A DNA stretch of 64,000 nt from a candidate division CPR3 bacterium GWF2_35_18 (GTDB lineage: Bacteria; Patescibacteriota; CPR3; GWF2-35-18). Positions 1-64,000 of this stretch are shown here, one piece after another. The DNA lies in NCBI GenBank assembly GCA_001771135.1, contig MESW01000003.1, positions 235,786-299,785 of the forward strand. Direction: 5' to 3'. The position numbers were made by a program, and so were the translations under genes. The number at the start of each line of letters is the position of its first letter. Within the stretch, counting starts at the first letter, position 1. The notes under the pieces were generated by a model. That model was not told the DNA's origin. It did not search any database and was given only the letters and a program-made list of their open reading frames with translations.

Positions 1-640
1 ACAAAAATAACAAAGTACTTATAAATATCAACTTTGATTTAAAATTTATAAACGTTATAAAGGCGAGAACTTCTGCAATTACTGCTAACCAAAATCCACG
101 AGTATAAGTTATAGTGATTACTAATAAAGATAGAAAAGTACCAAGTATAAATATACTAGTCTTTTTAAAAGTGAAATCCTTTTTGAATAAATAAGTACCC
201 CAAATAAAAGCTAATCCCACTTGTAGGAAAAGACTCCCTTCTGTGAAAAAACGATAAATTTTATTTGGCATAATACCAATAATTCCGCCATATCCTAATT
301 TCTTTAAAATATATCCAATATGCCTAATATCAAGAATATGAACACTACTTAAAATAAAAACCATTAATGAGAAGATTCCCCAGATTAAGATACTACCTAA
401 AAATACATAAAACAATCTTTTCAAGTCTTCTTTGGAGTTGAAAATCGATGCAAAAATAATAATATAAAAATAAAAAACGTAACCATTAGCATCAGCAAAT
501 ATATTACGAATATTATTTCCTTCTAAAAAGCCAACTATCGAACCCATAATAGGAACAAATAATCCCATAAACAGACTAAAAAACAACACTTCCTTTTTTA
601 TATTCGATATCTTAACTTGCTTTCTAAAAAGACAACACAT
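1..640 (-). CDS. Partial (3' end outside window) multi-TM membrane protein, O-antigen ligase/polymerase (Wzy/WaaL)-like
   Basis: Reverse-strand translation from ATG at 640 gives MCCLFRKQVKISN... followed by many hydrophobic helices and a ...TYTRGFWLAV... segment. The frame stays open to the window start. The ORF track does not list it because no stop codon lies inside the window. Sits at the edge of the glycan locus. Confidence 0.4.
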   Translation of the reverse strand, partial: MCCLFRKQVKISNIKKEVLFFSLFMGLFVPIMGSIVGFLEGNNIRNIFADANGYVFYFYIIIFASIFNSKEDLKRLFYVFLGSILIWGIFSLMVFILSSVHILDIRHIGYILKKLGYGGIIGIMPNKIYRFFTEGSLFLQVGLAFIWGTYLFKKDFTFKKTSIFILGTFLSLLVITITYTRGFWLAVIAEVLAFITFINFKSKLIFISTLLFL

Positions 641-908
641 CCATAAAATGATACCTAATCCAATTAGAACCATCCTAATTGAGAGACTAAAAGGTAAAAC
701 CAAATACCTTCCTCCACCACCTATTATTAGTTCAACTACTAAAACGTATAAGACAAATTTGGTTATGTTTAAAAGGGTAATTTTCTTAAATAAATCTAAA
801 TATTTTATATGCATGTTTTCTGACATACTGTTTTTAAATTACATATCTGATGAATATTGGGGAGTGATATTTCTACGATATTTTCTATTGTATTTTAACT
901 ATATTCTT

Positions 909-1814
909 TTATTTAAGCAAAAAAGTCTTATAATTTCGTAAAAACACATTGTATATCCTTCTTCCGAATAAAGAAACAAAAAAGACTAATCCATATTTAA
1001 GGTTATAAAGATCATATTTCCAGGCTTGAAATAAAAAATATGTTATCCTCATTCCAGAATCTTTCTCGTAGGATAAATTATTGGCTAAGTTAAGTAAATG
1101 CGCCGAGTATAGTCTCTTTTGAACAAACTCATATCGATACTTATCTAATATCATTTTCAATGCTTTTGTATAGGCCTCATTCTTTGCTGTAATACTATCT
1201 TTTGAAAAATATGTTTTTAATAATACTTCGTCTGTATATAAAATCTGACATTGTTTTGATAAACGCAGCAATAAATCCCAATCTTGTAATCTTGGTAGTT
1301 TTGGATCAAATAAACCTACTTTTTCTAAATAAGTTTTTTTTACAACCAAACTTGGCAAAGTAATAAAATTAGCTTTAAGTAGTTCTTCATGAATATTACC
1401 CATTATTTTTTCAGGAGAATAAATTGTATTTTTTTGATCACCCTCTCTTTCAAGATTACAATAAATAGCTCCAACTTTATCACCACTTTTATCTAAAATA
1501 CCGATCTGTTTCTCTAACTTTTTGGAAAACCACTCGTCATCGCTATCCTGAAAAGCGATAAATTTTCCCTTTGCCTGTCTAATACCGATATTCCGAGATT
1601 CAGCGCCACCTAAATTTTCTTTATTTAAGATATATTTGATTCTGCTACTCTTGTAGCTGTCAATAACTTCTCTTGTATTATCAGAAGAACAATCATCTAC
1701 AACGATAAGTTCAAAATTCTTATAACTTTGTCTCATGATACTATTTATAGCTCTTTTTAGAATATAGGCGCGATTATAAGTAGGAAGTATTACACTTACT
1801 AATGATCTATACAT
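909..1814 (-). CDS. Glycosyltransferase family 2
   Basis: N-terminal SVILPTYNRAYILKRAINSIMRQSY...ELIVVDDCSSDNT and a DSDDEW motif, typical of the GT2 GT-A fold. Overlaps the next gene by 8 nt. Confidence 0.85.
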   Translation of the reverse strand: MYRSLVSVILPTYNRAYILKRAINSIMRQSYKNFELIVVDDCSSDNTREVIDSYKSSRIKYILNKENLGGAESRNIGIRQAKGKFIAFQDSDDEWFSKKLEKQIGILDKSGDKVGAIYCNLEREGDQKNTIYSPEKIMGNIHEELLKANFITLPSLVVKKTYLEKVGLFDPKLPRLQDWDLLLRLSKQCQILYTDEVLLKTYFSKDSITAKNEAYTKALKMILDKYRYEFVQKRLYSAHLLNLANNLSYEKDSGMRITYFLFQAWKYDLYNLKYGLVFFVSLFGRRIYNVFLRNYKTFLLK

Positions 1815-2979
1815 TTTTATTAATTATATTATTGATCTTTTTTCCCATAGCAGAGAAACTGTAGTTTTGGAGAAATTCTTCTCTGGCCTTTAATCCTAAT
1901 TCTCTATTCTTTTTTCTATCACGCAACATAACCTCTATTGCTTTAGAGAATTGCAAATTATCATCTGGACTAACAACAATCCCGCAATTATTTAAGACTT
2001 CAGGAATATCAGATATAGAAGTGGAAATAATTGTTTTTCCCATTGCCATGGCATCAAAAATTTTCGCTGGCATTTGACCAACTGAAGAAAGGTTTTTCTT
2101 TTGAGGAATAACAACAATATCAGCCATAGACAAAAATTCTGGAACAGTTGAAAAAGGTTGTGTCTTGAAAAAATAAAAATGATCCTTTAATTTCTTTTTT
2201 CCCAAAGCAACAATTTCTTGATTATATGTGCTATCATCAATACCAACTAAAACTAAAGCAGTATTCTTTGTATTCTTTGTATTCTTTGTATTCATTAAAC
2301 TTATAAGATCCTCAATTCCTTTATGAGGTCTTATTGTTCCCATAAATAATATTATATTTTCGGAATTACTTATCTTATATTTTTTACGCATGGTCTTACT
2401 CTCGAAGTTCTTAGGATTATAAAAGTTTTCATCTCGAGCATGCCATATAATTTCTCCACCAAATTTCTTTTTTAAAAACCTATTTGAAACAGTAATTGTA
2501 TTTGCAAAAAAAGAAATCTTCTCAAATACGAAACTATTAATTATTGAACCTATTCCGTAAGGATAAATTATCGATTTGATAATAAACTTTATTTTTTGAA
2601 AAAACCTGCTTTCTTTAAAAATTTGGAGTGAAAATCCTAGCTCCCAATCATCGATATCTAAAATTAATTTTTTATGAAATATTGTTTTGGCTACTATTCC
2701 GAAACCAAAACTTGTAAATAATGGTTTGTGTGCATAAATAATATCTCCATTTATTGATTTTATGATTCGGAGAAAATCAAAATAGGGAAAAAGCTTATGT
2801 TTAACCCTAAAATACTTAAAATTTATGCTTTTATCTTGAGAAAGAGGTTCCCAAATACCATTTCCCAAGATAGGACCGACTATTTCAACTTGGTATTTAT
2901 GACTTAAAAGTTTAGCCAATAAATATGTCCGACCTAAACAGTTTGTTGATAAATTAGGACAAAGTAAGGAAATTTTCAT
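1807..2979 (-). CDS. Glycosyltransferase family 4 (GT-B)
   Basis: C-terminal GT4 signature ...VVIPQKKNLSSVGQMPAKIFDAMAMGKTIISTSISDIPEVL (E-x7-E type). Contains an in-frame NTKNTKNTKNT repeat. Confidence 0.8.
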   Translation of the reverse strand: MKISLLCPNLSTNCLGRTYLLAKLLSHKYQVEIVGPILGNGIWEPLSQDKSINFKYFRVKHKLFPYFDFLRIIKSINGDIIYAHKPLFTSFGFGIVAKTIFHKKLILDIDDWELGFSLQIFKESRFFQKIKFIIKSIIYPYGIGSIINSFVFEKISFFANTITVSNRFLKKKFGGEIIWHARDENFYNPKNFESKTMRKKYKISNSENIILFMGTIRPHKGIEDLISLMNTKNTKNTKNTALVLVGIDDSTYNQEIVALGKKKLKDHFYFFKTQPFSTVPEFLSMADIVVIPQKKNLSSVGQMPAKIFDAMAMGKTIISTSISDIPEVLNNCGIVVSPDDNLQFSKAIEVMLRDRKKNRELGLKAREEFLQNYSFSAMGKKINNIINKNV

Positions 2980-4142
2980 TTTTTAAAATTGGTAAAAAAG
3001 TCATTAAGATTTTGAGCAGAATATTCCCATTTCCATTTCTTCATAATAGTTTTTCGGCAGTTATTTTTTAAGGATAGGTATCTTTCTTTATCGGTTAATA
3101 AACCGATAATTTCCTTCGCAAGTTTCTCCTGATCTCTATCAACTAGAATTCCATTTAAATCATTATCAATAATTTCTCTTGTTCCGGCTTCTTTCAAACC
3201 AATAACAGGAGTTTCACAGGACATAGATTCAAGAGTTGTTAGACCAAAAGGTTCTACTGAAGCAGTGTTTATAGTAATTTTAGCTTTATTGTATTCTTTA
3301 ACTAAATCATCATCTGAAATATTATTAATAAAATTAATATTTACCCTTAATGATTTTGCTTTGTTAATCAATGACTTCTCGTGAGTTGGATCTTTTCTAT
3401 TATAGATAATTTCTAATTTTGGCCTGATTTCATAGGGTATATATTGCATTGCTTCAACTAAGAAATCAAAGCTTTTGTGTGACTTCATTGTCCCAATTGA
3501 AATAATTAAATTTTCCTTTTTAATATTAAGCGGCTTAAATTTATCCACATCAACCCCAAGATAACATACCTTTGGATATATTCCATAAGCTTTAAAAACT
3601 GATTCTAAGGAATAGTATGAATTAACCAAGATAAGAGCAGCTTTTTGGGCATTAATCCGATCGAGATATCCTCGAAAGAATATATTCAACTCAAAAATTG
3701 GTTTTTTCCAAAAAGGAACCTTATTTATTTCCTTACTATAGAATTGATATTCATAAGATAATCTAAATGGTTCTTGGCAATAATATATTGAAGGTGTATG
3801 TAAAAATCTCAAAATACTTGGAGATTGAGTTATTTTACAATGGTTTATAAAAACAAAATCGTATTTTTTTTGATCAATTTCTCGGGCTATTTTCTTCTGA
3901 ACTCTTTCAAAAAATAACAGGTTTAAAAAAAAACTAATTAGTGAAAAAGGGAATTTGGGAAATACATATTTATAATCATATGTATTTTTCACAATTGGTC
4001 TTAAATCACAAAATTCTTCACATTCATCTGACGGAATATAAAGATCTATTTGGTGGTTAAATTTTTTCAATCCTTTAATTAATTCGTATAAAGCTCTTTT
4101 AGCTCCACCTGAAGGTAAAAAATGATATATTGCAATTTTCAT
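2976..4142 (-). CDS. Glycosyltransferase family 4 (GT-B)
   Basis: EPFGLTTLESMSCETPVIG motif. Overlaps the upstream gene by 4 nt. Confidence 0.8.
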   Translation of the reverse strand: MKIAIYHFLPSGGAKRALYELIKGLKKFNHQIDLYIPSDECEEFCDLRPIVKNTYDYKYVFPKFPFSLISFFLNLLFFERVQKKIAREIDQKKYDFVFINHCKITQSPSILRFLHTPSIYYCQEPFRLSYEYQFYSKEINKVPFWKKPIFELNIFFRGYLDRINAQKAALILVNSYYSLESVFKAYGIYPKVCYLGVDVDKFKPLNIKKENLIISIGTMKSHKSFDFLVEAMQYIPYEIRPKLEIIYNRKDPTHEKSLINKAKSLRVNINFINNISDDDLVKEYNKAKITINTASVEPFGLTTLESMSCETPVIGLKEAGTREIIDNDLNGILVDRDQEKLAKEIIGLLTDKERYLSLKNNCRKTIMKKWKWEYSAQNLNDFFTNFKK

Positions 4143-4194
4143 ATATTTTATATTTATCTTATGAAAAACATTACTAATTGTAATTCAAACCGCC

Positions 4195-4223
4195 TTGACA
4201 AGCAACAGCTTAATAAGTACTAT
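4195..4223 (+). promoter_or_regulatory. Sigma70-like promoter (TTGACA-17nt-TACTAT) for the DegT/ColD-like gene, followed by a GAAGGAG RBS
   Basis: TTGACA at 4195-4200, a 17-nt spacer, and TACTAT at 4218-4223. GAAGGAG lies 5 nt upstream of the ATG at 4259. Located in the divergent intergenic region. Confidence 0.45.
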
Positions 4224-4258
4224 TAAAGTCAATTTCCCCATATTATAGAAGGAGTCTT

Positions 4259-5437
4259 ATGAATCCAATAATGCTTGTTAAATCAACATTCTATCATGAA
4301 GATGAAACAAAAAAAGTACTTTGTGATTTTATTACACAGTCAAAACAGCTTAGTATGGGAACCAAATGTAGAGAATTTGAAGAAACATTTGCCAAATGGC
4401 AAGGAAAAAAATACTGCGTACTCTTTAATTCTGGAAGTTCTGCAAACCTCGCTCTAATACAAGCTGCTCTGAACTCTAATCTACTTAAACCAAAGGATAC
4501 AGTTGCTTTTTCTGGCATTACTTGGGCAACAAATGTTATGCCTTTAATCCAGCTTGGTTTAAAACCATATCCTATCGATGTCGAAATACAAACTCTAAAC
4601 TGCTCTTCATCAATACTTAAAAAAGCATATGAAAAGAAACCATTTCAAGCGCTTTTTTTAACAAATTTACTCGGACTTGCTGATGATATTACAAATATTA
4701 AAAAATTTTGTAAAAAAAATGGAATCTTATTATTTGAAGATAACTGTGAATCACTAGGCAGTGTTTCTAATGGTATTAAGCTTGGAAGTTATGGCTTTGC
4801 GTCTACCTTTTCCTTTTTTGTCGGACATCATATGTCCACAATTGAAGGAGGAGCTATTTGTACCGATAACGAAGAATTTACTAAACAATTAAAGATGGGA
4901 AGAGCCCACGGATGGGATAGACAATTAAAAAAAGCAGAACAGAAAAGTCTCAGGAAAAAATATCGCGTTTCAGATTTCTTCGCGAAGTATACTTTTTACG
5001 ACCTTGCTTATAACTTACGGCCTACTGAAATAACTGGATTTTTAGGCTTAAACCAAATGCAATACCTTGATGAAATTATTAGGAAAAGAGAGGAAAACTT
5101 TTTTGCCCTCCAAGAGATCTATGATAATGATCAGGAATTTTATCCTTTAAAAGTAAAACTCGATACAATATCAAGCTTCGCAATACCAGTGATCTGTAAG
5201 AATAAAAAGGTGCTAGAAAAATATGTAACTTTATGCGATAAAAATAAGATTGAAGTCAGACCTATTGTAGGTGGAATGATGTCTACTCAACCTTTTTATA
5301 AAAAATATATTAAAGAAAAATTTGATTTACCAAATTCAGAAATAATTAATAATTATGGTTTTTATTTCGGTAACAATCCTGAATTAACTACTGAAGAAAT
5401 CAAATACATCCTATCGATCTTCAAAAACAACAAGTAA
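4259..5437 (+). CDS. DegT/DnrJ/EryC1/StrS-family PLP/PMP-dependent sugar-modifying enzyme. The His-for-Lys motif suggests an NDP-4-keto-6-deoxyhexose 3-dehydratase (ColD/E1-like) rather than an aminotransferase.
   Basis: 392 aa. The STFSFFVGHHMSTIEGG motif aligns to the SF..xK..t.EGG PLP-lysine motif of DegT aminotransferases, but His occupies the Lys position (an HH diad), as recalled for ColD/E1 dehydratases. Confidence 0.7.
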   Translation: MNPIMLVKSTFYHEDETKKVLCDFITQSKQLSMGTKCREFEETFAKWQGKKYCVLFNSGSSANLALIQAALNSNLLKPKDTVAFSGITWATNVMPLIQLGLKPYPIDVEIQTLNCSSSILKKAYEKKPFQALFLTNLLGLADDITNIKKFCKKNGILLFEDNCESLGSVSNGIKLGSYGFASTFSFFVGHHMSTIEGGAICTDNEEFTKQLKMGRAHGWDRQLKKAEQKSLRKKYRVSDFFAKYTFYDLAYNLRPTEITGFLGLNQMQYLDEIIRKREENFFALQEIYDNDQEFYPLKVKLDTISSFAIPVICKNKKVLEKYVTLCDKNKIEVRPIVGGMMSTQPFYKKYIKEKFDLPNSEIINNYGFYFGNNPELTTEEIKYILSIFKNNK

Positions 5438-6673
5438 ATGAAAATTGCAATTATTATCTGGAAACTAGATATTAGTGGTGGTGGACAAAGACAGGCTCTT
5501 GAGCTTGCATATAATTTACAGAAAAAAAGTCATCAGGTTGATGTTTTTTGTTGTTATCTCAACAAAGAAAAATGCTACCCAAATATTATTAACAAATTAA
5601 ACGTATACGTAATCTCTTCAGAAGATTTAGAACGAACTCTCAAAAAAAAGTTATCCTTCTCTAAAAAAATCATATCAAAAATCAAAAACTATTCCCTTGA
5701 TGCAGAAAACATTTTACTAGTAAACCTTATCCAAAAAAGAAATAAAACTGTCAAATACGATGTTTTCAATTACCATGATAGTAAAGTCTTTATGATCGCT
5801 CCTTTCTTTGAGAAAGAGAAAAACTTTTGGATGATGAATGACTTACCTTCTATTCTGGACATAAAACAACGAAATAATTTGTTTAGAAAAACCGGACACG
5901 GGATTAAAAGTATCTTTAAAAAAATCGTTTTAGTTAACAAGTTTATTAATACTGAAATAAATTTGAATTTGTACGTTCGTTACATTGGGAAAGTCATGGT
6001 TCTTGACGAAAGAAATAAAAATCTTGCCAAAAGATATTTTTTTAAAAATTCTACAGTTATTCGGAGCGGAATCGATATTGAGAAATTCAAAGTATCCAAA
6101 AAACAGTACAATCTAGATAATAAAATAAATTTATTATCTACAAGTATCTTTTTCCCTCATCGAAGATACGAAGACACTATCGAAGCTCTGAATATCCTGA
6201 TCAACAATCATAAAATAACCAATTTACACTTTAATATTGTAGGTGAATCAAAAACTGATCCTGAATATTATTCATATATACAATCTTTAGTTCAAAAATA
6301 CTCTTTAAAAAAAGATATCAGTTTTCTTGGTTCAGTTTCAGATGAAAAGCTTGCTCAACTATATAAAAACTCTGATATTTTTATTTTTCCCAACACAAAC
6401 CAAACCTGGGGATTGGCAGTCTTTGAAGCTATGTTATCAGGTTGCGTAGCGATTGTGTCAAATGGATGCGGTGCTCATGAAGTATTAACTAATAAACAAA
6501 ACGCAATTATCGTGAAAGAAAAATCATCTAATGAAATAGCTATAGCCATAAAACATTTAATAACAAACAAAAAGGAAATGGAAAAAATCGGTGAAAACGG
6601 GCAAAGTTTTGTAAAGGATAATTTATCTTGGGATAAATATACAGATGAAATGTTGAAAATTTTTAGAAGCTAA
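5438..6673 (+). CDS. Glycosyltransferase family 4
   Basis: GLAVFEAMLSGCVAIVSNGCGAHEVL motif. The start abuts the stop of the upstream gene. Confidence 0.8.
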   Translation: MKIAIIIWKLDISGGGQRQALELAYNLQKKSHQVDVFCCYLNKEKCYPNIINKLNVYVISSEDLERTLKKKLSFSKKIISKIKNYSLDAENILLVNLIQKRNKTVKYDVFNYHDSKVFMIAPFFEKEKNFWMMNDLPSILDIKQRNNLFRKTGHGIKSIFKKIVLVNKFINTEINLNLYVRYIGKVMVLDERNKNLAKRYFFKNSTVIRSGIDIEKFKVSKKQYNLDNKINLLSTSIFFPHRRYEDTIEALNILINNHKITNLHFNIVGESKTDPEYYSYIQSLVQKYSLKKDISFLGSVSDEKLAQLYKNSDIFIFPNTNQTWGLAVFEAMLSGCVAIVSNGCGAHEVLTNKQNAIIVKEKSSNEIAIAIKHLITNKKEMEKIGENGQSFVKDNLSWDKYTDEMLKIFRS

Positions 6674-8376
6674 GGTGTTCCATTCTGAGTTAGAGTTCCG
6701 ATTAAACAAAGATCTCCAGTTTCATCAATGTAAATAGAATTACCTCCTCCAGAATTCTGTATGATAAAGGCTTCCCCGCTTGGGGAATTACAGCTCGCAC
6801 TGCCACCAGCACAAGTACCAGTTTCAATACACATATTTCCAGCAGAACTAATATAACCTACGGTGCTTCCAGCGCTATTTTGAATGATAAATGAGTTATC
6901 TGGAGCGGTACAAGTTGAGGAAGCAGTGCAGGTTCCATCAAGCACGATATTTCCCAAACTACTTAAAGAAGCTCTATTTGTACCTGCACTATCTTGAATA
7001 TAGAATTTCTTTTCACTTGGCTCAGCATAATAAACTCCTGATTCCTCCATTACACACTCACCAAAGCCAAGTTTGAAGTAACCATCACCATTCCAATCAT
7101 CTCCCCAACTATTTTTTACAATCCAATAACTGGTATTATAATCACCAGTGTCATTATATCCAACAAGAACAACAGCATGATTTGCATAAATGGAACCAAC
7201 ACACCTCAAAATATCACTATCCCAATAAGCAAAACTTGGAGGATCAACAGTCCCCACATCAAACGCTATAGACAAAGGACCATATTCAATCAAATCGGCT
7301 TTCATTGTTTCAATATTTGCAGGAACACCCCAAGCAGCCGTTGTTCCCATCGAATCAATTTTCGTTAATCTACTTGACCAGTCTGAGCAGCGATCAGAAC
7401 AGGTACAATCACTACAATTCCAATTGACTTGATAAGTACACTCATCATCACAAACTCCACCTGATCCCTGTGGACATCCAGATGCGCCCCCGTCAATATA
7501 CGGCATACAAGACTCATCAGGTATTCCATAATCCTTAATATAAGTTAAAGCGTAGTCGCTCCAACCACCATTACAAGAATTATTAGCAAAACAATCTGAC
7601 ACTAAATATTGTTCAGAAAAATCCAAATCATAATTAGGATTATTGGTTACAACGTTATATGCTCCTTCTACTGTACCTACTGCTGAATATGCCCAACAAC
7701 TCCCACAATACCCTTGATTTTTTACAGACGTTACCCAGTTACTACCGTTATAATTTCGCCAATCAAAGGTGGATGGACTAGATGTCAAACCTGAAGTTGG
7801 GTTTTTTGGTGCTTCCTCTACCGGTTTATTTTGATACTCCCAAGTGGATGTATTTGTTCTTCCTTTGGTAGATTTTCCAACGATATCCATTATTTTATTC
7901 ACAGATCCCAGATGCTTTCCATCGCTTCTTGAAACACACATAGAATACTCATAAGAATACGGATCTTTCCCATCAGCCACAGAAACTAAATCATAACCTT
8001 TTTGGGTACAATATGAAAATTCCTCTCCGCATTTGCCACGATAAAATTCCCAATCACTGCACGATTTTTTATCAGGAAAAATACAAGCTCCTTGCTGACT
8101 GCCATCATTTTCCGTAATATTCTGGTATTCATATCCCATTTCTTTACAATAAACTGCTGCTGGATTCGATACACCTAGCTTCGGTTGTTCAATTTCTGTT
8201 ATATTTTCGTTTAATGCTTTTAATGATAGATTTACACTAGATGAAGGAAAATATAGTTGAAATCCTAAAAATAATATTAATATAATCAGTAAAAAATCAA
8301 AACCATACAGAATAAGTAACGGTTTATTTTTATGACTAAAAGGTGAAAATTGAGAAAGCTCTTTGAAAATAGTCAT
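6670..8376 (-). CDS. Membrane-anchored papain-family (C1A) cysteine peptidase with an N-terminal DUF333 (putative hemolysin-like) domain and three C-terminal repeats of about 40 aa
   Basis: N-terminal TM helix. A DUF333-like Cys pattern NPAAVYC...GACIF...CSDWEFYRGKC. Papain motifs NQGYCGSCWAYSAVG (catalytic Cys), NHAVVLVGY (His) and VKNSWGDDWNGDGYF (Asn/Trp). C-terminal F(I/Y)IQ(N/D)SAG... repeats occur three times. Confidence 0.75.
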   Translation of the reverse strand: MTIFKELSQFSPFSHKNKPLLILYGFDFLLIILILFLGFQLYFPSSSVNLSLKALNENITEIEQPKLGVSNPAAVYCKEMGYEYQNITENDGSQQGACIFPDKKSCSDWEFYRGKCGEEFSYCTQKGYDLVSVADGKDPYSYEYSMCVSRSDGKHLGSVNKIMDIVGKSTKGRTNTSTWEYQNKPVEEAPKNPTSGLTSSPSTFDWRNYNGSNWVTSVKNQGYCGSCWAYSAVGTVEGAYNVVTNNPNYDLDFSEQYLVSDCFANNSCNGGWSDYALTYIKDYGIPDESCMPYIDGGASGCPQGSGGVCDDECTYQVNWNCSDCTCSDRCSDWSSRLTKIDSMGTTAAWGVPANIETMKADLIEYGPLSIAFDVGTVDPPSFAYWDSDILRCVGSIYANHAVVLVGYNDTGDYNTSYWIVKNSWGDDWNGDGYFKLGFGECVMEESGVYYAEPSEKKFYIQDSAGTNRASLSSLGNIVLDGTCTASSTCTAPDNSFIIQNSAGSTVGYISSAGNMCIETGTCAGGSASCNSPSGEAFIIQNSGGGNSIYIDETGDLCLIGTLTQNGTP

Positions 8377-8400
8377 TTTAAATCCTTTGATGAAATAGAT

Positions 8401-9066
8401 TTAATTCCCTAATCTAACTACTACATTACCGGTATCTTGTAAAAACATTTTTGCTCCACCGAAATTATTTACCATCTCGAGATTATTGGTCGAATTCAGA
8501 TAACCAATATTCCCCGTAGTTGTACCTCCATCCTGACTGAAAGTAATTATTGGCTGATGAGCTTCGTTAACATTGTCCGTATCAGCTTCTATTTTGAGTT
8601 CTATTCCTCCTGTATCCGCTAAATGCAGTTTTGTCGCAGGAGCCGTCGTTCCAACACCCACATATCCGTTATACTTCCAAGTCATAATGTTTCTGGTAGA
8701 ACTGGTTAAAGTATCGTTTAAAAGTCTTAAATCTAACCGATCTAAAGAGCTTGCTCCAGTGTTAAAATTGAATGCACGACGTCCAGTAGTGTTTGCCGCT
8801 GCTTTGTAGGTCACAAATGCGTCATTATTGGCAGCTGAGGCTTCATTAAGAAAACCTGCTGCATACCCCCATCCCTTTCTTAAATGTAAAGGAAATTGAG
8901 GACTGGATGTCCCAATCCCGACATTGCCCGAGACATTAGCATACATATTGGTACCAGAATTAATCCATGAGTTTGCTTCAGCAAATACATCTTTTACTGG
9001 TTTAAAGTTACTTAATAACACACCTATAATTAACAAAAGAAAAAGTATTATTATATTTTTCCTCAT
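8401..9066 (-). CDS. Secreted protein with a signal peptide and repeated GxVGIGTxxPxxxLHL motifs (tail-fibre-like beta-rich repeat)
   Basis: Signal peptide MRKNIIILFLLLIIGVLL. Motifs GNVGIGTSSPQFPLHL and GYVGVGTTAPATKLHL. Confidence 0.5.
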   Translation of the reverse strand: MRKNIIILFLLLIIGVLLSNFKPVKDVFAEANSWINSGTNMYANVSGNVGIGTSSPQFPLHLRKGWGYAAGFLNEASAANNDAFVTYKAAANTTGRRAFNFNTGASSLDRLDLRLLNDTLTSSTRNIMTWKYNGYVGVGTTAPATKLHLADTGGIELKIEADTDNVNEAHQPIITFSQDGGTTTGNIGYLNSTNNLEMVNNFGGAKMFLQDTGNVVVRLGN

Positions 9067-10526
9067 AGACCCTCCTTTAAAGGAATTAATCTGTTTCTAA
9101 TAAAATTGGGAGTAATTTTTTTTAAAATCAACCAGTCTTCTGGATTAAATAATTTAATAATAAAAACTATAATAAAATAAACAATTATATAGGCAGGAAT
9201 TAATATCAGGTTTCTGCCGGTAAAAATTATTAATAAACCCATCATACTGCTTGCAAAAATAATCTTCAAGACTTCTTTCGAAATATCTAATCTAAAGATA
9301 GAATGATTAATATATAAATAACCTAAAATAAAACCAACACTTTCGTTTGCCACTGTAGCAATAGCTGCTCCTTTGATTCCTATCACAGGTATCAAAATCA
9401 GATTAAGGCTAACATTAATCACTAGATTTGCTATTGCTAAGTAAAGATTAATAACAGGGGTTTTTGAAGCATTAATAATTGCACTTGTAATTGCTGAGTT
9501 AAAAAGAGGAATTAAGGCCCAAATTAATATTTGCATTACTACAATAGCCGGAGCAAATTGGTCTCCGTAGAGAAAAAGTATTCCTTTATCAGCAAGTAAT
9601 GTTCCTCCAACAGCTAAAGGAAAAGCAAAAACATTTAACCATTTTAATAGCTGGTTTGTAGATTTAAGTACCAATGGAGAATTTTTATATAGATTTTGGC
9701 TTAAGGTAGGAAAAACCGTAGTCGAAAGTATTTCAGGAATGATTTTAAAAGTTTCCATAATTTTATAAGAAGCTGAATAAAATCCCACGAAAGATAAACC
9801 TAAAAATATCTCAATAAAAATCGTATCTACCCGATAATAAATAATTCCAATGATAGTCATCAAAGCAAAAGGAAAAGTTCCCCGCATGATGTTGATCCAA
9901 TCAACTCTCCCAAAAACAAATCGAATAGAATAGTTCGTCTCTTTACGAAGGGTAAAATGGCAAAACAAAGCTTTGATTATGGAGATGCCAAACATAGTAT
10001 AGACAAGATAAGTTACACCAAAACCATTTAAAACAAGAACGATTCCAATAAGTCCATAAAAAACAGAATCAAAAATTCTTAAGATTCCTTCATATTTCAT
10101 ATTCTCTTTTACACGATAAAGAATGATCCAGTGGCTAGAATATACATTTATTAAGGATGCAAAGTTTAAAACGTTAAATAATACTCTAATCGTTCCATCT
10201 AAAATAAAAATTTGGGTATAAAGGAAAAAAAGAAGCGTAAAAATAAAGTTAACTAAAAAACGCAATGTAAATATTTGAGACTGATAATTATTTACTTTAT
10301 CAATTTCGATTTTGGGAATTTGCCGAATTGTAAAAATATTTAAACCAAAGGTTGAAATACTATCTAATATTGCAATTACAGATGCTGCATAAGCAAGTTT
10401 TCCAAGCTCACCGGAACCTAACTTACGAGCGATAATTATTCCGACTAAAGCCAGTGCAACTTTACCAATTACATTAGTTAATAGTAAAATCGTCGAGTTA
10501 TTAAAAACTCTTTTTGATACGCTCAT
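9063..10526 (-). CDS. Polysaccharide biosynthesis protein / Wzx-type flippase (MOP superfamily)
   Basis: 487 aa with about 12-14 predicted TM helices, in the usual position within a glycan locus. Confidence 0.7.
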   Translation of the reverse strand: MSVSKRVFNNSTILLLTNVIGKVALALVGIIIARKLGSGELGKLAYAASVIAILDSISTFGLNIFTIRQIPKIEIDKVNNYQSQIFTLRFLVNFIFTLLFFLYTQIFILDGTIRVLFNVLNFASLINVYSSHWIILYRVKENMKYEGILRIFDSVFYGLIGIVLVLNGFGVTYLVYTMFGISIIKALFCHFTLRKETNYSIRFVFGRVDWINIMRGTFPFALMTIIGIIYYRVDTIFIEIFLGLSFVGFYSASYKIMETFKIIPEILSTTVFPTLSQNLYKNSPLVLKSTNQLLKWLNVFAFPLAVGGTLLADKGILFLYGDQFAPAIVVMQILIWALIPLFNSAITSAIINASKTPVINLYLAIANLVINVSLNLILIPVIGIKGAAIATVANESVGFILGYLYINHSIFRLDISKEVLKIIFASSMMGLLIIFTGRNLILIPAYIIVYFIIVFIIKLFNPEDWLILKKITPNFIRNRLIPLKEGL

Positions 10527-10548
10527 CTTGAGATTGGATTATATTCTT

Positions 10549-11832
10549 CTATCTTCCGATACCTTTATAAATAATTCTCTTAGTTATGATTTTTTCTTTA
10601 TCGAGCTTATTCATACCATCCGCTATAACTTTGATATTCTTATGTTTGAATATCTTCTCTTCCAAACCTTTGAATTTATCATGCATTGTGCCAAGAATGA
10701 TCGCGGTTGATTTTTGAAGAAGTTCATCTAATGATTTTACGTTGCTGAGCTGAGGAATATACGGATCAAAAACAAGTAAATCAGCTTCGTATGATTTTAG
10801 AATTTTTTGAATAACCAAACACGGACTTTCCCGTAGATCTCCAACATTTGCTTTGTAGCTTAATCCCAATAATCCTATCTTTGTGCCTTTAATTGGCATT
10901 TTAACCTCATTTAGGCCTTCTTGTAATCGAGAAACAAGATATTTTGGCATAGAGTTATTTACTTCACGCGCGGTTTTCAAAAAAAGATGATTGAATCCAC
11001 TTTTTTCCGCGCGATGAATGAGATAATATGGATCAACTGCAATACAATGGCCTCCTACTCCCCGACTTGGAAAGTGAACCATAAAGGAAAAAGGTTTGTT
11101 TGATGCTGCTTTTAAAGTTTCTATAAGATCAATTCCAAGAACATCAAAAGATTGTGCAAGTTCATTCACAAAAGCAATATTTACGTCACGAAATGAATTT
11201 TCAATAATTTTTGAGGCTTCAGCAACCTTAATATTTGAAACTTCATGAATCTCGCCATTCAATATACTTCTATAAAAGTCGGCTACTTCTTTAGTCTTAT
11301 TAGTAGGAATTGCTCCGATATTTCGAGTAATATTATACACATTCCATTTTGGATCTCCCGGATTAATTCTTTCAGGACAAAAAGCCATTGTGTAATCTTT
11401 ACCGGCAACTAAACCTGATACTTCCTTTACAATTGGAATTAATATTTCTTCACATGTTCCAGGATTTACAGTTGATTCAATAACAATCTTATCTCCCTTG
11501 CGTAAATATTTCGCAGCTACTGCCGTGGCATTTTTGATCGGTTCATAGTTTGGAGTATAATCTTCATAAACAGGAGTTGGAACACAAACAATGATAATAT
11601 CACTGTTTTTCATAATATCCGGATTGCTAGAAACATTTAACACATCTAGTTCATATAGATCTTTTGCACACACTTCATCATCGATAGGACATTTCTTCTT
11701 TACAATCTTTTTTATTTTATCGTCAGAACGATTGTAACCAACAGCATCATATTGTTTTTGCTTGGCAATCGCGCACAGAAGTGGTAAGCCAACATAACCT
11801 AAACCGATCACAGATATTTTTTGTTTTTTCAT
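10549..11832 (-). CDS. Nucleotide-sugar dehydrogenase (UDP-glucose/GDP-mannose dehydrogenase family, WbpA/WecC-like)
   Basis: The start is revised to MKKQKISVIGLGYVGLPL (Rossmann GxGxxG), which has an AAGGAAGG RBS. The listed longer ORF overlaps the neighbouring gene. Catalytic-Cys motif GGHCIAVDPYYL. Confidence 0.85.
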   Translation of the reverse strand: MKKQKISVIGLGYVGLPLLCAIAKQKQYDAVGYNRSDDKIKKIVKKKCPIDDEVCAKDLYELDVLNVSSNPDIMKNSDIIIVCVPTPVYEDYTPNYEPIKNATAVAAKYLRKGDKIVIESTVNPGTCEEILIPIVKEVSGLVAGKDYTMAFCPERINPGDPKWNVYNITRNIGAIPTNKTKEVADFYRSILNGEIHEVSNIKVAEASKIIENSFRDVNIAFVNELAQSFDVLGIDLIETLKAASNKPFSFMVHFPSRGVGGHCIAVDPYYLIHRAEKSGFNHLFLKTAREVNNSMPKYLVSRLQEGLNEVKMPIKGTKIGLLGLSYKANVGDLRESPCLVIQKILKSYEADLLVFDPYIPQLSNVKSLDELLQKSTAIILGTMHDKFKGLEEKIFKHKNIKVIADGMNKLDKEKIITKRIIYKGIGR

Positions 11833-11848
11833 AAACCTTCCTTTTGAA

Positions 11849-12802
11849 TTATTTGACTTTCTCTCTCCAGTAATTAAGCAGATCTTCCATGGTTTTGGTA
11901 AATGGGATTTCTGGCTTCCAACCGGTAGCTTTGTTGAATTTGGAATAATCACCGAGTAAAACTTCGACATCAGATGGTCTCATTCTTTTTGGATCCTGTT
12001 TCACTTCAATTTTTACCTTTGACATATCAATTAACATTTTTAACATATCGCGAATGTAGATCGTTGTCCCACTAGCGATATTATAAACCTCTCCCTGCTC
12101 ACATTCTTGGACCGCTAGATAATAACCACGAACCATGTCTCGAACGTCAGTAAAATCCCGTTGCGAATCAGTATTTCCTACAAATAGAACCGGCTTTTGT
12201 TTGCCTACTTCGATCATTGCAACCTGTTTCGCAAAGTTTGAAGTCACAAAAACATCTCCGCGTCGTGGACCAGTGTGATTAAAACCACGGGTGCGGATAA
12301 TTTTCAGACCATAACTTTGATGATACTGATAACCCATATAATCCATCGCCATTTTAGAAACAGCGTATGGTGAAAGCGGTCGTAATTCGTTTTTTTCCGT
12401 TATTGGAGTTTCTTCAGGTTTAACAAGTCCATATTCTTCTGAAGAACAAGCAATCTGAATTACCGGGGTTTGACCTGACTTGCGTATAGCTTCAAAAAGA
12501 TTATTCGATCCCACCACATTAACCTCAAAAGTTGAGGTCGGAGAAATCCATGAAGTAGGCACAAAAGATTGTGCGGCGAGGTGAAAAACCCAATCGAATT
12601 GATGATCTTTGAAAATATTGTTTAGAGAATGAACATCAAGTAAATCTCCTTCAAGTAGATGCACTTTGTGCTCAATATCTTTGATGTGATCCTTTGGTGA
12701 GCGCCAACGATAGAGACCATAAACTTCATGTCCTTCTTTAAGAAGTAATTCGGCAAGATGAGATCCGGCAAAACCGGTTATACCTGTAATAAATGCTTTC
12801 AT
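11849..12802 (-). CDS. GDP-mannose 4,6-dehydratase-family SDR (Gmd-like)
   Basis: Start revised to MKAFITGITGFAGSHLAELLLKEGHEVYG, which overlaps the upstream stop as ATGA and has a GGAAAGGA RBS. Motifs CSSEEYG, YAVSK and GFNHTGPRRG resemble the Gmd TSE, YxxxK and NHESPRRG motifs. Confidence 0.7.
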   Translation of the reverse strand: MKAFITGITGFAGSHLAELLLKEGHEVYGLYRWRSPKDHIKDIEHKVHLLEGDLLDVHSLNNIFKDHQFDWVFHLAAQSFVPTSWISPTSTFEVNVVGSNNLFEAIRKSGQTPVIQIACSSEEYGLVKPEETPITEKNELRPLSPYAVSKMAMDYMGYQYHQSYGLKIIRTRGFNHTGPRRGDVFVTSNFAKQVAMIEVGKQKPVLFVGNTDSQRDFTDVRDMVRGYYLAVQECEQGEVYNIASGTTIYIRDMLKMLIDMSKVKIEVKQDPKRMRPSDVEVLLGDYSKFNKATGWKPEIPFTKTMEDLLNYWREKVK

Positions 12803-13767
12803 TGTTTTCCTTTCCAATAATTAAAAATATCTTCTAAAGTTTTTTCAATTGGGATCTGAGGCTTCCATTTGGTATCTTTATGAAACTTTCCGTAATTACA
12901 GATTGTAACAGGATTATCAACAGCTCTCAACTTCTTTTTATCAATTTCTATCTTAATATTTTCTCCCGAAAATTGAATTAATTTATCTAAAAGCCATCTC
13001 ACCTTATAACCTTTACCTGAACCTAAATTGTAAACGTCTCCAACTTTGCATTTTTCTACTGCTAAAATATATGCTTTAACAATATCTCTAACATCAGTAA
13101 AATCTCTAGTTACATCGAGATTCCCGACAGAAATAATTTTTTCATTTTCATCCTTTGTCTTTGACTTTTCAATAATCTGCTTCGCGAATGAAGGAATCAC
13201 AAATTCCTCAGTTTGACGAGGCCCGGTATGATTGAAAGCACGAATCCTAATAATCTTTAAACCAAATGACTTAAAATAAGTATACGCAGACAAGTCTTGA
13301 GCTACTTTCGAAAATCCATACGGAGAGACTGGATTTAATGCAACTGTTTCGTCAATGTATGAGACAGATTTGGGTGTCACGCCATATTCTTGAGCAGAAC
13401 CGATGATAAGGATTTTAGGATTTAGCTTTTGTTTTCTAACTTCTTCAAAAATATTTAACTGCACTTCTAAATTATTCAAAATAGTTGGGCTTGCTGAATC
13501 TGTAGCATTACGACCAGAAGACAAAGCCGCCAAGTGATAGATGACGTCTGGTTTTGATTCTTTGATGATTTTCTGCACAAAAGATGAATCCCTTAGATTA
13601 CCTTTTAGAATGTTTATCTTTTTAGTCACAGCAGAGTTGATATCTAACCCACTGCTAAAACTCGTTCCAAAGACTTTTAAGTTTTTGTTAGTCAAATCAT
13701 TTTGAAACAGCTCTTCCGCCAAGAATGATCCCACAAAACCGGTAATTCCGGTAATTAAAATGTTCAT
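12799..13767 (-). CDS. Gmd/Rmd-family SDR paralog, possibly a reductase
   Basis: MNILITGITGFVGSFLAEEL, YGFSK and AFNHTGPRQ motifs. GSAQEYG carries Gln where Gmd has its catalytic Glu, which suggests an Rmd-like reductase. This is an inference. Confidence 0.65.
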   Translation of the reverse strand: MNILITGITGFVGSFLAEELFQNDLTNKNLKVFGTSFSSGLDINSAVTKKINILKGNLRDSSFVQKIIKESKPDVIYHLAALSSGRNATDSASPTILNNLEVQLNIFEEVRKQKLNPKILIIGSAQEYGVTPKSVSYIDETVALNPVSPYGFSKVAQDLSAYTYFKSFGLKIIRIRAFNHTGPRQTEEFVIPSFAKQIIEKSKTKDENEKIISVGNLDVTRDFTDVRDIVKAYILAVEKCKVGDVYNLGSGKGYKVRWLLDKLIQFSGENIKIEIDKKKLRAVDNPVTICNYGKFHKDTKWKPQIPIEKTLEDIFNYWKGKQ

Positions 13768-14675
13768 AATTTTAACTCACTATTTTTTTCCTTCGTTTGT
13801 TTTTTTATCTCTTCTAACCCTTGTTTCAATGATAACATCTTTAATCCCAACTCTTTTGCGGTTTTCTCTGTGTTTAGTGAAACATCAAGAGGTGCTTTGG
13901 TTCTTTTTGTCTTTTCTATATATTTTGAATAGGTAATTCCCTTGACTAGACTTTTATCTAGCCCAAATACTTCCGCAACCCCTCGAGCCAGATCTACCCA
14001 ATTGACATAACTTGTATCGGCAAAATGAAAAACTCCTTGTTTTTTATTCTTAATAATTAATCTTATTCCTTCGGCAATTTTATCAATAAAAATTGGTTTC
14101 AAAAACTGATCTTTCACAACCGTAATTTCTTCTTTGTTTTGAAGCTTCGGAATCATCCACCGCACACAATCGTTTTTGAGTGGATAGTTTGCGCGGTAAG
14201 GATAATTGATTCGAATAATGCTATATTTACAACCACCATTTTTAACAATTTCTTCCGCCTGATATTTTGTCTCAGCGTAAAAATTCTGCGGTTCCGGTTT
14301 ATCTTCTTCTTTATAATTACCTCGGTCCCCTTTAAAAACAAAACCGGTCGACATAAAAATAAAATGGCTATTATGACTTTTACTCTCAATAACTAAACTT
14401 CTTGTTCCTTCGACGTTAATTTTCGTAGCTAAGTTATGATCTTTTTCACAAAGCTCTAAATCCGCAATTGCGGCAAGATGTAAAACAATATCTGGATTTT
14501 CTTGAATAAAAACTTCAGAAACCCTATTTTTATCAGTTATGTCTAAAAAGATATTTTTGATTTCCCTATTCTGATGCGAGGTTCTATCTCCACTCACAAT
14601 TTCAAAATCTTGATGTAAAAGCTCAATTATTCTACTGCCGATTAATCCGGAACCTCCGGTAATGAGTAATTTCAT
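13764..14675 (-). CDS. NAD(P)-dependent sugar epimerase/reductase (RmlD- or Fcl/ColC-like SDR)
   Basis: MKLLITGGSGLIGSRI Rossmann motif and a YAETK (YxxxK) motif. 303 aa. Confidence 0.6.
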   Translation of the reverse strand: MKLLITGGSGLIGSRIIELLHQDFEIVSGDRTSHQNREIKNIFLDITDKNRVSEVFIQENPDIVLHLAAIADLELCEKDHNLATKINVEGTRSLVIESKSHNSHFIFMSTGFVFKGDRGNYKEEDKPEPQNFYAETKYQAEEIVKNGGCKYSIIRINYPYRANYPLKNDCVRWMIPKLQNKEEITVVKDQFLKPIFIDKIAEGIRLIIKNKKQGVFHFADTSYVNWVDLARGVAEVFGLDKSLVKGITYSKYIEKTKRTKAPLDVSLNTEKTAKELGLKMLSLKQGLEEIKKQTKEKNSELKL

Positions 14676-14786
14676 AGAATTTAAGTTTAATATTTATTGT
14701 CATCCTAAAATTCATTCAGGATCTTACAATATACAATAACCCCTAGATTCCGGATCAAGTCCGGAATGACAGAAAAAAAGATATCT

Positions 14787-15761
14787 TCATTTATTCTCAC
14801 CAAGCAACTTTTCCCACCAACGGTGGTTTTTGATATACCAGTCGATTGTTTGTTCCATCGCTTCGTTAAAATTCCACTTTGCCTGCCAACCTAATTCTGT
14901 TCTAATTTTTGAAACATCAATTGATCTTCTTTGGGTATGACCAACCGGTTCTTTTACAAAGTCGATAAGATCTTTGGAACGATCCATAATCGTTAAAATA
15001 AGTTCCGTTACTTCCAAAACTGACTTTTCACAAGAAGCACCAATATTATAAACCTGACCATTAGTATTTTTCCCATGCAAAACATAGTCAATAGCTTCTA
15101 CCTGATCTTCAACATAGATCCAATCACGCATATGTTTTCCTTCACCATGAATCGGAAGTTTTTTACCCTCTAAAGCTTGTATAATAAAAAAAGGAATTAA
15201 TTTCGTTGGATATTGATACGGTCCAAAATTATTGGCGCAACGTAAAATAGTTACAGGTGTTTCGTAAGTCAAATAATAAGAATAAGCCAACCTGTCAGAT
15301 CCGGATTTTGAAGCGGCTCCCGGTGTCATTGGATTCAGAGAATCTGTTTCCGTAAAAAGCTTTGCCGCATCCTTTTCAATCACTGAATCTCCATATACCA
15401 CATAGTCAGAAACATGAATCAGTTTTCGAATTTTATCTTTTCTGATAGCCTCAAGTAGATTAAAAGTACCGACAATATCTGTTGTGAGAAAAGATCCATC
15501 ACTATCAAATCTAAGACTCGTTGCAAGATTAATTATAACTTCAGCGTCATTCACAAGGGGTTGAATGATTTTACTATCTCTAATATCACCCTCTACAAAT
15601 TTGTATTTATGGTCACCTACAATCTCTTCCATACTATCCATATCATGCTGGTAAGACAGTTTATCCATATTCACAATTTCGTATCCTGGATATTTTTTAA
15701 AAAGATATTTGATTAAATGTTTTCCGATAAAACCGGAACCACCGATAATTAAAAGTTTCAT
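14787..15761 (-). CDS. RmlB-like (dTDP-glucose 4,6-dehydratase family) paralog that has lost the catalytic residues
   Basis: Collinear similarity to the adjacent RmlB across most of its length (NNFGPY, GKKLPIHGEGKHMRDWIYVED). However, YSASK is replaced by GAASK and TDEVFG by SDYVVYG. Confidence 0.7.
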   Translation of the reverse strand: MKLLIIGGSGFIGKHLIKYLFKKYPGYEIVNMDKLSYQHDMDSMEEIVGDHKYKFVEGDIRDSKIIQPLVNDAEVIINLATSLRFDSDGSFLTTDIVGTFNLLEAIRKDKIRKLIHVSDYVVYGDSVIEKDAAKLFTETDSLNPMTPGAASKSGSDRLAYSYYLTYETPVTILRCANNFGPYQYPTKLIPFFIIQALEGKKLPIHGEGKHMRDWIYVEDQVEAIDYVLHGKNTNGQVYNIGASCEKSVLEVTELILTIMDRSKDLIDFVKEPVGHTQRRSIDVSKIRTELGWQAKWNFNEAMEQTIDWYIKNHRWWEKLLGENK

Positions 15762-15764
15762 AGA

Positions 15765-16772
15765 TTATCTTCCATATTGTTTTTGATAATATTTTTGATA
15801 CTCACCGGATTTTATATTCATCCACCAAGTACGATTATCTTTATACCAACTGATAGTTTTTTCTAAATAAGTATCAAAATCATGTAAAGGCTTATAACCT
15901 AATTCTTTCGCAGCCTTGGAATGATCTAGGCCATATCTACGATCATGTCCGGGACGGTCTTTGACAAACTCAATTTTATCTTCCTTTTCTTCCATTATTT
16001 CTAGGATTTTTTTTACGACTTCAAGATTACTTTTTTCACTATCACCACCAATACAATAGGTCTCACCAAATTTACCTTTTTGCAAAATAAGATCAATGGC
16101 TCGACAATGATCTTCAACATATAACCAATCGCGGACATTTTTTCCATCACCGTAAACCGGAACTTTTTTCCCTTCGAGTAAATTCGTAATCGTAAGTGGG
16201 ATAAATTTTTCCGGAAAATGATAGGGACCGTAATTATTTGAGGTGTTGCTAATCGTTACCGGTAAAGAATAAGTCTTGTAATAAGCACGAACTAAACAAT
16301 CAGAACCAGCTTTACTGGCAGAATAAGGTGAATTTGGCCGAAACGGTGAATCCTCATTGAATCTATCCTGAGTATTTAATTCTAAAGATCCGAAAACCTC
16401 ATCAGTGGAAATGTGATGAAAATGTTTAATATTATGCTTCAAAGCTGATTCCAATAAGACGTTCGTTCCTAAAACATTAGTTTTCACAAAAACCGTAGGA
16501 TCCATGATAGAACGATCCACATGAGTCTCCGCCGCAAAGTGAACGATTTTGTCTACTCCAACAAGTATCCTGTCTACAAAATTAACATCCGTGATATCAC
16601 CTTTTACAAATTGATAACGCGGATTTTTTTCAAGAAATTTCAGGTTTTCCAGATTCCCACAATAAGTTAATTTATCAAGATTAAGAATCTCATCTTCGGG
16701 ATGATTTTTGAGATAGTAGTGAATAAAATTGGAACCGATAAATCCAGCTCCACCGGTAACAAGTAGCTTCAT
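15765..16772 (-). CDS. rmlB: dTDP-glucose 4,6-dehydratase
   Basis: GGAGFIGSN, HISTDEVFG and PYSASK motifs, plus NNYGPYHFPEKFIPL...GDGKNVRDWLYVEDH. Classic RfbB/RmlB. Confidence 0.9.
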   Translation of the reverse strand: MKLLVTGGAGFIGSNFIHYYLKNHPEDEILNLDKLTYCGNLENLKFLEKNPRYQFVKGDITDVNFVDRILVGVDKIVHFAAETHVDRSIMDPTVFVKTNVLGTNVLLESALKHNIKHFHHISTDEVFGSLELNTQDRFNEDSPFRPNSPYSASKAGSDCLVRAYYKTYSLPVTISNTSNNYGPYHFPEKFIPLTITNLLEGKKVPVYGDGKNVRDWLYVEDHCRAIDLILQKGKFGETYCIGGDSEKSNLEVVKKILEIMEEKEDKIEFVKDRPGHDRRYGLDHSKAAKELGYKPLHDFDTYLEKTISWYKDNRTWWMNIKSGEYQKYYQKQYGR

Positions 16773-17206
16773 TATTTTACAACTCCTTGAATTAATTCTT
16801 CCTCCGAATATTCAACCTGCTCATCTTTAAGGCTCGGATCGTAAGCCGGATCTGGATAATTCACAAGCCAGGCAACTTCGTTACCGATATTTAGTAAACC
16901 GGTTGCGATATTTTTAGGAATAAATAGGCGTTGCGGATTCTCTGCATCCAATATGTGTTCTTCCTTTTCCGCTGTACCTGGTTTATATAAAGTAATCTTC
17001 ATCTTACCTTTCAGACAAACATATCGAGCCGCTCGCACCCGATGCAGATGATAACCTTTAAACATTCCCGGATTAGTTGCCGCTAGATAAACCTCCGTTT
17101 TTGTATCACTAATATCTTTAAACAATTCTATTAAAAATCCATTATCTTGTCCGGAATGATCTTTTGTTCCTACTTTTTTTGCTGATTCGATTTTTGCTAG
17201 AGCCAT
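16772..17206 (-). CDS. Cupin-fold sugar-nucleotide isomerase/epimerase: FdtA/QdtA/WxcM-like 3,4-ketoisomerase or a short RmlC-like protein
   Basis: 144 aa. KGYHLHR resembles the WxcM/FdtA RGxHAHK motif rather than RmlC RGLHFQ. Too short for a canonical RmlC. Confidence 0.5.
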   Translation of the reverse strand: MALAKIESAKKVGTKDHSGQDNGFLIELFKDISDTKTEVYLAATNPGMFKGYHLHRVRAARYVCLKGKMKITLYKPGTAEKEEHILDAENPQRLFIPKNIATGLLNIGNEVAWLVNYPDPAYDPSLKDEQVEYSEEELIQGVVK

Positions 17207-17239
17207 AAGAAATTAATCCTTTCATCTATAACTAAAATT

Positions 17240-18016
17240 TTATTCTCGATTTCTATATAAATTCATTAAATCTTTCTTTTCATTTTCTCCCATCAACTCC
17301 TTGGCAACAAGAATATTCGCACGCATAAGTTCTTCGAAAGAAGACCCGGCATCCACCCACCAATCTTTGAGAACTTCACAGGTAAGCGTTCCTTGTTTCA
17401 GATAAAAATTGTTAAGATCGGTAACTTCCATTTCTCCCCGTGCCGAAGGATTTTGTTTCTCAATAAAATCAAAAACCTGACTATCATACATATAAATTCC
17501 AGTTTGGGCTAGGTCTGATTTTGGATATTGAGGTTTTTCCTCTATAGAAATAACTTTTCCCTTTTTATCGAGTTCAATCACGCCATAATGCTTACACTCG
17601 GTTGGCATTCTTTTGGCAACAACCTTCGCTCCTTTTTTCTGCCTGTCAAAATCTACAACCGCTTTACTTAAGTTATAACTAAAAATATTATCACCCAAAA
17701 TAACTACAATTTTTTCATTATCGGCAAAACTCTTTGATAATCCGATCGCCTGTGCAATTCCACCTTTGGGATTATCCTGAACCTCGTATGATATTTTGAC
17801 TCCAAAATTATCTATTTTTTTTAAAAGAGTGATGAATTGACCAACATGTTCCGGATTGGTGGTAATCAAAATTTCTTTGATACCGGCTTGGACTAAAGAT
17901 TCCAAGGGATAAAAAATCATCGGTTTATTATAGATCGGAAGTAAATGTTTATTCGTCACCCAAGTTAAAGGACGAAGTCGAGTGGCCATTCCTCCAGCAA
18001 GAATTACACCTTTCAT
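17240..18016 (-). CDS. Sugar-1-phosphate nucleotidyltransferase (RmlA/ManC-like)
   Basis: MKGVILAGGMATRLRPLT nucleotidyltransferase signature. 258 aa. Confidence 0.8.
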   Translation of the reverse strand: MKGVILAGGMATRLRPLTWVTNKHLLPIYNKPMIFYPLESLVQAGIKEILITTNPEHVGQFITLLKKIDNFGVKISYEVQDNPKGGIAQAIGLSKSFADNEKIVVILGDNIFSYNLSKAVVDFDRQKKGAKVVAKRMPTECKHYGVIELDKKGKVISIEEKPQYPKSDLAQTGIYMYDSQVFDFIEKQNPSARGEMEVTDLNNFYLKQGTLTCEVLKDWWVDAGSSFEELMRANILVAKELMGENEKKDLMNLYRNRE

Positions 18017-18064
18017 TATGATTCCTCCATAGATTTATTACTTTAATTTTTCTTTATTCTTCCG

Positions 18065-18997
18065 TCAAATATGTTTATCTTTCATCCAAACATGTTTATA
18101 CCAATTAACGGTTTTTTTGATTCCTTCTTCAAGCGAAACTGCAGCTTTCCATCCTAATTCTTTCTTGATCTTAGAAACATCGGCAATCGTTGTGATTTGA
18201 TCGCCAGGACGTGGACCAAGATCATCTATCTGATATTCTTTCCCAACTGCTTTTCCAATTAAATCTAATAATTTATCAATTCTGGTTCCTTTTTCTGTTC
18301 CAATATTATAGACGTGAAAACCTGTCTGCGTAAGTGGAGACACATGAGCATGAGCGATATCTTCCACAAACACAAAATCGCGAACACATTCGCCCTTCCA
18401 ATAAAGAGGGACTTTTTTCCCCTTCATAATTGATTTGATAAAATTGGGAAAAACATGTGATTCTTCATGTTTCTTCATCCACGGACCATATGCATTGAAA
18501 TAACGTAAAATTGTGGGATGAAAACCATAGCATTTATGATAAGTAAAAAGCATATCTTCAAACATTAATTTGGTCGCCCCATAAGGATTACCCGTAAACT
18601 TCGGAGCATCTTCTTTTATAGGAACAGGTACGTTTTCAGCATAAACAGCAGCCGTCGAGGAAAAAATAATTTTCTTAACTCCGGAAAGTCTCATTTCCTC
18701 AAGAAGGTTAATTCCATTTACCACATTGTTTTCAAAATATTTATCCGGGTGCTTTACCGATTCCGAGACTTCGATTAAAGCTGCCATATGAATAACCACA
18801 TCAATTCCTTTTAAGGATTTTTGGATCGCTGCTCTATCCTTAAGATCGGCCACAATTAATGTTGCTCTTTTGTCTACAGTTTCGGAGAAACCTTCGGAGA
18901 GATTGTCAAAAACCACTACCTGATGTTTCAGATCACATAAAAGTTTGACGATACTTGAACCAATAAAACCGGCACCGCCGGTAACTAAAATTTTCAT
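18065..18997 (-). CDS. NAD-dependent epimerase (UDP-glucose 4-epimerase GalE-like)
   Basis: MKILVTGGAGFIGSSIV and YGATK motifs. Confidence 0.8.
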   Translation of the reverse strand: MKILVTGGAGFIGSSIVKLLCDLKHQVVVFDNLSEGFSETVDKRATLIVADLKDRAAIQKSLKGIDVVIHMAALIEVSESVKHPDKYFENNVVNGINLLEEMRLSGVKKIIFSSTAAVYAENVPVPIKEDAPKFTGNPYGATKLMFEDMLFTYHKCYGFHPTILRYFNAYGPWMKKHEESHVFPNFIKSIMKGKKVPLYWKGECVRDFVFVEDIAHAHVSPLTQTGFHVYNIGTEKGTRIDKLLDLIGKAVGKEYQIDDLGPRPGDQITTIADVSKIKKELGWKAAVSLEEGIKKTVNWYKHVWMKDKHI

Positions 18998-19005
18998 AAT
19001 TTGAG

Positions 19006-19410
19006 TTATCCTTTTTGATTTAATTCTTCGTTTTTCCCCGATCTTTCTGCAAGATCAGTCCAAAGATCTTGAGAATAAAGCGTAACACCATCTTTCTGAA
19101 GTAGATTTTTTATTCTGGACATTTCACTAAAATCAACAAACTCTTTCCCTTTTACACTAATTATTCTCACGATAAATAAAGTACTAATCAAATCTTGTTT
19201 CTGTCGACCGGAATCAGATCCATCATCTTTCACTTTTTGCTCGCTATATCCATGTATTGAATACTGAATCCTGTTTTCTTGTAAAACAGCCTCTGTAACT
19301 TCTAGATCCTCAGCACAAACAAGAACTTCAGTCATAGACAAGCGTGGTCTCTCTATTTTGATCTTATTATCAGGTAACGGAATTCTTCCCGATTCATGAT
19401 TTTGACCCAT
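19006..19410 (-). CDS. Hypothetical protein (134 aa)
   Basis: ORF only. No family was recognised with confidence. Confidence 0.35.
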   Translation of the reverse strand: MGQNHESGRIPLPDNKIKIERPRLSMTEVLVCAEDLEVTEAVLQENRIQYSIHGYSEQKVKDDGSDSGRQKQDLISTLFIVRIISVKGKEFVDFSEMSRIKNLLQKDGVTLYSQDLWTDLAERSGKNEELNQKG

Positions 19411-19421
19411 GATATCTTTAT

Positions 19422-20210
19422 TTAATTATTAGAATTAGCTCCTTTTACTTTTTCGATTTCGCGAAGAAGCTTTTCATTCATCATTGTTTCGATCTCGCTC
19501 TTAACAAGCTCATCATATTGAGTGCTATTAAGAACATCGACTATTTTTTGCTTTAATTCATAAGATGGAGTTGCCATATTGGTTTCTACAAGTGAGTTGA
19601 TTGCATTCTTAATTCCTGAAATCGAGATTGTCTGTAAATCTTGATAATAACTAGATTTCGTCCCAACCTTATCAGCAAAGTAATCAATCACTCCTTGTTG
19701 TTTAACAGTATTTGCCTCAATTTTTCTCACTAAAGCTATTAAATCCTCACTATTTAACTCTTTTAATTCAGAGAGTGAATTTGTTGCCAAAGTAATTTGT
19801 TCATTATAGGTATTCAAAGTATCTTTGGCTTTATCAAAGCTTTTATTTTCAATTAGACGATAACTTTCGGATAATCTTCTTTCTGCATTTTTGAGGATCA
19901 TCTCTACTTTTTTAGTTTCGTCAAAAGTAAAAAACAACACCACTTTCTCCCAAAGAATCTTTAGAGGATAAAATGGTGAGGTTGGCAAAATCATTACTTC
20001 CGGTAAACCAAGGGTTAAAAATCCTTTGATTTTGGAAGCGCTTTTGGACGTTTCAATATCTGGTAAAGAATCCGAATCACTGGTTTCTTTCGTAGAAGCT
20101 AAAAATGGAGAGGTTGCCTCTTCACTTTCTAGTGGAATATCTTCAGCAAAAATGGGGGTAGTATTACTTAAGACTAATAATACAAAAACAAAGATAATTG
20201 CTTTTTTCAT
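19422..20210 (-). CDS. Secreted hypothetical protein with a signal peptide
   Basis: MKKAIIFVFVLLVLSNTTPIFA signal peptide followed by a helical, acidic body. Confidence 0.5.
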   Translation of the reverse strand: MKKAIIFVFVLLVLSNTTPIFAEDIPLESEEATSPFLASTKETSDSDSLPDIETSKSASKIKGFLTLGLPEVMILPTSPFYPLKILWEKVVLFFTFDETKKVEMILKNAERRLSESYRLIENKSFDKAKDTLNTYNEQITLATNSLSELKELNSEDLIALVRKIEANTVKQQGVIDYFADKVGTKSSYYQDLQTISISGIKNAINSLVETNMATPSYELKQKIVDVLNSTQYDELVKSEIETMMNEKLLREIEKVKGANSNN

Positions 20211-20256
20211 CGTAAGATAATGGTATTAAGAAAAGGGTAAAATGTCAAATTTCACT

Positions 20257-20853
20257 CTAAAAACTGTGAACAAACGAATCTACTATTTTGAATAAAGTTT
20301 CTTTTTCTACTGAGGTCATTTTTCTCTCTCCTATTCCATCATAGTTAAGTACTATTCCTCCATATGATCTACTCTCTGGACTATCATTAAAAATTCCAAA
20401 GATATAATCATCTTTATCATTAAAAGAAATAAGATGTAAAGTGATAATATCACGACTATAGATCACAGTGTCACTACAAGTACTATCTGCCATACAACCA
20501 TAACTTCGTCCCAGATTTTCAACCTCCACCAAAAATCCATCACCTTTTAATCCAATCTGACCAATATTATGGGTAACTTCATTACTCTCACATTCCCAGT
20601 TGATAGGGATTTTGAAGGATAAATTTAATCCAAAATTACGACATTCTTTCCAACCATCATATTGATTTTGAAGTGAAACTGATTCTGAGATTTCCTTTTT
20701 ATCCTCAAAAAAATTTGGAAAACCTTGATTGGTAATGGTAAAAATAATAACTATAAAAATAAAAAGGCACCCTATTATTATCCATCTTTTCAAATGGTTT
20801 TTGGGTTTACAGTATTCACAATCTTCTAAATCTGTTTTTTTATGAACAGCCAT
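20257..20853 (-). CDS. Membrane-anchored hypothetical protein
   Basis: N-terminal TM helix WIIIGCLFIFIVIIFTI. Confidence 0.45.
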   Translation of the reverse strand: MAVHKKTDLEDCEYCKPKNHLKRWIIIGCLFIFIVIIFTITNQGFPNFFEDKKEISESVSLQNQYDGWKECRNFGLNLSFKIPINWECESNEVTHNIGQIGLKGDGFLVEVENLGRSYGCMADSTCSDTVIYSRDIITLHLISFNDKDDYIFGIFNDSPESRSYGGIVLNYDGIGERKMTSVEKETLFKIVDSFVHSF

Positions 20854-20870
20854 ATAAAATAATGATTAAT

Positions 20871-23627
20871 TTAGGCTAATCTAACAGTAAAAGAGAACGT
20901 ACTTCCTTTACCTAAGATTGATTTGACTCCGATTTTTCCACCATGCAATTCTACTAATGCTTTTGAGATATACAATCCCAATCCAGTTCCAGATGTTTCG
21001 GAAATCATCGCATATGATTCATCGAGTCTTACAAATTTTTTAAACAGTTTTGGAATATCCTGTCTAGAAATTCCTCTACCAGTATCAGTCACATCAATCT
21101 GTACAAATTTACCTTTACGATGAGCCCCTACTTTTACCTTGCCATGCGGAGAGGTAAATTTTAAAGCATTCCCCACCAAATTGAGAAGAACTTCACGGAT
21201 TTTCTTTTCATCAATATCTACTTTTGGCAGTAAAGCTTTAGAGAAGTCATATGTAAGCTCAATCTTCTTCTCAACAGCTTTTGGCAATATTTCATCAAAG
21301 GTACTTTTTATCAGATCTTCTATCTGCTCCGGATGAAATACCATCTCAATTCTTCCACCTTCAATACGCGAGACATCAAGCATATCGGAAACCAAAGCAA
21401 TCAATCTTTCTGTGGATCTAATGATTTTATCTAAATAATCTTTTTGGTGCGGAGATAAACGAGCCTTATGTTTCCCTCTTTGTAACATCCACGCATATCC
21501 CTGAATTGCAGTCATAGGTGTTCGCAATTCATGTGAAGCGATGGAAACAAATTCATCCTTCATCCGATCTAGCTCTTTAAGATGATTATTGGCTCTTTCA
21601 AGTTGTTCATTTGTATGCGTAAGACTGTCGTAAAGACTGGCATTCTCGATCGCAATTCCTGTTTGATCTGCAAAAGCCTGCATTAACTCTTTTTCTTTAC
21701 TGGTAATCTTCTTGATATCTTTCTGTAATCCAAGGACAACTACCCCTAATTTTTTACCTTTCGCCGAAAGTGGCCAAACGACGTTGGTCTTTATGCCCGT
21801 TTGTTGTTGAATTTTCTTACTCAAACTTTCTGGTATTACTGGATTATAAAGATCGGAAAGACGTGGAAAATACATTGGTTTTGATTCAAAAACGGTCTTT
21901 ACTAAAGGATTTTCTTTATCAAATAAAGAAATTGTAAATTGGTGAATTTTTTTAGGCAAATATTCTTTAATTTTATCGAAACTAGGGGTTTGAGAAATAG
22001 CTCGAGCGCGTAGAATATGGTGTTTCTCGTCAATAAGAGCAATCATTCCCCCTACATAACCCATTTCCCATGAGATTGTATCTACGATTTTCTGACTCAT
22101 GAGATCAAGATCTAAAGTATTCATAATAATCTGATCTAAGCTACGTAATATCGCCAAAAAGTGATTTTTTCCACGTAAATCTGCAGTAGCATTAGCAACC
22201 TCTTTCTGCAGGTTTTTAGAAAAGTTCTGAACCTCAGAATAGAGATATGCGTTTTCTATTGCAATCCCAGCCTGATATGACAACGTTTCTAACGAATGAA
22301 TATCATTGACAGTAAAAGCTTCATTGCTCTTTTTCTCTCCTAGAATAATCATTCCGGTAATCTTCTCTGTTCCATGTAAGGGAATGATTACCTGTCCTGA
22401 CACCTTAGAAAGCTCTTCAATAATTTTCTCTGACTCAACTTTCTTTAGATCGGTATCAAGCTGAGCTCTCATTTCATCGATCACTAAAATCTCTTCATCA
22501 CGTAAAATTCTCTGAATAATTGGATCTTGTATAGCAAGATCAAAATTATTTAACTTATCACCCATAGATCTTAGTTCATTATTATTAGAAAAAATGAAAA
22601 AAGTGACAAAATTCACATGAAAAACGTCTTTAAATGCATCCTGTATTCTTTTAACAAGAGATTCTAGATCAATACTTTCAGCCATTGTACGAGCAAGACG
22701 ATTTAAAACCTCTTGCTCCGTATAAGTACGTTGGAAAAAAAATTTATCCGTCACGAGAATAATAATATTACTGATAAACTGACCCAAAAGTGCAACAATC
22801 AATACCAAAACAAAGATCAGAATAAATGCACGAGTATCGATTGGTACTTTTGTCAAAAGACTATAGACATATAGACCTAAGACTGAAATACCAAAAAGAA
22901 TGGAGCTATAAAGAAGCTTAATAATTAGAGCTCGAACCGCAAAACGGATATCAAGAAAACGCGTTTTCATTATTGCATAAGTTATAAATCCTACAAGCAA
23001 TAAAGTAGCAACAGGACCAAGATTTTGTATATCATAATATCCTGTAAACAATGGTATAAAAATATTAGTTAAAGATCCAAAGATTACTGCAAAAGTAATC
23101 CCAAGGATAAAAAATTTGATTTGCAACCTTTCTATACCTACGCTTTTTCTAAGCTTTTTAATTAGGAAAAAAATGTTTGCTATAGTATATCCGACGAAAT
23201 GAATTATAAACCAAATATATAGAGAACCATAAACAGTTGTTCTACTATTTCCATTAACCAATTCTTCTGCTGCTATTAATGGTGTAAAAAATGCCACTAT
23301 AAATAGTAGAAGACTTTCAGTGAATGTAAATTTAGTAATATATTTAAATTTAAAACTTTCTTCTTTTGGAAAAATCTCAACAAACTTTAATAATAAGTAA
23401 GGCATTAATGACGAAGCTGCGAAGTTAAAACGGCCCATCCATAATACGAAAACACAATTATTAATATAATAATATAAGTACAAGCTAACTAACCAAGCAA
23501 TTATACATAAAATAAACAAAGTAAATAAGATATTTTTTTTATTATGTTTATTTTTAGAAAAAACAATTACAGCTAGAAAAAAATTAGCAAAAAAAGTAAA
23601 AGCATAGAAAGGTAAAGAATTTTCCAT
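20871..23627 (-). CDS. Sensor histidine kinase: multi-TM N-terminus, GAF domains, HisKA and HATPase_c. No response regulator in the window.
   Basis: 918 aa. About 7 N-terminal TM helices. H-box SIASHELRTPMTAIQGY. ATPase G-boxes DTGRGI and GTGLGLYISKALVELHGGKIGV. Confidence 0.85.
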   Translation of the reverse strand: MENSLPFYAFTFFANFFLAVIVFSKNKHNKKNILFTLFILCIIAWLVSLYLYYYINNCVFVLWMGRFNFAASSLMPYLLLKFVEIFPKEESFKFKYITKFTFTESLLLFIVAFFTPLIAAEELVNGNSRTTVYGSLYIWFIIHFVGYTIANIFFLIKKLRKSVGIERLQIKFFILGITFAVIFGSLTNIFIPLFTGYYDIQNLGPVATLLLVGFITYAIMKTRFLDIRFAVRALIIKLLYSSILFGISVLGLYVYSLLTKVPIDTRAFILIFVLVLIVALLGQFISNIIILVTDKFFFQRTYTEQEVLNRLARTMAESIDLESLVKRIQDAFKDVFHVNFVTFFIFSNNNELRSMGDKLNNFDLAIQDPIIQRILRDEEILVIDEMRAQLDTDLKKVESEKIIEELSKVSGQVIIPLHGTEKITGMIILGEKKSNEAFTVNDIHSLETLSYQAGIAIENAYLYSEVQNFSKNLQKEVANATADLRGKNHFLAILRSLDQIIMNTLDLDLMSQKIVDTISWEMGYVGGMIALIDEKHHILRARAISQTPSFDKIKEYLPKKIHQFTISLFDKENPLVKTVFESKPMYFPRLSDLYNPVIPESLSKKIQQQTGIKTNVVWPLSAKGKKLGVVVLGLQKDIKKITSKEKELMQAFADQTGIAIENASLYDSLTHTNEQLERANNHLKELDRMKDEFVSIASHELRTPMTAIQGYAWMLQRGKHKARLSPHQKDYLDKIIRSTERLIALVSDMLDVSRIEGGRIEMVFHPEQIEDLIKSTFDEILPKAVEKKIELTYDFSKALLPKVDIDEKKIREVLLNLVGNALKFTSPHGKVKVGAHRKGKFVQIDVTDTGRGISRQDIPKLFKKFVRLDESYAMISETSGTGLGLYISKALVELHGGKIGVKSILGKGSTFSFTVRLA

Positions 23628-23653
23628 AATTTATATAGTAATCAAAAAGTATT

Positions 23654-24541
23654 TCATTTAACTAAATTATTACACAAATATTCCTTTGAGACTAGACGCT
23701 CCCACTCGTGAGTATTAATTTTAGACAAAGTTTCAATTTCATTATTTGGTATTGATTTTTTTGCTAAAGTAAAATATGGAGCAGCCACTAGAGCACACCC
23801 AATTTCATTTTGGTGAACAAAGACATCTTTTACGACAACAAAGATCTCTTTATAATCAACTTTTTGATTTTCACCTATCATTAAAATACTTGTCGCTATT
23901 TTCCTAGATATTGGCTCATACAATTCAACGTTATATTTCATTGGATGTTCACCATCAGGTATAAAACCCATATCTTCCATTAAAAGATTTGCATTTTGTG
24001 TTCTATCATTTGCGATACCAATAGCAATAGCAGAATATATACGAATTGGTCCTTTTAATTTTATATTTTTACCTGCACATGGTACATGAGATCCAGGCAA
24101 AAGTGGGAATCTTTTTTTCTCAACAGTTCCAAATAATCGTTTAGTAGCATTAACAAGTGGTTCTCCAGAGTATACACGAACAATTCTTCCGTTTCTTTTC
24201 ACAGATGAAACTCCATAAGCAGACTCCTGTCTGATATTGCTATGCCTAGCAATATCATATCCCCATATCAAACCATTTAATCCACAAAATGAAGATACTG
24301 TGATCATGTTTATTTGTCCAATATTTGTATCATATACCTCAGCTTTATCAAATGCATTTATTTTATCTAAATTATCCGATCCACTACTAGTCAATTCTAT
24401 TTTCGACCTACCAACACCTAAAACTATACCTAAAATATAATTATTCCCGGAGGCCCCTGGACTACCAAAGCCATCACAATAATAATCATATGAGCTTATT
24501 GATCCCTTTAATCTGTCTGTTACTTTTATTTTTTTTGTCAT
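23654..24541 (-). CDS. Pyruvoyl-dependent amino-acid (histidine-type) decarboxylase proenzyme-like (HdcA/PF02329-like)
   Basis: 295 aa. The motif order matches my recollection of the Lactobacillus 30a HdcA proenzyme: IGQINMITVSS-FCGLNGLIWGYDI, with the Ser-Ser self-cleavage site at about residues 83-84. Then SHVPCAGKN, IYSAIAIGIANDRT and VAAPYFTLAKKSIPNNEIE. Confidence 0.55.
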   Translation of the reverse strand: MTKKIKVTDRLKGSISSYDYYCDGFGSPGASGNNYILGIVLGVGRSKIELTSSGSDNLDKINAFDKAEVYDTNIGQINMITVSSFCGLNGLIWGYDIARHSNIRQESAYGVSSVKRNGRIVRVYSGEPLVNATKRLFGTVEKKRFPLLPGSHVPCAGKNIKLKGPIRIYSAIAIGIANDRTQNANLLMEDMGFIPDGEHPMKYNVELYEPISRKIATSILMIGENQKVDYKEIFVVVKDVFVHQNEIGCALVAAPYFTLAKKSIPNNEIETLSKINTHEWERLVSKEYLCNNLVK

Positions 24542-24550
24542 AGATTTTCC

Positions 24551-25495
24551 TTATTTTGCTAATCTTCTAATTAAATTGGGTGAAACGTTTTGTTGGATTT
24601 TCAATAAAGAAACAATATCTGGATGATATAAAAAAACTAAGCCATCCGCAGTTTGATGTATTGCTTCAAAACCATACATAGATGCTAAACGAAAAACTTG
24701 AGAACGCGTTGATGTCCAAAACACCGCTTCTTTTGCTCCATTGTATACACCATGTTCAAAGGCAACTCTTGCAAGATTGAAGAAAGAACCTGGAACATCT
24801 CTAAAGTTAGTATCTGGATCATCAGCTCTTAGTGTTCCCATCTCATCTTCGTATAATATATTTTCTAAATTTGCTCCTCTTTCTTGAAGGGCTTGCTCTA
24901 CTTGAAGTAATTCTTGTCGACCTGAATCATTTCCTTTAAATCTTGCATTAAATATCCTATCAGAAATTCCATTCCATGAACCCACACAACATTCTACAAA
25001 ACCGCCTACAAGAGTATCTTCATTACCATACATAATTCCTAAACATGGTTTTATATCTTCTGATGGTCTTAACTCCGAAATAAATCTATCTTTTAATTCA
25101 TCTCTATTGTAATAAGGCTTTAATTCTCCATTACAACTTTGGCATATTCCACTACTACCTTGATTTAAAGGTATTATCTTCCCGCAATTAATACATTTCC
25201 AACCTTCACCCCAAATTACTTCTCCCGTATTTTTATCAATTTCATCATCTCCAAATACTTTAACATATGTATCTACCAATGAATCTATTAAAGTTTCATC
25301 AATTTTTTCCATTGAATTATAGGAATAATATCTTTCTGGAAGCTTTATTTTAGCTCTTTCTGGAGAAGATGATAATGGTAGAAATTTAGGAATTCCTTGA
25401 AGTAGTAGAGATTTGAAGCCACCAGAATCTGACCTCATAACAGGTATTGCAGCTTTTATAAATTCAGTTTCATCAAAAGGTTTTTCATCATTCAT
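24551..25495 (-). CDS. GNAT-fold-like (acyl)transferase with an inserted C4 zinc ribbon. Paralog of the next gene.
   Basis: VKVFGDDE... N-terminal motif. Zinc-ribbon insertion CINCGK...CQSCNG. C-terminal GNAT-like motif ...AVFWTSTRSQVFRLASMYGFE (N..A..lY...GF pattern). Confidence 0.45.
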   Translation of the reverse strand: MNDEKPFDETEFIKAAIPVMRSDSGGFKSLLLQGIPKFLPLSSSPERAKIKLPERYYSYNSMEKIDETLIDSLVDTYVKVFGDDEIDKNTGEVIWGEGWKCINCGKIIPLNQGSSGICQSCNGELKPYYNRDELKDRFISELRPSEDIKPCLGIMYGNEDTLVGGFVECCVGSWNGISDRIFNARFKGNDSGRQELLQVEQALQERGANLENILYEDEMGTLRADDPDTNFRDVPGSFFNLARVAFEHGVYNGAKEAVFWTSTRSQVFRLASMYGFEAIHQTADGLVFLYHPDIVSLLKIQQNVSPNLIRRLAK

Positions 25496-25585
25496 AATTC
25501 ATAACAGTATAATACTATATTTATGAAATTACTGGAAGGAATAAGACTATTATGAGGCATTTAGCCTTATTCCTTCCATTTTTAG

Positions 25586-26290
25586 TCATAACCGTGACGT
25601 TAGCTTCATTAAACGTGCGATTTTACGTTGTTTTAGATTCTGTGTGATTTTCAGTAACGGAGTAAAATCGCGATTTACAAGGAATACAATACCTTCACTT
25701 TCACATAAAGGTTCGAATCCCATGTAAACTGACAAGTTTGCAATATTGCTTTTCCATGAAGTCCAGAAAATAAGAGATTTTACTCCTTGATTGAATGCTA
25801 ATTCCAATCCTGGCCTCAACAGAAATTGAATTGGAGTTAAACCTCCTCTTGATGTCGAAGTTATAGCAAATTCATCATAGAATAATATTGAATCGCTTTT
25901 GGTATGGGGTAAATTTGCCAATAACTGCCTTACGCCAGTGAAATTGGATTTTGTTCGAAGTATTCTCTGTGATATTTGCGATTTGGGAATTAACGCTCCC
26001 CAACTAAAACCAACCACACCTAAAGGTGAAGACATGGTTGTTAAAAATCCGGATTCAATTTCGTCGTATAAACGGCATAAAATTGTTTCAGGATCATGAA
26101 TCTCATTCCAGGGAGGTTCTCCGAAAACCTGAATGTAAGCAGAAACTACCTGCTGTGCAACAGTCTCTGGACATGAATCAAAATATGAATGAAATTTTGG
26201 GGGAATTCGAACTGGGGATCCCTCAAGTGGGTAAATCTTATATGGCAATGTACCCATTCTTAGAATAGATCTAATCAACAAGTATTTCAT
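25586..26290 (-). CDS. GNAT-fold-like (acyl)transferase. Paralog of 24551-25495.
   Basis: IQVFGEPPWNE, then SRGGLTPIQFLL, then ...SLIFWTSWKSNIANLSVYMGFE. The C-terminal tails of the two paralogs are alike. GGAGAG RBS. Confidence 0.45.
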   Translation of the reverse strand: MKYLLIRSILRMGTLPYKIYPLEGSPVRIPPKFHSYFDSCPETVAQQVVSAYIQVFGEPPWNEIHDPETILCRLYDEIESGFLTTMSSPLGVVGFSWGALIPKSQISQRILRTKSNFTGVRQLLANLPHTKSDSILFYDEFAITSTSRGGLTPIQFLLRPGLELAFNQGVKSLIFWTSWKSNIANLSVYMGFEPLCESEGIVFLVNRDFTPLLKITQNLKQRKIARLMKLTSRL

Positions 26291-26345
26291 TTACATCTCT
26301 CCTTCTGCCATAAAGGCATTTTTCTACTTGTTTTTATGGTATTTT

Positions 26346-26361
26346 CGACAATAAATTGTCG
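26346..26361. promoter_or_regulatory. Palindrome CGACAAT-aa-ATTGTCG about 60 bp upstream of the GNAT-like gene. Candidate operator.
   Basis: Perfect 7-bp arms with a 2-nt spacer, directly downstream of the XRE regulator gene and upstream of 25586-26290. Confidence 0.35.
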
Positions 26362-26406
26362 GGTTTAATGTAGTTTATAAATGTGCAAAATTATTTACTT
26401 AAAGAT

Positions 26407-27162
26407 TTAAAAGTTTTGTGGAATATATTCCACAATTCTAAAACGAGGATATCGCACCAGATTGATTGCTGACATATAATGACACACCTCTCCTACATCT
26501 TTAATAAAATAAATCGAATTATCACTTAAAATATTAGTATTATTGTATTTCTCTTGCGCTTTTATCCAATATTGATGAAATTCTATATAATTTATAGTTA
26601 AATAGTTGATTAAGTCAGTCGTTACTTTGGTGTTCTTAGATAGTTCATAATTTGTATATCTCATAAAAAAAACTAAGTCGTTTAAAAAAAGTGTTTCCCA
26701 TCGTTCCTTTTTCATTGCTTTTTTAAATTGAGGTTGTAGCATAATTTCTAACATGTTCCGGCCTTTAAACATATTTGCGAATATTGAATTTACTCTAAAT
26801 AAATTCAATATTTTTTTGTTCCAATTATGAATGAATAAATAATCATCTTCTAAAAACGATGGATACTTAGATAATTTTAAATATGAATCTGTCTCATTTA
26901 TTGCTAATTTTACTTCTTCAGAATTAACCCTATCTTGCTGAATCCCTATTAGATACATTGCTTGTTTATCTGTTAAATCTAATACTTTCGTAATTTTTAG
27001 TAACGTTTCTTTCGTAGGGTTTATTTGACCGGATTCAACCTTAGAAATATGTCCATTAGAAGCACCAATTTCAAGCTCTAACTGTTGTTGAGTTAATCCT
27101 TTTGAAATTCGAAATTTTTGAACTTTTTCTCCAATCTGTTTTACATTTTCTTCTTTAAACAT
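26407..27162 (-). CDS. XRE-family HTH transcriptional regulator with an approximately 180-aa C-terminal domain (Rgg/RNPP-like architecture is possible)
   Basis: N-terminal HTH ISKGLTQQQLELEIGASNGHISKVESGQINP. 251 aa. Confidence 0.8.
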   Translation of the reverse strand: MFKEENVKQIGEKVQKFRISKGLTQQQLELEIGASNGHISKVESGQINPTKETLLKITKVLDLTDKQAMYLIGIQQDRVNSEEVKLAINETDSYLKLSKYPSFLEDDYLFIHNWNKKILNLFRVNSIFANMFKGRNMLEIMLQPQFKKAMKKERWETLFLNDLVFFMRYTNYELSKNTKVTTDLINYLTINYIEFHQYWIKAQEKYNNTNILSDNSIYFIKDVGEVCHYMSAINLVRYPRFRIVEYIPQNF

Positions 27163-27293
27163 ATATTGTCGGACATTAAGAAAAAGCTATGATAACGGCA
27201 TTATTATACAGAAATTAAGCTTTTTTGCCAAGAAATTTTTATTTAAAAAAAATTCTATCAACTTCAAGGTTAATATGACGCCCAAAAACACGA

Positions 27294-27317
27294 ATTTGTA
27301 TTGCATGACAAAGACAA
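27294..27317. promoter_or_regulatory. 24-nt imperfect palindromic motif ATTTGTATTGCATGACAAAGACAA in the divergent promoter region. Copy 1 of 2.
   Basis: 21 of 24 nt identical to the second copy at 27686-27711. Has TTTGT/ACAAA arms. Confidence 0.35.
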
Positions 27318-27437
27318 GTAATTTACTTTATGTTATACCGAAAAATATACTCAACATTATAAATTTGCATAAAAGAGAAGTTGAGTATAAATCGAATTGA
27401 AAATATCCTATTATAAATTGGAAAATTCAGAATTTAG

Positions 27438-27674
27438 ATGACTAAAATGACCTATTATTTACGACAACTACGCCCCAGTGAATATCGAAAATTATTGAAC
27501 CATTATTTTCCGGAATCATTCATAGATCATGAGGTTCTACGAAAATACACGCTTTTTCTTTATGAATCAGCAGTAGAACCTGATAATGATATTTATTGGG
27601 ATTTTGAGCAGTGGCTAGAAGAAAAAACTGAAGAATTTGCTACACCAGACATTGAGAGTGGCTACAAGTTTTAA
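27438..27674 (+). CDS. Small hypothetical protein (78 aa), divergent from the XRE regulator
   Basis: ORF only. Acidic, with no signal peptide. Flanked by the two 24-nt motifs. Confidence 0.3.
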   Translation: MTKMTYYLRQLRPSEYRKLLNHYFPESFIDHEVLRKYTLFLYESAVEPDNDIYWDFEQWLEEKTEEFATPDIESGYKF

Positions 27675-27685
27675 AAAAGCGTTAA

Positions 27686-27711
27686 GATTTGTATTGCGAT
27701 ACAAAGACAAA
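27686..27711. promoter_or_regulatory. Second copy of the 24-nt motif (GATTTGTATTGCGATACAAAGACAAA), upstream of secreted-protein gene 27781
   Basis: Near-palindrome TTTGTAT-tgcg-ATACAAA. Confidence 0.35.
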
Positions 27712-27780
27712 CGAATAACATTCTGATATATCTTACATATCAATGAAAAATATTAAATAAATTATTTTGAAAGGAAATTT

Positions 27781-28443
27781 ATGAAAGAAAAACTGAATCT
27801 CAAAACACTAGGTTTGATCTTTGTAGGAATATTAGTTCTAATGTCTATTGGTTATTGTGGAGGATATCTCTACACAAAATATAAAGGTAAAGCAGATAAT
27901 ATAATATCTGATAAGAATCAAGGGACTGTTGAAATAACTAAAAAGGATAATTCAAACCTAAGTATATTCAATAATACCTACTATAACTATAATTTTGAGT
28001 TTCCCAGTGACTGGATTCACAATACCACAACTTCAGAGTATGAAGATGATCCGATTACCTCAAATCAGGTCACAGACATGCATACCTCAAACGGTGAATT
28101 TGTCCAAGTTATGACCTGGAATAACGATCAAGAGGATCTTTCTCTTCTTGAGTGGTATGAGAAATATGATACTACCCATACCATTCTAGATAATCCCCCT
28201 ACAAATACTAATGCTGAGATTGCTGGTTTGAATACAATATTTCTTTACCGTCCTACCTTACAAGCTCCGGCGGATATTACCGTTATCTTCGATAAAGATG
28301 GAACCATCTTCAGACTTTGGTATGTCGCCAACGAAAGCGGAGTTGACTACGAAGACTTCCTACATCTTCTACAAACTTTCGAATTCAATGGTCAGGTAAC
28401 CTCTGATCAAATACCGGAGGTAACAAGAGAAAGCTTAAAATAA
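27781..28443 (+). CDS. Membrane-anchored/secreted protein. Its C-terminal 150-aa domain is duplicated at the N-terminus of 30063-32402.
   Basis: Signal anchor MKEKLNLKTLGLIFVGILVLMSIGY. The domain YNYNFEFPSDWIHNTTTSEYEDDPITSNQVTDMHT...LQTFEFNGQVTSDQIPEVT is about 85 percent identical to the paralog. Confidence 0.6.
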   Translation: MKEKLNLKTLGLIFVGILVLMSIGYCGGYLYTKYKGKADNIISDKNQGTVEITKKDNSNLSIFNNTYYNYNFEFPSDWIHNTTTSEYEDDPITSNQVTDMHTSNGEFVQVMTWNNDQEDLSLLEWYEKYDTTHTILDNPPTNTNAEIAGLNTIFLYRPTLQAPADITVIFDKDGTIFRLWYVANESGVDYEDFLHLLQTFEFNGQVTSDQIPEVTRESLK

Positions 28444-28468
28444 CCCTGCCTTAACATTGCTCATTAAA

Positions 28469-28656
28469 AATTAAATCGTTCGGTGAGAAGTTAGAGAATA
28501 GAAAAAGTATTCTACTTTCTGCTTCTCACCGAAAAAATACGGAGAGATACAATCCATTCCCTTTTTAGTTGACCCCTTAAAAGGTCAGGAGAGAAACTCG
28601 ATGAAGACCCGACAACTGAAATTTCAGCATAAACAAAAGATTTCATATATTTTTTG
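28469..28656 (+). repeat. Conserved approximately 145-bp promoter/leader cassette, copy 1. It has an 11-bp-stem hairpin, a leader, an AGGAGAGA RBS and an ATG, followed by a 21-aa remnant ORF MKTRQLKFQHKQKISYIFCLF.
   Basis: Aligns with 29939-30085. The hairpin is TCGGTGAGAAG...CTTCTCACCGA. Downstream identity is high through ATG plus about 20 nt. Confidence 0.6.
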
Positions 28657-28702
28657 CTTGTTCTGAAAAACATTAAATAAATTATTTTGAAAAGGAAAAT
28701 CT

Positions 28703-29851
28703 ATGAAAGAAAAAATTAACGTCAAAATACTAGGTTCAATTCTCGTCGGAATATTAATCGTTGTTGGAATTAGTTATGGTGGATATAAGTTGTTGAATAA
28801 AGAAAAAGCTAATGAAAATATTAATCAGTCAATTAAAAATGCAGAAATTGCTTTTAGGAGAAATGGAAATGTTTATATTTTAAATGACGGACAAGAAATT
28901 CAATTAACTACTGATGGGAAATGTCTAGTATCATTTACTGAAGATAAAATTAATAATTTTATCAATCCAATTTATGATTACCCTTGTTACAAAATATTAG
29001 ATTCATCAAACCAAAATCTAATCTTACTAAAATATTATAAGTACCCAAAATATCAAGAACAACTATTAGTCTACAGTTTAGATACTCAATCTTTTCATTA
29101 CTTTAATAATAACCCTGATTTTGAAACACCTATTGCTTGGAATACTCAAAAAGATAAATTTGTTTTTAAATCAGAATATAATATCATTAAAGTGGATACA
29201 AATGATTTTTCTGAAGAGAAATTACTTACATATGAACCAATAGTTGGTTGCGGAGGGATGACGAATAGTGAATACGGATTTATATATGATGAAGAGGTTG
29301 GTACTTTCAGAATGACTGGAGGAGAAACTTTAATTTGGGATGAAGATAATAATATAATTGTAACAAATACGAATTGTGATTATTCTGGCATTAAATCTTT
29401 CTATTACCAACAAAATACAAATATTGATTGGCCATATAATCTTGTAAGAGCTAAATCTTCAAATAATAGTTTAAAAGTCGCAATATTTGATGATAAAAAA
29501 TTAGATATATATAACCTTGAGGCACAGATTATTAAGTCATATAAATCTCCTGTGATAGGTAAATTACCACTTTGGACAAATTACGATAGTATAGTTTTCG
29601 TTTCTGATAAAGATATCTGGCAATTTGATATTATTACAGGAGAATTTTTAAAGTTATATTCATTACAAAACGGCTTTCCTGTAAAGCTATCTGTCAAAAA
29701 TAATATCCTCTATTTTTCTATACTTCGTGAATATCAAAACATTACCCAAGTGGATATAGGCTCATTAAGAGAAATATCTAAACTTAATTTGGAAACCAAG
29801 CAATCTATAAAAATTTTAGATAATGCTGATTCTCCAACTGTAATAAAGTGA
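28703..29851 (+). CDS. Membrane-anchored/secreted hypothetical protein (382 aa)
   Basis: Signal anchor MKEKINVKILGSILVGILIVVGISY. Shares the 5' cassette (27748-27800 versus 28668-28725) with gene 27781. Confidence 0.6.
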   Translation: MKEKINVKILGSILVGILIVVGISYGGYKLLNKEKANENINQSIKNAEIAFRRNGNVYILNDGQEIQLTTDGKCLVSFTEDKINNFINPIYDYPCYKILDSSNQNLILLKYYKYPKYQEQLLVYSLDTQSFHYFNNNPDFETPIAWNTQKDKFVFKSEYNIIKVDTNDFSEEKLLTYEPIVGCGGMTNSEYGFIYDEEVGTFRMTGGETLIWDEDNNIIVTNTNCDYSGIKSFYYQQNTNIDWPYNLVRAKSSNNSLKVAIFDDKKLDIYNLEAQIIKSYKSPVIGKLPLWTNYDSIVFVSDKDIWQFDIITGEFLKLYSLQNGFPVKLSVKNNILYFSILREYQNITQVDIGSLREISKLNLETKQSIKILDNADSPTVIK

Positions 29852-29852
29852 T

Positions 29853-29900
29853 ACTCTACGGGTGCCGCTCAGCTTCGCTTCGCTTTACCCGTAGTATTTA
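29853..29900 (+). terminator. Terminator-like hairpin after gene 28703-29851
   Basis: CTACGGGT...ACCCGTAG stem with a GC-rich 23-nt loop, followed by tattta. Confidence 0.3.
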
Positions 29901-29938
29901 GTAAGGAAAGAATAACATACTTGCACCTTTAAAATATC

Positions 29939-30085
29939 ATTCGGTGAGAAAACAGAGGTCAGAACAGAAGTTTCTAACTTCTTCTTCTCACCGAAAAATA
30001 CGGAGAGATACAAAACCCATCCTTTGTTAGTTGACCCTTTAAAAGATCAGGAGAGAGTCTCGATGAGTACCAAACAACTGAATAC
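29939..30085 (+). repeat. Conserved promoter/leader cassette, copy 2, driving the CHAP-domain protein gene
   Basis: The TCGGTGAGAA...TTCTCACCGA hairpin has a different inner loop that keeps its own inner stem. The leader is near-identical through CAGGAGAGAGTCTCGATG. Confidence 0.6.
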
Positions 30086-32402
30086 TGTGTCCACAGGAAG
30101 GCGATACTTTTATCTCGCCCTGGTAGTAACTCTACTTACCAGCGTGATTGGAGCCACTACTACTCAGCCGGTCAAAGCAAATGAAGGAGAACCACCGTCA
30201 AATTACCAAGTCTTTCTGCCTCTGATTCAAAAAGAAACCACAGAAAGTAAATGGCAGCTTTTTCAAAACTCGGAGTATCAATATACCTTTGAATTTCCCA
30301 GTGACTGGATCTACAACACCACAACCTCAGAGTATGAAGATGATCCGATTACCTCAAATCAAGTCACGGACATGCACACCCCAAATGGCGAGTTTGTCCA
30401 AGTTATGACATGGAATAACGATCAGGAAAACCTATCTCTGCTCGAATGGTATGAAAAGTATGATTCTTTTCATACCTCTCTGGATAATCCACCAGCAAAT
30501 CTCAACGCACAAATTGCAGGCTTGGATAGTATATACTTTAATCGTCTTACACTCCAAGCCCCGGCGGATATTACCGCGATCTTTAATAAAGACGGTGCTA
30601 TCTTCAGAATCTGGTATGTGGCTAATGAAGATGGAATTGACTATGAAAACTTTCTGCACCTTCTGCAAACCTTCGAATTTGATGGCCAAACAACCTCCGA
30701 TCAAATTCCAGATGTAACGCCAGACATTTTGGTCAAAGAAGTTTCGCCAAACGCTATCGAAGCCAATACCTGTAATAACAGAACCGATCCCAACGGTAAT
30801 CCATATGCATGTTTATGTAGCGGAGCCTATGGTAACTGCACCTGGTGGGCAAACTATATGCGACCTGACCTCCAAAGTATTAATTTTGGTGATGCTAAAG
30901 ATTGGAATGATGTAGTTTTAAATCATTCAAAACTAAAATACCTCCTTCCAGTCAATGGTACTCCAGAACTTGGCGCCATTGCCGTTTTTGAAGCTTATTA
31001 CCCCTGGGGAGGAATTGGAAACTTAGGACACGTTGCTTATGTCACTGGACACAACTCCCAAGACAACACGATAAGTATCTCTCAGATGTCTTGCGGCACC
31101 AACGGTATCCAGGTATATAACAATATCCCTATTGTTTCCGGACAAATCAGCTTCATTCACGGTTCCCCCACAATCTTTGAACACTCAAATTTTCAAGGAG
31201 ATTGGAGTCGTTTTACAGTTGATCTCCTTAATTACTGGGGTGAAAGATACATGTACTCTGAAGATGGCAACTATGCTTACCTCAATGACAGCGCTTCTTC
31301 AGTATGGATACCTCCAGATTACAGTGTCAGTCTTTTCAAAAATAACAACTGGCAATGCCCAGCAAATACCGGGTACCTTGATAACGGAGATCTATATGGT
31401 AGTGATGGTTACCCAGTTCTGGATACCCGATGGAGTAATTTCACATCACTAATGTTTTCTGATAATACCTCCATGAATGATGCTGTCTCTGGACATCAGA
31501 TTGGACACTTTGTCTGCCTTTCGCCTGGTTGCGGCTCCCTTCAGTCTTTCAATTCGGAATACAATAACGAACATACAAGTCCAGACACAATCTATGGAAT
31601 GTGCAGTGGAGCAACACCACCTCACCTCTATCAAGCGTCAGATCTGGTTGTGCTAAATAACCCTGCTCCCGCAGGTATAGATAATACCTTTACCTTCAGT
31701 ATCTACAATGCTGGTGATCTGACATTCAACATGTCTGAAATCTTTGTCTCTGGACACCTTTATGACGGCGGAGCATGGAAAGCCTGGGCGACTGTCCAAA
31801 ACATTGGACCTGGACAAATAAAGACCTTTATCGCTTCTGCCCCAATGTGGGGAGACAAAATCGGATCCTGGTACATCGATGGGATTGTTTACAAATCTAC
31901 ATCCGGTAATTTCTATAATTTACCTGGAAATGGATTCCTGCAAACTCAAAGCTTCACTGTTTCTAATACCGGAGTTTGGCTGTTTCAAGGGCTTCGATAT
32001 GAAGGAATTGGAGAACGATTTTCAAGTAACGATCCCAATCTTTCTAACAATCGTATCGACAACGATACGACAACATCAATTAAAATCTACACCGGGTGGT
32101 ATACCGTTGTCTGTAAAAATCAAAGTTATGGAGGGAGATGCGAATTTTTTGCTTCCTCAGATAATGATCTGAGAAATAACATCGTTGGGAGTAACACGAT
32201 TTCTTCAATCGTGGTATTAAAAAACTGGATGTTTATCAAAGGATCAACTGCGACAATTTACATCATTGAAAACGGTCAAAAAAAAGGTATTCCTTCCTGG
32301 AAAGAATATCTCTGTCTCGGAGGTCAACCCGGAGGTTATATCACTCTACTTGATACAATAGTGTCTCTTATTCCAACTGGACAGGTAAAACACTGTCCGT
32401 GA
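30063..32402 (+). CDS. Secreted/anchored protein with a duplicated N-terminal domain, a CHAP (cysteine/histidine-dependent amidohydrolase/peptidase) domain and a beta-rich C-terminal region
   Basis: Start revised to the ATG at 30063, which has an AGGAGAGAG RBS. The ORF-track start is an upstream TTG. Signal anchor YFYLALVVTLLTSVIGA. CHAP Cys in GNCTWWANY and His in LGHVAYVTGHN. Confidence 0.7.
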   Translation: MSTKQLNTVSTGRRYFYLALVVTLLTSVIGATTTQPVKANEGEPPSNYQVFLPLIQKETTESKWQLFQNSEYQYTFEFPSDWIYNTTTSEYEDDPITSNQVTDMHTPNGEFVQVMTWNNDQENLSLLEWYEKYDSFHTSLDNPPANLNAQIAGLDSIYFNRLTLQAPADITAIFNKDGAIFRIWYVANEDGIDYENFLHLLQTFEFDGQTTSDQIPDVTPDILVKEVSPNAIEANTCNNRTDPNGNPYACLCSGAYGNCTWWANYMRPDLQSINFGDAKDWNDVVLNHSKLKYLLPVNGTPELGAIAVFEAYYPWGGIGNLGHVAYVTGHNSQDNTISISQMSCGTNGIQVYNNIPIVSGQISFIHGSPTIFEHSNFQGDWSRFTVDLLNYWGERYMYSEDGNYAYLNDSASSVWIPPDYSVSLFKNNNWQCPANTGYLDNGDLYGSDGYPVLDTRWSNFTSLMFSDNTSMNDAVSGHQIGHFVCLSPGCGSLQSFNSEYNNEHTSPDTIYGMCSGATPPHLYQASDLVVLNNPAPAGIDNTFTFSIYNAGDLTFNMSEIFVSGHLYDGGAWKAWATVQNIGPGQIKTFIASAPMWGDKIGSWYIDGIVYKSTSGNFYNLPGNGFLQTQSFTVSNTGVWLFQGLRYEGIGERFSSNDPNLSNNRIDNDTTTSIKIYTGWYTVVCKNQSYGGRCEFFASSDNDLRNNIVGSNTISSIVVLKNWMFIKGSTATIYIIENGQKKGIPSWKEYLCLGGQPGGYITLLDTIVSLIPTGQVKHCP

Positions 32403-32418
32403 AAGGAGAATCACAGAT

Positions 32419-32504
32419 CAGGCTGGGGACAACGGCGATTCCGTTGTACCACAATGACAATCAAGCTTGCTTTCTTTAAAAGCTTTGCTCGTTGTCCCCA
32501 GCCT
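32419..32504. repeat. Palindromic element, copy 1 (GGCTGGGGACAACGG...CCGTTGTCCCCAGCC, 14-bp arms with an inner hairpin)
   Basis: Lies in a convergent intergenic region. The second copy is at 32674-32737. Confidence 0.55.
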
Positions 32505-32673
32505 GTACTTTCTTTGTCTTTCCTCTCCATAAAAATGACAAAGAAAAAAGTATCGTAGATTCAAAATCTACCCGATGAGTCCTCTTTCGCAAAAATTACG
32601 AAGGACGAAATACTTTTGAATTAGTACCAAAAATTGTATAGATTAATAATAAAGTTGTTTTAGGAAAGATTGA

Positions 32674-32737
32674 CAGGCTAGGGACAACGGCTTACCCCGT
32701 TGTACCACCAATGAAGCTTTGCTCGTTGTCCCTAGTC
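32674..32737. repeat. Palindromic element, copy 2 (GGCTAGGGACAACGG...CGTTGTCCCTAGTC). Has compensatory arm changes and an approximately 24-bp internal deletion.
   Basis: G to A in the left arm is matched by C to T in the right arm, which preserves pairing. Confidence 0.55.
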
Positions 32738-32771
32738 TATCTCTTTTCTAAACTAAATTATACTAAATATC

Positions 32772-33335
32772 TCAAAAAAAGCTACTCAAGTCAAAACTCG
32801 GACAATAACAGTCATAATAGATTAAAGCAAAAATTATTAATAAAAGCAATATTCCAATTCCCAAAATCATCGGCCAAAGAGGTTTTTTATATCTTAGATC
32901 TTCTTTCTTTTTTCCTTTTGTAAAGTTCGTTCTAATATTAATCAAATTCAAAATACCAATTCCCAATAACCCTCCCAATATATCAAATCCCATATCGGAA
33001 AACTTCCCAGTACGTGTCGGCACATACATTTGATGAAGTTCATCTGTAACTGCGTATAAAACTGTCAGGACAAAAGAAAGAATAATCGTTGGAAAACGTT
33101 CTTTAAAATTCTGACGCCATTTTTCTAAGACAATTGCACGATAAATCAAAAACCACAATAAACCGTATTCAAAAAGATGTACAAATTTTCGCCGAAAAAA
33201 CTCTGCCTCCGTATCGTCAATTTTCAAATTCGGAATTGAAGACAACCAAAATATTAAGACCATAAAAACAATGGGAGGAAGGTAATAATAAATAAAAATT
33301 TTGAGCTTTGACATAATATATATTATACAAATCAA
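32772..33335 (-). CDS. VanZ-like family membrane protein
   Basis: TDELHQMYVPTRTGKFSDMGFDILGGLLG resembles the VanZ-like (PF04892) core. Multi-TM. Confidence 0.65.
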   Translation of the reverse strand: MICIIYIMSKLKIFIYYYLPPIVFMVLIFWLSSIPNLKIDDTEAEFFRRKFVHLFEYGLLWFLIYRAIVLEKWRQNFKERFPTIILSFVLTVLYAVTDELHQMYVPTRTGKFSDMGFDILGGLLGIGILNLINIRTNFTKGKKKEDLRYKKPLWPMILGIGILLLLIIFALIYYDCYCPSFDLSSFF

Positions 33336-33399
33336 AGTTCAAAACTCAAAATTAAAAACAAAAACCATAATGAAAAGAAATAAAGATATTAGGATATCT

Positions 33400-35457
33400 C
33401 TATATCTTCTTGATTATTTTCAATAATATTCCCATTATTATCGCGATAATTCCTATTTTCAAACCTCTTTTTCCTGTCTTTGGTAACTCAGTAATTGAGC
33501 CTAAAACTGTCCCCGAATCAATCGGAAATTCTGAAACATAAAGATCCTCTTGATATCGTGGCAGAACTCGATATTCTTCTTTGTACTGTGAAACAATTCC
33601 AACAATTTCCGCATAGTAACCCACACGCATTTTGGGTTTATCAATATTTGTCGTATCTTTGATATAAACTTTTATCTCTCCACTACCATCGTTTATATAA
33701 AAGGTATTTCCGGAAGTGGCCACCACCTGCCCGTTTATGATGACTAATTTTCCTTCAGCAATTTCTACAATCTCTCCAGTCTTTTTTGTTTCTGCTATCA
33801 AAGCATCACCATGTGAACTAATTTCTAAAATCGAATCTGATTGCATGTTAAGATAAATCTCATTAAAAGCAACACTTAAAACACCCGAAACTTTAATTTT
33901 ATCCCCAAGGGTTAGAGTGCTGTAATCGCCCCCTTTCAGCTTCACTTTTATTCCCGAAGTAGAATCCTGAACATAGATAATCTTTGAACCCAAAATATCT
34001 GGAGTAGCAGTTAAAATTCCTTGAATTATTATTTCTGTTCCGGAAGGTAAACTTCTCGCTTCTGAAATTGTATATTCTTTCACAACAGCTTTATCTTCAT
34101 CATCATCATCATCATCATCATCATCTTCTTCTTCAATCTCTTCTTCTACAATATTTTCTACCGTGATCACATTTTTGATTTTTGGAGTTGGAGTAGTGCT
34201 AACTTGCCAAATTCCTTTTTCGTCCTTAGCAAAAACTTGATCGGTTTTTAATTTTCCATACGGATACTCTTCGACTAACTTATTATCTGGTGTGAATAAA
34301 CGAATACTATCGCCGTCATTATTAAAAGTAATTCCTGTATCTTTTTGATAAAAGACAAGGTATTCTCCTTGCTTGATTTCTGTATTTTCTGGAATTATGT
34401 ATGAACTACTTCCACCTTCGATATCATCAATAATCCATCCCGTAAGATCGACAGTTTCACTCCCAAAATTATAGAGTTCCACCCATTCGTCATTAGAATC
34501 AGCCACTCCGTTTTTATCGAAGTCCGTGGTTTTCCCCGGATAAGGTAAAATCTCGGAAAGGATAATCTGGTCAGAATAAATAATTTCCTCCACTGTAATA
34601 CTAACAATATTTACGTTTTCTGCCCCACAATCGTCTGTCACTGTTAATTTTACTGAATACGTTCCAACTTCCTTGTAAATATGTGTTACGTTATCCTCAC
34701 TCGTTTCATAATCATCGCCATCTCCAAAATCAAAATAATAGGAAGTGATTTGTCCGTCTGGGTCAGAAGAAAATGAAGCATCAAATTCCACTTCTTGTCT
34801 GACTTTGACAATTTGATCGTATTTTAATTCGGCTATTGGAAGTTGATTCGAAACATAAGACTTTCCGGGCGTTCCATGAATACTTTTGCTGGAAACCCAA
34901 TTTGATGAATCGTTAATTCCATTCAAATCCACTCTTTCCAGACTTTTTCCGAGATCTCCTCCCCAACTCGGATCATAGATAATACTTTCCCATGGAGTTT
35001 CGGAAATGCCAATTTTAAGACTTATTGTATCTACAGTATTTCCAAGTGAAAGACTGTTAACTTGTATTAAGTCTTCTAAATAATCAGGATATCGTGTCAT
35101 GAATTGTATTGGGTTTCGAGCTAAAACAGCATATTGTTGTGAATCCAAAATCATATCTCCTTGATAAGCTGTTTCTTGCAAAGTACGATTAGAGGTTCCG
35201 TCTCCGATTCTCCAAGAGCCAGAAAGCGTCCCACCGATAATCGTTACGGGAGTCAAACCGCGATTGTAGATCTCAATCCATTCAAAATCTGTATCAGAGC
35301 CTTCGGGGTCATACATAATTTCGGAAAAAATAATTTCAGACTCCGCTGCATAAACTGATAATAAAAGGTTATTTTGATTACATAATAACCAGCATAACAA
35401 AACGATAATAAATGAAAATACAAAACGGAAAAGTTTGTTAGAAGTGTGGTGGTACAT
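33400..35457 (-). CDS. LPXTG-anchored surface protein with two lamin-tail domains (LTD), a PKD domain and a poly-Asp/Glu tract
   Basis: N-terminal signal peptide. LTD motifs SEIMYDPEGSDTDFEWIEIYN and SEILPYPG...DEWVELYN. PKD-like FSSDPDGQITSYYFDFGDGD...YSVKLTVTDDCGAE. Acidic tract EEEIEEEDDDDDDDDDEDK. C-terminal LPKTG, a hydrophobic helix and a KIIKKI tail (sortase signal). Confidence 0.8.
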   Translation of the reverse strand: MYHHTSNKLFRFVFSFIIVLLCWLLCNQNNLLLSVYAAESEIIFSEIMYDPEGSDTDFEWIEIYNRGLTPVTIIGGTLSGSWRIGDGTSNRTLQETAYQGDMILDSQQYAVLARNPIQFMTRYPDYLEDLIQVNSLSLGNTVDTISLKIGISETPWESIIYDPSWGGDLGKSLERVDLNGINDSSNWVSSKSIHGTPGKSYVSNQLPIAELKYDQIVKVRQEVEFDASFSSDPDGQITSYYFDFGDGDDYETSEDNVTHIYKEVGTYSVKLTVTDDCGAENVNIVSITVEEIIYSDQIILSEILPYPGKTTDFDKNGVADSNDEWVELYNFGSETVDLTGWIIDDIEGGSSSYIIPENTEIKQGEYLVFYQKDTGITFNNDGDSIRLFTPDNKLVEEYPYGKLKTDQVFAKDEKGIWQVSTTPTPKIKNVITVENIVEEEIEEEDDDDDDDDDEDKAVVKEYTISEARSLPSGTEIIIQGILTATPDILGSKIIYVQDSTSGIKVKLKGGDYSTLTLGDKIKVSGVLSVAFNEIYLNMQSDSILEISSHGDALIAETKKTGEIVEIAEGKLVIINGQVVATSGNTFYINDGSGEIKVYIKDTTNIDKPKMRVGYYAEIVGIVSQYKEEYRVLPRYQEDLYVSEFPIDSGTVLGSITELPKTGKRGLKIGIIAIIMGILLKIIKKI
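34096..34136. repeat. Simple-sequence repeat (ATC)n(TTC)3 encoding the poly-Asp tract
   Basis: Perfect trinucleotide repeat read directly from the sequence. Confidence 0.9.
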
Positions 35458-35528
35458 AATTTTGGGGTTTTAAAGCTATAAAAAATATGATATCCTACAC
35501 TCATAATTTTTGCAAGAAAAATAGCATT

Positions 35529-36023
35529 ATGGCAAAAAAAGTAAAAGTTCTCTTAATTAAACAGGAACCGAAACTGGGACAAAAAGGAGACATTGTAGAA
35601 GTCTCGCACGGCTTTGCCCGTAACTATCTTTTACCCCAAGGTATTGCATTGCTAGCAACACCTGATGTACTAAAAAAGTTTGAAAATGAAAAGACTCAGA
35701 AGAAGGAAAAAAAGCAAGAAGAGCTAACCCTTCTAAAACCGGTATTGGATAAAATTACAAGTAACGGTCTTGAATTTGCCGAACTTACTAATGAAAACGG
35801 ACAACTCTTTGGATCGATAAATGAAGATACCCTGAAAAAAAATCTCTTGCAGAAATATGCATTAAACATCGAAAACAAAGATATAAAAATTAGTGTAAAA
35901 TTAGCTCCAGACAGTAAAAATATCATTAGACACTTAGGATCATACAAAGCAACTTTATCTTTTCACCAGTTTCCAGAGATTACGGTTGATTTTCCCCTTG
36001 ACGTTAAAGCTTTAAAGAGATAA
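35529..36023 (+). CDS. rplI: 50S ribosomal protein L9
   Basis: MAKKVKVLLIKQEPKLGQKGDIVEVSHGFARNYLLPQGIA matches the L9 N-terminal domain. The start is moved to this internal Met of the listed ORF. Confidence 0.85.
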   Translation: MAKKVKVLLIKQEPKLGQKGDIVEVSHGFARNYLLPQGIALLATPDVLKKFENEKTQKKEKKQEELTLLKPVLDKITSNGLEFAELTNENGQLFGSINEDTLKKNLLQKYALNIENKDIKISVKLAPDSKNIIRHLGSYKATLSFHQFPEITVDFPLDVKALKR

Positions 36024-36086
36024 CCGCTATTTTTGCAAATTTTAATCAATTTGCTGTAAACCTCCTAATATTAATACATTTTTCAT

Positions 36087-36107
36087 ATCCCCTACCGGGA
36101 TTTTTTT
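36087..36107 (+). terminator. Rho-independent terminator after rplI
   Basis: ATCCC-ctacc-GGGAT hairpin followed by TTTTTTT. Confidence 0.5.
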
Positions 36108-36142
36108 GCTTAAAATAGGTTTTTGGGGGAAAGTGAAGAGTT

Positions 36143-37339
36143 TTACTGTAGATGCCAATATAGAGTCATCAGACTTTCAGTGTGATAAATAAGCGCACCC
36201 TTACCACCATATTGATCAATAGTATAGTGAATGTTACCTGCGTCTGCCGCCAAAATTGGCGAACCATAATCCCAATACATATCAATTCCATTGTGAAAAT
36301 TATCCGAGTAAAATCCTGAAGACATCGAGAAATCAGTTACCCCATACCATTGCGAAATATAATGCGGTTCTAAAGGCCAAGATAAAATCCCTGAATCAAG
36401 ATAGGGTTTGGGATCAGTATGACACCAAGAAGAACCACATTTACTATATACTCCAAAGTGTAGGTGATCACCAGTAGCAAGTCCTGTCGAGCCTTGAATA
36501 CCAATCACATCACCTTTATTTACAAATTGACCTTCGCCAACCGAACCAGATACAATTTGAGTTATGATTGAAGAGATCGCATATTGAATCGCGTTTTGCT
36601 CAGCTTGAGCCTCAGCAAGAAGCTGTTGGTACTGACTCTCATCATTACTGGTAATATCAAGCAAATACTGTTTAGACTCTTTTTGTTTAGCCAGACTAAT
36701 TTTTTCCGCTTCCAGCTGTTCGTTTGCAAGTATTAGCTCTTGTTTCAACCTTTCTGCTTCGTCTTTTTTAGTTTGTAAATTAATTATCTGGGCATTATAG
36801 TCACCTTGAGTTGCCTGCATCTGCGACATCAACCGTCGATCTTGTTCCTGAACTGTTTTTAAATATTGATAACGATAAACCAAATCCTGTAAATCATCTT
36901 TTCCTTGAAAAACAATTGAAAGTCCACCACCGATTTGGCTTTTTTTGTATGATGAACGGATTCGTGATTGCAGAACGACACCCAGTTTATTGATAAATTC
37001 TTTGATTCTCTGCAGCTTGGTATTGATCTTCTCCATATCAAGAACCAGCTGTGAAAGCTCGGCTTCTTTTCCGGCGACCTGTTCTTTTTGGATCTGAATT
37101 TCCAGCTGCGTCAGCTGTACCTGACTTTCAAGATAAGCAACTTGATTGGCTAGTGACCGGCTTTGATTCTGCAGATCTTCAATCTGACGCCGTAACTCTT
37201 CCTGTTTCTGCTCATTTTCCGTTAACTTACTCTTTTCCTGATTCAAAGTATCGTTAAGCTCATCAGCTGTTACTGAAAAAATATTTCCGGTTAAAAAAAG
37301 TAGCGCGAGAAAAATTGTGAGCAGTTTTCTAAATTTCAT
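36143..37339 (-). CDS. M23/LytM-family peptidase with an N-terminal coiled coil (EnvC/PcsB-like FtsEX-associated hydrolase or activator)
   Basis: Signal peptide, long coiled coil, and a C-terminal M23 domain (GDHLHFGVY motif, HxH). Lies downstream of ftsE-ftsX. Confidence 0.8.
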   Translation of the reverse strand: MKFRKLLTIFLALLFLTGNIFSVTADELNDTLNQEKSKLTENEQKQEELRRQIEDLQNQSRSLANQVAYLESQVQLTQLEIQIQKEQVAGKEAELSQLVLDMEKINTKLQRIKEFINKLGVVLQSRIRSSYKKSQIGGGLSIVFQGKDDLQDLVYRYQYLKTVQEQDRRLMSQMQATQGDYNAQIINLQTKKDEAERLKQELILANEQLEAEKISLAKQKESKQYLLDITSNDESQYQQLLAEAQAEQNAIQYAISSIITQIVSGSVGEGQFVNKGDVIGIQGSTGLATGDHLHFGVYSKCGSSWCHTDPKPYLDSGILSWPLEPHYISQWYGVTDFSMSSGFYSDNFHNGIDMYWDYGSPILAADAGNIHYTIDQYGGKGALIYHTESLMTLYWHLQ

Positions 37340-37348
37340 AGGTTAAAA

Positions 37349-38239
37349 TTATTTACTAAGCCCTTTATAAATAGCTACCATACTTCCGGTAACTCCCATA
37401 AAAATTCCCAAAGCAACATCTCCCAAAAATAGCTTCAAAATTACGGTGTTGGGAATCGGAAAAAGCGGAATTCCAGCCATGAAATTGGAGACTGAAGGAG
37501 CAATATAAGGAAGAAGGAAATACACAAGCAACAAAGCTATGGTTCCCGAAATTACTCCATAACTCATTCCTTCAAGAAGAAAAGGCCATCTGATGTATGA
37601 GGATGATGCTCCCACGAGACGCATAATCTCAATCTCTTCACGACGACTGGCTATATTCGATCCGATTGTGATAATCACAATCAAAACTGATATCAACCCA
37701 AAGATCGCGACCAAAACCATTCCTCCCAATCTAATTGCGTTAGTCCATTGTTGTAGAGTAGCCACAACATCTTGTTGAAAATAAACATCTTCAACAAGTA
37801 ATTCTTCTTCCAAAAGACTGGCAAGATGTCCCAAATAAACAATATCGGTAGCTGATATTTCCAGTGAAGCTGGTAAGATCTTGGCACTAACCATCTCCAA
37901 TAAAATCGGCTCATCTTTATTTTGCTCTTTATATCGAGCTAGGGCTTCTTCTTTTGACACGTATTGAATTTCTTTAACTTCACCTGTTTCAAAGAGTTTT
38001 CCTTTGATTACATTTATATTATCAACGCTTGCTTCATCTTTAAAAAACGCAGTTACTTGTGGTTTGGCCTCAAAATGAGTCAAAACGACGTTCAAACCAA
38101 AGATCATCAGAATAAAAAAAGTGATCAAAATCAAAGTTAAGGACATTACAATTACGGCGGTAATTGAATGCGACATATTACGTAAAAAATGCTGTGCGGT
38201 GGTTTTGATAATCCTTACTGGTGTTGTAAATAGTGACAT
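37349..38239 (-). CDS. ftsX: Cell-division permease FtsX
   Basis: Four-TM topology with a large periplasmic loop, directly after ftsE. Confidence 0.85.
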   Translation of the reverse strand: MSLFTTPVRIIKTTAQHFLRNMSHSITAVIVMSLTLILITFFILMIFGLNVVLTHFEAKPQVTAFFKDEASVDNINVIKGKLFETGEVKEIQYVSKEEALARYKEQNKDEPILLEMVSAKILPASLEISATDIVYLGHLASLLEEELLVEDVYFQQDVVATLQQWTNAIRLGGMVLVAIFGLISVLIVIITIGSNIASRREEIEIMRLVGASSSYIRWPFLLEGMSYGVISGTIALLLVYFLLPYIAPSVSNFMAGIPLFPIPNTVILKLFLGDVALGIFMGVTGSMVAIYKGLSK

Positions 38240-38245
38240 AATAGC

Positions 38246-38929
38246 TTATTCCTCCACATACTTTCCTTTTGCTACATCACGAACAACCTGACCGTGGTCT
38301 AGGGACAAAACCCTTTTCTGCAAAGCGTTTACAATATCCTGATTGTGCGTTGCCATCAGTACGGTTGTTCCCCAAGAATTAATTTGGTTTAGAAGCTGAA
38401 TAATTTCCCAAGCATTCGTTTGGTCTAGATTTCCTGTCGGTTCATCGGCAATTAAAATCTTTGGTTCATGTACCAAAGCTCTAGCAATTGCAGTCCGCTG
38501 ACTCTCACCACCTGATAGCTGATGTGGAAAAGAATCTCTCTTATCCTGAAGTCCAACCAGCTTTAACATATATGGAACAACTTTTTGAATCTCCCCATTA
38601 GTCTTACCGGATACCTCCATTGCAAAAGCCACATTTTCAAAAACGGTTTTTTTCGGTAGCAGTTTAAAATCCTGGTAAACAACGCCCACTTTTCGTCTCA
38701 AAGCAGGTAGTTTCCGAGAAGGTAAATGCGCAATATTTGCTCCGTCAACAAATACTTTACCAGATGTCGGTCTGTCTTCACGATTCATCATTCGAAGTAA
38801 GCTGGTTTTTCCTGCTCCTGATGGTCCAACAATAAAAACAAATTCGCCTTTATCTATTTCAAAATTGATATCCTTTAAGGCGACACTTATCTTGGTAAAA
38901 CGACGGGATACGTTATCAAACTTAATCAT
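38246..38929 (-). CDS. ftsE: Cell-division ABC ATPase FtsE
   Basis: Walker A GPSGAGKTS, ABC signature LSGGESQR, Walker B ILIADEPT. Confidence 0.9.
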   Translation of the reverse strand: MIKFDNVSRRFTKISVALKDINFEIDKGEFVFIVGPSGAGKTSLLRMMNREDRPTSGKVFVDGANIAHLPSRKLPALRRKVGVVYQDFKLLPKKTVFENVAFAMEVSGKTNGEIQKVVPYMLKLVGLQDKRDSFPHQLSGGESQRTAIARALVHEPKILIADEPTGNLDQTNAWEIIQLLNQINSWGTTVLMATHNQDIVNALQKRVLSLDHGQVVRDVAKGKYVEE

Positions 38930-39139
38930 AATAGCAGTTATTTATAAAATACCACAGACTTCCGTCTATGATATTTTGTAATTTTCGCTTTGTGAGTGAT
39001 TTTGGCTTATTTCCATAAGTTTATATTTATGGTTTAGGCTCAAATTATAAAAAGCAATTTCTCCTCCTTCCAGGATAGCAAAAGATACAATAAAGTCAAA
39101 TCTAAAAAATTAACTACTCCTAAAGATCATCTTATTGAT

Positions 39140-40243
39140 TTAACTCCTGAATTTCTTCATTGCGGCCTCGATAAAACTATCAAGTTCACCATCTAAAACT
39201 ACTTCTGGTCGAGGAGATTCATATTGAGTACGAAGGTCTTTGACCATTTTATAAGGATGTAAAACATAAGATCTTATTTGATTTCCCCAAGAAGCTTGGA
39301 TGTGTTCTCCTTTAAGTTCTTTCTTTTTTTCAGCTAATTTCTCTTCTTCTAATATTATAATCTTCGACCTTAACATCTTCATGGCTCGTTCTCGATTCTG
39401 GGCTTGAGAACGTTCTACCTGACAGGTAACGATAATTCCCGTTGGTTTGTGTTTTATTCGCACGGCCGTAGAAACCTTCTGGATATTTTGTCCTCCATGA
39501 CCTGAAGACCTATAAGCTTCAAACTCTAAGTCATCCTCTTTTATTTCAATATCAGAATCTTCCTCTATAAGGGGAATTACTTCCACGCCAGCAAAAGAAG
39601 TCTGTCGTAAATTGTTGGCATTATAAGGAGAAAGTCGTACCAACCTATGAGTTCCCACTTCATGTTTCAAATATCCATAGGCAAATATTCCAAAAATCTC
39701 AAAGGTAACCGATTTTATTCCTACTTCTTCACCTTTTACTTTATCTATCTCTTCCACTTTCCAACCTTTACCTTCAGCATATCGAGTGTACATCCGCGAA
39801 ATCATCTCCGCCCAATCACAAGCCTCTGTTCCTCCTTGACCGGCATAAATAGTCAGGACAACATCAGAACGATCATACTTATCACTCAAAAATAAAGTTA
39901 TTTCTAAATTATCGATCTCTTTATTGATTTCACTTATCTCTTTATTGAGATCTTCAATAGTATGGCTTTTATCATGCGTAGTATCTTCTTCCAAAAGCTC
40001 CATCATGGCAAATCCGTCTTCAATCCGTTTTTGAAGTTCGTTAACCTTCTTTGCCTCAACCTCAATCTCAGAAATCTCCTGAGTCACTTTCTCCGCTTTT
40101 TCTCGATTTGACCAGAAATCCGGTTTAATTGCCAAAGCTTCTAGCTCACGCTTTCTTGTTTGCTTTCCGGCTAAATTAAGCTGTAGAAGTAAATCATCTA
40201 ACCTTTTTTTTAGATTTCGTAATTGAATTTTGATCTCATCCAT
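39140..40243 (-). CDS. prfB: Peptide chain release factor 2
   Basis: GGQ motif RSSGHGGQNIQKVSTAVRIKH. RF2-type SP(Y/F) tripeptide region RLSPYNANNLRQTSFAGVEV. A single continuous frame with no programmed frameshift. Confidence 0.85.
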   Translation of the reverse strand: MDEIKIQLRNLKKRLDDLLLQLNLAGKQTRKRELEALAIKPDFWSNREKAEKVTQEISEIEVEAKKVNELQKRIEDGFAMMELLEEDTTHDKSHTIEDLNKEISEINKEIDNLEITLFLSDKYDRSDVVLTIYAGQGGTEACDWAEMISRMYTRYAEGKGWKVEEIDKVKGEEVGIKSVTFEIFGIFAYGYLKHEVGTHRLVRLSPYNANNLRQTSFAGVEVIPLIEEDSDIEIKEDDLEFEAYRSSGHGGQNIQKVSTAVRIKHKPTGIIVTCQVERSQAQNRERAMKMLRSKIIILEEEKLAEKKKELKGEHIQASWGNQIRSYVLHPYKMVKDLRTQYESPRPEVVLDGELDSFIEAAMKKFRS

Positions 40244-40414
40244 AAAAACCTCACAAATTTAAGCTCTTTCCTAAAATTCCTTGACAAATCTACAAACATA
40301 CTATAGGATAAAAAGGTTTTAAAGTTATTTTAATGGTATTCATTGACAATTATCTCTGCTCAATAATATCATTAAAAGGAAGTTATTAAAAACTTTTTAT
40401 TAAAAGGAGATATT

Positions 40415-42868
40415 ATGGGTACTCCCATTTCAGCAGAAACATCAGCGGCATCAGCACAAAGATTGCAAAAAGAAGCAATACAAGGAATGCAAGGATCAGA
40501 AGCTATTTACGGTGGCAAGGGCGGAAGAATAACTGTTACGAGCGAGCAGTCAGGAAAAATAATGGGTGTCTTACAGGCAATGAGAAACGAGCTGGTCGCA
40601 AAGAGACCTGAAGATCTAACAATTGCCGAACAACAAATTTTAGCACTTATAAATAAAATCGGAGAAAATGGTCAAGTTGATGGAAAAGAAGCTTGTCAAG
40701 CGTTGTTACTCCTTCAAGCTCGTAGAAATGCAATAGAAAATGGGCCTCGAGGACGGACAAGACAAGAAAAACAAACTACTAAAAAAAGATTAAACGCCGT
40801 TACCTCTGCTCAAAGGGAAATTGCGGTAAATATCATTCCTGCTGAAGTAGGAGTAAATAGATTTGATAGATGGGTAGCAAGAAGATACACTGAAGGGAAA
40901 ATGGACGCTAAGTTTCTTGCTGGAAATATCGATGCCGATAGAATGGTAGATAGACATCCAATTATCCAAAAATATGAAGATTTAATTACTGATAAGATTG
41001 CAAGTGGAATGAATCCTCGAGAAGCTTCAGACTCAGCCATGTCCGAAGCAATTCAATATTATGGAGATAATGAAGTAGATAAACTAATGCAACAGATTGA
41101 AGCTGAAAATCGTGTAGAAATGACCGAAAATCAGAGGAGAGAAGCACATGCAAGTAGAGAACAGATACAAGAACAATTAGAGCAAGGTCGAGAAGATTAT
41201 GAAGAACGTAAAGGGAGAGTGTCTGTCTTAAAAAAGAATCGAACTGAACTTGTAACACAAAAACAAAAACTTGAAGATGACCTCGACGATCTTGACTCTC
41301 AAATTGCCTTACTTCCGAATACTGATATCCCAGCTTTAGAACAAGCTCTTGAACAAGCAAGAGATAATGTTTCTGATAATGAACGAGATATACAAACAAC
41401 ACAGATTGAAATAGATATCTTACGGAAAAAAATAGAATCTGCAAAATCCGCCGCTGAAAAGCCTGCAGATACATCAGCTATCGAAACTCAAATTCAAGAC
41501 CTTGTGCACCAAAAAGGTGAAGCGGAAAAAAATGCCTCTACAGCTAACGCTTCTGAATCTCAAGAAAAAACCACGATTACAAATGCGAGACGCGACGCTA
41601 AAAAATATTCTGAGGAAGCCGCTGACAAAAAGAGCAGGCTGGCAGCAAAATCTACTGAGACCGCTCAAACAGTCCGAACTCATGAAGCTATGAAAAGAAG
41701 TAAAATGGCCGAAATGGCAACTATAACTGATCCGGAATTACCAACTAAACAATCAGAACTTCAGGGAAAGAGACAACAAATTTTGGAAGTTGGAAATAAT
41801 ATGCAGCAGCTAGCTGATACTCATTCTCAGGAAGTTAACGAATTATTAGAACAAGTGAATAATGAAAAGGATCCGGATAAAAAGCAAGAGCTTTTAACAC
41901 AAATACAAGAGAAACAAACGGCTTTCAAACAGCAAACAGAACAACTTAGTGAACAAGGGGAGACATTAAAAAATGAAATTGATGAGCTTGAAAATGATAT
42001 TGAAAGTCGAGAACAAGCTGTTAAATCAAGAAAAGACCTTATTAAGACAGACATTGATGCAGCAGATCAAGCAATTGATCAAGCTAATCAAGGACTTGAA
42101 GATTATAAAACAAGCATTGAGGATCTAGAACAAAAAGCGCAAGCTGAATTACAAAAAGCTGATGAGGCACAAAGAAGAATTGATAGTAACAAAATCACTA
42201 GTGCGGAACAAAACGCTGTCGCCAAACAACTTGGCGAACAAATTGCATTATTGAACCAAAAACTTAAAGAGCTGCAAAAACAAAGAGGTTCGCTAACTAA
42301 AGCAGAAGTGGACGGTTTTATTGATCAAGAAGAAACTCTTCGTAAAAAAGTCGAAACATTAAAAATACAAAAAGCAAGAAATGAACAGATCATTGGACAA
42401 AAACAAGAAGCTCTTAGACAAGGCCAAGAAGCCAAAACGAAAAAAGATAAAATGATAAAAGAGCGTGATGACAAAAAACGTGATTATGATAAAACTGACA
42501 AACAAATTACTAGAATAGATACGGAGATTGCAAATCATAAAACTGAAACCGATAAGTATGAAGATATTCAAAAACAGCTTGCGGGTGTGGAAAAACGGGT
42601 TCAATCCGCCGAAAGAGCTTCTACAGAAGCCAAAAAACTCCTTGAGGCAAAAACAACTAAAAAAGCTGATATTGAAAGACATTTCGGGTTTAAACCAGGT
42701 GATATTTCAGATCAAGAATACATCGACGCGGTTAACGCAGTTTTCCCAGATCAGGCGGCAACAATTGGTAATGATTTAGGAAGAGCTCAGAGACAGATGG
42801 AATCCTCAAACGAATTATCCCTCTGGAAAGTATTAATGAGAATTTTTGCCGGAGCTACCGTCGTTTAA
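40415..42868 (+). CDS. Large coiled-coil protein (817 aa, E/K/Q-rich)
   Basis: Compositionally biased heptad-like sequence throughout. No catalytic motif was recognised. Confidence 0.55.
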   Translation: MGTPISAETSAASAQRLQKEAIQGMQGSEAIYGGKGGRITVTSEQSGKIMGVLQAMRNELVAKRPEDLTIAEQQILALINKIGENGQVDGKEACQALLLLQARRNAIENGPRGRTRQEKQTTKKRLNAVTSAQREIAVNIIPAEVGVNRFDRWVARRYTEGKMDAKFLAGNIDADRMVDRHPIIQKYEDLITDKIASGMNPREASDSAMSEAIQYYGDNEVDKLMQQIEAENRVEMTENQRREAHASREQIQEQLEQGREDYEERKGRVSVLKKNRTELVTQKQKLEDDLDDLDSQIALLPNTDIPALEQALEQARDNVSDNERDIQTTQIEIDILRKKIESAKSAAEKPADTSAIETQIQDLVHQKGEAEKNASTANASESQEKTTITNARRDAKKYSEEAADKKSRLAAKSTETAQTVRTHEAMKRSKMAEMATITDPELPTKQSELQGKRQQILEVGNNMQQLADTHSQEVNELLEQVNNEKDPDKKQELLTQIQEKQTAFKQQTEQLSEQGETLKNEIDELENDIESREQAVKSRKDLIKTDIDAADQAIDQANQGLEDYKTSIEDLEQKAQAELQKADEAQRRIDSNKITSAEQNAVAKQLGEQIALLNQKLKELQKQRGSLTKAEVDGFIDQEETLRKKVETLKIQKARNEQIIGQKQEALRQGQEAKTKKDKMIKERDDKKRDYDKTDKQITRIDTEIANHKTETDKYEDIQKQLAGVEKRVQSAERASTEAKKLLEAKTTKKADIERHFGFKPGDISDQEYIDAVNAVFPDQAATIGNDLGRAQRQMESSNELSLWKVLMRIFAGATVV

Positions 42869-42900
42869 ATTAATCACTGCATATTATAAAGGAGTTTATT

Positions 42901-43326
42901 ATGACCACTGCCAAATTATCACCTGAAGACCAGCACTTACTTAACCTAGTCAAACTGGCTCCCCTATCAGAAGATCGGCAACAAAAACTGGAATTACTCA
43001 TTCCAACAATGACTGATGCACAAAAGTATAAATTATTAAATATTGTTTCGACTCAACTTGTTATGCAAGTCGATCATGAGGCCAGCAAAGCTGTGAATAA
43101 AACTTTAGAAGAAGTGGCTACAAATCCCAATAAAGCTTATGACCCAAAACTTTTTACGGACGCAATAAATAAGGTCTGGAATGACTTTGTAGCTCAAAAG
43201 ACAACCGTTAATGATAGCTCGCAAATAAATGATGTTAGAGCTTCGTTACAAGCTTTACAAGATAAACTAAAAAAAATATCTAGCTACGCAGATGAAGCCC
43301 AAAAAGAGCTCACAAAGCATCTTTAA
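42901..43326 (+). CDS. Hypothetical protein (141 aa)
   Basis: ORF with an AAAGGAG RBS, co-directional with the coiled-coil gene. Confidence 0.45.
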   Translation: MTTAKLSPEDQHLLNLVKLAPLSEDRQQKLELLIPTMTDAQKYKLLNIVSTQLVMQVDHEASKAVNKTLEEVATNPNKAYDPKLFTDAINKVWNDFVAQKTTVNDSSQINDVRASLQALQDKLKKISSYADEAQKELTKHL

Positions 43327-43380
43327 ACTTCACTTCGTAGCGTCAACTAAATACTAGTTGAATATACGAAAATAAAAAAA

Positions 43381-43406
43381 CTCCCTTATTTTGAGGGAGT
43401 TTTTTG
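43381..43406 (+). terminator. Rho-independent terminator (CTCCCTta-tttt-gAGGGAG then TTTTTT). Flanking A-run, so possibly bidirectional.
   Basis: Read from the sequence, directly after gene 42901-43326. Confidence 0.65.
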
Positions 43407-43453
43407 TGGGTAAAAATGTTATCATTTAATTTGTGAATTAAAGGAGTCAAAAC

Positions 43454-43780
43454 ATGAAAGCAAAAACACTCAAAGAATATCAACAGATCCTAGATGAAAT
43501 TGACGGAGATGAAAAAGTAACCAAAGAGTATACTTCAATTCTCATCTTAGGTATTCTTGAAGAGCTCGGAGAAATGTCTCGAGCTTATTTAGCAGAACAA
43601 GGTCGTAAACCTCATAACATTAGAGCACAACAGGATGAAACATATAAAGAAGAGCTCGGAGATATTATTATCACCATCATGAGACTAGCCCATATCAAAA
43701 ATATAGACCTTGACGAACGCATTCACTATACGATTACCAAAATAAAAAGACGGAAGGAATCAAGAAAGAATGCAAAGTAA
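43454..43780 (+). CDS. MazG-like nucleotide pyrophosphohydrolase
   Basis: EELGEMSRAY...EELGDIIITIMRLA shows the MazG EExxE...E/D metal-binding helix pattern. 108 aa. Confidence 0.65.
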   Translation: MKAKTLKEYQQILDEIDGDEKVTKEYTSILILGILEELGEMSRAYLAEQGRKPHNIRAQQDETYKEELGDIIITIMRLAHIKNIDLDERIHYTITKIKRRKESRKNAK

Positions 43781-44681
43781 AAGAAAGCAACAATCTCTAG
43801 GGGTAACAGCGATCTTAATTTCCACCATTTTTTATGGACTTATGGGTGTTTATTCAAAAATTATCGGAGTTAACTTTGGTATATTTACTCAAAGTTATAT
43901 TCGTAATCTAATTGTATTTTTAATCATTTTCGTTTTATGTTTGGTTCTGCGTAAAAAGTGGGTAAAAATTCAGAAGCAAGATATCCCTTGGATTATTCTC
44001 TGGTCTATAAGCGGAACGATTGCATCAGTTTGTTTCTTTGTTGCTGTAAATTATTTATCAATTGGAACCACCGTTATTATTTTTTTTGCTGGGAGTAACA
44101 TCTCTGGATATTTAGCTGGAAAGGTTCTCTATCAAGAACAACTGACAAAAAGTAAGATTATCGCTTCAATTTTATCGATTCTCGGAGTTCTATTAGTTTA
44201 TTATTCTACAATCGGTCTAGATAATCTCGTTTTTTCAATTATGGCTTTATTCTCTGGACTTGGAACTGGGTTATGGAATACGGTGAGTAAAAAATTTTCC
44301 CACCATTATTCAGGTTTGCAAATTACGGGAATGGATGCTTTTGCCTCTTTCTTAATGACGCTGTTTGCTTCAATGATTGTCTTCGAACCGTTGCCGACAA
44401 TCTCTTTTACCATCCCGATGCTATTTGTATTCATCTACTCAATTACTCAAACGATCACCGTGTTCTTCACCGTTTACGGATTTAAAAGATTAGAAGCTCA
44501 AATTGGGACATTAGTGATGCCCATGGAAGTATTTTTTGCAGCTTTGTTCGGATTTATATTCTACAGAGAAACGTTGACCATTTTAACAATTTTGGGTGGA
44601 TTATTAATAATTAGCGGAATTGTGATTCCGAATTTACGATTTGCAAAAAAAATATCGATTGTAAATCAAGTCAAAAACTAA
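43770..44681 (+). CDS. EamA/DMT-family transporter (10 TM)
   Basis: Two EamA-like five-TM halves. Confidence 0.75.
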   Translation: MQSKRKQQSLGVTAILISTIFYGLMGVYSKIIGVNFGIFTQSYIRNLIVFLIIFVLCLVLRKKWVKIQKQDIPWIILWSISGTIASVCFFVAVNYLSIGTTVIIFFAGSNISGYLAGKVLYQEQLTKSKIIASILSILGVLLVYYSTIGLDNLVFSIMALFSGLGTGLWNTVSKKFSHHYSGLQITGMDAFASFLMTLFASMIVFEPLPTISFTIPMLFVFIYSITQTITVFFTVYGFKRLEAQIGTLVMPMEVFFAALFGFIFYRETLTILTILGGLLIISGIVIPNLRFAKKISIVNQVKN

Positions 44682-47551
44682 CCTTGTAATTTGCACCCCG
44701 AACCTTCAAGCAAGAAACATTTTTTGTACTTTTTACCACTACCACAAGGACAAGGATCATTTCTGCCTATTTTATGGTCTGTCTTTATTGGTTCCAAATT
44801 ACGACGGTTCATATCTACTCTTCTTGCTGGAGAAATCTCTTTTGACCCTGATCGAATGGCAATCTCTTCTACTTCTGGCTTTTTTTCTTGAATTTTCATC
44901 TTAGGTGTCGCTTTTTGAGCGATCGAGATTTTGTAAATTCGACCGGCAATATCATGATGGATACTTCCATTTAACATTTCAAACATTTTGAACGCTTCAC
45001 CTTTGTATTCAATAAGAGGATCACGTTGCCCATATCCCCTTAGACCAATCCCCTCACGCAAGTGATCAATATCAGTCAAATGTATTTGCCATAAATTATC
45101 AATTGTAGAAAGCGAAACAAATTTTTCAACCTCTCTCATCACTTTTTCCCCAATCTCTCTTTCTTTATTTTCATACGCCGTCGTGGCAATTTTATCTAAC
45201 TTTGCCTCAATCTCTTCTAACAAACTTATAGCAGTTAATTCTTTCTGAATCACCTTTTGACTTTGATCATTGAAAGGAATCATTGCGATAAATTCTTTGA
45301 TAATCTTTTCGTGATTCAATCCAGATTCCTCTTGTGAACTGACCACAATTGCGGTTATTTCTTCCTTAATCATATTTAAAATTCGTTCTTTAAGGTTTTG
45401 CGTTCTTGATTCGTTGTTATCAAAATCCAAGTTTTCCTCTTCAGATTTTTCAATCTTTACTTCTAAATCTTTAACCTGTCCTTCTTCGAGTATTTTTCTG
45501 CGCTTTCCATAAATTATCTCTCTCTGCTTGTTCATAACATCATCATATTCAACAAGTTGTTTACGAATATCAAAGTTGTGTCCTTCAACTCTTGTCTGAG
45601 CACTTTCCAAAGCTTTTGAAACCATTTTATGTTCCAGAGGAATATCATCAGGCATGTTTAAAAAGCTCATAATCTTTTTCACCTGATCTCCTCCGAAAAT
45701 CCGCATAATATCATCTTCCAAAGAAACAAAGAAGCGTGATTCTCCGGGATCTCCTTGACGTCCAGATCGACCGCGCAGCTGATTATCAATTCGTCGTGCT
45801 TCATGTCTTTCTGTTCCAATTACGTAGAGTCCACCCAAAGATACAACTTCGTTATGTCTTTCTTGCCATTCTTGTAACTCTTTTTCATAGGTATGAAGTA
45901 AATCAGTTTCTTTTTTATTCTCTCCTTCCTCATCTTGAAGTCGATATTTATCCGGTTTCTTCCCTCCAAGCTCAATGTCTACTCCACGACCTGCCATATT
46001 CGTCGCCACCGTTACCGCCCCTTTTTCTCCAGCGGCAGATAGAATCAAAGCTTCTTTCTCGTGATGTTTCGCATTCAAAAGCGAATGTTTAATCCCACGT
46101 CTTTCTAGCAATAATGACAAAAATTCATTTTTGGCAATTGAGGTTGTCCCTACGAGAATCGGTTGTCCCGTTTTATTTTTATTTTTAATCTCTTCGATAA
46201 CTGCATTAAATTTTGATTTTTCATCTTTATAAATCAGATCCTGTTGATCTTGTCGAATTACCTGATTATTAGTCGGAATCACGACAACTTCGAGTTTGTA
46301 AATTTTGTGAAATTCTTCCGATTCAGTTACAGCAGTTCCAGTCATTCCAGATAGTTTTTTATACATTCGGAAGTAATTTTGAAATGAGATTGTTGCTAGA
46401 GTTTTACTTTCTTTCTGAATTTCTACTCCTTCTTTAGCCTCAATAGCTTGATGCAATCCTTCAGAATAACGTCGGCCTTCCATAAGACGTCCTGTAAACT
46501 CATCGACAATAATAACCTGACCCTCTTTCACAATATAATCTTTATCTTTTTGGTACATAACATCTGCGCGTAAAGCCTGTTCAATGTGATGTAAAGTTTG
46601 GAAGTCTTTTTCGTAAAGATTATCAACTTTAAGTAACGATTCTAGTTTGGCTACACCCTCTTCAGTCAAACTCGCATTTTTAGTTTTTTCGTCAGTAGTA
46701 AAATCGGTTTTGGCGTCCAAACGTTTCATTAGCCGCGCAAAATCATAGTATCTTTTGGTTGAATCTTCTTCGGGAGCAGAGATGATTAGTGGCGTTCTCG
46801 CTTCATCAATCAAAATAAAGTCAACCTCATCTACAATCGCAAAATGATGTATCCCCCACTCTTTTCTCATATTACTTTGGACCATCTGTTCCAGATTCCA
46901 AACCATATTGTCACGTAAATAATCAAATCCAAATTCATTATTTGTTCCATAAGTAAGGTGAGATTGATAAGCCTGTTGTCGTGTAATTGGACGCAAATGA
47001 ATTAATCTACTATCTTGAGCTTTTTCATCGACATATTGCGCGTCATAGATAAAAGCTTGATCGTGAACAATCGTGGAAACAGAAATACCAAGGAGGTCGT
47101 ATATCGGACCCATCCAACCACAGCCAATTTTTGAAAGATAATCGTTTGGAGTAACAAGATGACAACCTCTTTGCGTAAGACTATTTAGATAAAGTGGAAA
47201 AACTGCGGTAAGAGTTTTTCCCTCTCCTGTTTTCTGTTCTGCGATTTTACCCTGATGTAAAATAATTCCAGCAATGAGTTGCACATCAAAAGCTCGAAGT
47301 CCAAGAGTTCTTTTACCTGCCTCCCGAGCCAAAGCAAAGGCTTCTGGTAAAATTTCTTCCAAGAATGAATTTTGTTTTTCAAGATCCATTTTTTGTAACT
47401 CAGTTTGCCATTTTTCAGTTTTATCTTTAATTTCAGAATCTTTTAGCTTCTCAAGTTCTTTTTCAAAACTGTTTATTTTTTCGACGATCGGTTTCAGCTT
47501 TTTTACCTGTTTTTCATTGGAGTCGAAAACTTGGGTCAAAAACTTCAGCAT
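44678..47551 (-). CDS. secA: Preprotein translocase ATPase SecA
   Basis: DEVDFILIDEARTPLIIS, the nucleotide-binding folds, and a C-terminal zinc finger CPCGSGKKYKKC. Confidence 0.95.
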   Translation of the reverse strand: MLKFLTQVFDSNEKQVKKLKPIVEKINSFEKELEKLKDSEIKDKTEKWQTELQKMDLEKQNSFLEEILPEAFALAREAGKRTLGLRAFDVQLIAGIILHQGKIAEQKTGEGKTLTAVFPLYLNSLTQRGCHLVTPNDYLSKIGCGWMGPIYDLLGISVSTIVHDQAFIYDAQYVDEKAQDSRLIHLRPITRQQAYQSHLTYGTNNEFGFDYLRDNMVWNLEQMVQSNMRKEWGIHHFAIVDEVDFILIDEARTPLIISAPEEDSTKRYYDFARLMKRLDAKTDFTTDEKTKNASLTEEGVAKLESLLKVDNLYEKDFQTLHHIEQALRADVMYQKDKDYIVKEGQVIIVDEFTGRLMEGRRYSEGLHQAIEAKEGVEIQKESKTLATISFQNYFRMYKKLSGMTGTAVTESEEFHKIYKLEVVVIPTNNQVIRQDQQDLIYKDEKSKFNAVIEEIKNKNKTGQPILVGTTSIAKNEFLSLLLERRGIKHSLLNAKHHEKEALILSAAGEKGAVTVATNMAGRGVDIELGGKKPDKYRLQDEEGENKKETDLLHTYEKELQEWQERHNEVVSLGGLYVIGTERHEARRIDNQLRGRSGRQGDPGESRFFVSLEDDIMRIFGGDQVKKIMSFLNMPDDIPLEHKMVSKALESAQTRVEGHNFDIRKQLVEYDDVMNKQREIIYGKRRKILEEGQVKDLEVKIEKSEEENLDFDNNESRTQNLKERILNMIKEEITAIVVSSQEESGLNHEKIIKEFIAMIPFNDQSQKVIQKELTAISLLEEIEAKLDKIATTAYENKEREIGEKVMREVEKFVSLSTIDNLWQIHLTDIDHLREGIGLRGYGQRDPLIEYKGEAFKMFEMLNGSIHHDIAGRIYKISIAQKATPKMKIQEKKPEVEEIAIRSGSKEISPARRVDMNRRNLEPIKTDHKIGRNDPCPCGSGKKYKKCFLLEGSGCKLQG

Positions 47552-47890
47552 AACTAACTCCTCTGCTTATCTGTTCAAATCCAAATTAATTCCTAAATAA
47601 TAATACACGGAAATATTTGAGTTTAAAACATCTTCTATGTTAAACTAATACAAATTCTATTAACCAAGGTTTACATTATATACTTAACTTCGTAGAATTG
47701 GCAATAATTGTAGTTGAGTATAAACCGAATTAACAACATTTATGTATCAAATTGGAATAATTCGGTTATAAAATAATAAAACTCTCTTTAGAAATTATGT
47801 TTGATAAGATAATAACAAAAACCGGAAACAATATCTCTAATTCAAAGATACAAATATTAATTATATTTAATTATAAATTTTTAGTCTAAA

Positions 47891-47915
47891 AACCGCGAAA
47901 TAACGCGGTTTTTTT
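47891..47915. terminator. Hairpin AACCGCG-aaataa-CGCGGTT followed by TTTTTT (with an A-run on the other side), 65 nt upstream of pyrH in the divergent secA/pyrH intergenic region
   Basis: Read from the sequence. The function (attenuator or sRNA terminator) is unresolved. Confidence 0.4.
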
Positions 47916-47981
47916 GTATACTCAATTAAATAATCAAGGTTAAGTATCATTTAATAACAATATAAAAAAAGAAAGGTCTTT

Positions 47982-48704
47982 ATGAACGAAAAACCAATTT
48001 ACAAGAGAATTTTGTTAAAATTATCCGGAGAAGCACTCCTTGGAAAAAGAGAATTTGGAATCGATCCTGATGTTATCAACTATCTCGCTCATGAAATTAA
48101 AGAGGTCATGGATCTTGGTGTTCAAATCGGAATAGTTATGGGTGGAGGCAATATCTTCCGTGGTTCCATTGCTGAAAGAGAAGGTGGAATGGATCGAGTA
48201 ATGGCTGATTATGCAGGAATGCTAGCAACGGTAATAAATGGTATTGTCCTTGAAGAAGCTCTAAAAAAACACAATATTGCGGTACGACTAATGTCAGCTC
48301 TTTCTATGAATGAAGTTGCGGAACCGTATATCCAAAAAAGAGCACTGCGACATCTACACAAAGGCCGTGTCGTAATATTTTCCGGAGGAACCGGTAATCC
48401 ATTTTTTACCACTGATTCCGGAGCCGCACTTCGAGCTTCAGAAATCCAAGCTGATGCCCTTCTTAAAGCCACAAAAGTCGATGGTGTTTATGATAGTGAT
48501 CCCATGAAAAATAAAAAGGCGAAAAAATTCCAGAGTCTTACATACATGAACGCCTTAAAAAAAGATCTCAAAGTAATGGATGCTACAGCTTTTGCTCTCT
48601 GTATGGATCAAAAAATTCCAATAATTGTTTTTGATCTAAATGCCAGTGGAAATGTCAAAAAGGTAGTCTTAGGAGAAAAAGTCGGAACCATCGTCGGAGA
48701 TTAA
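47982..48704 (+). CDS. pyrH: UMP kinase
   Basis: [10 protein letters not shown]...[12 protein letters not shown], classic PyrH. Confidence 0.95.
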
Positions 48705-49543
48705 TAATTCAGTAGTAATAAAATCATAATTAGTAAAGCTAATCCAACTCGGTAAATGATAAATATTGTCAGTTTCTGCTTTTTCAGATAATCCATAAGA
48801 AATTTGATGGCTAAAAATCCTGTAATTGCGGCAGTTAAAAATCCTACGATTAAAGGAATAACTTCGAGTCCCACAAATCCCGTTTTAAAAACTTTATAGA
48901 TTTCATAAATTCCCGCACCAAAAATAATTGGAGTTGAAAGTAAGAAAGAAAATTTGGCGGCATCTTCTTTTGATAATCCTCGGAATATACCAACAGTAAT
49001 TGTCACACCGGAACGTGATGTTCCAGGAATTAATGCTAACGCTTGCGATAAACCGATAAAAATACCGTCAAGGGGTTTCAAGTTTTTAAAAGTTCTCACA
49101 AGTCGCGGTTTATTTTCTACCCACCACATTAGACCTGCTAATGTAATTAACATAACTACAACAACATAAGGTGATCTTAACTTCTCTTCAATAAAATCTT
49201 GAAAAATAAAACCAATTATAGCCGCCGGAATTGTTCCAAGACCAATCAAAATCCCCAATCTCATGTCAACAGGATAAAGCATAAAGTCCTGTTTTGATTT
49301 TATCTTCCAATTTTTTCGTAATGAACTAAAAATCTCCTTCCAATCCTTCCAAAAGAATAAAGAAACGGCAAGTAAAGTCCCCCAGTGAAGGGCAACGTCA
49401 AAATAAAGAGGTTGAATATCCCAATTGAAAATATAGGGAACCAAAATCAGATGTCCTGAAGAAGAAATTGGTAAAAATTCAGTAAGACCTTGAATGAATC
49501 CTAAGATAAAAGCTTGTAAGATTGACATAAAATGATAATACAA
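48701..49543 (-). CDS. uppP: Undecaprenyl-diphosphate phosphatase
   Basis: [30 protein letters not shown] matches the UppP/BacA motif. Eight TM helices. Confidence 0.9.
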
Positions 49544-49566
49544 GTAAGTAAGTTAAAAGTCAAAAG

Positions 49567-50271
49567 TCATTTTATCGCATAAATTAAAACGTTATCCAAG
49601 CCTAAAGCTTTTTGATAACGATCATAGGTTATCTTTTGGAAATAAGGTTTAATCTTTTTCCCAAGATAATCTTTTATCTGTTCTTCCTTGTCTTCACGAT
49701 GAAAGATCTTATTTAAAGACAAGATTCCTCCGTGTTTTAAAAGTTTAGAGCTTTTAGCAAAAAAGTCTGTATCTTCACAGGTAACTGGAGTTGCTTCGAC
49801 CTTAAAGATATCCATAAAAATCACATCATACTTTTCTTTTTCAGTTATTTTTTCTCCTGATTTACTTTGAATCCACTTCACCGCATCAGTTTGAATAATT
49901 TCTAGATTTTTAATTAAATTCAAGTAAAAATAATTTTTTCCAATATTTATAACCGTTGGATCAAGCTCAATTCCGACAATTTTTTTCGGAGTAAAATATT
50001 TATGAAGAAGATAAGCAAGTGTTCCCCCTCCCAAACCTAAAATTAAAGCCTTATCAATTTTTAATTTTGGATTTAAAATCTTTAGTTTAGAAACAGCTTG
50101 TCCCCAATACCGATCGTTAAAAACATCTTCAGGATCATTTGACCAAACTGAATAACTGATGTAGTTTGCGCCAAGAACACGACGACAACCAGTTTCAATT
50201 ACGAATAGCTCTGTTTCCGAAACTTCAGAATAAGTTTTGTATAATGTTTTGGGCAAAGAGATTGTAGACAC
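49567..50271 (-). CDS. Class I SAM-dependent methyltransferase-fold protein (spermidine-synthase-like)
   Basis: ALILGLGGGTLAYLL...IVGIELDPTVI Rossmann-like motif. Confidence 0.5.
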   Translation of the reverse strand: MSTISLPKTLYKTYSEVSETELFVIETGCRRVLGANYISYSVWSNDPEDVFNDRYWGQAVSKLKILNPKLKIDKALILGLGGGTLAYLLHKYFTPKKIVGIELDPTVINIGKNYFYLNLIKNLEIIQTDAVKWIQSKSGEKITEKEKYDVIFMDIFKVEATPVTCEDTDFFAKSSKLLKHGGILSLNKIFHREDKEEQIKDYLGKKIKPYFQKITYDRYQKALGLDNVLIYAIK

Positions 50272-50280
50272 AACAGATCC

Positions 50281-51564
50281 TTATTTTGTAATTACTTCTT
50301 TTCCTAAATATTGCTGCAATATCTTGGGAACCCGAATACTTCCGTCTTCTTGTTGGAAATTATCAAAAATAGCTAAGATTATTCGAGTATTGGTTATAGC
50401 TGTTGCGGAAATAGTATGTACATAGTCCCGACTACCATCTTCTTTCTGATATTTAATATTTAGGCGTCTCGCATGGTATGAAGCTAGATCTGAATTACTC
50501 ATTGTTTCACAGTACTCTTGTTGTGAAGGGAGAAAAACCTCTACATCCCATTTGCGGTGTGTCGCCATTCCCACATCTCCAGTACACATTTCAAGAACGT
50601 GATATGGAAGCTCTAATTCCTGTAAAATCTCTTCTTCAATCGCCAGAGCTTCGACCATATACTTTTGTGATGTTTCTGGAGTTGTAAAATAAATCATTTC
50701 TAATTTATTGAATTGATGGACTCTTTTTATGCCACGAACATCTTTTCCCCAAGATCCAACTTCAGATCGAAAACAAGGAGAGTACCCCAGATATTTTTTA
50801 GGCATTTTCCCTTTAAGAAGATCATCCATATGATAAGAAACAATCGCCTGTTCCGAAGTTCCGGTAAGATAAAGCTCATTTTTATCTTCTAAATTATGCT
50901 TTTCTATTTTATAAACTTGATCATTTTCAAAAGGAAAATAACCTGTTCCGTATAAAGCTTTTTCTCTCACCAGTACTGGTGTTTCTATTGGAGCAAAACC
51001 TCTGGAAATTAGCTTTTGGAATACATAATTAAATAACGCAAACTCTAGCGAAACCGCATCATTAAGAAGGTAATAAAATCGGGAACCAGAAATTAAAGCT
51101 GATTTTTTAACATCAATAAGCCCAAGAGATTCGCCTAAATCAAGGTGATGCTTGGCAGAAAACTTATGTTTTGGTTTCCCTCCCCAAGATTTAATTTCAA
51201 CATTTCCACTATCATCCTTTCCCACTGGCATATTAGAATTTGTAACATTCGGCATTAAATCCATTAATTCACGCCATCGGAGCAAAATCTTTTCACTTTT
51301 TTCTTCCTCTTTTTTCAGCTCCTTACGAATAGATTTTGCCGTTTTAATAAGTTCTTCTCTTTCGGATTCTGTGGTCTTATTAATTTGTTGCGTAATTTCA
51401 TTGCGTTTTTTTCGTAACGCTTCCACTTTTTGGATTAAAAATTTTTTATCCAAGTCTAATTGCAAAAGTTCATCCACATTAAATTTCTTTGGATCAAGCT
51501 GACGGTTTAGAATATTTTGTTTCAGCTCTTCCTTATTAGTACGAACATAATTTATATCTAACAT
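50281..51564 (-). CDS. serS: Seryl-tRNA synthetase
   Basis: N-terminal coiled-coil arm and class II motifs (TSEQAI..., FRSEVGSWGKDVRGIKRVHQF). Confidence 0.95.
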   Translation of the reverse strand: MLDINYVRTNKEELKQNILNRQLDPKKFNVDELLQLDLDKKFLIQKVEALRKKRNEITQQINKTTESEREELIKTAKSIRKELKKEEEKSEKILLRWRELMDLMPNVTNSNMPVGKDDSGNVEIKSWGGKPKHKFSAKHHLDLGESLGLIDVKKSALISGSRFYYLLNDAVSLEFALFNYVFQKLISRGFAPIETPVLVREKALYGTGYFPFENDQVYKIEKHNLEDKNELYLTGTSEQAIVSYHMDDLLKGKMPKKYLGYSPCFRSEVGSWGKDVRGIKRVHQFNKLEMIYFTTPETSQKYMVEALAIEEEILQELELPYHVLEMCTGDVGMATHRKWDVEVFLPSQQEYCETMSNSDLASYHARRLNIKYQKEDGSRDYVHTISATAITNTRIILAIFDNFQQEDGSIRVPKILQQYLGKEVITK

Positions 51565-51578
51565 ATAATGTTCCTTTC

Positions 51579-52394
51579 CTAATTATCAAGTTTGTTACAA
51601 TCATTAGCTATTGTATCAAAACTATTATTAAAAATAATATTCTGTTGATAAAAAAGACTTAAACCCTTTTGATAAAAATCGAAATATTTACTTTTAATCA
51701 ATTTCGAATAATCCTCTTTGCCAATAATATGTGGAAGTAATCCTACCATACTCTCACTTTCAATAAATATTTTGGCTTTTTTACGCACCGATTCTCTCCT
51801 TGCCACTCCACCATAACCAATAAAACAGGTAACACTCTCTTTTGCTTCATAATCAGTCATACTATCACCGATAAAAGCGCTTTTCTGAGTCTTTTGAATT
51901 ATCTTTTGAAGAAGCTTTTTCTTCCCGTTATTCTTGCACAAATGATTTTCTCTTTCATAATCAAGATAATTCCCAGCATCATCAAAATACAATTTATTAG
52001 CATAGATATAGGAAGAAGATATCTTGAGCTCTTTGGCTAGAATCATCACCGCCTCCTCATATCCTCCGGTAATTATATAAATCTCTTTTCCCAAATATTG
52101 TAAAGTTTCAATAACCTTTGGCATATCTTTAACCAAACTATTAATATACATTTTTCCAATTTTTTTTAAATCTTCTTGATGTGGTTTGATTATTTCTAGT
52201 CTTTTTTCAAAAACTTCTTCAAATCCAAGCTCACCATCCATTGCTTTTTGTGTAAGAAATTCAACCTCTTTCTTCTTACCTTTAAGATTAGCAAGTTCAT
52301 CTATTCCTTCTATTGCACAAATTGTACTATCACAATCAAAAATTATGCAGTCATACGATTGATACGAAAAATCTTTCATCAAAACCTCCTTCAA
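51579..52394 (-). CDS. HAD-superfamily phosphatase (phosphoserine phosphatase SerB-like)
   Basis: DxDxT motif IIFDCDSTI and GDSMTDYEA (motif IV). AGGAGG RBS. Adjacent to serS. Confidence 0.6.
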   Translation of the reverse strand: MKEVLMKDFSYQSYDCIIFDCDSTICAIEGIDELANLKGKKKEVEFLTQKAMDGELGFEEVFEKRLEIIKPHQEDLKKIGKMYINSLVKDMPKVIETLQYLGKEIYIITGGYEEAVMILAKELKISSSYIYANKLYFDDAGNYLDYERENHLCKNNGKKKLLQKIIQKTQKSAFIGDSMTDYEAKESVTCFIGYGGVARRESVRKKAKIFIESESMVGLLPHIIGKEDYSKLIKSKYFDFYQKGLSLFYQQNIIFNNSFDTIANDCNKLDN

Positions 52395-52448
52395 TAAAAA
52401 AATCCGTCCCTAAAAACGAAATATTAATTCGTTGCTAAGGACGGATTT
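52393..52448 (-). terminator. Rho-independent terminator (10-bp stem AAATCCGTCC/GGACGGATTT with a nested inner hairpin), followed on the minus strand by TTTTTTT
   Basis: Read from the sequence. Lies downstream of the minus-strand genes 52637-53729 and immediately before the serB-like RBS. Confidence 0.6.
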
Positions 52449-52636
52449 TATCCGTGGTGCCACCTTTATTTGACTCATTTCTAAGCTGTAACGGGCTAAA
52501 CCCGAAGAAACTTATTCATAATTTCTATGTTTTCGTTTCTCAACGTTCCCAATTTATGGATTCTCTGATGGAAGGTCAAAGTAATGACGTTTTTATAAAT
52601 ATTTTTCTATTTTATCACAAAAGAAAATAAAAGGAA

Positions 52637-53215
52637 TTAGTTTTTCTCAACCGTTAAATCAAAAGATAATAAGGTATCTTTATCAACACCCAAAAGATTA
52701 TCAATTATCACTGTCACCTTCATTTTTTCACCACTATTTAGGCTAAAGTTCACTTTAGAATTTGCGGAAATTTGATTACTATATTCAAACATCGTCACAC
52801 TTTCTCCATTATTAAGCTGAAGAGTAGCCACATTATTATTCATATCTCCTAACACTTTTGAAGAGGGATAAATCGTAAAATTTAATGGAGTATTTGTAAC
52901 ATTAGTAATTTCATATATAGGATAATAGTAAAATTTTTCACCTTTTAAAACTGTTAACGTTAAGGCGTCTTTCTCATTATTGCCACTCGTAATTAAATTA
53001 CGCACGAGCACTTTACTGGAATCACCAATAAACTTTTTGTAGTGTGTTTTTTCTGATTGTACACCCAAGACAACTGGATCAACTTTGGGACGAATTAAAG
53101 AAAAAGGAGTTAGAACTAATAACCCAAACATCGAAAGCGTAATTAAATTAATAAGATGTTTACTAATTCTCATTAAATAACCTCCAGACATAAAATTCTT
53201 TTTCCAGATCATCAA
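52637..53215 (-). CDS. Membrane-anchored/secreted hypothetical protein
   Basis: N-terminal hydrophobic segment. No family recognised. Confidence 0.4.
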   Translation of the reverse strand: MMIWKKNFMSGGYLMRISKHLINLITLSMFGLLVLTPFSLIRPKVDPVVLGVQSEKTHYKKFIGDSSKVLVRNLITSGNNEKDALTLTVLKGEKFYYYPIYEITNVTNTPLNFTIYPSSKVLGDMNNNVATLQLNNGESVTMFEYSNQISANSKVNFSLNSGEKMKVTVIIDNLLGVDKDTLLSFDLTVEKN

Positions 53216-53729
53216 TAAGCAAATATGTCATCATCACACTCGCTAGAAATGTTCCCATAAATACCCACATATAAGAAAGGGCCAAAAGATAATAAACTGT
53301 GGACATTATTACCGCCAACCACATAAAACAAAACCAAACGAACGCTGAGTGATAAACATCAAAAGAGGTAGTAATAAGATGCAACATTTTCAAGTCTGCG
53401 AGTTTAGCAGTGGTACCTGGCTTAATATGAGTATCGTGGAAGTGGTAAGAACGAATTAAAACCCAGAAAAACCCAACAAATATAACTGCATACATAGCCA
53501 AGTTTGTGTATGAATTAACAATTAAAGCTTGTTCTGGTGAGATAAAAATAAAATTAATCGGAAAAACATCTAATTTCCACTCAATGGTATACTGAAAACC
53601 CAAAAGGATGGGCAGCAAAAACATTCCCACAACTTTAGTTACAATGAGTAAAAATGATGGTAAAAAAGCCTCTTTAGTCAAATACTGAAGGCTCTCGGTT
53701 GAGATATCTTTCTTTTTTGTTTTTTCCAT
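53163..53729 (-). CDS. Integral membrane hypothetical protein
   Basis: Four to five TM helices. Overlaps the downstream ORF. Confidence 0.4.
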   Translation of the reverse strand: MEKTKKKDISTESLQYLTKEAFLPSFLLIVTKVVGMFLLPILLGFQYTIEWKLDVFPINFIFISPEQALIVNSYTNLAMYAVIFVGFFWVLIRSYHFHDTHIKPGTTAKLADLKMLHLITTSFDVYHSAFVWFCFMWLAVIMSTVYYLLALSYMWVFMGTFLASVMMTYLLIDDLEKEFYVWRLFNEN

Positions 53730-53822
53730 GGCAGTCGTTCAAAACTCCTCTTAATACCAGAGTAACATAGACAAAATTAGAGTGCAAGAGGAACGTTCAG
53801 AACTGAAATCTTTATTGATAAA

Positions 53823-56135
53823 CTATTTCAATACTCCAATAATATCAACCTTACCTCCACAGAAACGAGTAATAAACTCAACGCTTAACTGTAAAGCTTC
53901 CCAGACTTTTTGCGGAGCAACTTCATATACCCCATCAACGTTAATCCAAATATCCCTAGTATCATCTTTTACCAAAGTTCTCTGCGCATCACGATAGTTA
54001 AAATCTAAATTATAAGGCCCTTTTTTATCAAAATAACAGATCTCCCCATTTTTTAGAACAGTTTCTTTTTCGTCTCCATGTAGTAAAATTTTCTCCCCAC
54101 CGGAAGCTGCTTTTAAAAGTGTTGGAAATTGAATATTCTGAAGATCAAAAGCTCCCACGGAAACATGTGTTTTCATCACGACTAGGTTATACGCATCTAC
54201 AAGAGTATTTACACTATATAGCTCTTTGCCTTGCGCCAGTCGTCGTAACAAAGCCTCAGGAGAAGGTCGTCGACTATGCCAGTCAACTCCCATTGCGCGA
54301 TAAAGTTTACGATAACTTAGCAAATTTGGTGATTCTTTTAAACTTTCAACCGTAATCTTACTTAAAGATGCCAGAAATTCTTTTTTGAACTCTGTAAGTT
54401 CTGGTAAAGTTTTGACTATTTTGACGTCTCTAATAATTGCAACTCCCACAGAAATTGAGGGATACTTTTCTTGTAACGATGGATCAATCTGAATTAAATC
54501 TGTATTTCGAAAAAGAGCAAGATCAGAAATAGTTTTTGCTTTTTCTTTATTAACTTTAACGTTTTTAAATTTCTCTGCCACTAAATCTAAATCTTGACTC
54601 AAGATTAAAGCACCTGCCTTAGGACCATATTCTTTACCCAATAATGATTGATAAATAGCAGAAAAAGTTTCTTTAGGTTTAAGGTTTTGACTTTTTCCTA
54701 ACTGATACAAATGATTTTGTATTTCTGTGTCTGATTTAGGATTAACCTTTAGTTCTTTAACATACCCGCTTGCTAAGCTCAAAAAGGCAGTTTGTTCATT
54801 TGATAATCTTGATATAACTGATATTGGGGTATCTTTTTTTACTTCTAATCTAAAATCTTCCGGAGCGTAATTTTTGAGCCACATCTCTGCATACTGTTTT
54901 CGTTCTTTCAGAATATCCAGTTCGACTTTGGTAAGTTTGGCTCTTTTTTCCTTGGCAAAAAAATCAGCTAAAAACTCTACTTTCGGATCTTGAATCGCTT
55001 TCGCGATATCTAAAAATCTCGGAAGAAATTTTGGAGTTTGATAATCTTTTTTATCGTCAATCTGCGCTACTTCATAAATCCGGCCAAAATCATCTGTATT
55101 ACCCTGCTCCCAATAAACATGAGCACAGCGATCATACTCATCAAAAAGATCCGGAATTGTCATACCTTCGGGATCAAAATTGGCTTGTCTGTTATAACGA
55201 TTGCGGGCAAATAGAAATCGTCCAATTGTCGGCGGAAATATTTTTACAAATTCCGAAGCTGAAGTTCCCACACCTTTTGAAGAGGACATCTTCTTCCCTT
55301 TAATCAGAAACCATTCATATGGAATATCGTAAGGATTGGGATAATTATAAACGTCTTTGAGGATTTGCACTGCCATATCGCGAGAACCACCGGCTGAAGA
55401 GTGATCCTTACCTGCGCCTTCGACTGTAATCCCGACTGTCTTCCAATGAGCCGGCCAATCTACCTTCCACATTAGTTTACCGGTACCATTAAATGGTGAA
55501 ACCTTTCCCTCATAACCACAACCTATTGCCCATTTCACCAAATTAGGTACACAGCGGAATGAAACTTCTTTTCCATCCCAATCAAAGACTTCAGTTGTCC
55601 CCACTTTTCCACATTTTGGACAAACAGGCTGAAAAGGATACCAATGTTTTGGTTTATCATAATTACCGACTTCTTTATAAATAAGACGAATCAAATCAAC
55701 TTTATCCAAAGCGGTTTTAATGGCATCATTCATCTTCCCTGATTGATACAGTTCATGTGACCAAAGTATTTCCGGCTTCGCTCCCAACTTTTGCATCGCT
55801 TCAATAAATTCATACGCATACTGATGCCCAAGGCTTTTAGATTTTTTATCCGGCGAGGGAATTGTGAAAAGTGGTTTCCCCATATGTTTCTCATATTCTT
55901 TTTGATCAAGGTAAGAAGGTAAGCCATCCATAGGATCAAAATCATTAAACACGTAGGTATACTTCGCCTTAACTCCCAGGTAAAGTAATGATTTATAGAT
56001 AAAGTCATGAAGAAGCACTCCAACCAAAGAACCCACATGAATCCGACCGGAAGGCGTCTTCATATCATCAACCCACTGGAGTGGTTCACGTCGAGTATTT
56101 TTTATTTCTGTAGCAAGTTTATCAGCCCAAAACAA
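53823..56135 (-). CDS. lysK: Class I lysyl-tRNA synthetase fused to a C-terminal B3/4 (PheRS-beta editing-type) domain. TTG start.
   Basis: MFWADKL..PSGRIHVGSLVG (HIGH region), KMSSSKGVG (KMSKS). The C-terminal approximately 250 aa, ...PNLLSYRKLYRAMGVD..RPSPEALLRRLAQGKELYSVNTLVDAYNLVVMKTHVSVGAFDL...GGEKILLHGDEK..., match B3/4-domain hallmarks. Single uninterrupted 770-aa frame. Confidence 0.8.
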   Translation of the reverse strand: MFWADKLATEIKNTRREPLQWVDDMKTPSGRIHVGSLVGVLLHDFIYKSLLYLGVKAKYTYVFNDFDPMDGLPSYLDQKEYEKHMGKPLFTIPSPDKKSKSLGHQYAYEFIEAMQKLGAKPEILWSHELYQSGKMNDAIKTALDKVDLIRLIYKEVGNYDKPKHWYPFQPVCPKCGKVGTTEVFDWDGKEVSFRCVPNLVKWAIGCGYEGKVSPFNGTGKLMWKVDWPAHWKTVGITVEGAGKDHSSAGGSRDMAVQILKDVYNYPNPYDIPYEWFLIKGKKMSSSKGVGTSASEFVKIFPPTIGRFLFARNRYNRQANFDPEGMTIPDLFDEYDRCAHVYWEQGNTDDFGRIYEVAQIDDKKDYQTPKFLPRFLDIAKAIQDPKVEFLADFFAKEKRAKLTKVELDILKERKQYAEMWLKNYAPEDFRLEVKKDTPISVISRLSNEQTAFLSLASGYVKELKVNPKSDTEIQNHLYQLGKSQNLKPKETFSAIYQSLLGKEYGPKAGALILSQDLDLVAEKFKNVKVNKEKAKTISDLALFRNTDLIQIDPSLQEKYPSISVGVAIIRDVKIVKTLPELTEFKKEFLASLSKITVESLKESPNLLSYRKLYRAMGVDWHSRRPSPEALLRRLAQGKELYSVNTLVDAYNLVVMKTHVSVGAFDLQNIQFPTLLKAASGGEKILLHGDEKETVLKNGEICYFDKKGPYNLDFNYRDAQRTLVKDDTRDIWINVDGVYEVAPQKVWEALQLSVEFITRFCGGKVDIIGVLK

Positions 56136-56589
56136 AGTAAGTTGTCAGTAATTAGTAATCGGTGTCTTATAAAAAAACCCGAAAACCAATACTTAACCTC
56201 CACTAAAATCTTTATTGATAACTGTTTCCTATCATACCAAAAGCTTGATCCAAAAACCAGAGCAAAATATTTACAATTTATTTTCTAGTTTTTGTAATTG
56301 TCGGACAAAAAACAAAAAGTTCTTGACGGCAATATACCCTGTAGATTATTATACCTATAGTTGATCTATTTTAGATCAACTTTTTCATTGCACATCAAAA
56401 GCTGCTTATCCCCAAAAAGCAATCTGGAAGAAGATTTCTATTGAGACTAATTGAATAAAATTTGACTGTCATTTTGACTGAAACTGAGAGATTAATTATC
56501 TGTTAATTTTTCTGTTCCGTCAAAATGACCTTAAAAAAGGCATTTTCAATTTTTGCTTACTAGTGAGTTTTTATACTCGAAAGGAGAAT

Positions 56590-57700
56590 TCTGTTGAAAG
56601 GAGGTGAGGCTGGCTATGAACGCCAATAATACCGTGTGATACTACCTGGCGCCCGCCCCTAGAGGTCACATACCCCGATGGGGCAAATACTCCTAAAGAG
56701 GAGTTCATCTAACCTTTGGTATCGACTGCGCGATCGCGGTACGATGTAATGACCAAAGGATCTTAGTCAGCTAAGTGAGTGGACATGCGTCCTGCTTTTT
56801 CATACTGGCTGACGCCATTTTTCTTTTTGCTAAGGTCCGCGGAGACCTGGAGGCCGACAATGAGTGCACAGATCTTGTGGCTCGATATCTGTATCGGCAA
56901 GTTGTTCATGGCCCGCGTCTTCCGGGATGGTTGCACAACGGTTGAATCCGTTTCGTCTGCCCGGAGCATCTGTGGCCAAATCACCCCCGCGGACACACGA
57001 TGGTATCGCCCAACCTCACGCCCGGAGGGAATTAACCCGACTATCGCCGGGTTTGGCTAGCAGGACTATCTGTGTATCTTTGCGCAAACGCGCTCAATAG
57101 ACGCCCAGTGGGCTGAAATTGTTGCGTCCATGCGCTGCGGATTATCAATCTATTAGTAAGGAGGTGCTCTATCTTCGATACTAACAAGATTCACTCGCTC
57201 GTGTTGGATCTTTCGAAAAGAAAGTTGTGATTCAATCAACTGTGTTTAATCGGCAAAAACTGGAGATCGATCACTCGAAATGTTGAATACCAATAATGTA
57301 CACTCACACCTGTCGCCTTTGACCGCCGATGATCTGCACCTGACCGTCAACCGCCGCGCCGACTACAACCTGAGCCAGTAGCCCAACGATCAATTGCTAC
57401 TGCGAGGTTTTTCGCGAGGTTTGACTAACTCACTTACATTGACCTTGGAGAGGGATATGAGGGACTCATGTCCCTCTCCATGCATTCTCTTGGCCGACGC
57501 GCCAAGATTCAGGGGGAAACAAGGGAGAGACAATTTTTAGACGAGATGGGAATACATTTTTCTGGGGGATTTAAAGTTCTACCCGCCTACCGGTCCGCCG
57601 GAGCCACTTTTACCCACAATCCACAGATTACCAAACCCATCTCGTCTCTCCCAACTCTTTCAAAAACTAATTCCAAATCAACAATATAATATTTCTCGTG
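56590..57700. other. GC-rich approximately 1.1-kb island inside a 1.77-kb gene-free gap. It contains hairpins, a strong SD plus a 7-codon mini-ORF, and short GC3-biased ORF fragments. Candidate foreign-origin or decayed DNA, or a structured RNA.
   Basis: Base composition is visibly about 50 percent GC or more, against an approximately 33 percent background. No ORF exceeds 93 aa. Third-codon-position G/C enrichment is seen in several short frames. Confidence 0.5.
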
Positions 57701-57907
57701 TTATTTTGAGCTCTTATTTATTTATATTTTCACCATGTGGAAGAGTCTAGAAATTCACAATGAACGGAACGTCAAAAAAATGCTCTTGTTTGAGTTCGTC
57801 AAAGGCGACGAGTTAGCTTTTTAGTGGAGTGAGTTGATGAATTTCTTGACGATATAACCTAGTGATGCTTTTTGACTCCAGCTTTTGGCATCGCAAAAGA
57901 TGGAAAA

Positions 57908-59017
57908 TTATCTTAATCTTTTAAAAATCTCGGTATAAACTTTTTCCACATATTCTAATTCTTTAACTTCAACATATTCATCGACTTGATGTGCCTGTAC
58001 AATACTTCCGGCTCCAAAAACAATTGTATTTATACCTGCTTCTTGTAAATCTGCCGCTTCCGTGTAGTATCGGGCTCCAGTTAGTGTAATCTGCGAATCA
58101 ACTTTTTTAATTATTTCAATCATCGAATGGTTATCAACACCCGCTTGAAATGAAGGAAATTTATAAATCTGTTCCACCCTAACTTTATCTTTCAAGACCT
58201 CATCCGTATTCACTAAATTTTGGACTCCCCACAAAATCTGATCCGCATTATATTCTGGAATATAACGAAAATCAATTTTGACTTCACAATAATCTGGAAC
58301 AGTATTTAATACCGAAGTATCTTTTCCACCCTGAATATAACCGATACTAGAAACTCCATTACCCAAAAACTCGTTTTGCTCTTTTTGTAAAATATTAACA
58401 TAGTACTCTTGAAATATATTTAAAAAGTGATTCGCCAGATAGATACTGTTTTCTCCTTCTTCCGGACGCGAAGAATGTACAGATTTTCCTATAAAAGAAA
58501 CTTTCAATCCCGTAATTCCCATGTGCGCAACCAGAATCTCGCGATCAGTTGGTTCGGCAACAAGAGCTTCCTCAATATTTTTATGAAAATCACTTTCAAT
58601 AAAAACCTTAATTCCTTTTCCGGTTTGTTCTTCATCAGCGCTAAAAAGAAAAAGGCAGTTTTCCGGTTTGTTTTTTAAAATCGCTCCAGCTATTGCGGCC
58701 AGAGAACCTTTATTATCACAAGCTCCTCGACCATAAAGTTTTCCGTTCTGAATCTTTCCAGAAAATGGGTCATATAACCATTTGTTTTTATCACCAACAG
58801 ATACGGTATCAAGATGCACATTAAAAAGATATCTTGGTCTTACGCCAAAATAAACAAGCAAATTACTCCGATTATTCTCAAAGCTTTGGATAATACATTT
58901 GCCTTTCGTATTCTTCTCAAAAAAATCTTGCAGATATTCTACAACTTTTATTTCATTTCCGGGTGGGTTCTGACTATCGATCGCAATTAAATTTTGGAGG
59001 ATCTTAACTGTTTTCAT
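57908..59017 (-). CDS. M20-family metallopeptidase/deacylase (ArgE/DapE/YodQ-like)
   Basis: HLDTVSVGD, GRGACDNKGSLAA and SADEEQTG metal-binding motifs. Confidence 0.8.
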   Translation of the reverse strand: MKTVKILQNLIAIDSQNPPGNEIKVVEYLQDFFEKNTKGKCIIQSFENNRSNLLVYFGVRPRYLFNVHLDTVSVGDKNKWLYDPFSGKIQNGKLYGRGACDNKGSLAAIAGAILKNKPENCLFLFSADEEQTGKGIKVFIESDFHKNIEEALVAEPTDREILVAHMGITGLKVSFIGKSVHSSRPEEGENSIYLANHFLNIFQEYYVNILQKEQNEFLGNGVSSIGYIQGGKDTSVLNTVPDYCEVKIDFRYIPEYNADQILWGVQNLVNTDEVLKDKVRVEQIYKFPSFQAGVDNHSMIEIIKKVDSQITLTGARYYTEAADLQEAGINTIVFGAGSIVQAHQVDEYVEVKELEYVEKVYTEIFKRLR

Positions 59018-60306
59018 TTTTTCCTTCTTTTTAATCTCGCTAAATTCTGCGGAACTAGATTGACTTCTCCGCTTTCGGTAAGTAGTTTTGCAACACCAAT
59101 AGTATTTTTATAATCGACTGGATCGCTGTATTTTTTTATATCTAGAGGTAAAGTATGCGTATAATTAGTCGGTTCTGTATAGTTAAATATTAAACCTTCA
59201 TAATTACGGAGCGCGATTTTGTGATTACTCTGGGATAGAACATAATTTGGCATTACTGGAACTTTTCCACCACCACCAATGCCATCGATGACAAAAGTCG
59301 GTACCGCAAAACCGCTGGTGTGACCGCGCAAATTTTCAATAATCTCTATTCCTTCTGATACTTTGGTTCGAAAATGCTCAAGCCCTTGGCTCAAATCACA
59401 TTGATAGATATAGTATGGACGCACGCGATTGACAACTAGCAATTTCACTAGTTTTTTATAAATCAGAGGGTGGTTATTTACCCCACGAAGTAAAACACTC
59501 TGATTGCCAAGAGGAATCCCCGCATCAGCGAGTTTTTGACAAGCTTCTGCCGAAAGATCAGTCATCTCACGCGGATGATTAAAATGAGTATTAATCCAAA
59601 GCGGATGATATTTCTTCAGTATATTACAAAGATTGTCAGTAATTCTCATAGGCATCGTAACTGGCACTCGAGTACCAATACGAATAATTTCTAAGTGATC
59701 AATCACTCGTAATTCTTTCAAAATTACTTCCAGATGATCGTCTGATAAAGTCAAAGGGTCTCCTCCAGAAATAAGGACATCACGAATTGTTTCTCTCTTG
59801 CGAATATACTCTATGGCTTTTTTGATCTTTGACATCGGGGTAGGAATATCTGTTTCTCCCGCATGACGCCTACGGGTACAATGTCGACAATACATCGCAC
59901 ATTGGTAGGTCACGTAAATAATAAGACGATCAGGGTAACGATGAGTTAAGATTCCTTCCAGACCCGGAACAGGACAATCTGCTTCTTCATGCAAAGGATC
60001 TTTACAATCAGTTTTTTTGATATCGGTTTCCGCTAAAGTCGGAATTGCCTGCATTCGAATTGGATCGTTGACTTCATTAGAATCAATTTGCGAAAGATAA
60101 TATGGAGTTATCGCCATCCGTAAAATCTTCAAAGAATCGCTGATTTCCTTTGTAGCTTTGTCACTTAAACCTAAAATCTCCTGTAGTTCTTTAGGATCAG
60201 TAACTCGGTTATTTAGCTGCCAATTATAATCATTCCAATCTCTATCACAAACTTTAAGCCAATATTTATGTTTTTTGGCTTTGGTGAAGAAAAATTTTCT
60301 AGGCAT
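59014..60306 (-). CDS. kamA: Lysine 2,3-aminomutase (radical SAM, KamA family)
   Basis: CAMYCRHCTRRR CxxxCxxC cluster. The N-terminal KYWLKVCDRDWNDYNWQLNNRV is collinear with B. subtilis KamA. 430 aa. Confidence 0.85.
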   Translation of the reverse strand: MPRKFFFTKAKKHKYWLKVCDRDWNDYNWQLNNRVTDPKELQEILGLSDKATKEISDSLKILRMAITPYYLSQIDSNEVNDPIRMQAIPTLAETDIKKTDCKDPLHEEADCPVPGLEGILTHRYPDRLIIYVTYQCAMYCRHCTRRRHAGETDIPTPMSKIKKAIEYIRKRETIRDVLISGGDPLTLSDDHLEVILKELRVIDHLEIIRIGTRVPVTMPMRITDNLCNILKKYHPLWINTHFNHPREMTDLSAEACQKLADAGIPLGNQSVLLRGVNNHPLIYKKLVKLLVVNRVRPYYIYQCDLSQGLEHFRTKVSEGIEIIENLRGHTSGFAVPTFVIDGIGGGGKVPVMPNYVLSQSNHKIALRNYEGLIFNYTEPTNYTHTLPLDIKKYSDPVDYKNTIGVAKLLTESGEVNLVPQNLARLKRRKK

Positions 60307-60416
60307 ATAATCTCCTTCAAATAATCCGCTTTCTGGCGAACTAAATCCTAAACCCTAAGATCTAAACATACCTGCTTAGATCCTAGATCTTATAATTTAG
60401 TATTGATTGGAGCTTA

Positions 60417-60478
60417 GGGGATTGGTGTTTTTCTGTCAAGAAAAAATGATGCGATGCATCCACCAATCCCCTTTTTTG
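60417..60478 (+). terminator. Strong hairpin (11-bp perfect stem GGGGATTGGTG/CACCAATCCCC, 33-nt loop) followed by TTTTTT. There is no plus-strand gene upstream.
   Basis: Read from the sequence. The loop contains TTGACA on the minus strand. Confidence 0.4.
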
Positions 60479-60495
60479 TATCTCTCTGCTCCCTT

Positions 60496-61047
60496 TTAAG
60501 TTTTTTTAGACCAGTTGGCCTTGAGTAACCGACATGCGCCATCAGCTTTAGTGCAATCAACTCCTAACTCTCCACTGCAACAACAAGTTGTTGCTCGAAT
60601 AGCAAGAGGCAATGATGTAAAATCCCACATGGCCATTCCGCCATGAATTAAAGCGGTTATTGCTTTCGAAGTTTTAGCTGTCGCAATAATGCGATGTTTG
60701 CCATTTAATGTCAAAGCTATTCGAACTAATTCCGTTCCGATACCAAGTCCTTGATATTGTGAAAAAACTCCCAGAGTTCCAAGCTCTAGAACACCTTCCA
60801 CTTTAAGATCCCAAAGAGTCACAAAACCAACAAGCTCTAACCCTTCAGGTCTTTCTATGACAGCGGCCACAGTCGCCTCTTTTTTGAGCTGCGGCATAAT
60901 TTCTGCCGGAGCTTTAACTAGCATAATACCTTGATATTCGCGAGTCATTCTGGAAACCTCTTCGGCAATACGAAGGTGATGCTCTGGTGGAATTTGCATC
61001 CCATGAAGAAATTTAACACCATCCACTTTTTCTCTCCTTCTGCTCAT
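60496..61047 (-). CDS. GNAT acetyltransferase (beta-lysine acetyltransferase YodP/AblB-like by context)
   Basis: QYQGLGIGTELVRIAL acetyl-CoA-binding motif. Located next to kamA. Cys-rich C-terminal tail. Confidence 0.65.
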   Translation of the reverse strand: MSRRREKVDGVKFLHGMQIPPEHHLRIAEEVSRMTREYQGIMLVKAPAEIMPQLKKEATVAAVIERPEGLELVGFVTLWDLKVEGVLELGTLGVFSQYQGLGIGTELVRIALTLNGKHRIIATAKTSKAITALIHGGMAMWDFTSLPLAIRATTCCCSGELGVDCTKADGACRLLKANWSKKT

Positions 61048-61710
61048 TTAGAGCAATTTCAAACAGAATGTGCAAGTAATTTAAGCCTACTGGCTTTGTT
61101 CCAACAAAGTTAGATTGAAGCTGTTTCACTCCAATTTTGTGAGAACAACAAAAAACCCGTAAGCTCCAGATTGAACAGGATTTGACGGGTAAAAAAAGTC
61201 TATACGCAAAAAACCGCCTTCTGCTCAATCCGAGAGTCTTACCATCCGTATAGGTGACAAAATTGATCCCAGATTGAGTAGAAGACGGTCTTTAATAAAA
61301 GAACGTGGTACCACTTCTACTTTAAACAGCATTTTAATGTATATTGCTGTTTCTTATAAACCACGCAAGAATTAAAGAATTCTATCAATGGTTTTGGTGT
61401 TGATAACGGACACTTTCCGTTCAGTTCTACTTTCCTAATATATTAGGATTTCTTCTGACAACGCTCCTTAAAAATTCCATTAATAAATGGATCAAGGGAT
61501 GAAGAATCTTTTCAGAAAGAAAGTAATGTTATCTGGCTTACACTAAATTTCCAGACTCGCTATAACTACTTTAGTCTATCCTACTTGTTTCTTATGATTA
61601 CGTCTTTAATTCAATTTTTAACGAGGTACTAATTATATGCTTAACTTCTAACAAATGCAATTTAGTTTTTGAAGTTTACTACTAATATTAAGAATCTGCA
61701 ATCAAATTTT

Positions 61711-62178
61711 CTAACTAATTGCAATAATACGATATTTGATCCTTCCAAGCGGAGCATCTATTTCAACTGTATCTCCAATTTTCTTCCCAAGAAGAGCTTT
61801 TCCAAGAGGTGATTCGTGTGATATTTTTTGTTTTTTGGGATCAGCTTCCGGAGCTCCTACAATATGAAATTCTTCCTCCGTTCCATCAATGTGTAATTTT
61901 ACTTTAGAACCCAATATAACTACTCCGTTGTGATTTTTAACAGCAATCACTTTGGCATTACGAAGAATCTCTTCAAGCTCTTCAATTCGACCTTCAATAA
62001 AAGATTGCTCTTCACGAGCTGTCTGCCAAGCAGAGTTTTCAGAAAGATCACCCAATTCTCTAGCCGCGGTTAATTTTTTTACAACCTCTTTTCGCTTAAC
62101 GTTTGTGAGTTCTTCATATTCTTTTTTCAGTTTTTCAAGGCCTTCTTTGGTTACAAAAACATCATTTTGCTGATTCAT
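61711..62178 (-). CDS. greA: Transcription elongation factor GreA
   Basis: N-terminal coiled coil VTKEGLEKLKKEYEEL plus a C-terminal FKBP-like domain. 155 aa. Confidence 0.9.
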   Translation of the reverse strand: MNQQNDVFVTKEGLEKLKKEYEELTNVKRKEVVKKLTAARELGDLSENSAWQTAREEQSFIEGRIEELEEILRNAKVIAVKNHNGVVILGSKVKLHIDGTEEEFHIVGAPEADPKKQKISHESPLGKALLGKKIGDTVEIDAPLGRIKYRIIAIS

Positions 62179-62316
62179 TTTAAATATCTCCTTTTAATCT
62201 AGTTTTCATAAAAAAATCCCCGAATAAATTAAATTGGGGAAATCATTTATCTTAAGTCTGGTATATATATAATATCTTAATACTCCCTGTCAACAACTCT
62301 TATTTTGAGGTCAATG

Positions 62317-62865
62317 TTATTCTTCAAAAAACGATTCTGACTGAAAAATCATGATCTGAACATCTTGTGACTTCCATGCATTTTTTGGTAAACCTGCTTT
62401 CTCTGTACATAAAGCATTCATAAACTCCGCTAGATTCCAACCTGTTTCTGTCGCAACTTGAGGTAAAAAAACTCCTTTTCTATATCCATCTGAAACAATA
62501 ACTCCGTCGATTCCCAGCCTAATTTTGTATGGATCATCGATTTTCCGTAAAGGAGAAAGAACGGAAATTTCAATTTTTATTTTTGATAGTTCAGAAGCAG
62601 TTAGGGGGGGGAAACGTGAATCTTCAAATGCTGCCGCCTCCGCCATCTCTTCTAGAACTTCTCGTAGTGATTTTACCCCTTCGATGAAACCAATACACCC
62701 TCGCAGATTTTCGTCTTTTTTTAAGGTCACAAAAACACCTCTCTTTTCTTTCATAATTGGGTCGTTAATTACAACCTTTGGTGAGGACTTTAATCCAAGC
62801 CTACTCTCAATCACTTGACGAGTAAACTCTAACATCTTTTGTTGGGTGTGTTTTGAAATATTCAT
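62317..62865 (-). CDS. AMMECR1-domain protein (AmmeMemoRadiSam system protein A-like)
   Basis: RGCIGFIEG...AAFEDSRFPPL AMMECR1 motif. Confidence 0.85.
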   Translation of the reverse strand: MNISKHTQQKMLEFTRQVIESRLGLKSSPKVVINDPIMKEKRGVFVTLKKDENLRGCIGFIEGVKSLREVLEEMAEAAAFEDSRFPPLTASELSKIKIEISVLSPLRKIDDPYKIRLGIDGVIVSDGYRKGVFLPQVATETGWNLAEFMNALCTEKAGLPKNAWKSQDVQIMIFQSESFFEE

Positions 62866-62874
62866 ATTATCAAG

Positions 62875-63732
62875 TTAACTCCACGCTATCGCTGCATATC
62901 CAACTACTTGGTGCTTATCTTCCATAACATCTCCCGAGTTTGCATATTTTAACAATTCCCCTTTCAATTTTAAATCCTTTGCGATAGTCATTCCAACTTC
63001 TATGGCCTGTTGTCCACAAGCACAAGTTGCTAAATTTTTAAATCCTTGTTGCATATTTTTATTAACAACTTCTTCTAATCGCTCTATCTCATTAGAGAGA
63101 ACCGCTTTAACGGTCATTTCATCAATTTTATTCGCAACATCATAACTTAGATAATGAGAAAGATCAGAACTTAAGATCACGACTGTCTCAGAATTCATAT
63201 TTTCTTCGATCTTAGCACAAAACCTTATAATTTCTAACTCATTCATTTTTCCTAAAATAATCGGGGTAATCGTGAAACTATTTTTGATCACTACCTGCAA
63301 AAAAGGAATCTGCACCTCTAAAGTATGTTCGTCTAGGTGGGCCTTAAAGTCTTCTCTAATATATTTTGAATCAATCAAACTTTGAGATAATTTTTCATCA
63401 ACTGCAATATCTCCCAAAGGCGTTCTCCAGTGACCTCTAATCCAAACTGCAGCTCCATCAAAATAAGATTGGTGCGAACAACCGATTAAAATAACTCTTT
63501 TTACTGTCAAGTTATTAAGTGTTTGGTAGGCATAAGCTGCCACAGATCCAGAATAGTCATAACCAGCATGAGGTACAAGGAGTATCTTTGGCAAAATATT
63601 GTCTTTTGAAGAAATACCGTTATTTAGAAAAAGTTCAATCTTTCCCTTTAATATATTGGGATTATCAGGATAAAAAGAACCAGCAAAAAAAGGTTGTCGA
63701 ATATTCATATTTTGAGTATTTTTGCAAACCAA
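62875..63732 (-). CDS. MEMO1-family protein (AmmeMemoRadiSam system protein B-like)
   Basis: FFAGSFYP...LLVPHAGYDYSG Memo motif. Confidence 0.8.
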   Translation of the reverse strand: MVCKNTQNMNIRQPFFAGSFYPDNPNILKGKIELFLNNGISSKDNILPKILLVPHAGYDYSGSVAAYAYQTLNNLTVKRVILIGCSHQSYFDGAAVWIRGHWRTPLGDIAVDEKLSQSLIDSKYIREDFKAHLDEHTLEVQIPFLQVVIKNSFTITPIILGKMNELEIIRFCAKIEENMNSETVVILSSDLSHYLSYDVANKIDEMTVKAVLSNEIERLEEVVNKNMQQGFKNLATCACGQQAIEVGMTIAKDLKLKGELLKYANSGDVMEDKHQVVGYAAIAWS

Positions 63733-64000
63733 TTTACTTTGTGTATATAATTATTCTAACTCATTTTAACATATTTTTATTTTACATATGTTCACTGCCA
63801 AAAAGAAGCTTGTTCTAAAAAAAGCGATCAAAACAAAATCTCCGACCCTACAATTTATAATTAATTATGAACGGATTTTCCTATTTATTGGACCAATTGC
63901 TGTTTTTATAATTATCCTGCTTATAGTATTGTTCATTGAAAATAACGATTTCTCAAAATTTTTTAACTTTTTTAAATATAAAGGTTGGACCCCCCCCAGC

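Follow-up and report, generated by a model that had tools for sequence, protein, structure and literature searches.

A GNAT-like gene pair next to decarboxylase and sensor kinase genes

The DNA analysed here (the window) is a 64-kb stretch of contig MESW01000003.1 from the candidate division CPR3 bacterium GWF2_35_18. Two adjacent genes of this stretch encode a shorter (S-type) and a longer (L-type) protein with a GNAT-like fold, followed by genes for a histidine-decarboxylase-like (HDC-like) proenzyme and a sensor histidine kinase (Table 1). The HDC-like ORF begins 9 nt past the stop codon of the L-type gene. The kinase combines an N-terminal polytopic HisKA_7TM region with two GAF regions, HisKA and HATPase_c, and has no receiver domain; no response regulator is encoded anywhere in the 64-kb window.

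Table 1. Features of the locus; coordinates are positions in the window
Feature	Coordinates	Strand	Details
Sensor histidine kinase	20871..23627	-	918 aa; Pfam domains
Pyruvoyl-dependent histidine-decarboxylase-like proenzyme	23654..24541	-	295 aa; Pfam HDC PF02329, E 1.1e-55
L-type GNAT-fold protein, KKP70339	24551..25495	-	314 aa; WGEGWKC motif
Cys4 zinc-ribbon-like insert of the L-type protein, residues ~98-128	25112..25204	-	C101, C104, C118, C121; from sequence
RNA hairpin, ~17-bp stem	25533..25578	-	in the 90-nt spacer between the S and L genes
S-type GNAT-fold protein, KKP70340	25586..26290	-	234 aa; EPPWNE motif, without insert
XRE-family HTH protein	26407..27162	-	251 aa; Pfam HTH_3, E 1.7e-11

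The L-type GNAT, decarboxylase and kinase genes form the coherent module in this genome. The hairpin with its arms at 25534-25547 and 25564-25577 is unusually stable (-30.6 kcal/mol for 25496-25590 of the reverse strand, z = -7.35, with 0 of 200 shuffled sequences as stable) and may serve as a terminator, attenuator or processing site, setting the extra S copy apart from this module. Immediately upstream of the S-type gene, on the same strand, lies the gene for the XRE-family protein, which may be a local regulator; it was rejected as a conserved partner of the cassette, having no counterpart in the related loci L001-L014, and shows no homology to the HTH protein whose gene neighbours that of a distant family member. 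Among the promoter-like sites in the region, the best one (27203-27231, 11/12 matches) is located just upstream of the XRE gene, in a promoter and terminator scan with counts no better than those for shuffled sequence. Neither the Rfam scan nor the tRNA scan found a match in the window.

The initial annotation described the two GNAT genes as paralogs, and this is borne out: both ORFs are present, the proteins share 27% identity across ~280 columns (BLASTP E = 2e-16), and the family profile matches both copies strongly (E = 2e-111 and 5e-92), with no further member among the other ORFs of the window. The motifs listed in that annotation are, for the most part, seen as described, namely the N-terminal YIQVFGE versus YVKVFGD, the similar tails (IVFLVNRDFTPLLKITQN versus LVFLYHPDIVSLLKIQQN), and the C-terminal FWTS..S...(Y)GFE pattern, which is found in both copies and corresponds to the alpha4-beta6 ‘motif B' region of GNATs. 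In the long copy, however, the Ser and Tyr are shifted by one residue, so that the pattern as written is exact for the short copy and approximate for the long one.

Two old subfamilies

Exhaustive profile search revealed a GNAT family of ~350 clusters, compared with only 3-4 relatives that were obtained in a word-indexed homologue search. The members fall into the S type, with the EPPWxE motif and no insert, and the L type, marked by WGEGxxC and a Cys-rich insert. The original interpretation of the pair as a product of duplication and divergence stands with respect to homology but not with respect to a local event. Recent tandem duplication in this genome, followed by the gain of the zinc ribbon in one copy, might be suggested by the adjacency, common strand and clear homology of the two genes. 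However, the insert and the WGEGxxC motif, along with C101, C118 and C121, are common to 38 of the 152 family cluster representatives, all from other organisms; S and L form separate clades in a neighbour-joining tree (built with the insert columns left out and carrying no support values), where each of the two window copies belongs within its own clade, with clade-mates from other phyla; and only one type, either S or L, is found at every other locus examined. Recent duplication is therefore extremely improbable, and we reject it: S and L are old sister groups within an uncharacterised GNAT-fold family, the L type being widespread, and the window has one member of each.

The insert is placed in the loop between alpha1 and alpha2, the part of a GNAT where the acceptor site is formed. 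It had been located exactly where the shorter copy has PPWNE; the C101-x2-C104...C118-x2-C121 pattern is real, but the insert follows the W-x-E motif rather than replacing it, given that W61 and E63 of the short protein align with W95 and E97 of the long one and the insert comes after E97-G-W-K. The L copy contains a second, smaller insert, DDEIDKNTG, N-terminal to the W-x-E motif. Beta-hairpins are predicted at 98-101 and 124-128 in the structure model, on both sides of the Cys pattern. Across 12 L-type proteins, C101, C118 and C121 are invariant and the fourth putative ligand shifts position, and the 38 L-type cluster representatives show either CxxC...Cx1-2C or C...Cx1-2C-x7-C patterns, with only three Cys in occasional cases. 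Pfam zinc-finger matches to the insert are weak and below threshold (zf-C2HC5, E = 3.4e-4, 21 bits versus 25.8; DZR_2). The insert may bind zinc and would then be a clear case of a zinc-type module grafted into a GNAT acceptor loop in the course of enzyme evolution.

GNAT fold and conserved site

The assignment of the pair to GNAT-like proteins holds at the level of the fold, with the mixed alpha/beta order beta1-alpha1-alpha2-beta2-beta3-beta4-alpha3-beta5-alpha4-beta6-beta7 that is characteristic of GNATs, to which the S-type protein adds N-terminal and C-terminal helices beyond the core. As stated in the initial annotation, neither copy matches a named GNAT subfamily: the curated GNAT models (Pfam Acetyltransf_1/3/4/7/9/10, NCBIfam) give no match at E ≤ 1 for either paralog, and only 4 of 99 relatives show a weak match to Acetyltransf_1 (best E = 0.0048). 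Scanning the two paralogs against Pfam, NCBIfam and PADLOC assigned no family and returned only sub-threshold zinc-finger matches, and PDB sequence search with single sequences found nothing. When a 99-member profile was compared with the PDB, the matches were weak or spurious, the sole useful one being AAC(6')-Iy (E = 0.021), where the motif-A arginine aligns with R148. In UniRef, the short protein is labelled ‘N-acetyltransferase domain-containing protein'.

At least 90% of 99 diverse members keep Y52, F56, W61, E63, G94-F95, R148 and W176, of which Y52, F56, W61 and E63 lie in alpha1 and the alpha1-alpha2 loop and R148 starts the beta4-alpha3 loop; the acidic beta4 residue, E140, is likewise retained in the family. 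The same near-invariant W/E/GF/R/W residues persist in members that have no decarboxylase neighbour, which argues for a shared catalytic or ligand site as opposed to a partner-specific interface. The canonical pyrophosphate loop of motif A (Q/R-x-x-G-x-G/A, between beta4 and alpha3) is absent in its standard form from both copies; the position is occupied by R148-G-G-L-T-P in the S copy and by R232-D-V-P-G-S in the L copy, and in the family consensus, R-G-G-(I/L/V)-x-P, only the Arg is conserved. With this loop replaced in both copies, the use of CoA is only putative, as is the role of acyl-acceptor-binding enzymes that the initial annotation proposed for the pair.

The best structural matches include arylalkylamine and polyamine N-acetyltransferases, and among the top matches there are also the protein acetyltransferases NatD, Ard1, Naa60, PatZ and PAT. 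The latter bring up the possibility that the modified substrate is one of the cassette's own proteins (kinase, receiver or decarboxylase), with the zinc ribbon as a docking module, a role compatible with the macromolecular contacts for which zinc-finger modules are often responsible in acetyltransferases. Structural matches of this kind, however, arise for almost any GNAT query and thus lack specificity, and the decarboxylase fusion and the methyltransferase and hydroxylase links described below better fit a small-molecule pathway, so that protein acetylation appears very unlikely.

The decarboxylase and the maturation hypothesis

The HDC-like protein has the family domain and a predicted Ser83-Ser84 self-cleavage site, and S83-S84, D65, E68 and E189 align with the respective residues of Lactobacillus 30a HdcA (1hq6/1pya). 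The HdcA residues for histidine binding and catalysis are retained: Ile59, Asp63, Glu66, Ser81-Ser82 and Glu197 are kept in the window protein, and Tyr62 is replaced by Phe and Phe195 by Leu. The active-site and cleavage residues are conserved in 12 other cassette decarboxylases that were aligned; the decarboxylase of locus L014 ends at a contig edge, and its N-terminal block alone is visible in the alignment. The window protein is 46-54% identical to the decarboxylases of L-type modules and 40-43% identical to those of S-type modules. It scores 168.7 bits against the HdcA equivalog TIGR00541, below the cut-off of 346.65, so that the substrate may not be histidine; we infer that it is L-histidine or a close analogue.

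In a small sample of ~20 loci, which includes those retrieved with two narrower alignments (5 loci each), many short metagenomic contigs and several loci from one sequencing project (SRR22387xxx-22388xxx), all 14 informative loci, spanning CPR3, Actinomycetota, Gammaproteobacteria and metagenomes, have an HDC-like gene that either comes straight after the GNAT gene or is fused with it. The two genes follow each other in this order in the window as well as in L001-L008, L010, L013, L014 and L019, and they encode one fused polypeptide on a single contig (P0048/L021). The co-occurrence with HdcA-like genes, which the initial annotation had proposed as a check, is thus strikingly positive. L009 was rejected as a member of the family, encoding an ordinary Acetyltransf_1 protein.

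A GNAT-fold protein is required for the maturation of the pyruvoyl enzyme PanD (PMC3398536, PMC4410942, PMC3496974), and following this documented precedent, the S and L proteins might, as the main alternative to the model favoured below, be PanZ/PanM-like factors that, without acyl transfer, bind the pyruvoyl proenzyme and trigger or regulate its Ser-Ser self-cleavage; the binding would possibly be CoA-dependent, and the role would be that of HdcB in lactic acid bacteria. The invariable position of the GNAT gene immediately upstream of, or fused to, that of the proenzyme is compatible with such a role, for which a non-canonical motif A would matter less, and no further conserved gene that could encode an HdcB-like maturation factor was detected in the window or in the related loci. 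However, the methyltransferase-fused and hydroxylase-adjacent members without a pyruvoyl partner keep the W/E/GF/R/W residues, which, judging from the model, occupy GNAT acceptor and catalysis positions and no partner-specific surface. Moreover, PanZ, at 127 aa, is a GNAT of minimal size, the fold of its partner, PanD, is unrelated, and NCBIfam models, those for PanM/PanZ included, gave no match at E ≤ 1. A function in decarboxylase maturation therefore seems rather improbable.

The sensor kinase and its relatives

A homologous 7TM sensor gene adjoins the GNAT gene in the window and in L001-3, L005-8, L010, L013 and L021, and every locus long enough to show the neighbour carries an adjacent HisKA_7TM(-GAF) sensor. 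The sensor gene likewise adjoins genes for L-type GNATs that are fused to a methyltransferase or extended at the N-terminus, in loci without HDC (L015, L018, L020), and in the methyltransferase-linked relatives, the same sensor has an HD domain as the output. Stand-alone receiver genes follow the kinase gene in L001 (Pfam annotation), L008 and L013; the cassette-linked response regulators are receiver-only proteins without a DNA-binding domain. Thus, this undescribed family is almost always encoded beside an HDC-like enzyme and a seven-helix membrane sensor. The last gene of the L013 operon encodes a Hist_deacetyl deacetylase, and distant family members adjoin or are fused with a fatty-acid hydroxylase, which hints at chemistry on amides or lipids in other members of the family.

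The synteny would be no less expected of a kinase that simply controls the operon according to the substrate. The GNATs could then be plain metabolic enzymes that acetylate the amine for detoxification or excretion, with a product that has no signalling role and a kinase that senses histidine, pH or the state of the membrane. The evidence on the fold and on the decarboxylase applies to this scenario just as to the signalling model, and the best structural matches include, as mentioned, arylalkylamine and polyamine N-acetyltransferases; two-component systems are commonly encoded beside the genes that they regulate, and the deacetylase in L013 fits as well. An amino-acid/amine antiporter, which is typical of amine-producing decarboxylase operons, was nevertheless not seen in any locus examined, the associated response regulators consist of a receiver without a DNA-binding domain, and the sensor stays linked to the GNAT where a methyltransferase replaces the decarboxylase and the kinase output gives way to HD. 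On this evidence, a purely metabolic function is unlikely, albeit not far-fetched.

A putative make-and-sense cassette

The linkage of the GNATs to an HDC-like enzyme and a membrane sensor suggests a make-and-sense cassette for an amine-derived signal. In the model that we favour, with a probability of about one half, the S and L GNATs N-acylate the decarboxylase-derived amine, and the adjacent 7TM-GAF sensor responds to the product. The decarboxylase would convert L-histidine or a close analogue into a primary amine, probably histamine; the GNAT would move an acyl group from a thioester donor (acyl-CoA or acyl-carrier protein) to this amine, yielding an N-acyl-amine; and this product would be perceived by the sensor kinase or, in the methyltransferase-linked relatives, by the HD-output sensor. 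The S protein, as an extra copy set off by the hairpin, might provide a second acyl or acceptor specificity or else contribute to a heteromer.

A bolder version, in which the S/L GNATs and the pyruvoyl decarboxylase jointly synthesise amine-derived signals of a new class, such as N-acyl-histamines, and the HisKA_7TM-GAF proteins are the dedicated receptors, is tentative and, on balance, doubtful. If true, it would imply an unrecognised synthase-receptor signalling system common to CPR bacteria, Actinomycetota and Proteobacteria, and would provide a ligand, the first one, for sensors of the HisKA_7TM family. No description of the cassette was found in the literature on the cassette, HisKA_7TM or bacterial N-acyl-histamines. 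Bacteria of the candidate phyla radiation have tiny genomes, and their communication with hosts and partners is poorly understood, so a dedicated make-and-sense cassette in these organisms would be notable. No Pfam or NCBIfam model covers the ~350-cluster GNAT-fold family, and defining it would give a name to hundreds of hypothetical proteins; the near-obligate linkage to the decarboxylase and HisKA_7TM translates into a testable hypothesis on a new metabolite derived from an amine and on what this widespread sensor domain binds.

Comparison with known systems

The canonical Gram-positive histamine operon has the organisation hdcP-hdcA-hdcB(-hisS). The cassette described here resembles it in having a gene of the same pyruvoyl HDC family, with the catalytic residues kept, but there is neither an antiporter nor an HdcB-like conserved gene, the GNAT gene is located upstream and that of the 7TM sensor kinase downstream, and the decarboxylase falls far below the HdcA equivalog threshold. 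As in PanZ/PanM-PanD (PMC4410942, PMC3398536), a GNAT-fold protein is paired with a self-processing pyruvoyl decarboxylase. The partner here, however, has the HDC-family fold, different from that of PanD, the S and L proteins are twice as long, and their family is also found without any pyruvoyl partner; with no NCBIfam or Pfam match and an HDC-family partner, they do not belong to PanZ/PanM by sequence or by partner.

In the LuxM/LuxN and CqsA/CqsS systems, the gene for a small-molecule synthase adjoins that for a polytopic membrane kinase, an arrangement that the putative synthase gene shares here. GNAT-like folds are also found in LuxI-type AHL synthases (LasI 1ro5, TofI 3p2h, BjaI 5w8a), to which the S and L proteins do not belong by Pfam (no match to Autoind_synth, PF00765). 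Given that the partner is a decarboxylase or a methyltransferase, the chemistry must differ from that of quorum-sensing synthases, and export of the putative product would be conjectural here. The N-acyl amino acid/N-acyl amide synthases (FeeM, 2g0b) and the C-terminal condensation domain of Ebony (6dym), with a GNAT-like fold as well, make amides from carrier-bound acyl groups, and Ebony produces beta-alanyl-histamine with histamine as the acceptor; they have the fold in common with the S and L proteins, with no sequence relationship detected.

The GNAT amine N-acetyltransferases (3te4, 5k9n, 1kuv), the insect dopamine/arylalkylamine, polyamine and serotonin enzymes, respectively, act on primary amines generated by amino-acid decarboxylases, and the step proposed here, acylation of a decarboxylase-derived primary amine, is of the same kind. 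Sequence similarity to these enzymes is not detectable in Pfam, NCBIfam or PDB sequence searches, and the S and L proteins differ from them in the non-canonical motif A, the conserved extra N- and C-terminal helices with the PLLKIxQN tail, the Cys-rich insert of the L type and the fixed place of the genes in one cassette alongside those for the pyruvoyl decarboxylase and the 7TM sensor.

The two proteins and their fold

The two minus-strand ORFs named in the initial annotation, S (S-type GNAT-fold protein) and L (L-type, with a Cys-rich insert), are present, and the proposed homology between them holds (BLASTP E 2e-16, 27% identity); the window proteins exactly match KKP70340, KKP70339 and KKP70338 of CPR3 bacterium GWF2_35_18. 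All motifs quoted for the pair were found, but L has the Ser and Tyr of its C-terminal motif displaced by one position, and its Cys insert, although real (C101xxC104...C118xxC121, L numbering), directly follows the conserved W-x-E motif instead of taking its place. No Shine-Dalgarno sequence is obvious at the 5' end of the L gene, in contrast to the genes for S and for HDC, the pyruvoyl histidine-decarboxylase-like proenzyme, and the first ~55 residues of L are modeled with low confidence. The annotated start of L is probably right because an N-terminal extension of similar length is common to locus L008 and the family member P0035.

Comparison of S and L with Pfam, NCBIfam, PADLOC and PDB sequences gave no match beyond sub-threshold zinc-finger hits on the L insert. 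A GNAT fold is supported for both proteins, which belong in this fold class, and the C-terminal motif, already assigned to motif B, maps to alpha4-beta6. Neither protein has the canonical motif A (Q/R-x-x-G-x-G/A), whose position is occupied by R-G-G-L-T-P in S and R-D-V-P-G-S in L (family consensus, R-G-G-(I/L/V)-x-P); Arg alone is kept, and a weak profile match aligns it with its motif-A counterpart in AAC(6')-Iy. Because S and L match no sequence model and lack the canonical motif A, they are filed under no named GNAT family, as initially suggested.

Two old subfamilies

Three other clusters were all that a word-indexed search brought up; when 1.84 billion cluster representatives were searched exhaustively with HMMER and a 5-sequence profile, 357 proteins were retrieved at E<=1e-3, 52 of these at E<=1e-30. 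The S type (42 representatives) has the motif VF.EPPWxE.W and no insert, the L type (38 representatives) has VFG..(D)IWGEGxxC followed by a Cys-rich insert of 30-45 residues, and 72 further representatives are more distant. An alignment of 12 L-type proteins shows no variation at C101, C118 or C121. The fourth candidate ligand differs among the 38 representatives: it is usually supplied either by the second Cys of CxxC (the arrangement in the window) or by a Cys that follows a Cx1-2C pair at a distance of seven residues (‘...CxCGGxxxPC(Y/H)P'), and a few have three Cys only.

In a neighbour-joining tree built with the insert columns left out and without support values, S and L form separate clades, and each window copy falls within its own clade among proteins of other organisms. 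S and L thus come from two different old subfamilies, and the duplication originally envisaged was not a recent local one. Eight residues (Y52, F56, W61, E63, G94, F95, R148 and W176, S numbering) each recur in 90% or more of the 99 members compared, and the acidic E140 on beta4 is likewise kept; in the model, the conserved residues appear to lie where GNATs bind acceptor and donor. Some distant members (~210 aa, with GF.WAQ and HDLGI motifs) adjoin or are fused with an FA_hydroxylase-family membrane di-iron enzyme (L016, P0130); the substrate of this branch may therefore be lipid-like.

Gene organization in the window

Features of the window and of related loci (prefix L plus number)
Feature	Sequence	Position	Strand	Description
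HTH gene	window		minus	XRE-type; first in window gene order, upstream of S
S	window	25586-26290	minus	234 aa; followed by 90-nt spacer
Hairpin	window	25533-25578	minus	S-L spacer; near-perfect 17-bp stem; -30.6 kcal/mol, z = -7.35 vs shuffles
Second hairpin	window	~25498-25527		S-L spacer; smaller
L	window	24551-25495	minus	314 aa; 9 nt before HDC
HDC	window	23654-24541	minus	pyruvoyl HDC-family proenzyme; PF02329 E 1e-55
Kinase	window	20871-23627	minus	918 aa; HisKA_7TM-GAF-GAF-HisKA-HATPase
Nucleotide-sugar genes	window	12799-18997	minus	downstream of cassette; RmlA-like nucleotidyltransferase, several 4,6-dehydratase/epimerase paralogs, RmlD-like reductase, small protein matching Polysacc_synt_C and FdtA/WxcM C-terminal domain
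CHAP-domain protein	window	30024-32402	plus	792 aa; locally GC-rich stretch (0.43 vs ~0.33)
Surface protein	window	33400-35457	minus	685 aa; PKD + Lamin-tail + DUF5689; near CHAP gene
FA_hydroxylase link	L016	4939-6315		distant branch
Signalling proteins	L020	165-1901, 3329-5836		c-di-GMP type; flank L-type relative
Signalling protein	L015	4851-7325		c-di-GMP type; flanks L-type relative
Flanking genes	L013	189-725, 5537-6553		ordinary Acetyltransf_1 GNAT before operon, Hist_deacetyl-family deacetylase after
Pilus genes	L008	4619-7499		type IV pilus/pseudopilin: PilM/PilN-like, N_methyl prepilin motif gene; directly upstream of cassette

In sequence, the window HDC resembles the HDCs found in L-type modules (46-54% identity) more than those found in S-type modules (40-43%), so that L-HDC-kinase is the coherent unit and S an added copy set off by the hairpin. 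Both types together were found in no other locus examined, and the hairpin arm sequence does not recur in the window. No response-regulator receiver gene is detectable in the whole 64-kb window, where the kinase is an orphan; searches for rRNA, tRNA and Rfam families gave no match there. The nucleotide-sugar genes, which form a surface-polysaccharide locus, are not conserved along with the cassette.

A conserved cassette

Co-occurrence with HdcA-like genes, proposed at the outset as a check, was borne out: the GNAT gene lies directly upstream of an HDC-like gene in every related locus with enough DNA. These are L001-L004, L005-L008 (genome assemblies of Geothermincolales/Actinomycetota and one Gammaproteobacteria MAG, L008), L010, L013 and L014 (all L type) and L019 (sister clade); in P0048 (L021), the two are fused in a single 483-aa polypeptide. 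A kinase with a polytopic N-terminal domain homologous to that of the window kinase is present in every locus long enough. A stand-alone receiver of 122-137 aa adjoins the cassette in L001 (by Pfam annotation), L003, L008 and L013, and was noted 3' of the kinase in L001, L008 and L013. The genes flanking the metagenomic L013 operon (L-GNAT-HDC-kinase-receiver) hint at acetyl-amine turnover.

At 168.7 bits, the window HDC falls short of the HdcA equivalog cut-off of 346.65 bits. Aligned to Lactobacillus 30a HdcA, it keeps the Ser81-Ser82 cleavage site, Ile59, Asp63, Glu66 and Glu197, with Tyr62 replaced by Phe and Phe195 by Leu; we take the roles of these residues from the published 1pya/1hq6 structures. 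The key residues are also kept in 12 other aligned cassette decarboxylases (in L014, truncated at the contig end, this can be seen for the N-terminal block only), and therefore, HDC is likely to be a self-processing, histidine-type pyruvoyl decarboxylase.

Proposed function

The analysis establishes homology, fold, synteny, the fusion and active-site conservation; the chemistry and the signalling role are inferred. The best-supported reading is decarboxylation followed by GNAT acylation: the decarboxylase would make a primary amine, probably histamine, which the GNAT enzyme would acylate using a thioester donor. The main rival is a role of the GNAT protein in zymogen maturation, for which PanZ/PanM is the precedent (PMC3398536, PMC4410942). 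This role is weakened by family members in which the conserved site is kept although no pyruvoyl partner is present, and the conserved residues persist next to quite different neighbours. In particular, no decarboxylase lies near those L-type proteins that are fused to a SAM methyltransferase (P0081, P0098) or bear an unassigned N-terminal extension (P0077); they are nonetheless followed by the same 7TM-GAF sensor with an HD domain as output (L015, L018, L020; 26% identity between the L015 sensor and the window kinase over 672 residues, E 2e-45). Such relatives in L020 and L015 are flanked by GAF-GGDEF upstream and HisKA_7TM-GAF-HD proteins downstream.

The linkage to the sensor is kept when decarboxylase gives way to methyltransferase as the partner enzyme and kinase to HD as the output, which would make the sensor the probable reader of the product, via its membrane domain or the GAF domains. 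The second rival is a plain detoxifying N-acetyltransferase, with the kinase serving in regulation only.

Relationship to known systems

Full-text literature searches found no description of the cassette. It resembles decarboxylase plus amine N-acetyltransferase chemistry, the PanD/PanZ pairing and the pairs of quorum-sensing synthases and membrane kinases, but is a member of none of these. The GNAT fold assignment is ordinary; the novelty lies in the conserved GNAT-decarboxylase-7TM sensor cassette and in the putative zinc-module subfamily, both open to direct testing.

Follow-up and report, generated by a model that had tools for sequence, protein, structure and literature searches.

A small array of mosaic exported-protein genes beside a predicted secreted peptidoglycan hydrolase gene in a candidate division CPR3 bacterium

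CHAP hydrolases with a regulatory N-terminal module are represented by PcsB, which consists of a coiled coil plus a CHAP domain and is controlled by FtsEX, and by RipA, which has an inhibitory N-terminal segment. PsbP-like folds are found in the T6SS immunity proteins Tsi3, directed against the Tse3 muramidase (4luq/3wa5), and TplEi/Tli4 (5h7y). According to PMC6011951, the vmp genes of Borrelia hermsii are a multigene exported-protein family with conserved UHS/DHS homology boxes, and the variable lipoprotein families of Mycoplasma are reviewed in PMC4534519. The locus described here resembles the vmp and Mycoplasma families in that a block of 5'UTR, start codon and export signal, together with a downstream block, flanks unrelated mature bodies in neighbouring genes. 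Unlike those families, it has two slots only, lacks a lipobox, showed no switching across assemblies and is under purifying, not diversifying, selection; no silent or alternative cassette archive was found within the 64-kb window, the whole stretch of DNA analysed, to which all coordinates refer.

The host is a groundwater CPR bacterium of candidate division CPR3, and the locus consists of three genes on the plus strand. Gene 1 (27781–28443; 220 aa; UR67_C0001G0252 by position) encodes an uncleaved-looking transmembrane anchor, a linker and a stand-alone domain, X1 (27952–28437, aa 58–219), of predicted PsbP/Mog1 fold. It was called identically in the contigs examined and matched no Pfam, NCBIfam or PHROG family. 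Gene 2 (28703–29851; 382 aa; UR67_C0001G0253; GC content 27%) combines a similar anchor with an orphan beta-propeller-like body (Pfam DPPIV_N, 28.9 bits, aa 116–241), and a protein search with it returned no relatives besides itself. Gene 3 (30063–32402; UR67_C0001G0254, annotated as "Peptidase C51 domain-containing"), for which the gene calls use the 779-aa form, encodes a signal peptide, a VFLPLIQ motif, a second PsbP-fold domain, X2 (30246–30731, aa 62–223), a CHAP amidase/peptidase domain fused behind it (30822–31088, aa 254–342) and about 430 further aa at the C terminus. The CHAP domain scored 46 bits against PF05257 (cutoff 26, E 7e-12), and its catalytic Cys in GNCTWWA and His in GHVAYV occupy invariant columns (C198 and H262) of the X-CHAP alignment. 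Word-indexed protein searches with the three genes gave almost only self matches, and a tRNA scan found none. A phage origin of genes 1–3 was considered and rejected, there being no PHROG matches except the generic HTH of a neighbouring regulator.

Like PcsB and RipA, gene 3 joins a bona fide CHAP domain to a non-catalytic N-terminal domain; its CHAP domain is weakly similar to the CHAP region of PcsB, and an FtsEX and M23 operon lies 4 kb away. Unlike in PcsB, the N-terminal module has a PsbP fold and is not a coiled coil, and, unlike in either enzyme, a free membrane-anchored paralogue of this module is encoded close by. The latter, gene 1, is located 1.6 kb upstream of gene 3, two genes away and not adjacent to it.

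The original prediction held that the three genes have modules in common. Self-alignment of the window detected three module pairs at the expected places, far beyond chance, and each module occurred exactly twice in the 64 kb. Cassette A (27744–27861 and 28664–28783; plus strand) precedes genes 1 and 2. Its copies were predicted to be nearly identical; they are indeed homologous, with a blastn core of 93 nt that is 83% identical (E 7e-22 in a search of the whole window), but the overall nucleotide identity is 79%, gaps included, and only the upstream 34 nt reach 91%. The two anchors have 16 of 27 residues in common. Module X (27982–28424 and 30276–30718) is 79–80% identical at the nucleotide level (E 1e-107). 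The proteins are 77% identical across 162 aa and 81% identical in the core of 150 aa, so that the homology stands and the predicted figure of about 85% was slightly high. Cassette B (28452–28620 and 29913–30082; plus strand), foreseen as a second cassette preceding genes 2 and 3, is also 79% identical between copies (E 1.5e-32). A repeat at 27294/27687, upstream of a 78-aa ORF and of gene 1, was not significant alone (E 0.19). Cassette A and gene 2 have a GC content of 24–27%, and X, B and gene 3 of 37–44%; gene 1 is thus a compositional chimera, with 24% in A and 40% in X1. A precedes, and B follows, X1 as well as the body of gene 2. These results support the view that the genes are mosaics whose common modules are related in a non-tree-like way.

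Repeated modules may arise from chimeric joins of strain variants during assembly, and many short contigs stop inside or just past gene 2 (28968–29893), with an N gap inside X1 in the NCBI scaffold. However, long contigs from different assemblers and samples, among them a 40.7-kb ENA contig and a 0.5-Mb contig, have the identical order, and copies that are about 80% identical are too divergent for assembler collapse or duplication. Such an artefact is therefore very improbable. The comparison with other assemblies and strains that the original prediction had called for gave the same gene order, with no alternative arrangement, in every spanning assembly examined: locus-spanning contigs of the ENA, JGI, NCBI and Logan assemblies were 99–100% identical, and the only structural variant, in the contig of one strain, was the loss of 67 nt, which disrupts gene 2.

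The cassettes were then inspected for regulatory features. Cassette A had been described as a promoter cassette. It contains a 5'UTR, a ribosome site and the start codon and signal anchor of the gene (AAAGGAAA, ATG 27781 and the gene 1 anchor in A1; ATG 28703 and the gene 2 anchor in A2), and it harbors no convincing sigma-70 site, which does not bear out that description. Across 27.1–32.8 kb, a scan for sigma-70 promoters and terminators gave counts equal to those of shuffled sequence, and no hit in A or B was convincing. Cassette B1 bears a long hairpin (28479–28533), conserved ACGGAGAGATAC and TTGACC blocks, a ribosome site (GGAGAGA, 28588–28594, plus strand) and a vestigial start codon, ATG 28601, which opens an ORF of only 21 codons (MKTRQLK...). 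Together with its seven codons, this ATG resembles the start of gene 3. In B2, a hairpin (29940–29995), the conserved blocks and a ribosome site lead to the working gene 3 start, ATG 30063. The RNA fold of the B hairpin is highly stable (−42.9 kcal/mol, z −5.1). On the plus strand the stem is followed by AAAAAAUAC and not by the U tract of an intrinsic terminator, and the terminator scan reported nothing at this hairpin. Rfam gave no match in the window at gathering thresholds and none in 27200–30300 at E ≤ 1; therefore, cassette B is not a described RNA family. It would combine the 3' hairpin of the upstream gene with the translation start of the next.

A sister lineage, about 75% identical to that of the window, has a related locus. 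The first 127 nt of its MEGAHIT k127 contig L011 are the same as the last 127 nt; therefore, the contig represents a looped unit of 918 bp in the order X end, B, junction, A, anchor and X. This length matches the 920-bp distance from A1 to A2 in the window (measured range 920–922 bp). An independent k141 assembly (L012) confirmed the linkage of B, junction, A and X. Thus, in the sister lineage, X follows B-junction-A at the place where the window has the beta-propeller of gene 2, and the search of related genomes that the original prediction had proposed did reveal a different cassette combination. Because positions 2–438 of L011 match 28318–28758 at 83%, the B1/A2 join predates the split of the lineages. 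The short ORF of B1 is not conserved in L011, where it has 10 codons.

The junction between B1 and A2 (28622–28660, plus strand) is a 39-nt non-coding block and a candidate promoter or operator for gene 2. All 39 positions are identical in L011, whereas the flanking coding DNA is 75–77% identical, so that no other part of the locus is as well conserved between the lineages. The non-coding part of B is 84–87% identical between lineages, and both elements are far above synonymous sites (pS 0.68). B and the junction would be constrained non-coding elements that probably place genes 2 and 3 under related expression control.

Based on these data, the following history may be proposed. In the ancestor, a gene for an anchored PsbP-fold domain standing alone, A-X, would have lain immediately before an X-CHAP hydrolase gene with B as its 5' region. 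Some 920 bp, beginning shortly before A and ending about 20 nt into the hydrolase gene, would have been duplicated in tandem to give [A-X-B'][A-X-B]-hydrolase, and B1 would retain a dead hydrolase start codon because the end of the duplication fell inside that gene. In the lineage of the window, the body of the second unit would then have been replaced by the unrelated AT-rich beta-propeller of gene 2, with A and B kept. The 43 nt past the vestigial start of B1 have no clear homology to gene 3, so that the right-hand boundary of the duplication is approximate. The direction of the swap, from X to gene 2 or the reverse, depends on one short looped contig of the sister lineage; GC content fits equally well with A and gene 2 as a native pair and A-X as a chimera. 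X1, X2 and the X of L011 are roughly equidistant, and of the two A copies it is A2 whose 5' half lies nearer to the L011 cassette. Of the informative sites of X, 45 of 64 in the central 330 nt group X1 with X2, and 34 of 37 at the ends group X1 with L011 (permutation p < 0.001). A simple duplication history is blurred here by either gene conversion or uneven rates, and with three sequences uneven rates explain the mosaic equally well. As genome evolution, the locus is ordinary and calls for a tandem duplication, the copying of a domain and the replacement of one body. That it is a small paralogous CPR3 array beside a secreted peptidoglycan hydrolase gene, with this history of duplication and body replacement and with a regulatory function, seems rather probable.

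The substitutions between X1 and X2 were analyzed. The dN/dS ratio was 0.075, and pS was 0.69; because synonymous sites are near saturation, the duplication is old. Since then, the shared modules have been maintained by purifying selection and not by ongoing shuffling. The presence of a 440-nt segment twice at about 80% identity, with one copy in a secreted protein, could suggest a diversity-generating retroelement (DGR) whose template and variable repeats would be X1 and X2. However, the 120 differences fall on all bases of X1 in proportion to composition (33 A, 38 T, 30 C and 19 G, with A making up 32.5% of X1), 75 of them are at third codon positions, and the low dN/dS points the same way. 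Among the precomputed Pfam matches for the genes up to 10 kb away on either side, no reverse-transcriptase family was present. A DGR acting on X is hardly credible, and its exclusion in the original prediction for want of an adenine bias was sound. Host interaction or antigenic diversification, which had been suggested there as well, is not supported in view of the same dN/dS, the invariant gene order and the conserved PsbP-fold X in two widespread architectures.

It could also be that the cassettes are in active use for exchange, A and B serving as flanking homology boxes comparable to the upstream and downstream homology sequences of the Borrelia vmp expression site. Recombination at them would bring different exported bodies into expression slots and so vary the cell surface for host interaction. 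Two adjacent slots do have the same A in front and the same B behind unrelated bodies, the sister lineage has X at the position of gene 2, the non-coding sequence of A, B and the junction is more conserved than neutrality would predict, and unrelated bodies behind a common 5' cassette are seen again in other CPR loci; the UHS/DHS elements described in PMC6011951 offer an analogy. On the other hand, there are only two copies of each cassette in 64 kb, no recombinase or invertase is located nearby, and every spanning assembly examined has the same order. No alternative body was found in the contigs of the population that span the slots, a different body being seen only in the sister lineage. X is under strong purifying selection with old copies, and no diversifying selection on the exposed domain was detected. 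In another locus (L041), three genes have a common 165-nt 5' cassette that is 84–87% identical, and their anchors combine old synonymous divergence (pS 0.40–0.49) with a near-invariant protein sequence, which points to selection and not to recent exchange. Active exchange is thus quite unlikely. A broader version is doubtful too: A and B would be recombination or expression boxes that define slots upstream of the hydrolase of a CPR episymbiont, strains would exchange the bodies in these slots, among them PsbP-like inhibitors and beta-propellers, and the PsbP-fold proteins would be cognate tethered inhibitors of CHAP. If true, slots and inhibitors would make up a hydrolase-plus-inhibitor module of a kind not described before, subject to cassette-style turnover, split in Patescibacteria and Bdellovibrionales and fused in Chloroflexota.

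The X family was exposed only by exhaustive HMM search. X forms a family of its own with about 61 clusters at 50% identity. An AF2 model built from three aligned sequences was of low quality (pLDDT 56) and was replaced by a 47-sequence model, in which X has the alpha-beta-alpha sandwich of the PsbP/Mog1 fold. The fold was compared with the PsbP/Mog1/DUF1795-like group (PF18933; CyanoP 2xb3/2lnj; LpqN 6e5d; DcrB 6e8a; BT_1490 3hlz), from which X is distinguished by its hallmark, fusion or adjacency to a CHAP hydrolase. Similarity was under every curated threshold: gene 1 scored 12.2 bits against PsbP_2 (PF18933; gathering cutoff 27, E 0.19), and X reached E 0.3 against PDB profiles. In some proteins X stands alone after a signal anchor, and in others it is fused before a CHAP peptidoglycan hydrolase; both architectures are widespread. 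In at least 22 of the 61 family representatives, X is followed by GNC[TV]WW within about 30 aa. The fusion dominates in Chloroflexota (at least 13 loci), and no stand-alone X was found within 8 kb of the X-CHAP loci there. In seven loci of Patescibacteria and Bdellovibrionales, a stand-alone PsbP-like gene precedes an unfused CHAP gene by 71–187 nt on the same strand; of the proteins so placed, one scored 27.2 bits against PsbP_2 (gathering 27) and two scored 22–24 bits. A scan of genome contigs with close X sequences found none, and a metagenome scan with X yielded one locus (L010), a tandem array of at least three copies with shared anchors. An odd contig (P0003/L056) with only 120 X-like nt was ignored as probably chimeric. 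Tandem arrays with shared anchors thus recur, in L010 and in L041, which favours the proposed reading of the locus.

Gene 3 may be a secreted CHAP cell-wall hydrolase with its N-terminal PsbP-fold domain as a binding or regulatory module, and gene 1 would be a membrane-tethered paralogue of that module. Gene 1 probably binds the same partner as the X domain of gene 3 and, in its tethered form, would regulate or inhibit the hydrolase. Gene 3 might instead be a secreted CHAP toxin, antibacterial or host-attacking, and gene 1 and the PsbP-like arrays of CPR bacteria might be tethered immunity proteins that protect their own wall. Gene 1 and the PsbP-like genes of the seven loci do lie near hydrolase genes, as hydrolase immunity genes would. 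In Patescibacteria and Bdellovibrionales, CHAP and M23 hydrolase genes are flanked by divergent anchored PsbP-like genes in tandem arrays, and, according to PMC11623550, those Patescibacteria that have been cultivated live as obligate episymbionts of other microbes. However, that X is fused in cis to the enzyme both in gene 3 and across Chloroflexota better fits a regulatory or targeting domain and sets the locus apart from the Tsi3 and TplEi systems, as does the lack of a T6SS; no secretion-system or toxin-delivery genes were found nearby. The genes in the vicinity are housekeeping envelope genes (FtsEX, M23 peptidase and VanZ), and the PsbP fold is also common in the non-immunity envelope proteins LpqN, DcrB and MTC28. 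Toxin immunity is an unlikely alternative to a tethered regulator.

X is an unannotated PsbP-fold family, either CHAP-fused or directly upstream of CHAP genes, across Chloroflexota, Patescibacteria and Bdellovibrionales. Exported-protein genes near these hydrolases repeatedly share 5'UTR-plus-anchor cassettes whose anchors are almost invariant, which hints at an anchor-specific role. The association of X with CHAP predicts a physical or regulatory partnership, and such a partnership would bear on how ultrasmall episymbionts control or aim their wall-degrading enzymes.

A self-comparison was performed on three consecutive plus-strand genes: gene 1 (27781-28443, 220 aa), gene 2 (UR67_C0001G0253; 28703-29851, 382 aa), and gene 3 (UR67_C0001G0254; 30063-32402, 779 aa), the last annotated as a 'Peptidase C51 domain-containing protein' and carrying a CHAP peptidoglycan hydrolase domain. 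The NCBI taxonomy lists CPR3 as a candidate phylum, and the source genome GW2011_GWF2_35_18 derives from the Rifle aquifer. The locus was present at 99-100% identity in assemblies read from ENA, JGI, NCBI (GCA_001771165.1), and Logan, and an altered module order was found in no contig examined. Three plus-strand repeat pairs were obtained: cassette A (A1 at 27744-27861 and A2 at 28664-28783; 79% identity), which consists of a 5'UTR with a ribosome site, the start codon, and an N-terminal transmembrane anchor; domain X (X1 in gene 1 at 27982-28424 and X2 in gene 3 at 30276-30718; 80% nucleotide identity); and cassette B (B1 at 28452-28620 and B2 at 29913-30082; 79% identity). Each had exactly two copies within the 64-kb window, and the predicted module sharing among the three genes was borne out by blastn against the whole window at E-values of 7e-22 or lower (A, 7e-22; X, 1e-107; B, 1.5e-32). 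The A pair was 91% identical in the 34 nt upstream of the start codon, and the anchors of genes 1 and 2 had 16 of 27 residues in common; the 5' cassette is indeed shared, and its description as near-identical was a little generous. The same holds for the 85% claimed for the X proteins, which are homologous and 77% identical over 162 residues (81% over the core 150).

The modules fell into two compositional classes, with 24-27% GC in A1, the gene 1 linker, A2, and the gene 2 body, and 37-44% GC in X1, B1, B2, X2, and the remainder of gene 3. Gene 1 is therefore a compositional chimera. It gave nothing significant in Pfam, NCBIfam, or PHROGs; gene 2 gave a weak Pfam match to DPPIV_N, and a protein search for its relatives returned only gene 2 itself. 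A gene 1 homologue (P0002, 74% identical) was located on L011, a sister-lineage contig from another Rifle sample. L011 starts and ends with the same 127 nt, a length equal to the assembler k, indicating that the contig is a looped 918-bp unit with the order X 3' end, B, junction, A, anchor, X. The linkage of B, junction, A, and X was found independently in another assembly, made with k = 141 (L012), and the A1-to-A2 spacing in the window (920-922 bp) matches the 918-bp period. L011 2-438 aligned with 28318-28758 of the window at 83% identity, straight through the B1|A2 join, so the join predates the split of the two lineages. Past the anchor, L011 runs on into X, and the window into the body of gene 2; the 5' half of the L011 cassette resembles A2 and the 3' half A1. 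On the simplest reading, which we infer, an A-X-B' unit reaching about 20 nt into the hydrolase gene would have been duplicated in tandem, and in the window lineage the body of the second unit would then have been replaced by an AT-rich orphan beta-propeller (gene 2). The replacement between the X and gene 2 bodies may possibly have run the opposite way, and the GC content would favor A and gene 2 as the native pair. The earlier description of the locus as a mosaic is right as an account of its history. X1, X2, and the L011 X were about equidistant (75%, 76%, and 74% nucleotide identity). In the central 330 nt of X, 45 of 64 informative sites grouped X1 with X2, and at both ends 34 of 37 grouped X1 with L011 (p < 0.001, maximum chi-square permutation on three sequences). 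This pattern fits X1/X2 gene conversion in the window genome, and, with three sequences, unequal rates fit equally.

Cassette B begins with a long, very stable hairpin directly after the stop codon of the upstream gene (−42.9 kcal/mol, z −5.1 in B1) and contains two invariant blocks, ACGGAGAGATAC and TTGACC, and a GGAGAGA ribosome site followed by an ATG with about seven codons. On the coding strand an A run, not a U run, comes next, so the hairpin is not a canonical intrinsic terminator; B matched no Rfam family even at E ≤ 1, and a consensus scan found no convincing sigma-70 promoter in A. The B2 ATG is the true start of gene 3 (MSTKQLN...). The homologous ATG of B1 (MKTRQLK...) opens an ORF of 21 codons only, which runs into A2; B1 therefore duplicates the hydrolase gene's 5' end but has ceased to start a gene. 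Between the window and L011, identity was 84% in the hairpin, 87% in the stretch up to the vestigial ATG, and 90% in the A2 5'UTR. The non-coding junction block between B1 and A2 (28622-28660) was identical at 39 of 39 positions; no exact match at the locus is longer, and no coding part is as well conserved. As 68% of synonymous positions in X differ between the same sequences, these non-coding pieces are constrained. They are presumably expression signals, and the junction block is a candidate promoter or operator for gene 2.

Similar arrangements were seen elsewhere. In locus L010 (X 41% identical), which comes from an unrelated metagenome, at least three stand-alone X genes stand in tandem; their anchors are nearly the same, and a 250-nt region downstream is conserved and includes a comparable three-tier hairpin. 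In L041 (Paceibacteria), three genes flanking a CHAP gene have in common a 165-nt cassette of promoter-like sequence, 5'UTR, and anchor (84-87% identity), and their bodies are unalignable. The L041 anchors had a pS of 0.40-0.49 and a pN of 0.01-0.06, and are thus old copies with an almost frozen protein sequence. A shared 5' cassette with a different body is therefore typical of these hydrolase neighborhoods, and its recurrence seems to reflect a specific anchor that is conserved, not recent shuffling.

Other repeated elements and envelope genes were also observed nearby. A box, 'ATTTGTATTGC..ACAAAGACAA', with a TTGTAT/ATACAA palindrome is common to 27294-27317, upstream of a 78-aa ORF (27438), and 27687-27710, upstream of gene 1, and adjoins a divergent XRE-type regulator gene (26407-27162, minus strand). 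The box may be an operator, the match alone being not significant (E 0.19). Between gene 3 and the convergent VanZ-like gene lie two 70-90-nt hairpin copies (32421-32507 and 32674-32741; CAGGCTGGGGACAACG ... CGTTGTCCCCAGCCTG) with no Rfam match. Cell-envelope genes are abundant on the minus strand at 36143-38929 and 33400-35457, including FtsE, FtsX with an M23 peptidase, the VanZ-like protein, and a 685-aa LTD/PKD surface protein with an LPKTG sortase signal at its end.

Between X1 and X2, 75 of 120 differences were at third codon positions, and pS was 0.69 (near saturation), pN 0.13, and dN/dS 0.075 (Nei-Gojobori). These figures argue against diversifying selection and indicate that both copies are old and conserved; the ongoing recombination for antigenic or host-interaction diversity proposed earlier is thus unsupported. 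A diversity-generating retroelement was excluded, in agreement with the original prediction, since the X1/X2 differences were not concentrated at adenines and no reverse transcriptase was found among the genes within 10 kb. In L003, a strain contig of the window population, a 67-nt deletion at 29071-29137 shifts the reading frame of gene 2 and splits it into two ORFs (157 and 219 aa), so that at least one strain appears able to dispense with gene 2. Gene 3 of L003 differed from that of the window by 29 substitutions (15 synonymous and 14 not; mostly transitions, not A-biased), all within 31487-31852 (366 nt; aa 475-597; L003 9282-9647), the other roughly 1850 nt compared being identical. A second gene 3 variant (P0004) is missing 3 residues within this region, and the region has the appearance of a recombination tract imported into a C-terminal domain.

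An exhaustive profile search of 1.84 billion cluster representatives returned only 61 relatives of X, 17 with E ≤ 1e-10. They occurred in two architectures: proteins of about 170-260 residues with a signal sequence or anchor followed by X, and proteins of 350-1700 residues (at least 22 representatives) in which the CHAP catalytic motif GNC[TV]WW lies within about 30 residues after X. The fold of X matched CyanoP (Foldseek, E 1e-5), and sequence support for PsbP was sub-threshold (PsbP_2, 12.2 bits; PDB profile match to PsbP, E 0.3). A short motif, [VIF][FY]LP[LIMV][IV], was observed in many family members (P0005, P0006, P0015, P0018, P0019, P0023, P0028, P0038, P0044, P0053, and P0060; VFLPLIQ in gene 3, aa 51-57, 30213-30233), either directly behind the signal peptide and ahead of X or at the very C-terminal end. 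No match to a described signal was made for the motif, which may be a sorting or processing tag. A 1.36-kb high-GC contig (L056, 958-1077) contains only the 120 most conserved nucleotides of X, at 93% identity to L011, within unrelated sequence, and is probably an assembly chimera.

Scanning GTDB species genomes with an X-CHAP alignment gave 36 loci. The full fusion was found mainly in Chloroflexota (Anaerolineae, Caldilineaceae, Ardenticatenaceae, Chloroflexaceae, and Thermoflexales) and once in Wirthbacteria, none of these fusions having a stand-alone X within 8 kb. In Patescibacteria (Moraniibacteriota, Parcubacteria, Paceibacteria, and others) and Bdellovibrionales, X is missing from the CHAP gene, which is directly preceded by one to four same-strand genes for anchored proteins of about 200-250 residues with a PsbP-like 'W..Y.N..YGF...YP..W' start. 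The gap between the two genes was 71-187 nt in seven loci; one upstream protein was at the PsbP_2 threshold (27.2 bits against 27) and two were just below. At two loci in Patescibacteria, a neighboring larger hydrolase gene contains a second copy of roughly the last 45 residues of the small CHAP protein (L041, 7821-8504 against 9670-11829, the larger protein having a second amidase-like N-terminus; L054, 7791-8507 against 9471-11636, 708 aa and M23-like by eye); neighboring wall hydrolases thus commonly share modules in these genomes.

Fusion in one clade and adjacency in another is classic evidence for functional partnership. X and CHAP, fused in Chloroflexota and adjacent in Patescibacteria and Bdellovibrionales, are therefore likely to be functional partners; literature searches found no description of a PsbP-fold/CHAP partnership. 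Unusually, the window has both forms of X, fused in gene 3 and free and anchored in gene 1, and the two copies are 77% identical. The best-supported reading is that the locus consists of a unit duplicated long ago, next to a PsbP-domain-CHAP wall hydrolase, and that gene 1 encodes a membrane-tethered paralogue of the hydrolase's own N-terminal module. Gene 1 as an immunity protein against the CHAP hydrolase is a live alternative, given the resemblance of the X fold to Tsi3 and TplEi, but the cis fusion of X to the hydrolase argues for regulation or targeting. The gene 1 product probably regulates or inhibits the gene 3 hydrolase. Nothing at this locus is categorically new, and the partnership between the PsbP fold and CHAP is the part most worth following.

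Follow-up and report, generated by a model that had tools for sequence, protein, structure and literature searches.

In the genome of the candidate division CPR3 bacterium GWF2_35_18, a short non-coding element precedes the gene of a CHAP-domain peptidoglycan hydrolase, and a second copy upstream of it precedes what looks like only the beginning of the same gene. Why is this element present twice, has it been kept for a function, and which function could that be? These questions are addressed here for a contiguous stretch of 64,000 nucleotides of this genome, referred to as the window. To our knowledge the non-coding regulatory elements of ultra-small groundwater bacteria, organisms so far not obtained in pure culture, are essentially uncharted.

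Two copies of a hairpin-leader

The proposal of the first-pass annotation that a leader element is duplicated at this locus is borne out by a BLAST-type self-comparison of the window, which aligns copy 1 (H1, 28457-28620) with copy 2 (H2, 29921-30082) at 79% identity over 167 nt; in a MAFFT alignment the core from hairpin to ATG is 81% identical. Each copy comprises about 145 non-coding bases, roughly 80% alike overall, and is made up of a hairpin of 55-56 nt, an invariant 17-nt box, an AGGAG ribosome-binding site and an ATG (Table 1). A contig from a related population, L016, is 85% identical to positions 28318-28727 of the window and supplies a third copy. The Shine-Dalgarno sequence (SD) and ATGA are present in all three, and the spacer between the preceding stop codon and the hairpin is just 65-69% identical. 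The leader of about 90 nt had been called near-identical between the copies, a description that does not hold at the measured 80-86%.

Copy 2 does lead into the CHAP gene, as had been suggested, but the protein length of 792 aa given for it counts from an upstream in-frame TTG, and the ATG linked to the ribosome-binding site, at 30063, yields the 779 aa of the public gene calls. The ATG of copy 1 opens an open reading frame (ORF) of 21 codons whose likeness to the CHAP start is confirmed for the first seven codons, after which the homology ends. The remnant peptide is not conserved: a 1-nt indel in L016 brings the stop after 10 codons.

Table 1. Positions of the repeats, genes and structural elements of the locus within the window
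Feature	Position	Strand	Basis or remark
Duplication unit, ~920 bp (leader a, ORF A, H1, truncated CHAP start, segment S)	27744..28663	+	P1-P2 spacing 920 nt; 918-nt period in L016
P1, leader a and start of ORF A signal/anchor; paralogue of 28664-28756	27744..27834	+	84% over 93 nt
ORF A, 220 aa, N-terminal ORF B-like anchor and X domain resembling CHAP residues 62-223	27781..28443	+	
Hairpin-leader copy 1 (H1)	28457..28620	+	Self-comparison, alignment, covariance-model match 142 bits
Hairpin 1, ~22 bp	28479..28533	.	-28.6 kcal/mol; z = -8.0 vs dinucleotide shuffles
Invariant box AATACGGAGAGATACAA, orphan SD-like GGAGAG	28536..28552	+	Identical in H1, H2 and L016; only these two sites in the window
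Small stem TTGACC/GGTCAG; adjoins the ribosome-binding site AGGAG at 28587-28591	28569..28591	+	alifold pairs, columns 96-115; weak
Remnant ORF, 21 codons, first 7 homologous to CHAP start	28601..28666	+	TGA stop contributed by next repeat
Segment S	28622..28663	+	95% (40/42) vs L016, 39-nt exact run
P2, leader a and start of ORF B anchor	28664..28756	+	Self-comparison; P1-P2 spacing
ORF B, 382 aa, beta-propeller-like body (DPPIV_N match)	28703..29851	+	Takes the place of the second ORF A of the sister population
GC-rich hairpin right after ORF B stop, CTACGGGT...ACCCGTAG then TATTT	29856..29894	+	Read from sequence
Hairpin-leader copy 2 (H2), working 5' region of CHAP gene	29921..30082	+	Self-comparison, alignment, covariance model
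Hairpin 2	29940..29995	.	+ strand -23.9 kcal/mol, z = -4.9 vs dinucleotide shuffles; - strand -27.8
CHAP-domain protein, 779 aa: signal/anchor b, X domain (30246-30731), CHAP domain, long C-terminal region	30063..32402	+	Pfam CHAP 7e-12; public gene calls

Duplication of a block of about 920 bases

The hairpin-leaders (H) are one of three collinear repeat pairs, P, X and H, with identities of 84%, 79% and 79%, respectively; the 21-nt core ATTAAATAAATTATTTTGAAA of the P repeats is found solely in P1 and P2. The repeats are direct, collinear and adjacent, they keep a constant period, and their junction truncates a gene, which are the properties of a tandem segmental duplication. Judging from this layout, the two hairpin-leader copies are the product of the duplication of a block of about 920 bases, and it is because this block was duplicated that the element occurs twice. 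ORF A shares 77% amino acid identity with the CHAP N-terminus and 43% with the N-terminus of ORF B and is, as its alignments read, a chimera of an ORF B-type anchor and a copy of the PsbP-like X domain of the CHAP protein. An AlphaFold model of the X domain, built on a three-sequence alignment, reached a pLDDT of 45; the family of this domain counts 66 representatives.

The related population provides the second view of the unit. The first 127 nt of L016 equal its last 127 nt at a spacing of 918 nt, such that it assembles as a closed 918-bp loop in which the hairpin-leader is flanked on both sides by ORF A-type genes; all of the approximately 20 contigs of the population studied here share the arrangement of the window. 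Like other tandem segmental duplications, the locus combines direct collinear adjacent repeats at a period of 918-920 nt with a headless 5' gene fragment at the junction and a sister unit between like genes. It differs in that the body of the second unit has been swapped for the unrelated ORF B, that one partner of the junction, segment S, has no traced source, and that the non-coding part has been retained under selection instead of decaying. Two candidate sources of segment S were discarded: as diverged CHAP codons 8-25 it aligns no better than shuffled sequences, and with the region upstream of P1 it gives only a weak collinear match (p about 0.2).

These relationships modify an earlier interpretation of copy 1 as a decapitated gene start whose body had been replaced by recombination. 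Copy 1 is indeed a truncated duplicate of the CHAP 5' end (ribosome-binding site, ATG and about 7 codons) and as such a recombination scar, but the scar is one junction of the larger ~920-bp duplication, and nothing at its ATG need have been replaced. Because the sister population carries the unit between two ORF A-type genes, it is more likely the downstream gene whose body was swapped, ORF B now occupying the position of a second ORF A.

Structure and conservation of the element

The base of the hairpin, TTCGGTGAGAA/TTCTCACCGAA, comprises 11 bp and is invariant in all three copies. The outer stem of 11 bp previously assigned to both copies of the window is perfect in copy 1; copy 2 has a perfect stem of 10 bp, or 11 if a flanking T/A pair is counted. 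The loops had been described as different, each with an inner stem of its own. The quoted inner stems exist, but they are homologous in register (TAGAA/TTCTA in all copies), which reduces the covariation that had been claimed to a single compensatory pair (A-U to G-C) and one G-U to G-C change. These counts come from three sequences of two closely related populations, a sample in which covariation statistics are impossible.

How the substitutions are distributed is more informative: 12 of the 14 unpaired columns of the hairpin vary, versus 5 of the 38 paired ones (p = 2e-6). Pairwise identities of the whole element among H1, H2 and L016 are 81-85%. At four-fold degenerate sites of the adjacent duplicated coding DNA identity is 46% between X1 and X2 (21/46) and 49% between ORF A and P0003 (31/63), and the element exceeds both by Fisher's test (p = 2e-5 and p = 5e-7, respectively). 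Sparing of paired positions and conservation beyond that of neutral sites are the marks of a selected hairpin, and these comparisons show that the hairpin-leader has been maintained by purifying selection in both copies. The element looks functional because it is conserved far above neutral sites and its substitutions avoid the stem, and to this extent the suggestion of a functional leader is supported; with three copies, no Rfam family, no further copies in the collections scanned and a stem that does not reveal its strand of action, it may be a cis-regulatory RNA or a promoter.

Not all structural features point in the same direction. The minus strand folds better than the plus strand in L016 (-32.2 versus -25.0 kcal/mol) as well as in H2 (Table 1), which is contrary to the prediction for a plus-strand RNA element. 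The leader 3' of the hairpin folds no better than shuffled sequences (z from -0.3 to +1.2), and an unstructured leader with an invariant box of 17 nt looks more like a recognition site for a protein or polymerase.

Distribution

Within the window, TCGGTGAGAA and its complement have exact matches only at the H1 and H2 sites. A covariance model run with filters off detected H1 and H2 but no further copy across the 64 kb. The match that ranks next, with 20 bits at 56469-56599, was rejected as an unrelated hairpin together with a GGAG-rich stretch. The same model found no copy in about 13 kb of additional flank (contigs L019-L024), which brings the genome covered to about 77 kb. With its exact arm at two sites only and no third copy in these ~77 kb, the element does not have the many scattered copies of a dispersed palindromic repeat of the REP or MITE type.

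A pattern search for the hairpin in public genome contigs, which cover species representatives other than the source genome, returned two matches, in Nitrospira and Rhizobium, where about two are expected by chance. Metagenome contigs yielded nothing with either a DNA pattern of the invariant box or a profile of the X domain, and scans of viral contigs were without matches. Apart from the CHAP protein, ORF A and P0003, word-indexed protein searches retrieved a single fragment, on the chimeric-looking contig L018. Contigs recruited via ribosomal protein L9 end short of the locus. In ~77 kb of this genome and the public collections scanned, there are no copies beyond H1, H2 and L016. No Rfam 15 family, including ydaO-yuaA, FourU and the L20 leader, matches anywhere in the window at gathering thresholds, and among those with E <= 10 in 27000-31000 the top hit that overlaps the element, a minus-strand match to the L20 leader, scores 18.2 bits where 58.7 would be required. 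A literature search found nothing relevant to the hairpin-leader. Within the collections scanned, the element is confined to a narrow lineage.

Possible functions of the hairpin-leader

We tentatively favour, at somewhat less than even confidence, a lineage-specific intercistronic stem-loop coupled to a translation leader and copied by segmental duplication, for which we infer an action at the level of RNA and a role as decay barrier. Its origin would be a conserved intergenic control region, flanked at first by an ORF A-type gene and the gene of the CHAP hydrolase. The tandem-type duplication, of ~920 bp in period, copied leader a, ORF A, the control region and the first ~7 CHAP codons, giving rise to the headless copy 1, and later, in this lineage, the body of the second ORF A would have been exchanged for that of ORF B, the sister lineage keeping ORF A-type genes on both sides. 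ORF A, ORF B and the CHAP gene are co-directional and, if they are co-transcribed as assumed here, their mRNA probably contains the ~22-bp stem-loop as an intercistronic structure; lacking a U-tract, the hairpin would not terminate transcription. It may instead form an RNA decay barrier or processing point and so shield the upstream cistron at its 3' end, the downstream cistron at its 5' end, or both, and ribosomes would be recruited by the GGAGAG box, which is invariant, together with the true AGGAG-ATG region. In copy 1, all that ribosomes would translate ahead of ORF B is a short upstream ORF that is not conserved.

Stem-loops that act as barriers to mRNA decay include the 5' stem-loop of E. 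coli ompA, the malE-malF REP hairpins, the aprE leader of B. subtilis and the STAB-SD of B. thuringiensis cryIIIA. The element resembles them in having a long stable hairpin without a U-tract between co-directional genes, with a GGAGAG in the manner of an orphan SD downstream of it and far ahead of the actual SD. It differs in that its stem is unbiased toward the mRNA strand and that two copies in the region sampled do not amount to a dispersed family.

A module of terminator and promoter is unlikely but a real contender. The hairpin would end the upstream transcript without a U-tract, the box and adjacent sequence (TTCTCA ... GATACAAT/GATACAAA) would be the downstream promoter, and the remaining ~40 nt a 5' UTR. 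Past the ORF A stop codon, the first structure met in H1 as well as in L016 is this hairpin, 33-36 nt downstream. ORF B (29856-29894) and the CHAP gene (32419-32505), the other genes of the cluster, likewise end in long hairpins. The 17-nt box shows sequence conservation but no predicted pairing, in the manner of a polymerase or factor site, and a strand-neutral stem suits an element that is not tuned to one RNA strand. The stable stem-loop soon after a stop codon is indeed what a Rho-independent terminator would look like, but here the stem is long (~22 bp) and AT-rich rather than short and GC-rich, and no U-tract follows on either strand: the stem is succeeded by A4-6 on the plus strand and by CGATTTAA, TGATATTT or GGAATTAA on the minus strand, and a search for intrinsic terminators found none on either strand of 27100-30300. 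By comparison, the L9 gene of the same window has a canonical hairpin followed by TTTTTT (36087-36101). The promoter half is opposed by a promoter scan that places no sigma-70-like site inside the element and by a spacing of the candidate hexamers that ranges from 17 to 19 nt among the copies, and the hairpin of H2, which would be redundant with the one that follows ORF B, is conserved nevertheless.

Three related candidates were set aside. For a sigma-70 promoter, whether within the element or before it, there are just weak matches without conservation. A minus-strand terminator or antisense RNA would have neither a conserved U-tract nor a plausible minus-strand promoter in the shared part. 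As an operator for the neighbouring XRE-type regulator the element has arms 33-34 bp apart, and the spacing of its TGACC/GGTCA repeat differs between the copies.

Control by the leader is frequent among genes of peptidoglycan hydrolases, the ydaO/c-di-AMP riboswitch being an example, and the hairpin-leader might likewise be a riboregulator that switches translation of the hydrolase through a CsrA-like protein bound at two GGA boxes, through temperature (a U-run pairing with the SD) or through a ligand. Two GGAGAGA boxes do lie about 48 nt apart, one of them the SD; the 3' arm TTCTCACC can be seen in the sequence to pair with GGAGAGAA at 7 of 8 positions, and alifold pairs UUUUU with the SD region in each of the three copies. 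The leader is also similar in length to those of the ydaO class and lies, like them, upstream of a cell-wall hydrolase gene. Yet no Rfam family matches even at E = 10, the leader gains no fold energy over shuffled sequence, the main hairpin is by far too stable for switching on its own, and beyond this single hairpin the leader has no conserved multi-stem aptamer and no wider distribution in the collections scanned. Regulated switching is, on balance, improbable.

Copy 1 could also be a neutral relic, a decaying leftover of the duplication that resembles copy 2 through ancestry or gene conversion. The identity of the leaders (79-81%) is numerically close to the 79-84% nucleotide identity of the duplicated coding segments, and the remnant peptide is unconserved. 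The four-fold sites of those same segments are, however, just 46-49% identical, H1 is conserved at 85% across two populations, which conversion within one genome cannot explain, and the substitutions are concentrated at unpaired positions. We disfavour this reading as very improbable.

Recognition at the level of DNA would turn the hairpin, folded or double-stranded, into a recombinase site for the mobilisation or amplification of cassettes with genes for exported proteins, the 918-bp loop of L016 being one such cassette, excised or amplified. A hairpin follows each of two successive ORFs, ORF B lies exactly between the two copies, L016 closes into a loop, the stem does not favour the mRNA strand, and the imperfect palindrome of 55-56 nt has the invariant base, the variable yet paired centre and the conserved bulge positions of an integron attC site. 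Against this, the stem base reads TTCGGTG...CACCGAA in all three copies and lacks the attC core boxes RYYYAAC...GTTRRRY. Pfam annotation finds no integrase, transposase, recombinase or other mobile-element gene within 10 kb on either side, and with only two copies in ~77 kb (the window and ~13 kb of flanks) there is no attC array. The homology between the copies continues for about 90 nt past the hairpin through SD, ATG and seven codons, far beyond the palindrome and into the translation leader; the repeat boundaries (27744/28664 and ~28620) do not lie at the hairpin, the left side of ORF A has no hairpin, and the ~20 contigs of the population do not vary in arrangement. A recombination site is thus highly unlikely, and a non-integron cassette system of a candidate-phyla-radiation-type bacterium, amplifying and swapping genes for anchored surface proteins beside the hydrolase and leaving the L016 loop as an excised or amplified cassette, is very improbable.

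Significance

The finding is of limited value: the element is confined to one narrow lineage, and its role is a matter of interpretation. The locus would be a clean example of how new anchored surface proteins arise, by duplication of a block in which a signal anchor, a domain and a control region are joined, with a subsequent swap of the body. A short, mutation-resistant element beside a peptidoglycan hydrolase gene is moreover a concrete target for metatranscriptome mapping.

Architecture of the duplication

Self-comparison of positions 27300-32500 recovers the two leader copies described in the first-pass annotation (H1 and H2; 79% over 167 nt), and a MAFFT alignment gives 81% identity for their core, from the hairpin to the ATG. 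Each copy carries a hairpin of 55-56 nt whose base, TTCGGTGAGAA/TTCTCACCGAA, is the same in both and which folds at -28.6 kcal/mol in H1 and -23.9 kcal/mol in H2 (z = -8.0 and -4.9 against shuffles). On its 3' side lie an A-run and then a 17-nt box (AATACGGAGAGATACAA) identical in the two copies; each leader also contains the stretch TTAGTTGACC and an AGGAG ribosome-binding site with the ATG 9 nt downstream. Within the 64 kb window the hairpin arm and the box each occur at these two sites only. The leader of about 90 nt had been called near-identical and measures 80-86%, and the 21-codon remnant ORF exists at amended coordinates. For the CHAP protein the most likely start is ATG 30063, in agreement with the 779 aa of the public gene calls; the 792-aa ORF begins at an upstream in-frame TTG.

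Features of the window discussed in the text
Feature	Position	Strand	Remark
P1 / P2	27744-27834 / 28664-28756		leader a and signal anchor start; 84%
X1 / X2	27982-28424 / 30276-30718		protein domain; 79% nt, 77% aa
H1 / H2	28457-28620 / 29921-30082		hairpin-leader
Hairpins 1 / 2	28479-28533 / 29940-29995
X domain	27952-28440, 30246-30731
ORF A	27781-28443	+	220 aa
Remnant ORF	28601-28666		21 codons
Segment S	28622-28663		between H1 and P2
ORF B	28703-29851	+	382 aa
Hairpin after ORF B	29856-29894		GC-rich
CHAP gene	30063-32402	+	779 aa
Second structured repeat	32419-32505, 32672-32741		3' of CHAP gene
Adjoining genes	24551-26290	minus	314 and 234 aa
Hairpin between them	25533-25578		17 bp, 94% complementary
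Lysyl-tRNA-synthetase-like gene, class-I	53823-56135	minus	one side of 1.77-kb gap
GC-rich tract	56600-57600		within gap
Peptidase-like gene	57908-59017	minus	other side of gap

The leader pair is one among three collinear repeat pairs, P, X and H. Along the DNA the order is P1, anchor a, X1, a stop codon, H1, seven CHAP codons and segment S, followed by P2, anchor a, the ORF B body, a GC-rich hairpin, H2, anchor b, X2 and the CHAP domain; P1 and P2 are spaced 920 nt apart. ORF A is a chimera, since its N-terminus resembles that of ORF B and the remainder resembles CHAP residues 62-223.

Relatives and the sister population

The identical locus, at 100% over both leader copies, is present in about 20 Rifle aquifer groundwater metagenome contigs and in the MAG GCA_001771165.1 (NCBI). 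Origin and gene content suggest a bacterium of the candidate phyla radiation. L016, a 1045-nt contig from a related population, encodes P0003, a protein with 75% aa identity to ORF A. The contig matches window positions 28318-28727 at 85% across the X end, stop, H, remnant start, S and P, and beyond P it carries another ORF A-type gene in place of ORF B. Segment S is 95% identical to L016 (40/42, including a 39-nt exact run), and no source sequence for it could be traced. The first 127 nt of L016 equal its last 127 nt, an overlap corresponding to the assembler's k, and close it into a loop whose period is 918 nt; the contig stands for two or more ORF A-type genes in tandem with identical 3' ends, for a tandem array of higher copy number or for a circle.

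Such a layout is expected directly after tandem duplication of leader a, ORF A, H and the CHAP start, and in the window lineage the ORF B body with its own 3' hairpin took the place of the second ORF A body. The copy 1 ATG thus belongs to a duplicated and truncated CHAP start, as had been proposed. The original observation is confirmed and its interpretation holds in part: the replaced gene body had been placed at the copy 1 ATG, while the comparison with L016 points to the next gene.

Break points of most metagenome contigs of the population (loci L002-L013) are scattered inside ORF B, and in scaffold L007 an indel near 29070-29125 divides it into 157 and 219 aa, with about 1% divergence downstream, which suggests that strain-level variation is concentrated in ORF B. 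An exhaustive profile search places the X domain in a small, uncharacterised family with 66 representative proteins. In some of them it stands alone in an anchored protein of about 220 aa, and in others it forms the N-terminus of a large CHAP protein whose C-terminus varies. Weak Pfam matches point to a PsbP-like fold (PsbP_2, PF18933); the AlphaFold model (pLDDT 45) is too poor for use. An internal X-domain fragment (ITSNQVTDMHT...IFY) amid unrelated GC-rich sequence in L018 (1-1359) probably stems from a chimeric assembly or from a pseudogene of another organism.

Selection on the element

The non-coding element is 81% identical between H1 and H2, 85% between H1 and L016 and 82% between H2 and L016, whereas four-fold degenerate sites retain 46% identity between X1 and X2 (21/46) and 49% between ORF A and P0003 (31/63; Fisher p = 2e-5 and 5e-7), and the spacer from stop codon to hairpin merely 65-69%. 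Variation within the hairpin affects 5 of 38 paired columns as against 12 of 14 unpaired ones (p = 2e-6). The reported covariation amounts to one pair altered on both sides (A-U to G-C) and one G-U to G-C change. The Shine-Dalgarno sequence and ATGA are retained in all three copies, as ATGAAGAC in H1 and L016 and ATGAGTAC in H2. Conservation does not extend to the remnant peptide, which in L016 is cut short by a single-nt indel, with a stop after 10 codons. By the identities and substitution patterns given above, the element is under purifying selection; its conservation from one population to the other lies beyond what intragenomic gene conversion could produce.

Other features of the window

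The second structured repeat, whose first copy begins 17 nt past the CHAP stop codon, has a GC-rich stem of 16-17 bp (CAGGCTrGGGACAACG/CGTTGTCCCyAGyCT) enclosing a conserved inner arm, CCGTTGTACCAC; the folding energies of its copies are -45 and -34 kcal/mol (z = -8.5 and -7.2), and a T-rich tail comes after each on the + strand. The GC-rich tract, about 1 kb at 47-55% GC vs about 33% for the genome, lacks tRNAs and ORFs of at least 100 aa and has no hit to Rfam even at E <= 1; either a large structured non-coding RNA or inserted foreign DNA could account for it. The adjoining 314- and 234-aa genes, neighbours of a gene for a pyruvoyl-type histidine decarboxylase, share a C-terminal motif (...FWTS...GFE...VFL) and by eye look paralogous.

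Possible function of the element

Both the architecture of the duplication and selection on the stem and box are established. We favour an intercistronic stem-loop, with a translation leader behind it, at which RNA decay would be halted or the transcript processed. The reasons are that all three genes share one orientation, that the stem has no U-tract, that the true Shine-Dalgarno sequence is preceded by an orphan GGAGAG box, and that other genes of the cluster likewise end in long hairpins (that after ORF B and the first copy of the second repeat). The main rival is a terminator without U-tract combined with a promoter within the invariant box. Two observations count against a simple RNA element on the mRNA strand: the minus-strand hairpin folds better than the plus strand in two of three copies, and the leader 3' of the hairpin has no significant fold, yet contains the 17-nt invariant box. 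Recognition at the DNA level would be compatible with both, but we consider it improbable, since the boundaries of the repeat do not coincide with the hairpin. An intrinsic terminator is rejected, as no U-tract lies 3' of the stem on either strand; the organism does possess a canonical terminator downstream of its L9 gene. So is an attC site, given a stem base of TTCGG...CCGAA, a repeat that runs about 90 nt past the palindrome and the lack of an integrase within 10 kb on either side. A dispersed repeat is rejected because a covariance model of the three copies recovers no further ones in the window and about 13 kb of added flank. Scans of genome, metagenome and viral collections returned two matches in total, both consistent with chance, and no Rfam family is matched by the element, whatever the threshold.

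With only three copies, known from sequence alone, a claim to a new class of regulatory RNA is not warranted. The hairpin-leader is a real, selected and lineage-restricted part of a 920-bp segmental duplication, and combines two known kinds of feature, a structured intergenic element and a tandem-duplication scar.

Follow-up and report, generated by a model that had tools for sequence, protein, structure and literature searches.

Canonical hammerhead ribozymes of types I and III are known from bacterial intergenic regions, where their roles are open (PMC6155905). Among natural examples, a stem II with two base pairs at its base lies within the known variation, and no natural U4C variant is described in the same account (PMC3088659, section 8), mutations of the core usually lowering activity strongly (PMC3088659). 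Our literature search found no paper tying hammerheads to the candidate phyla radiation (CPR). The locus reported here lies between two convergent genes in a 64,000-nt stretch (the window) from the genome of an uncultivated CPR3 bacterium of groundwater, and it carries, bracketed by two copies of a long hairpin, a motif that resembles the type III hammerhead (Rfam RF00008, clan CL00010). The likeness resides in a three-helix junction open at stem III, in the sequence (H17 = C, an A15.1-U16.1 pair, GAAA and G10.1-C11.1, with the full CUGAUGA in the orthologue L021), in the bacterial intergenic place, as in the known type I and III examples (PMC6155905), and in the weak stem II base of L021, which is known in natural examples (PMC3088659). 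Unlike the described family, however, the window motif has C at U4 and a long stem II (28-36 nt) with internal bulges, scores far under the Rfam gathering score, and is placed outside any prophage context, between two conserved hairpin copies.

The bracketing hairpins in turn recall Rho-independent and bidirectional terminators and the REP-type hairpins that stabilise mRNA, as each is a stable G+C-rich stem-loop just after a stop codon. As with bidirectional terminators, a palindrome between convergent genes can serve both strands, and, as in terminators, an A/G-rich tract upstream of copy 2 pairs with a pyrimidine-rich tract downstream. In contrast to terminators, the element has no U run, encloses an interior of 34-55 nt with a conserved competing inner hairpin, and keeps its loop sequences across species; in contrast to REP elements, it is not dispersed in many copies. 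Its four-segment alternative pairing is like that of a transcription attenuator, but the element lies downstream of genes and not in a leader, and shows no sign of a leader peptide, a ligand pocket or a protein partner. With integron attC sites it has in common that an imperfect palindrome, 60-95 nt long, directly follows the 3' ends of genes, that its two copies have one orientation and that the adjoining genes vary, but it comes with no integrase, departs from the R/L box consensus, and is carried by only some genes of the cluster.

The convergent gap and its two hairpin copies

The gap of about 370 nt separates a + strand gene for a secreted CHAP-domain protein from a - strand VanZ-like gene. 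The locus is base-for-base identical in 5 independent assemblies, the identical contigs coming from Rifle-type groundwater metagenomes, and therefore an assembly artefact is excluded. Several other convergent gene pairs of the window overlap at their 3' ends (e.g. 6670-6673, 44678-44681 and 48701-48704), and thus a 370-nt convergent gap is unusual for such a compact genome. The neighbourhood is of housekeeping character (prfB, ftsEX, an M23 peptidase, rplI, secA, serS, lysS and uppP), with a cluster of 3 paralogous secreted-protein genes of which the CHAP gene is the last, and no reverse transcriptase, integrase, recombinase, transposase or phage gene was found among the genes that were Pfam-scanned (about 17-59 kb of the window). 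The features are as follows.

30063..32402, + strand: upstream gene for a secreted protein of 779 aa, domain CHAP, a peptidoglycan hydrolase (Pfam CHAP, E = 7.7e-12; gene call on the identical contig L001)
32419..32504, + strand: hairpin element copy 1, c1 type (MFE -45.1 kcal/mol, z = -7.7; covariance model R1, 82.3 bits)
32426..32450, + strand: inner (proximal) hairpin of copy 1, GGGACAACGG-cgatt-CCGTTGTACC, 9/10 positions paired (repeat finder)
32509..32546, + strand: hairpin TTTCTTTGTC...GACAAAGAAA (repeat finder; UUUCUUU/AAAGAAA pairing kept in L021 with another loop)
32546..32617, + strand: type III hammerhead-like motif (descriptor search, MFE fold, orthologue L021:290-363)
32546-32553, + strand: stem III, 5' strand, AAAAGUAU, pairing with 32610-32617
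32554, + strand: C17, predicted cleavage between C32554 and G32555
32555-32571, + strand: stem I hairpin GUAGAUU-CAA-AAUCUAC
32572-32578, + strand: core CCGAUGA, C for U at position 4 (32573)
32579-32606, + strand: stem II, GUCC...GGAC
32607-32617, + strand: GAA, then stem III 3' strand AUACUUUU (GAAA = 32607-32610)
32618..32657, + strand: AT-rich linker from the hammerhead-like motif to copy 2, poorly conserved (window and L021 not alignable)
32658..32753, core 32674-32739, + strand: hairpin element copy 2, c2 type (z = -6.0; covariance model, 99.9 bits; full-length hairpin alignment)
32772..33260, - strand: downstream convergent gene, VanZ-like family (Pfam VanZ, E = 3.6e-14; homologues P0001-P0010)

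Copy 1 begins 17 nt beyond the stop codon of the CHAP gene (32400-32402), and copy 2 ends 19 nt short of the VanZ stop codon (32772-32774, - strand). The initial annotation, made from the letters, had described two palindromic copies with a compensatory base change, and reading of the sequence and a repeat finder agree on both. The outer arms of copy 1, which it had put at 14 bp, are present and slightly longer, at 16 bp (CAGGCTGGGGACAACG / CGTTGTCCCCAGCCTG); inside them, the inner hairpin offers the top of the 5' arm an alternative partner, and the middle segment CCGTTGTACC is accompanied by a small AAGCTT hairpin. Copy 2 is indeed the same element, with an interior shorter in the alignment by about 22 nt instead of the approximately 24 bp first estimated. 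In its arm a G to A change is offset by C to T (G:C to A:U), a further C to T makes one G.U pair, and the stem continues outward via GTTTTAGGAAAGA / TCTTTTCTAAAC to 32658-32753. The direct similarity of the two copies falls into blocks of 18 nt (94%), 12 nt (100%) and 25 nt (92%), and both have the same internal polarity, so that they are direct copies and the face-to-face arrangement suggested earlier has to be abandoned. Inverted repeats of 17 nt (94%), made up of the 3' arm of the first copy and the 5' arm of the second, enclose 166 bp.

None of 200 shuffles folded as well as copy 1 (z = -7.7) or copy 2 (z = -6.0). Both strands fold equally well, the z-scores of the whole 371 nt being similar on either strand, and the outer stem shows no clear strand bias in its G.U versus A.C cells (about 6 versus 4). 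The window has 10 matches to the core GGGACAACGG with one mismatch at most, where 0.98 would be expected. The two copies account for six of them, and the other four are isolated matches in coding sequence with no partner arm; the ten-fold over-representation is thus owed to the two copies only. Against Rfam the hairpin region gave merely spurious miRNA and lncRNA hairpin matches (E 0.2-10), and the whole 64-kb window holds no tRNA gene, no tmRNA or tRNA-like gene and no Rfam family at gathering score. A small-ORF reading was rejected, as the 70-aa ORF at 32711-32923, which starts within copy 2 antisense to VanZ, loses its ATG in L030 and L067.

Elsewhere in the window, a 1.77-kb stretch at 56136-57907 lacks any ORF above 100 aa, and its G+C content, at 0.42-0.47, exceeds the background of about 0.33. 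Strong hairpins lie at 56461-56536 and 57446-57480, and neither a tRNA nor an Rfam match, even at E <= 1, is present. The stretch may be a large structured RNA of a kind not yet described, or a gene in decay.

The three secreted-protein genes (27781-28443, 28703-29851 and 30063-32402) are consecutive on one strand and share upstream sequence and N-terminal regions, 27982-28281 and 30276-30575 being 80% identical. Their C-terminal modules (CHAP, PA14-like, H-type lectin-like) are swapped between lineages, and therefore the cluster is a fast-evolving, modular, surface-protein one. Another long hairpin (TTCGGTGAGAAG...CTTCTCACCGAA, about 22 bp) is present there in two copies, at 28479-28582 and 29940-30043. 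Each stands behind a paralogous ORF (220 aa in the first case, 382 aa in the second), shortly before the next paralogue, and has a conserved block AAAAATACGGAGAGATACAA...TTAGTTGACCC after it. These hairpins resemble a second family of gene-end hairpins, which may be coupled to a common promoter.

Hairpin copies in related lineages

Ten instances of the element, from about 7 related lineages, were reached through one metagenome match and through VanZ homologues. Their distribution is as follows.

L021/L024-27: both copies
L028: copy 2, with the contig end adjoining it
L067, L030, L060, L061: one copy
L064: one copy, of c1 type, beside other genes
L065, L068 (more distant): none; tsaE follows VanZ in the same direction

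VanZ is the conserved neighbour of the element in L024-28, L030, L060, L061 and L067, and the gene on the other side varies by lineage, encoding a CHAP, PA14-like or H-type lectin-like protein or one of 84 aa; the element sits at a synteny break adjoining VanZ. In L030, L060 and L067 the element is single and separates VanZ from a surface-protein gene that converges on it, and in L061 the orientation relative to VanZ appears inverted. A homologue search with the C-terminus of the CHAP protein returned only two proteins, one of which led to L064. In this lineage the C-terminal 200 aa and copy 1 are found together again, following another gene, of 251 aa. The homology to the window breaks off at the 3' end of the copy 1 hairpin, to within a few bases, and the rest of the region is missing. 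No copy was found in 20 kb of the more distant relative (L065 and L068 examined).

In some relatives, a 23S_rRNA_IVP / Avd-like four-helix-bundle gene, absent from the window, lies between an LTD-PKD gene and VanZ (L024:73-486, L028:622-984, L029:2520-2891). No reverse transcriptase was seen near it, and therefore a link to diversity-generating retroelements is unsupported.

The covariance analysis that the initial annotation had named as a check bears out the pairing. Over the ten instances, 96.5% of the cells of a 17-pair outer stem are paired, double changes occur at 10 pairs, and 0 of 500 shuffles were as good; when the partner columns were slid, the pairing fell to 34-44%. MAFFT/RNAalifold, as an independent and unbiased alignment, agrees with a covarying outer stem. 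The arms GGGACAACG/CGTTGTCCC are replaced by GGGTAACG/CGTTACCC in L030 and by GGGTCGAC/GTCGCCCC in L060, and the G.U pair of copy 2 becomes A-U in L028.

The pairing within the element can also be rearranged. The segments ACAACG(G), CCGTTGT, ACAATG and CGTTGT, numbered 1 to 4, pair either as 1:2 plus 3:4 or as 1:4 plus 2:3, the 1:4 pairing being far more stable than the alternative form. In a transcript that lacks the 3' arm, the inner hairpin is the MFE structure in 9/9 instances examined, and therefore the alternative pairing is a conserved property; the sequence of the inner hairpin co-varies in L030, L060 and L061, the middle segment changing in step with the arm. The early observation that the GACAACGG segment can take a proximal or a distal partner hence extends to all nine, even where the arm sequence has changed. 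The 5'-arm segment can pair with the middle segment close by before it pairs with the distal 3' arm, and this order of folding is conserved.

The identity of copy 2 reaches 97-98% in L024 and L028, compared with 89% in L067. In the two species with 97-98% identity, the VanZ protein is 61-65% identical and its third codon positions 42-60%, and the linker is unalignable. Therefore copy 2 is under selection; on these sequence comparisons, the contrast amounts to clear evidence, and a recent exchange appears less likely. Copy 1 has identical arms and an identical inner hairpin in the orthologue L021/L024, with a different interior, and the two copies are spaced, start to start, by 255 nt in the window versus 338 nt in L021.

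Of the genome-wide search for the core that had been suggested at the outset, the 64 kb were covered with a covariance model, and sequence collections were scanned as well. The model R1, built from eight instances and run without filters on the 64 kb, found only copies 1 and 2; generic hairpins came next, at <=15 bits. When 596 Gb of reference genomes (the source genome not among them) were scanned for the exact pattern, 3 chance matches turned up in high-GC organisms, and a metagenome scan (source genome not included) gave 14 unrelated high-GC matches and one true orthologous locus, the only one beyond chance. A looser pattern in viral contigs gave 29 matches, all by chance and none with the 3' arm, and blastn against plasmid and phage collections found no similarity to the region. 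The copies are not flanked by target-site duplications (ACAGAT|...|TACTTT and GATTGA|...|TCTCTT).

A different repeat of 62 nt (73% identical), which holds an inverted repeat ATATACTYAAC...GTTGAGTATA, lies at 27345-27406 and 47678-47739 in two divergent promoter regions of the window. In the orthologous locus L021 a related copy (593-637) forms an insertion next to the stop codon of VanZ, a place at which the window lacks it.

A hammerhead-like motif between the copies

On the CHAP-sense strand between the two copies, the MFE fold of 32541-32618 is a three-way junction in which stems I and II are loop-closed and stem III is open. A hammerhead descriptor written for this architecture, with position 4 left free, matches exactly this one site when both strands of the window are searched. 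The stems of the match measure 7, 5 and 8 bp, and 300 block-shuffles gave no match. The orthologue at L021:290-363 has the full CUGAUGA core and fits every position (C3 U4 G5 A6 N7 G8 A9, G12 A13 A14, A15.1-U16.1, and an H17 that is not G), and the window motif fits all core positions save position 4, which is C at 32573. U4 of the hammerhead core is normally invariant. Stem I reads GUAGAUU/AAUCUAC in the window and GUAGGCU/AGCCUAC in L021, that is, two compensatory pairs across two species only, which are also the two in which the motif was seen.

Against Rfam Hammerhead_3, the L021 sequence aligns over positions 3-52 of 54 with 17.0 bits (E = 1.1), far below the gathering score of 48.5, mainly because its stem II is long; the base of this stem has two Watson-Crick pairs only. 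The window motif gave no match to the Rfam hammerhead at E <= 10, its long stem II insertion and the U4C change being penalised. On the sequence evidence, membership of the motif in the type III hammerheads is plausible but unproven, and the window copy may be a weakened one.

The hairpin at 32509-32546 adjoins the motif, and as its 3' strand runs into the 5' strand of stem III, the two pairings can compete; the hairpin could thus compete with, or follow, the folding of the ribozyme. The further hairpins that the initial annotation had placed between the copies both exist as described; what it had missed is that, in the modelled folds, they are stem I of the hammerhead-like motif and the hairpin competing with stem III.

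Proposed gene-end function and rival readings

Based on these findings, we propose that the region is most likely a transcript 3'-end processing region and not a mobile repeat family. Both copies are stable G+C-rich stem-loops directly downstream of stop codons, and long hairpins without a U run also follow other genes of the window (25533-25578, 28479-28533, 29940-29994, about 38940-38990 and 52399-52449). Therefore, the position after stops, the place in gaps between VanZ and surface-protein genes, the movement of copy 1 with the CHAP module, and these other U-less hairpins argue for reading the element as a gene-end hairpin. Additionally, it is absent where VanZ is followed by co-directional tsaE.

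The two palindromes would be diverged copies of one lineage-specific stem-loop that marks gene 3' ends in a small CPR3 (Patescibacteria) clade. Copy 1 would travel with the 3' end of the CHAP-type surface-protein gene, and copy 2 would be the older copy, located in the convergent gap adjoining VanZ and usable from both strands. In RNA, the hairpins would form very stable 3'-end structures, acting as leaky or bidirectional terminators or as barriers to 3' exonucleases, with the putative type III hammerhead-like ribozyme on the CHAP-sense strand between them. As this motif lies downstream of copy 1 on that strand, copy 1 would have to be read through at least sometimes. If the ribozyme is active, transcripts reading through copy 1 would be cut between C32554 and G32555, giving an mRNA capped by copy 1 and the adjacent hairpin, and a downstream piece that ends at copy 2. 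In this full form, with gene-end hairpins that serve as terminator or exonuclease barrier around a ribozyme trimming read-through transcripts, the proposal is a tentative one, to which we would give somewhat less than an even chance.

The initial annotation had proposed terminators or a structured RNA. The 3'-end, terminator-like or structured-RNA class leads, given the stem-loops after stop codons, but a canonical intrinsic terminator does not fit, as no U run stands 3' of the stems. The tails UACUUUCUUUGUC (copy 1) and UCUCUUUUCU (copy 2) are pyrimidine-rich, a terminator consensus scan calls neither copy, and the tails in L064, L030 and L060 are not U-rich either. In L060 a canonical terminator stands beside the element, and therefore the element is not needed there for the termination of VanZ. 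The loops are conserved as well as the stems, which is more than a simple terminator needs. Further points against the proposal are the seemingly inverted orientation in L061, the equal folding of both strands with G.U and A.C counts that favour neither, and, for the ribozyme, the C at U4, the low Rfam scores and the presence of the motif in two species only.

Such conservation, which is near that of tRNA genes with the loops included, would also suit an independent structured non-coding RNA that covers some 335 nt of the + strand (32419-32753) and is processed by the hammerhead. Its order would be hairpin, hairpin, hammerhead, hairpin, the cleavage releasing, for example, a 5'-OH fragment about 200 nt long with copy 2 at its end, and the hairpins would be recognition or tertiary modules instead of terminators. 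All + strand helices are kept between species, variation falling in loops and linkers, the conserved four-segment pairing suggests a defined folding pathway, and the 370-nt gap is long for a compact genome. However, no promoter-like site was found upstream of copy 1, no Rfam family matches, most related lineages have a single hairpin and no hammerhead, and copy 1 recurs in L064 in another gene context with the rest of the region lacking. We therefore regard this RNA as an unlikely, minority possibility.

The evidence on gene context bears on a second alternative, in which the element acts as DNA, either as a protein-binding site or as a cruciform or hairpin recombination site bounding shuffled surface-protein modules, with a long palindrome and with ACAACG/CGTTGT occurring four times in alternation, akin in spirit to attC sites or invertible segments. 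The end of the L064 homology at the 3' end of copy 1, the neighbouring gene that differs between lineages, the synteny break adjoining VanZ, the apparently flipped orientation in L061, the missing strand bias of G.U over A.C cells, and the 17-nt inverted repeats (94%) around 166 bp are all consistent with it. On the other side, the Pfam-scanned genes of about 17-59 kb include no integrase, recombinase, transposase or reverse transcriptase, the arms misfit the attC R''/R' consensus RYYYAAC/GTTRRRY, the remaining paralogues of the cluster have another hairpin at their ends, and gene ends are natural breakpoints for any terminator, so that a DNA-level site seems decidedly improbable. Several specific candidates of this kind were rejected. 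An integron attC site disagrees with the arm bases CAGGCTG/CAGCCTG and with AAC/GTT at the stem top, and no integrase is among the neighbours; an IS200/IS605 derivative or a retron finds no transposase or reverse transcriptase there; and a diversity-generating retroelement finds neither a reverse transcriptase domain in the neighbours nor a TR/VR-like repeat at the CHAP 3' end.

The alternative pairing and the hammerhead could also be combined, such that the hairpin would be more than a terminator: a new, highly constrained bistable RNA (or RNA/DNA) module which, together with the hammerhead, would constitute a processing switch or a cassette boundary controlling how surface-protein gene modules of CPR bacteria are expressed or shuffled, and hence a ribozyme-associated element of an undescribed sort; this we consider a long shot. 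Finally, a REP/BIME-like or MITE-like mobile repeat, or an IS200/IS605 palindrome derivative, that landed twice, as the REP/MITE-like family of the initial annotation would imply, could account for two similar palindromic copies in direct orientation and for the c1-type copy in the second gene context of L064, but it is very improbable, given only two copies in 64 kb under an unfiltered covariance model, the absence of any copy from L065 and L068, scans of genomes, metagenomes and viral contigs in which the orthologous locus alone rose above chance, no similarity in plasmids and phages, no target-site duplications, no transposase (RAYT, TnpA) among 24 neighbouring proteins, and the same position across species.

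In conclusion, what is new here, as far as the sequences indicate, is a candidate ribozyme of the hammerhead type and a set of lineage-specific, terminator-like hairpins, both of known kinds. Should the hammerhead prove active, a bacterium of the candidate phyla radiation would have a type III hammerhead on its chromosome, outside a prophage and 3' of a cell-wall hydrolase gene, and this context could bear on what bacterial hammerheads do; the perfect core of L021, set against the natural U4-to-C change of the window, provides a ready-made test of the core variation that is tolerated. If the element is only a terminator-type hairpin, the finding would be an ordinary one, useful for annotation. 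The flanking hairpin shows that structured elements peculiar to a lineage exist in CPR genomes and are conserved much more strongly than neutral evolution would predict, and the element illustrates how genes may end in organisms whose terminators are uncharacterised.
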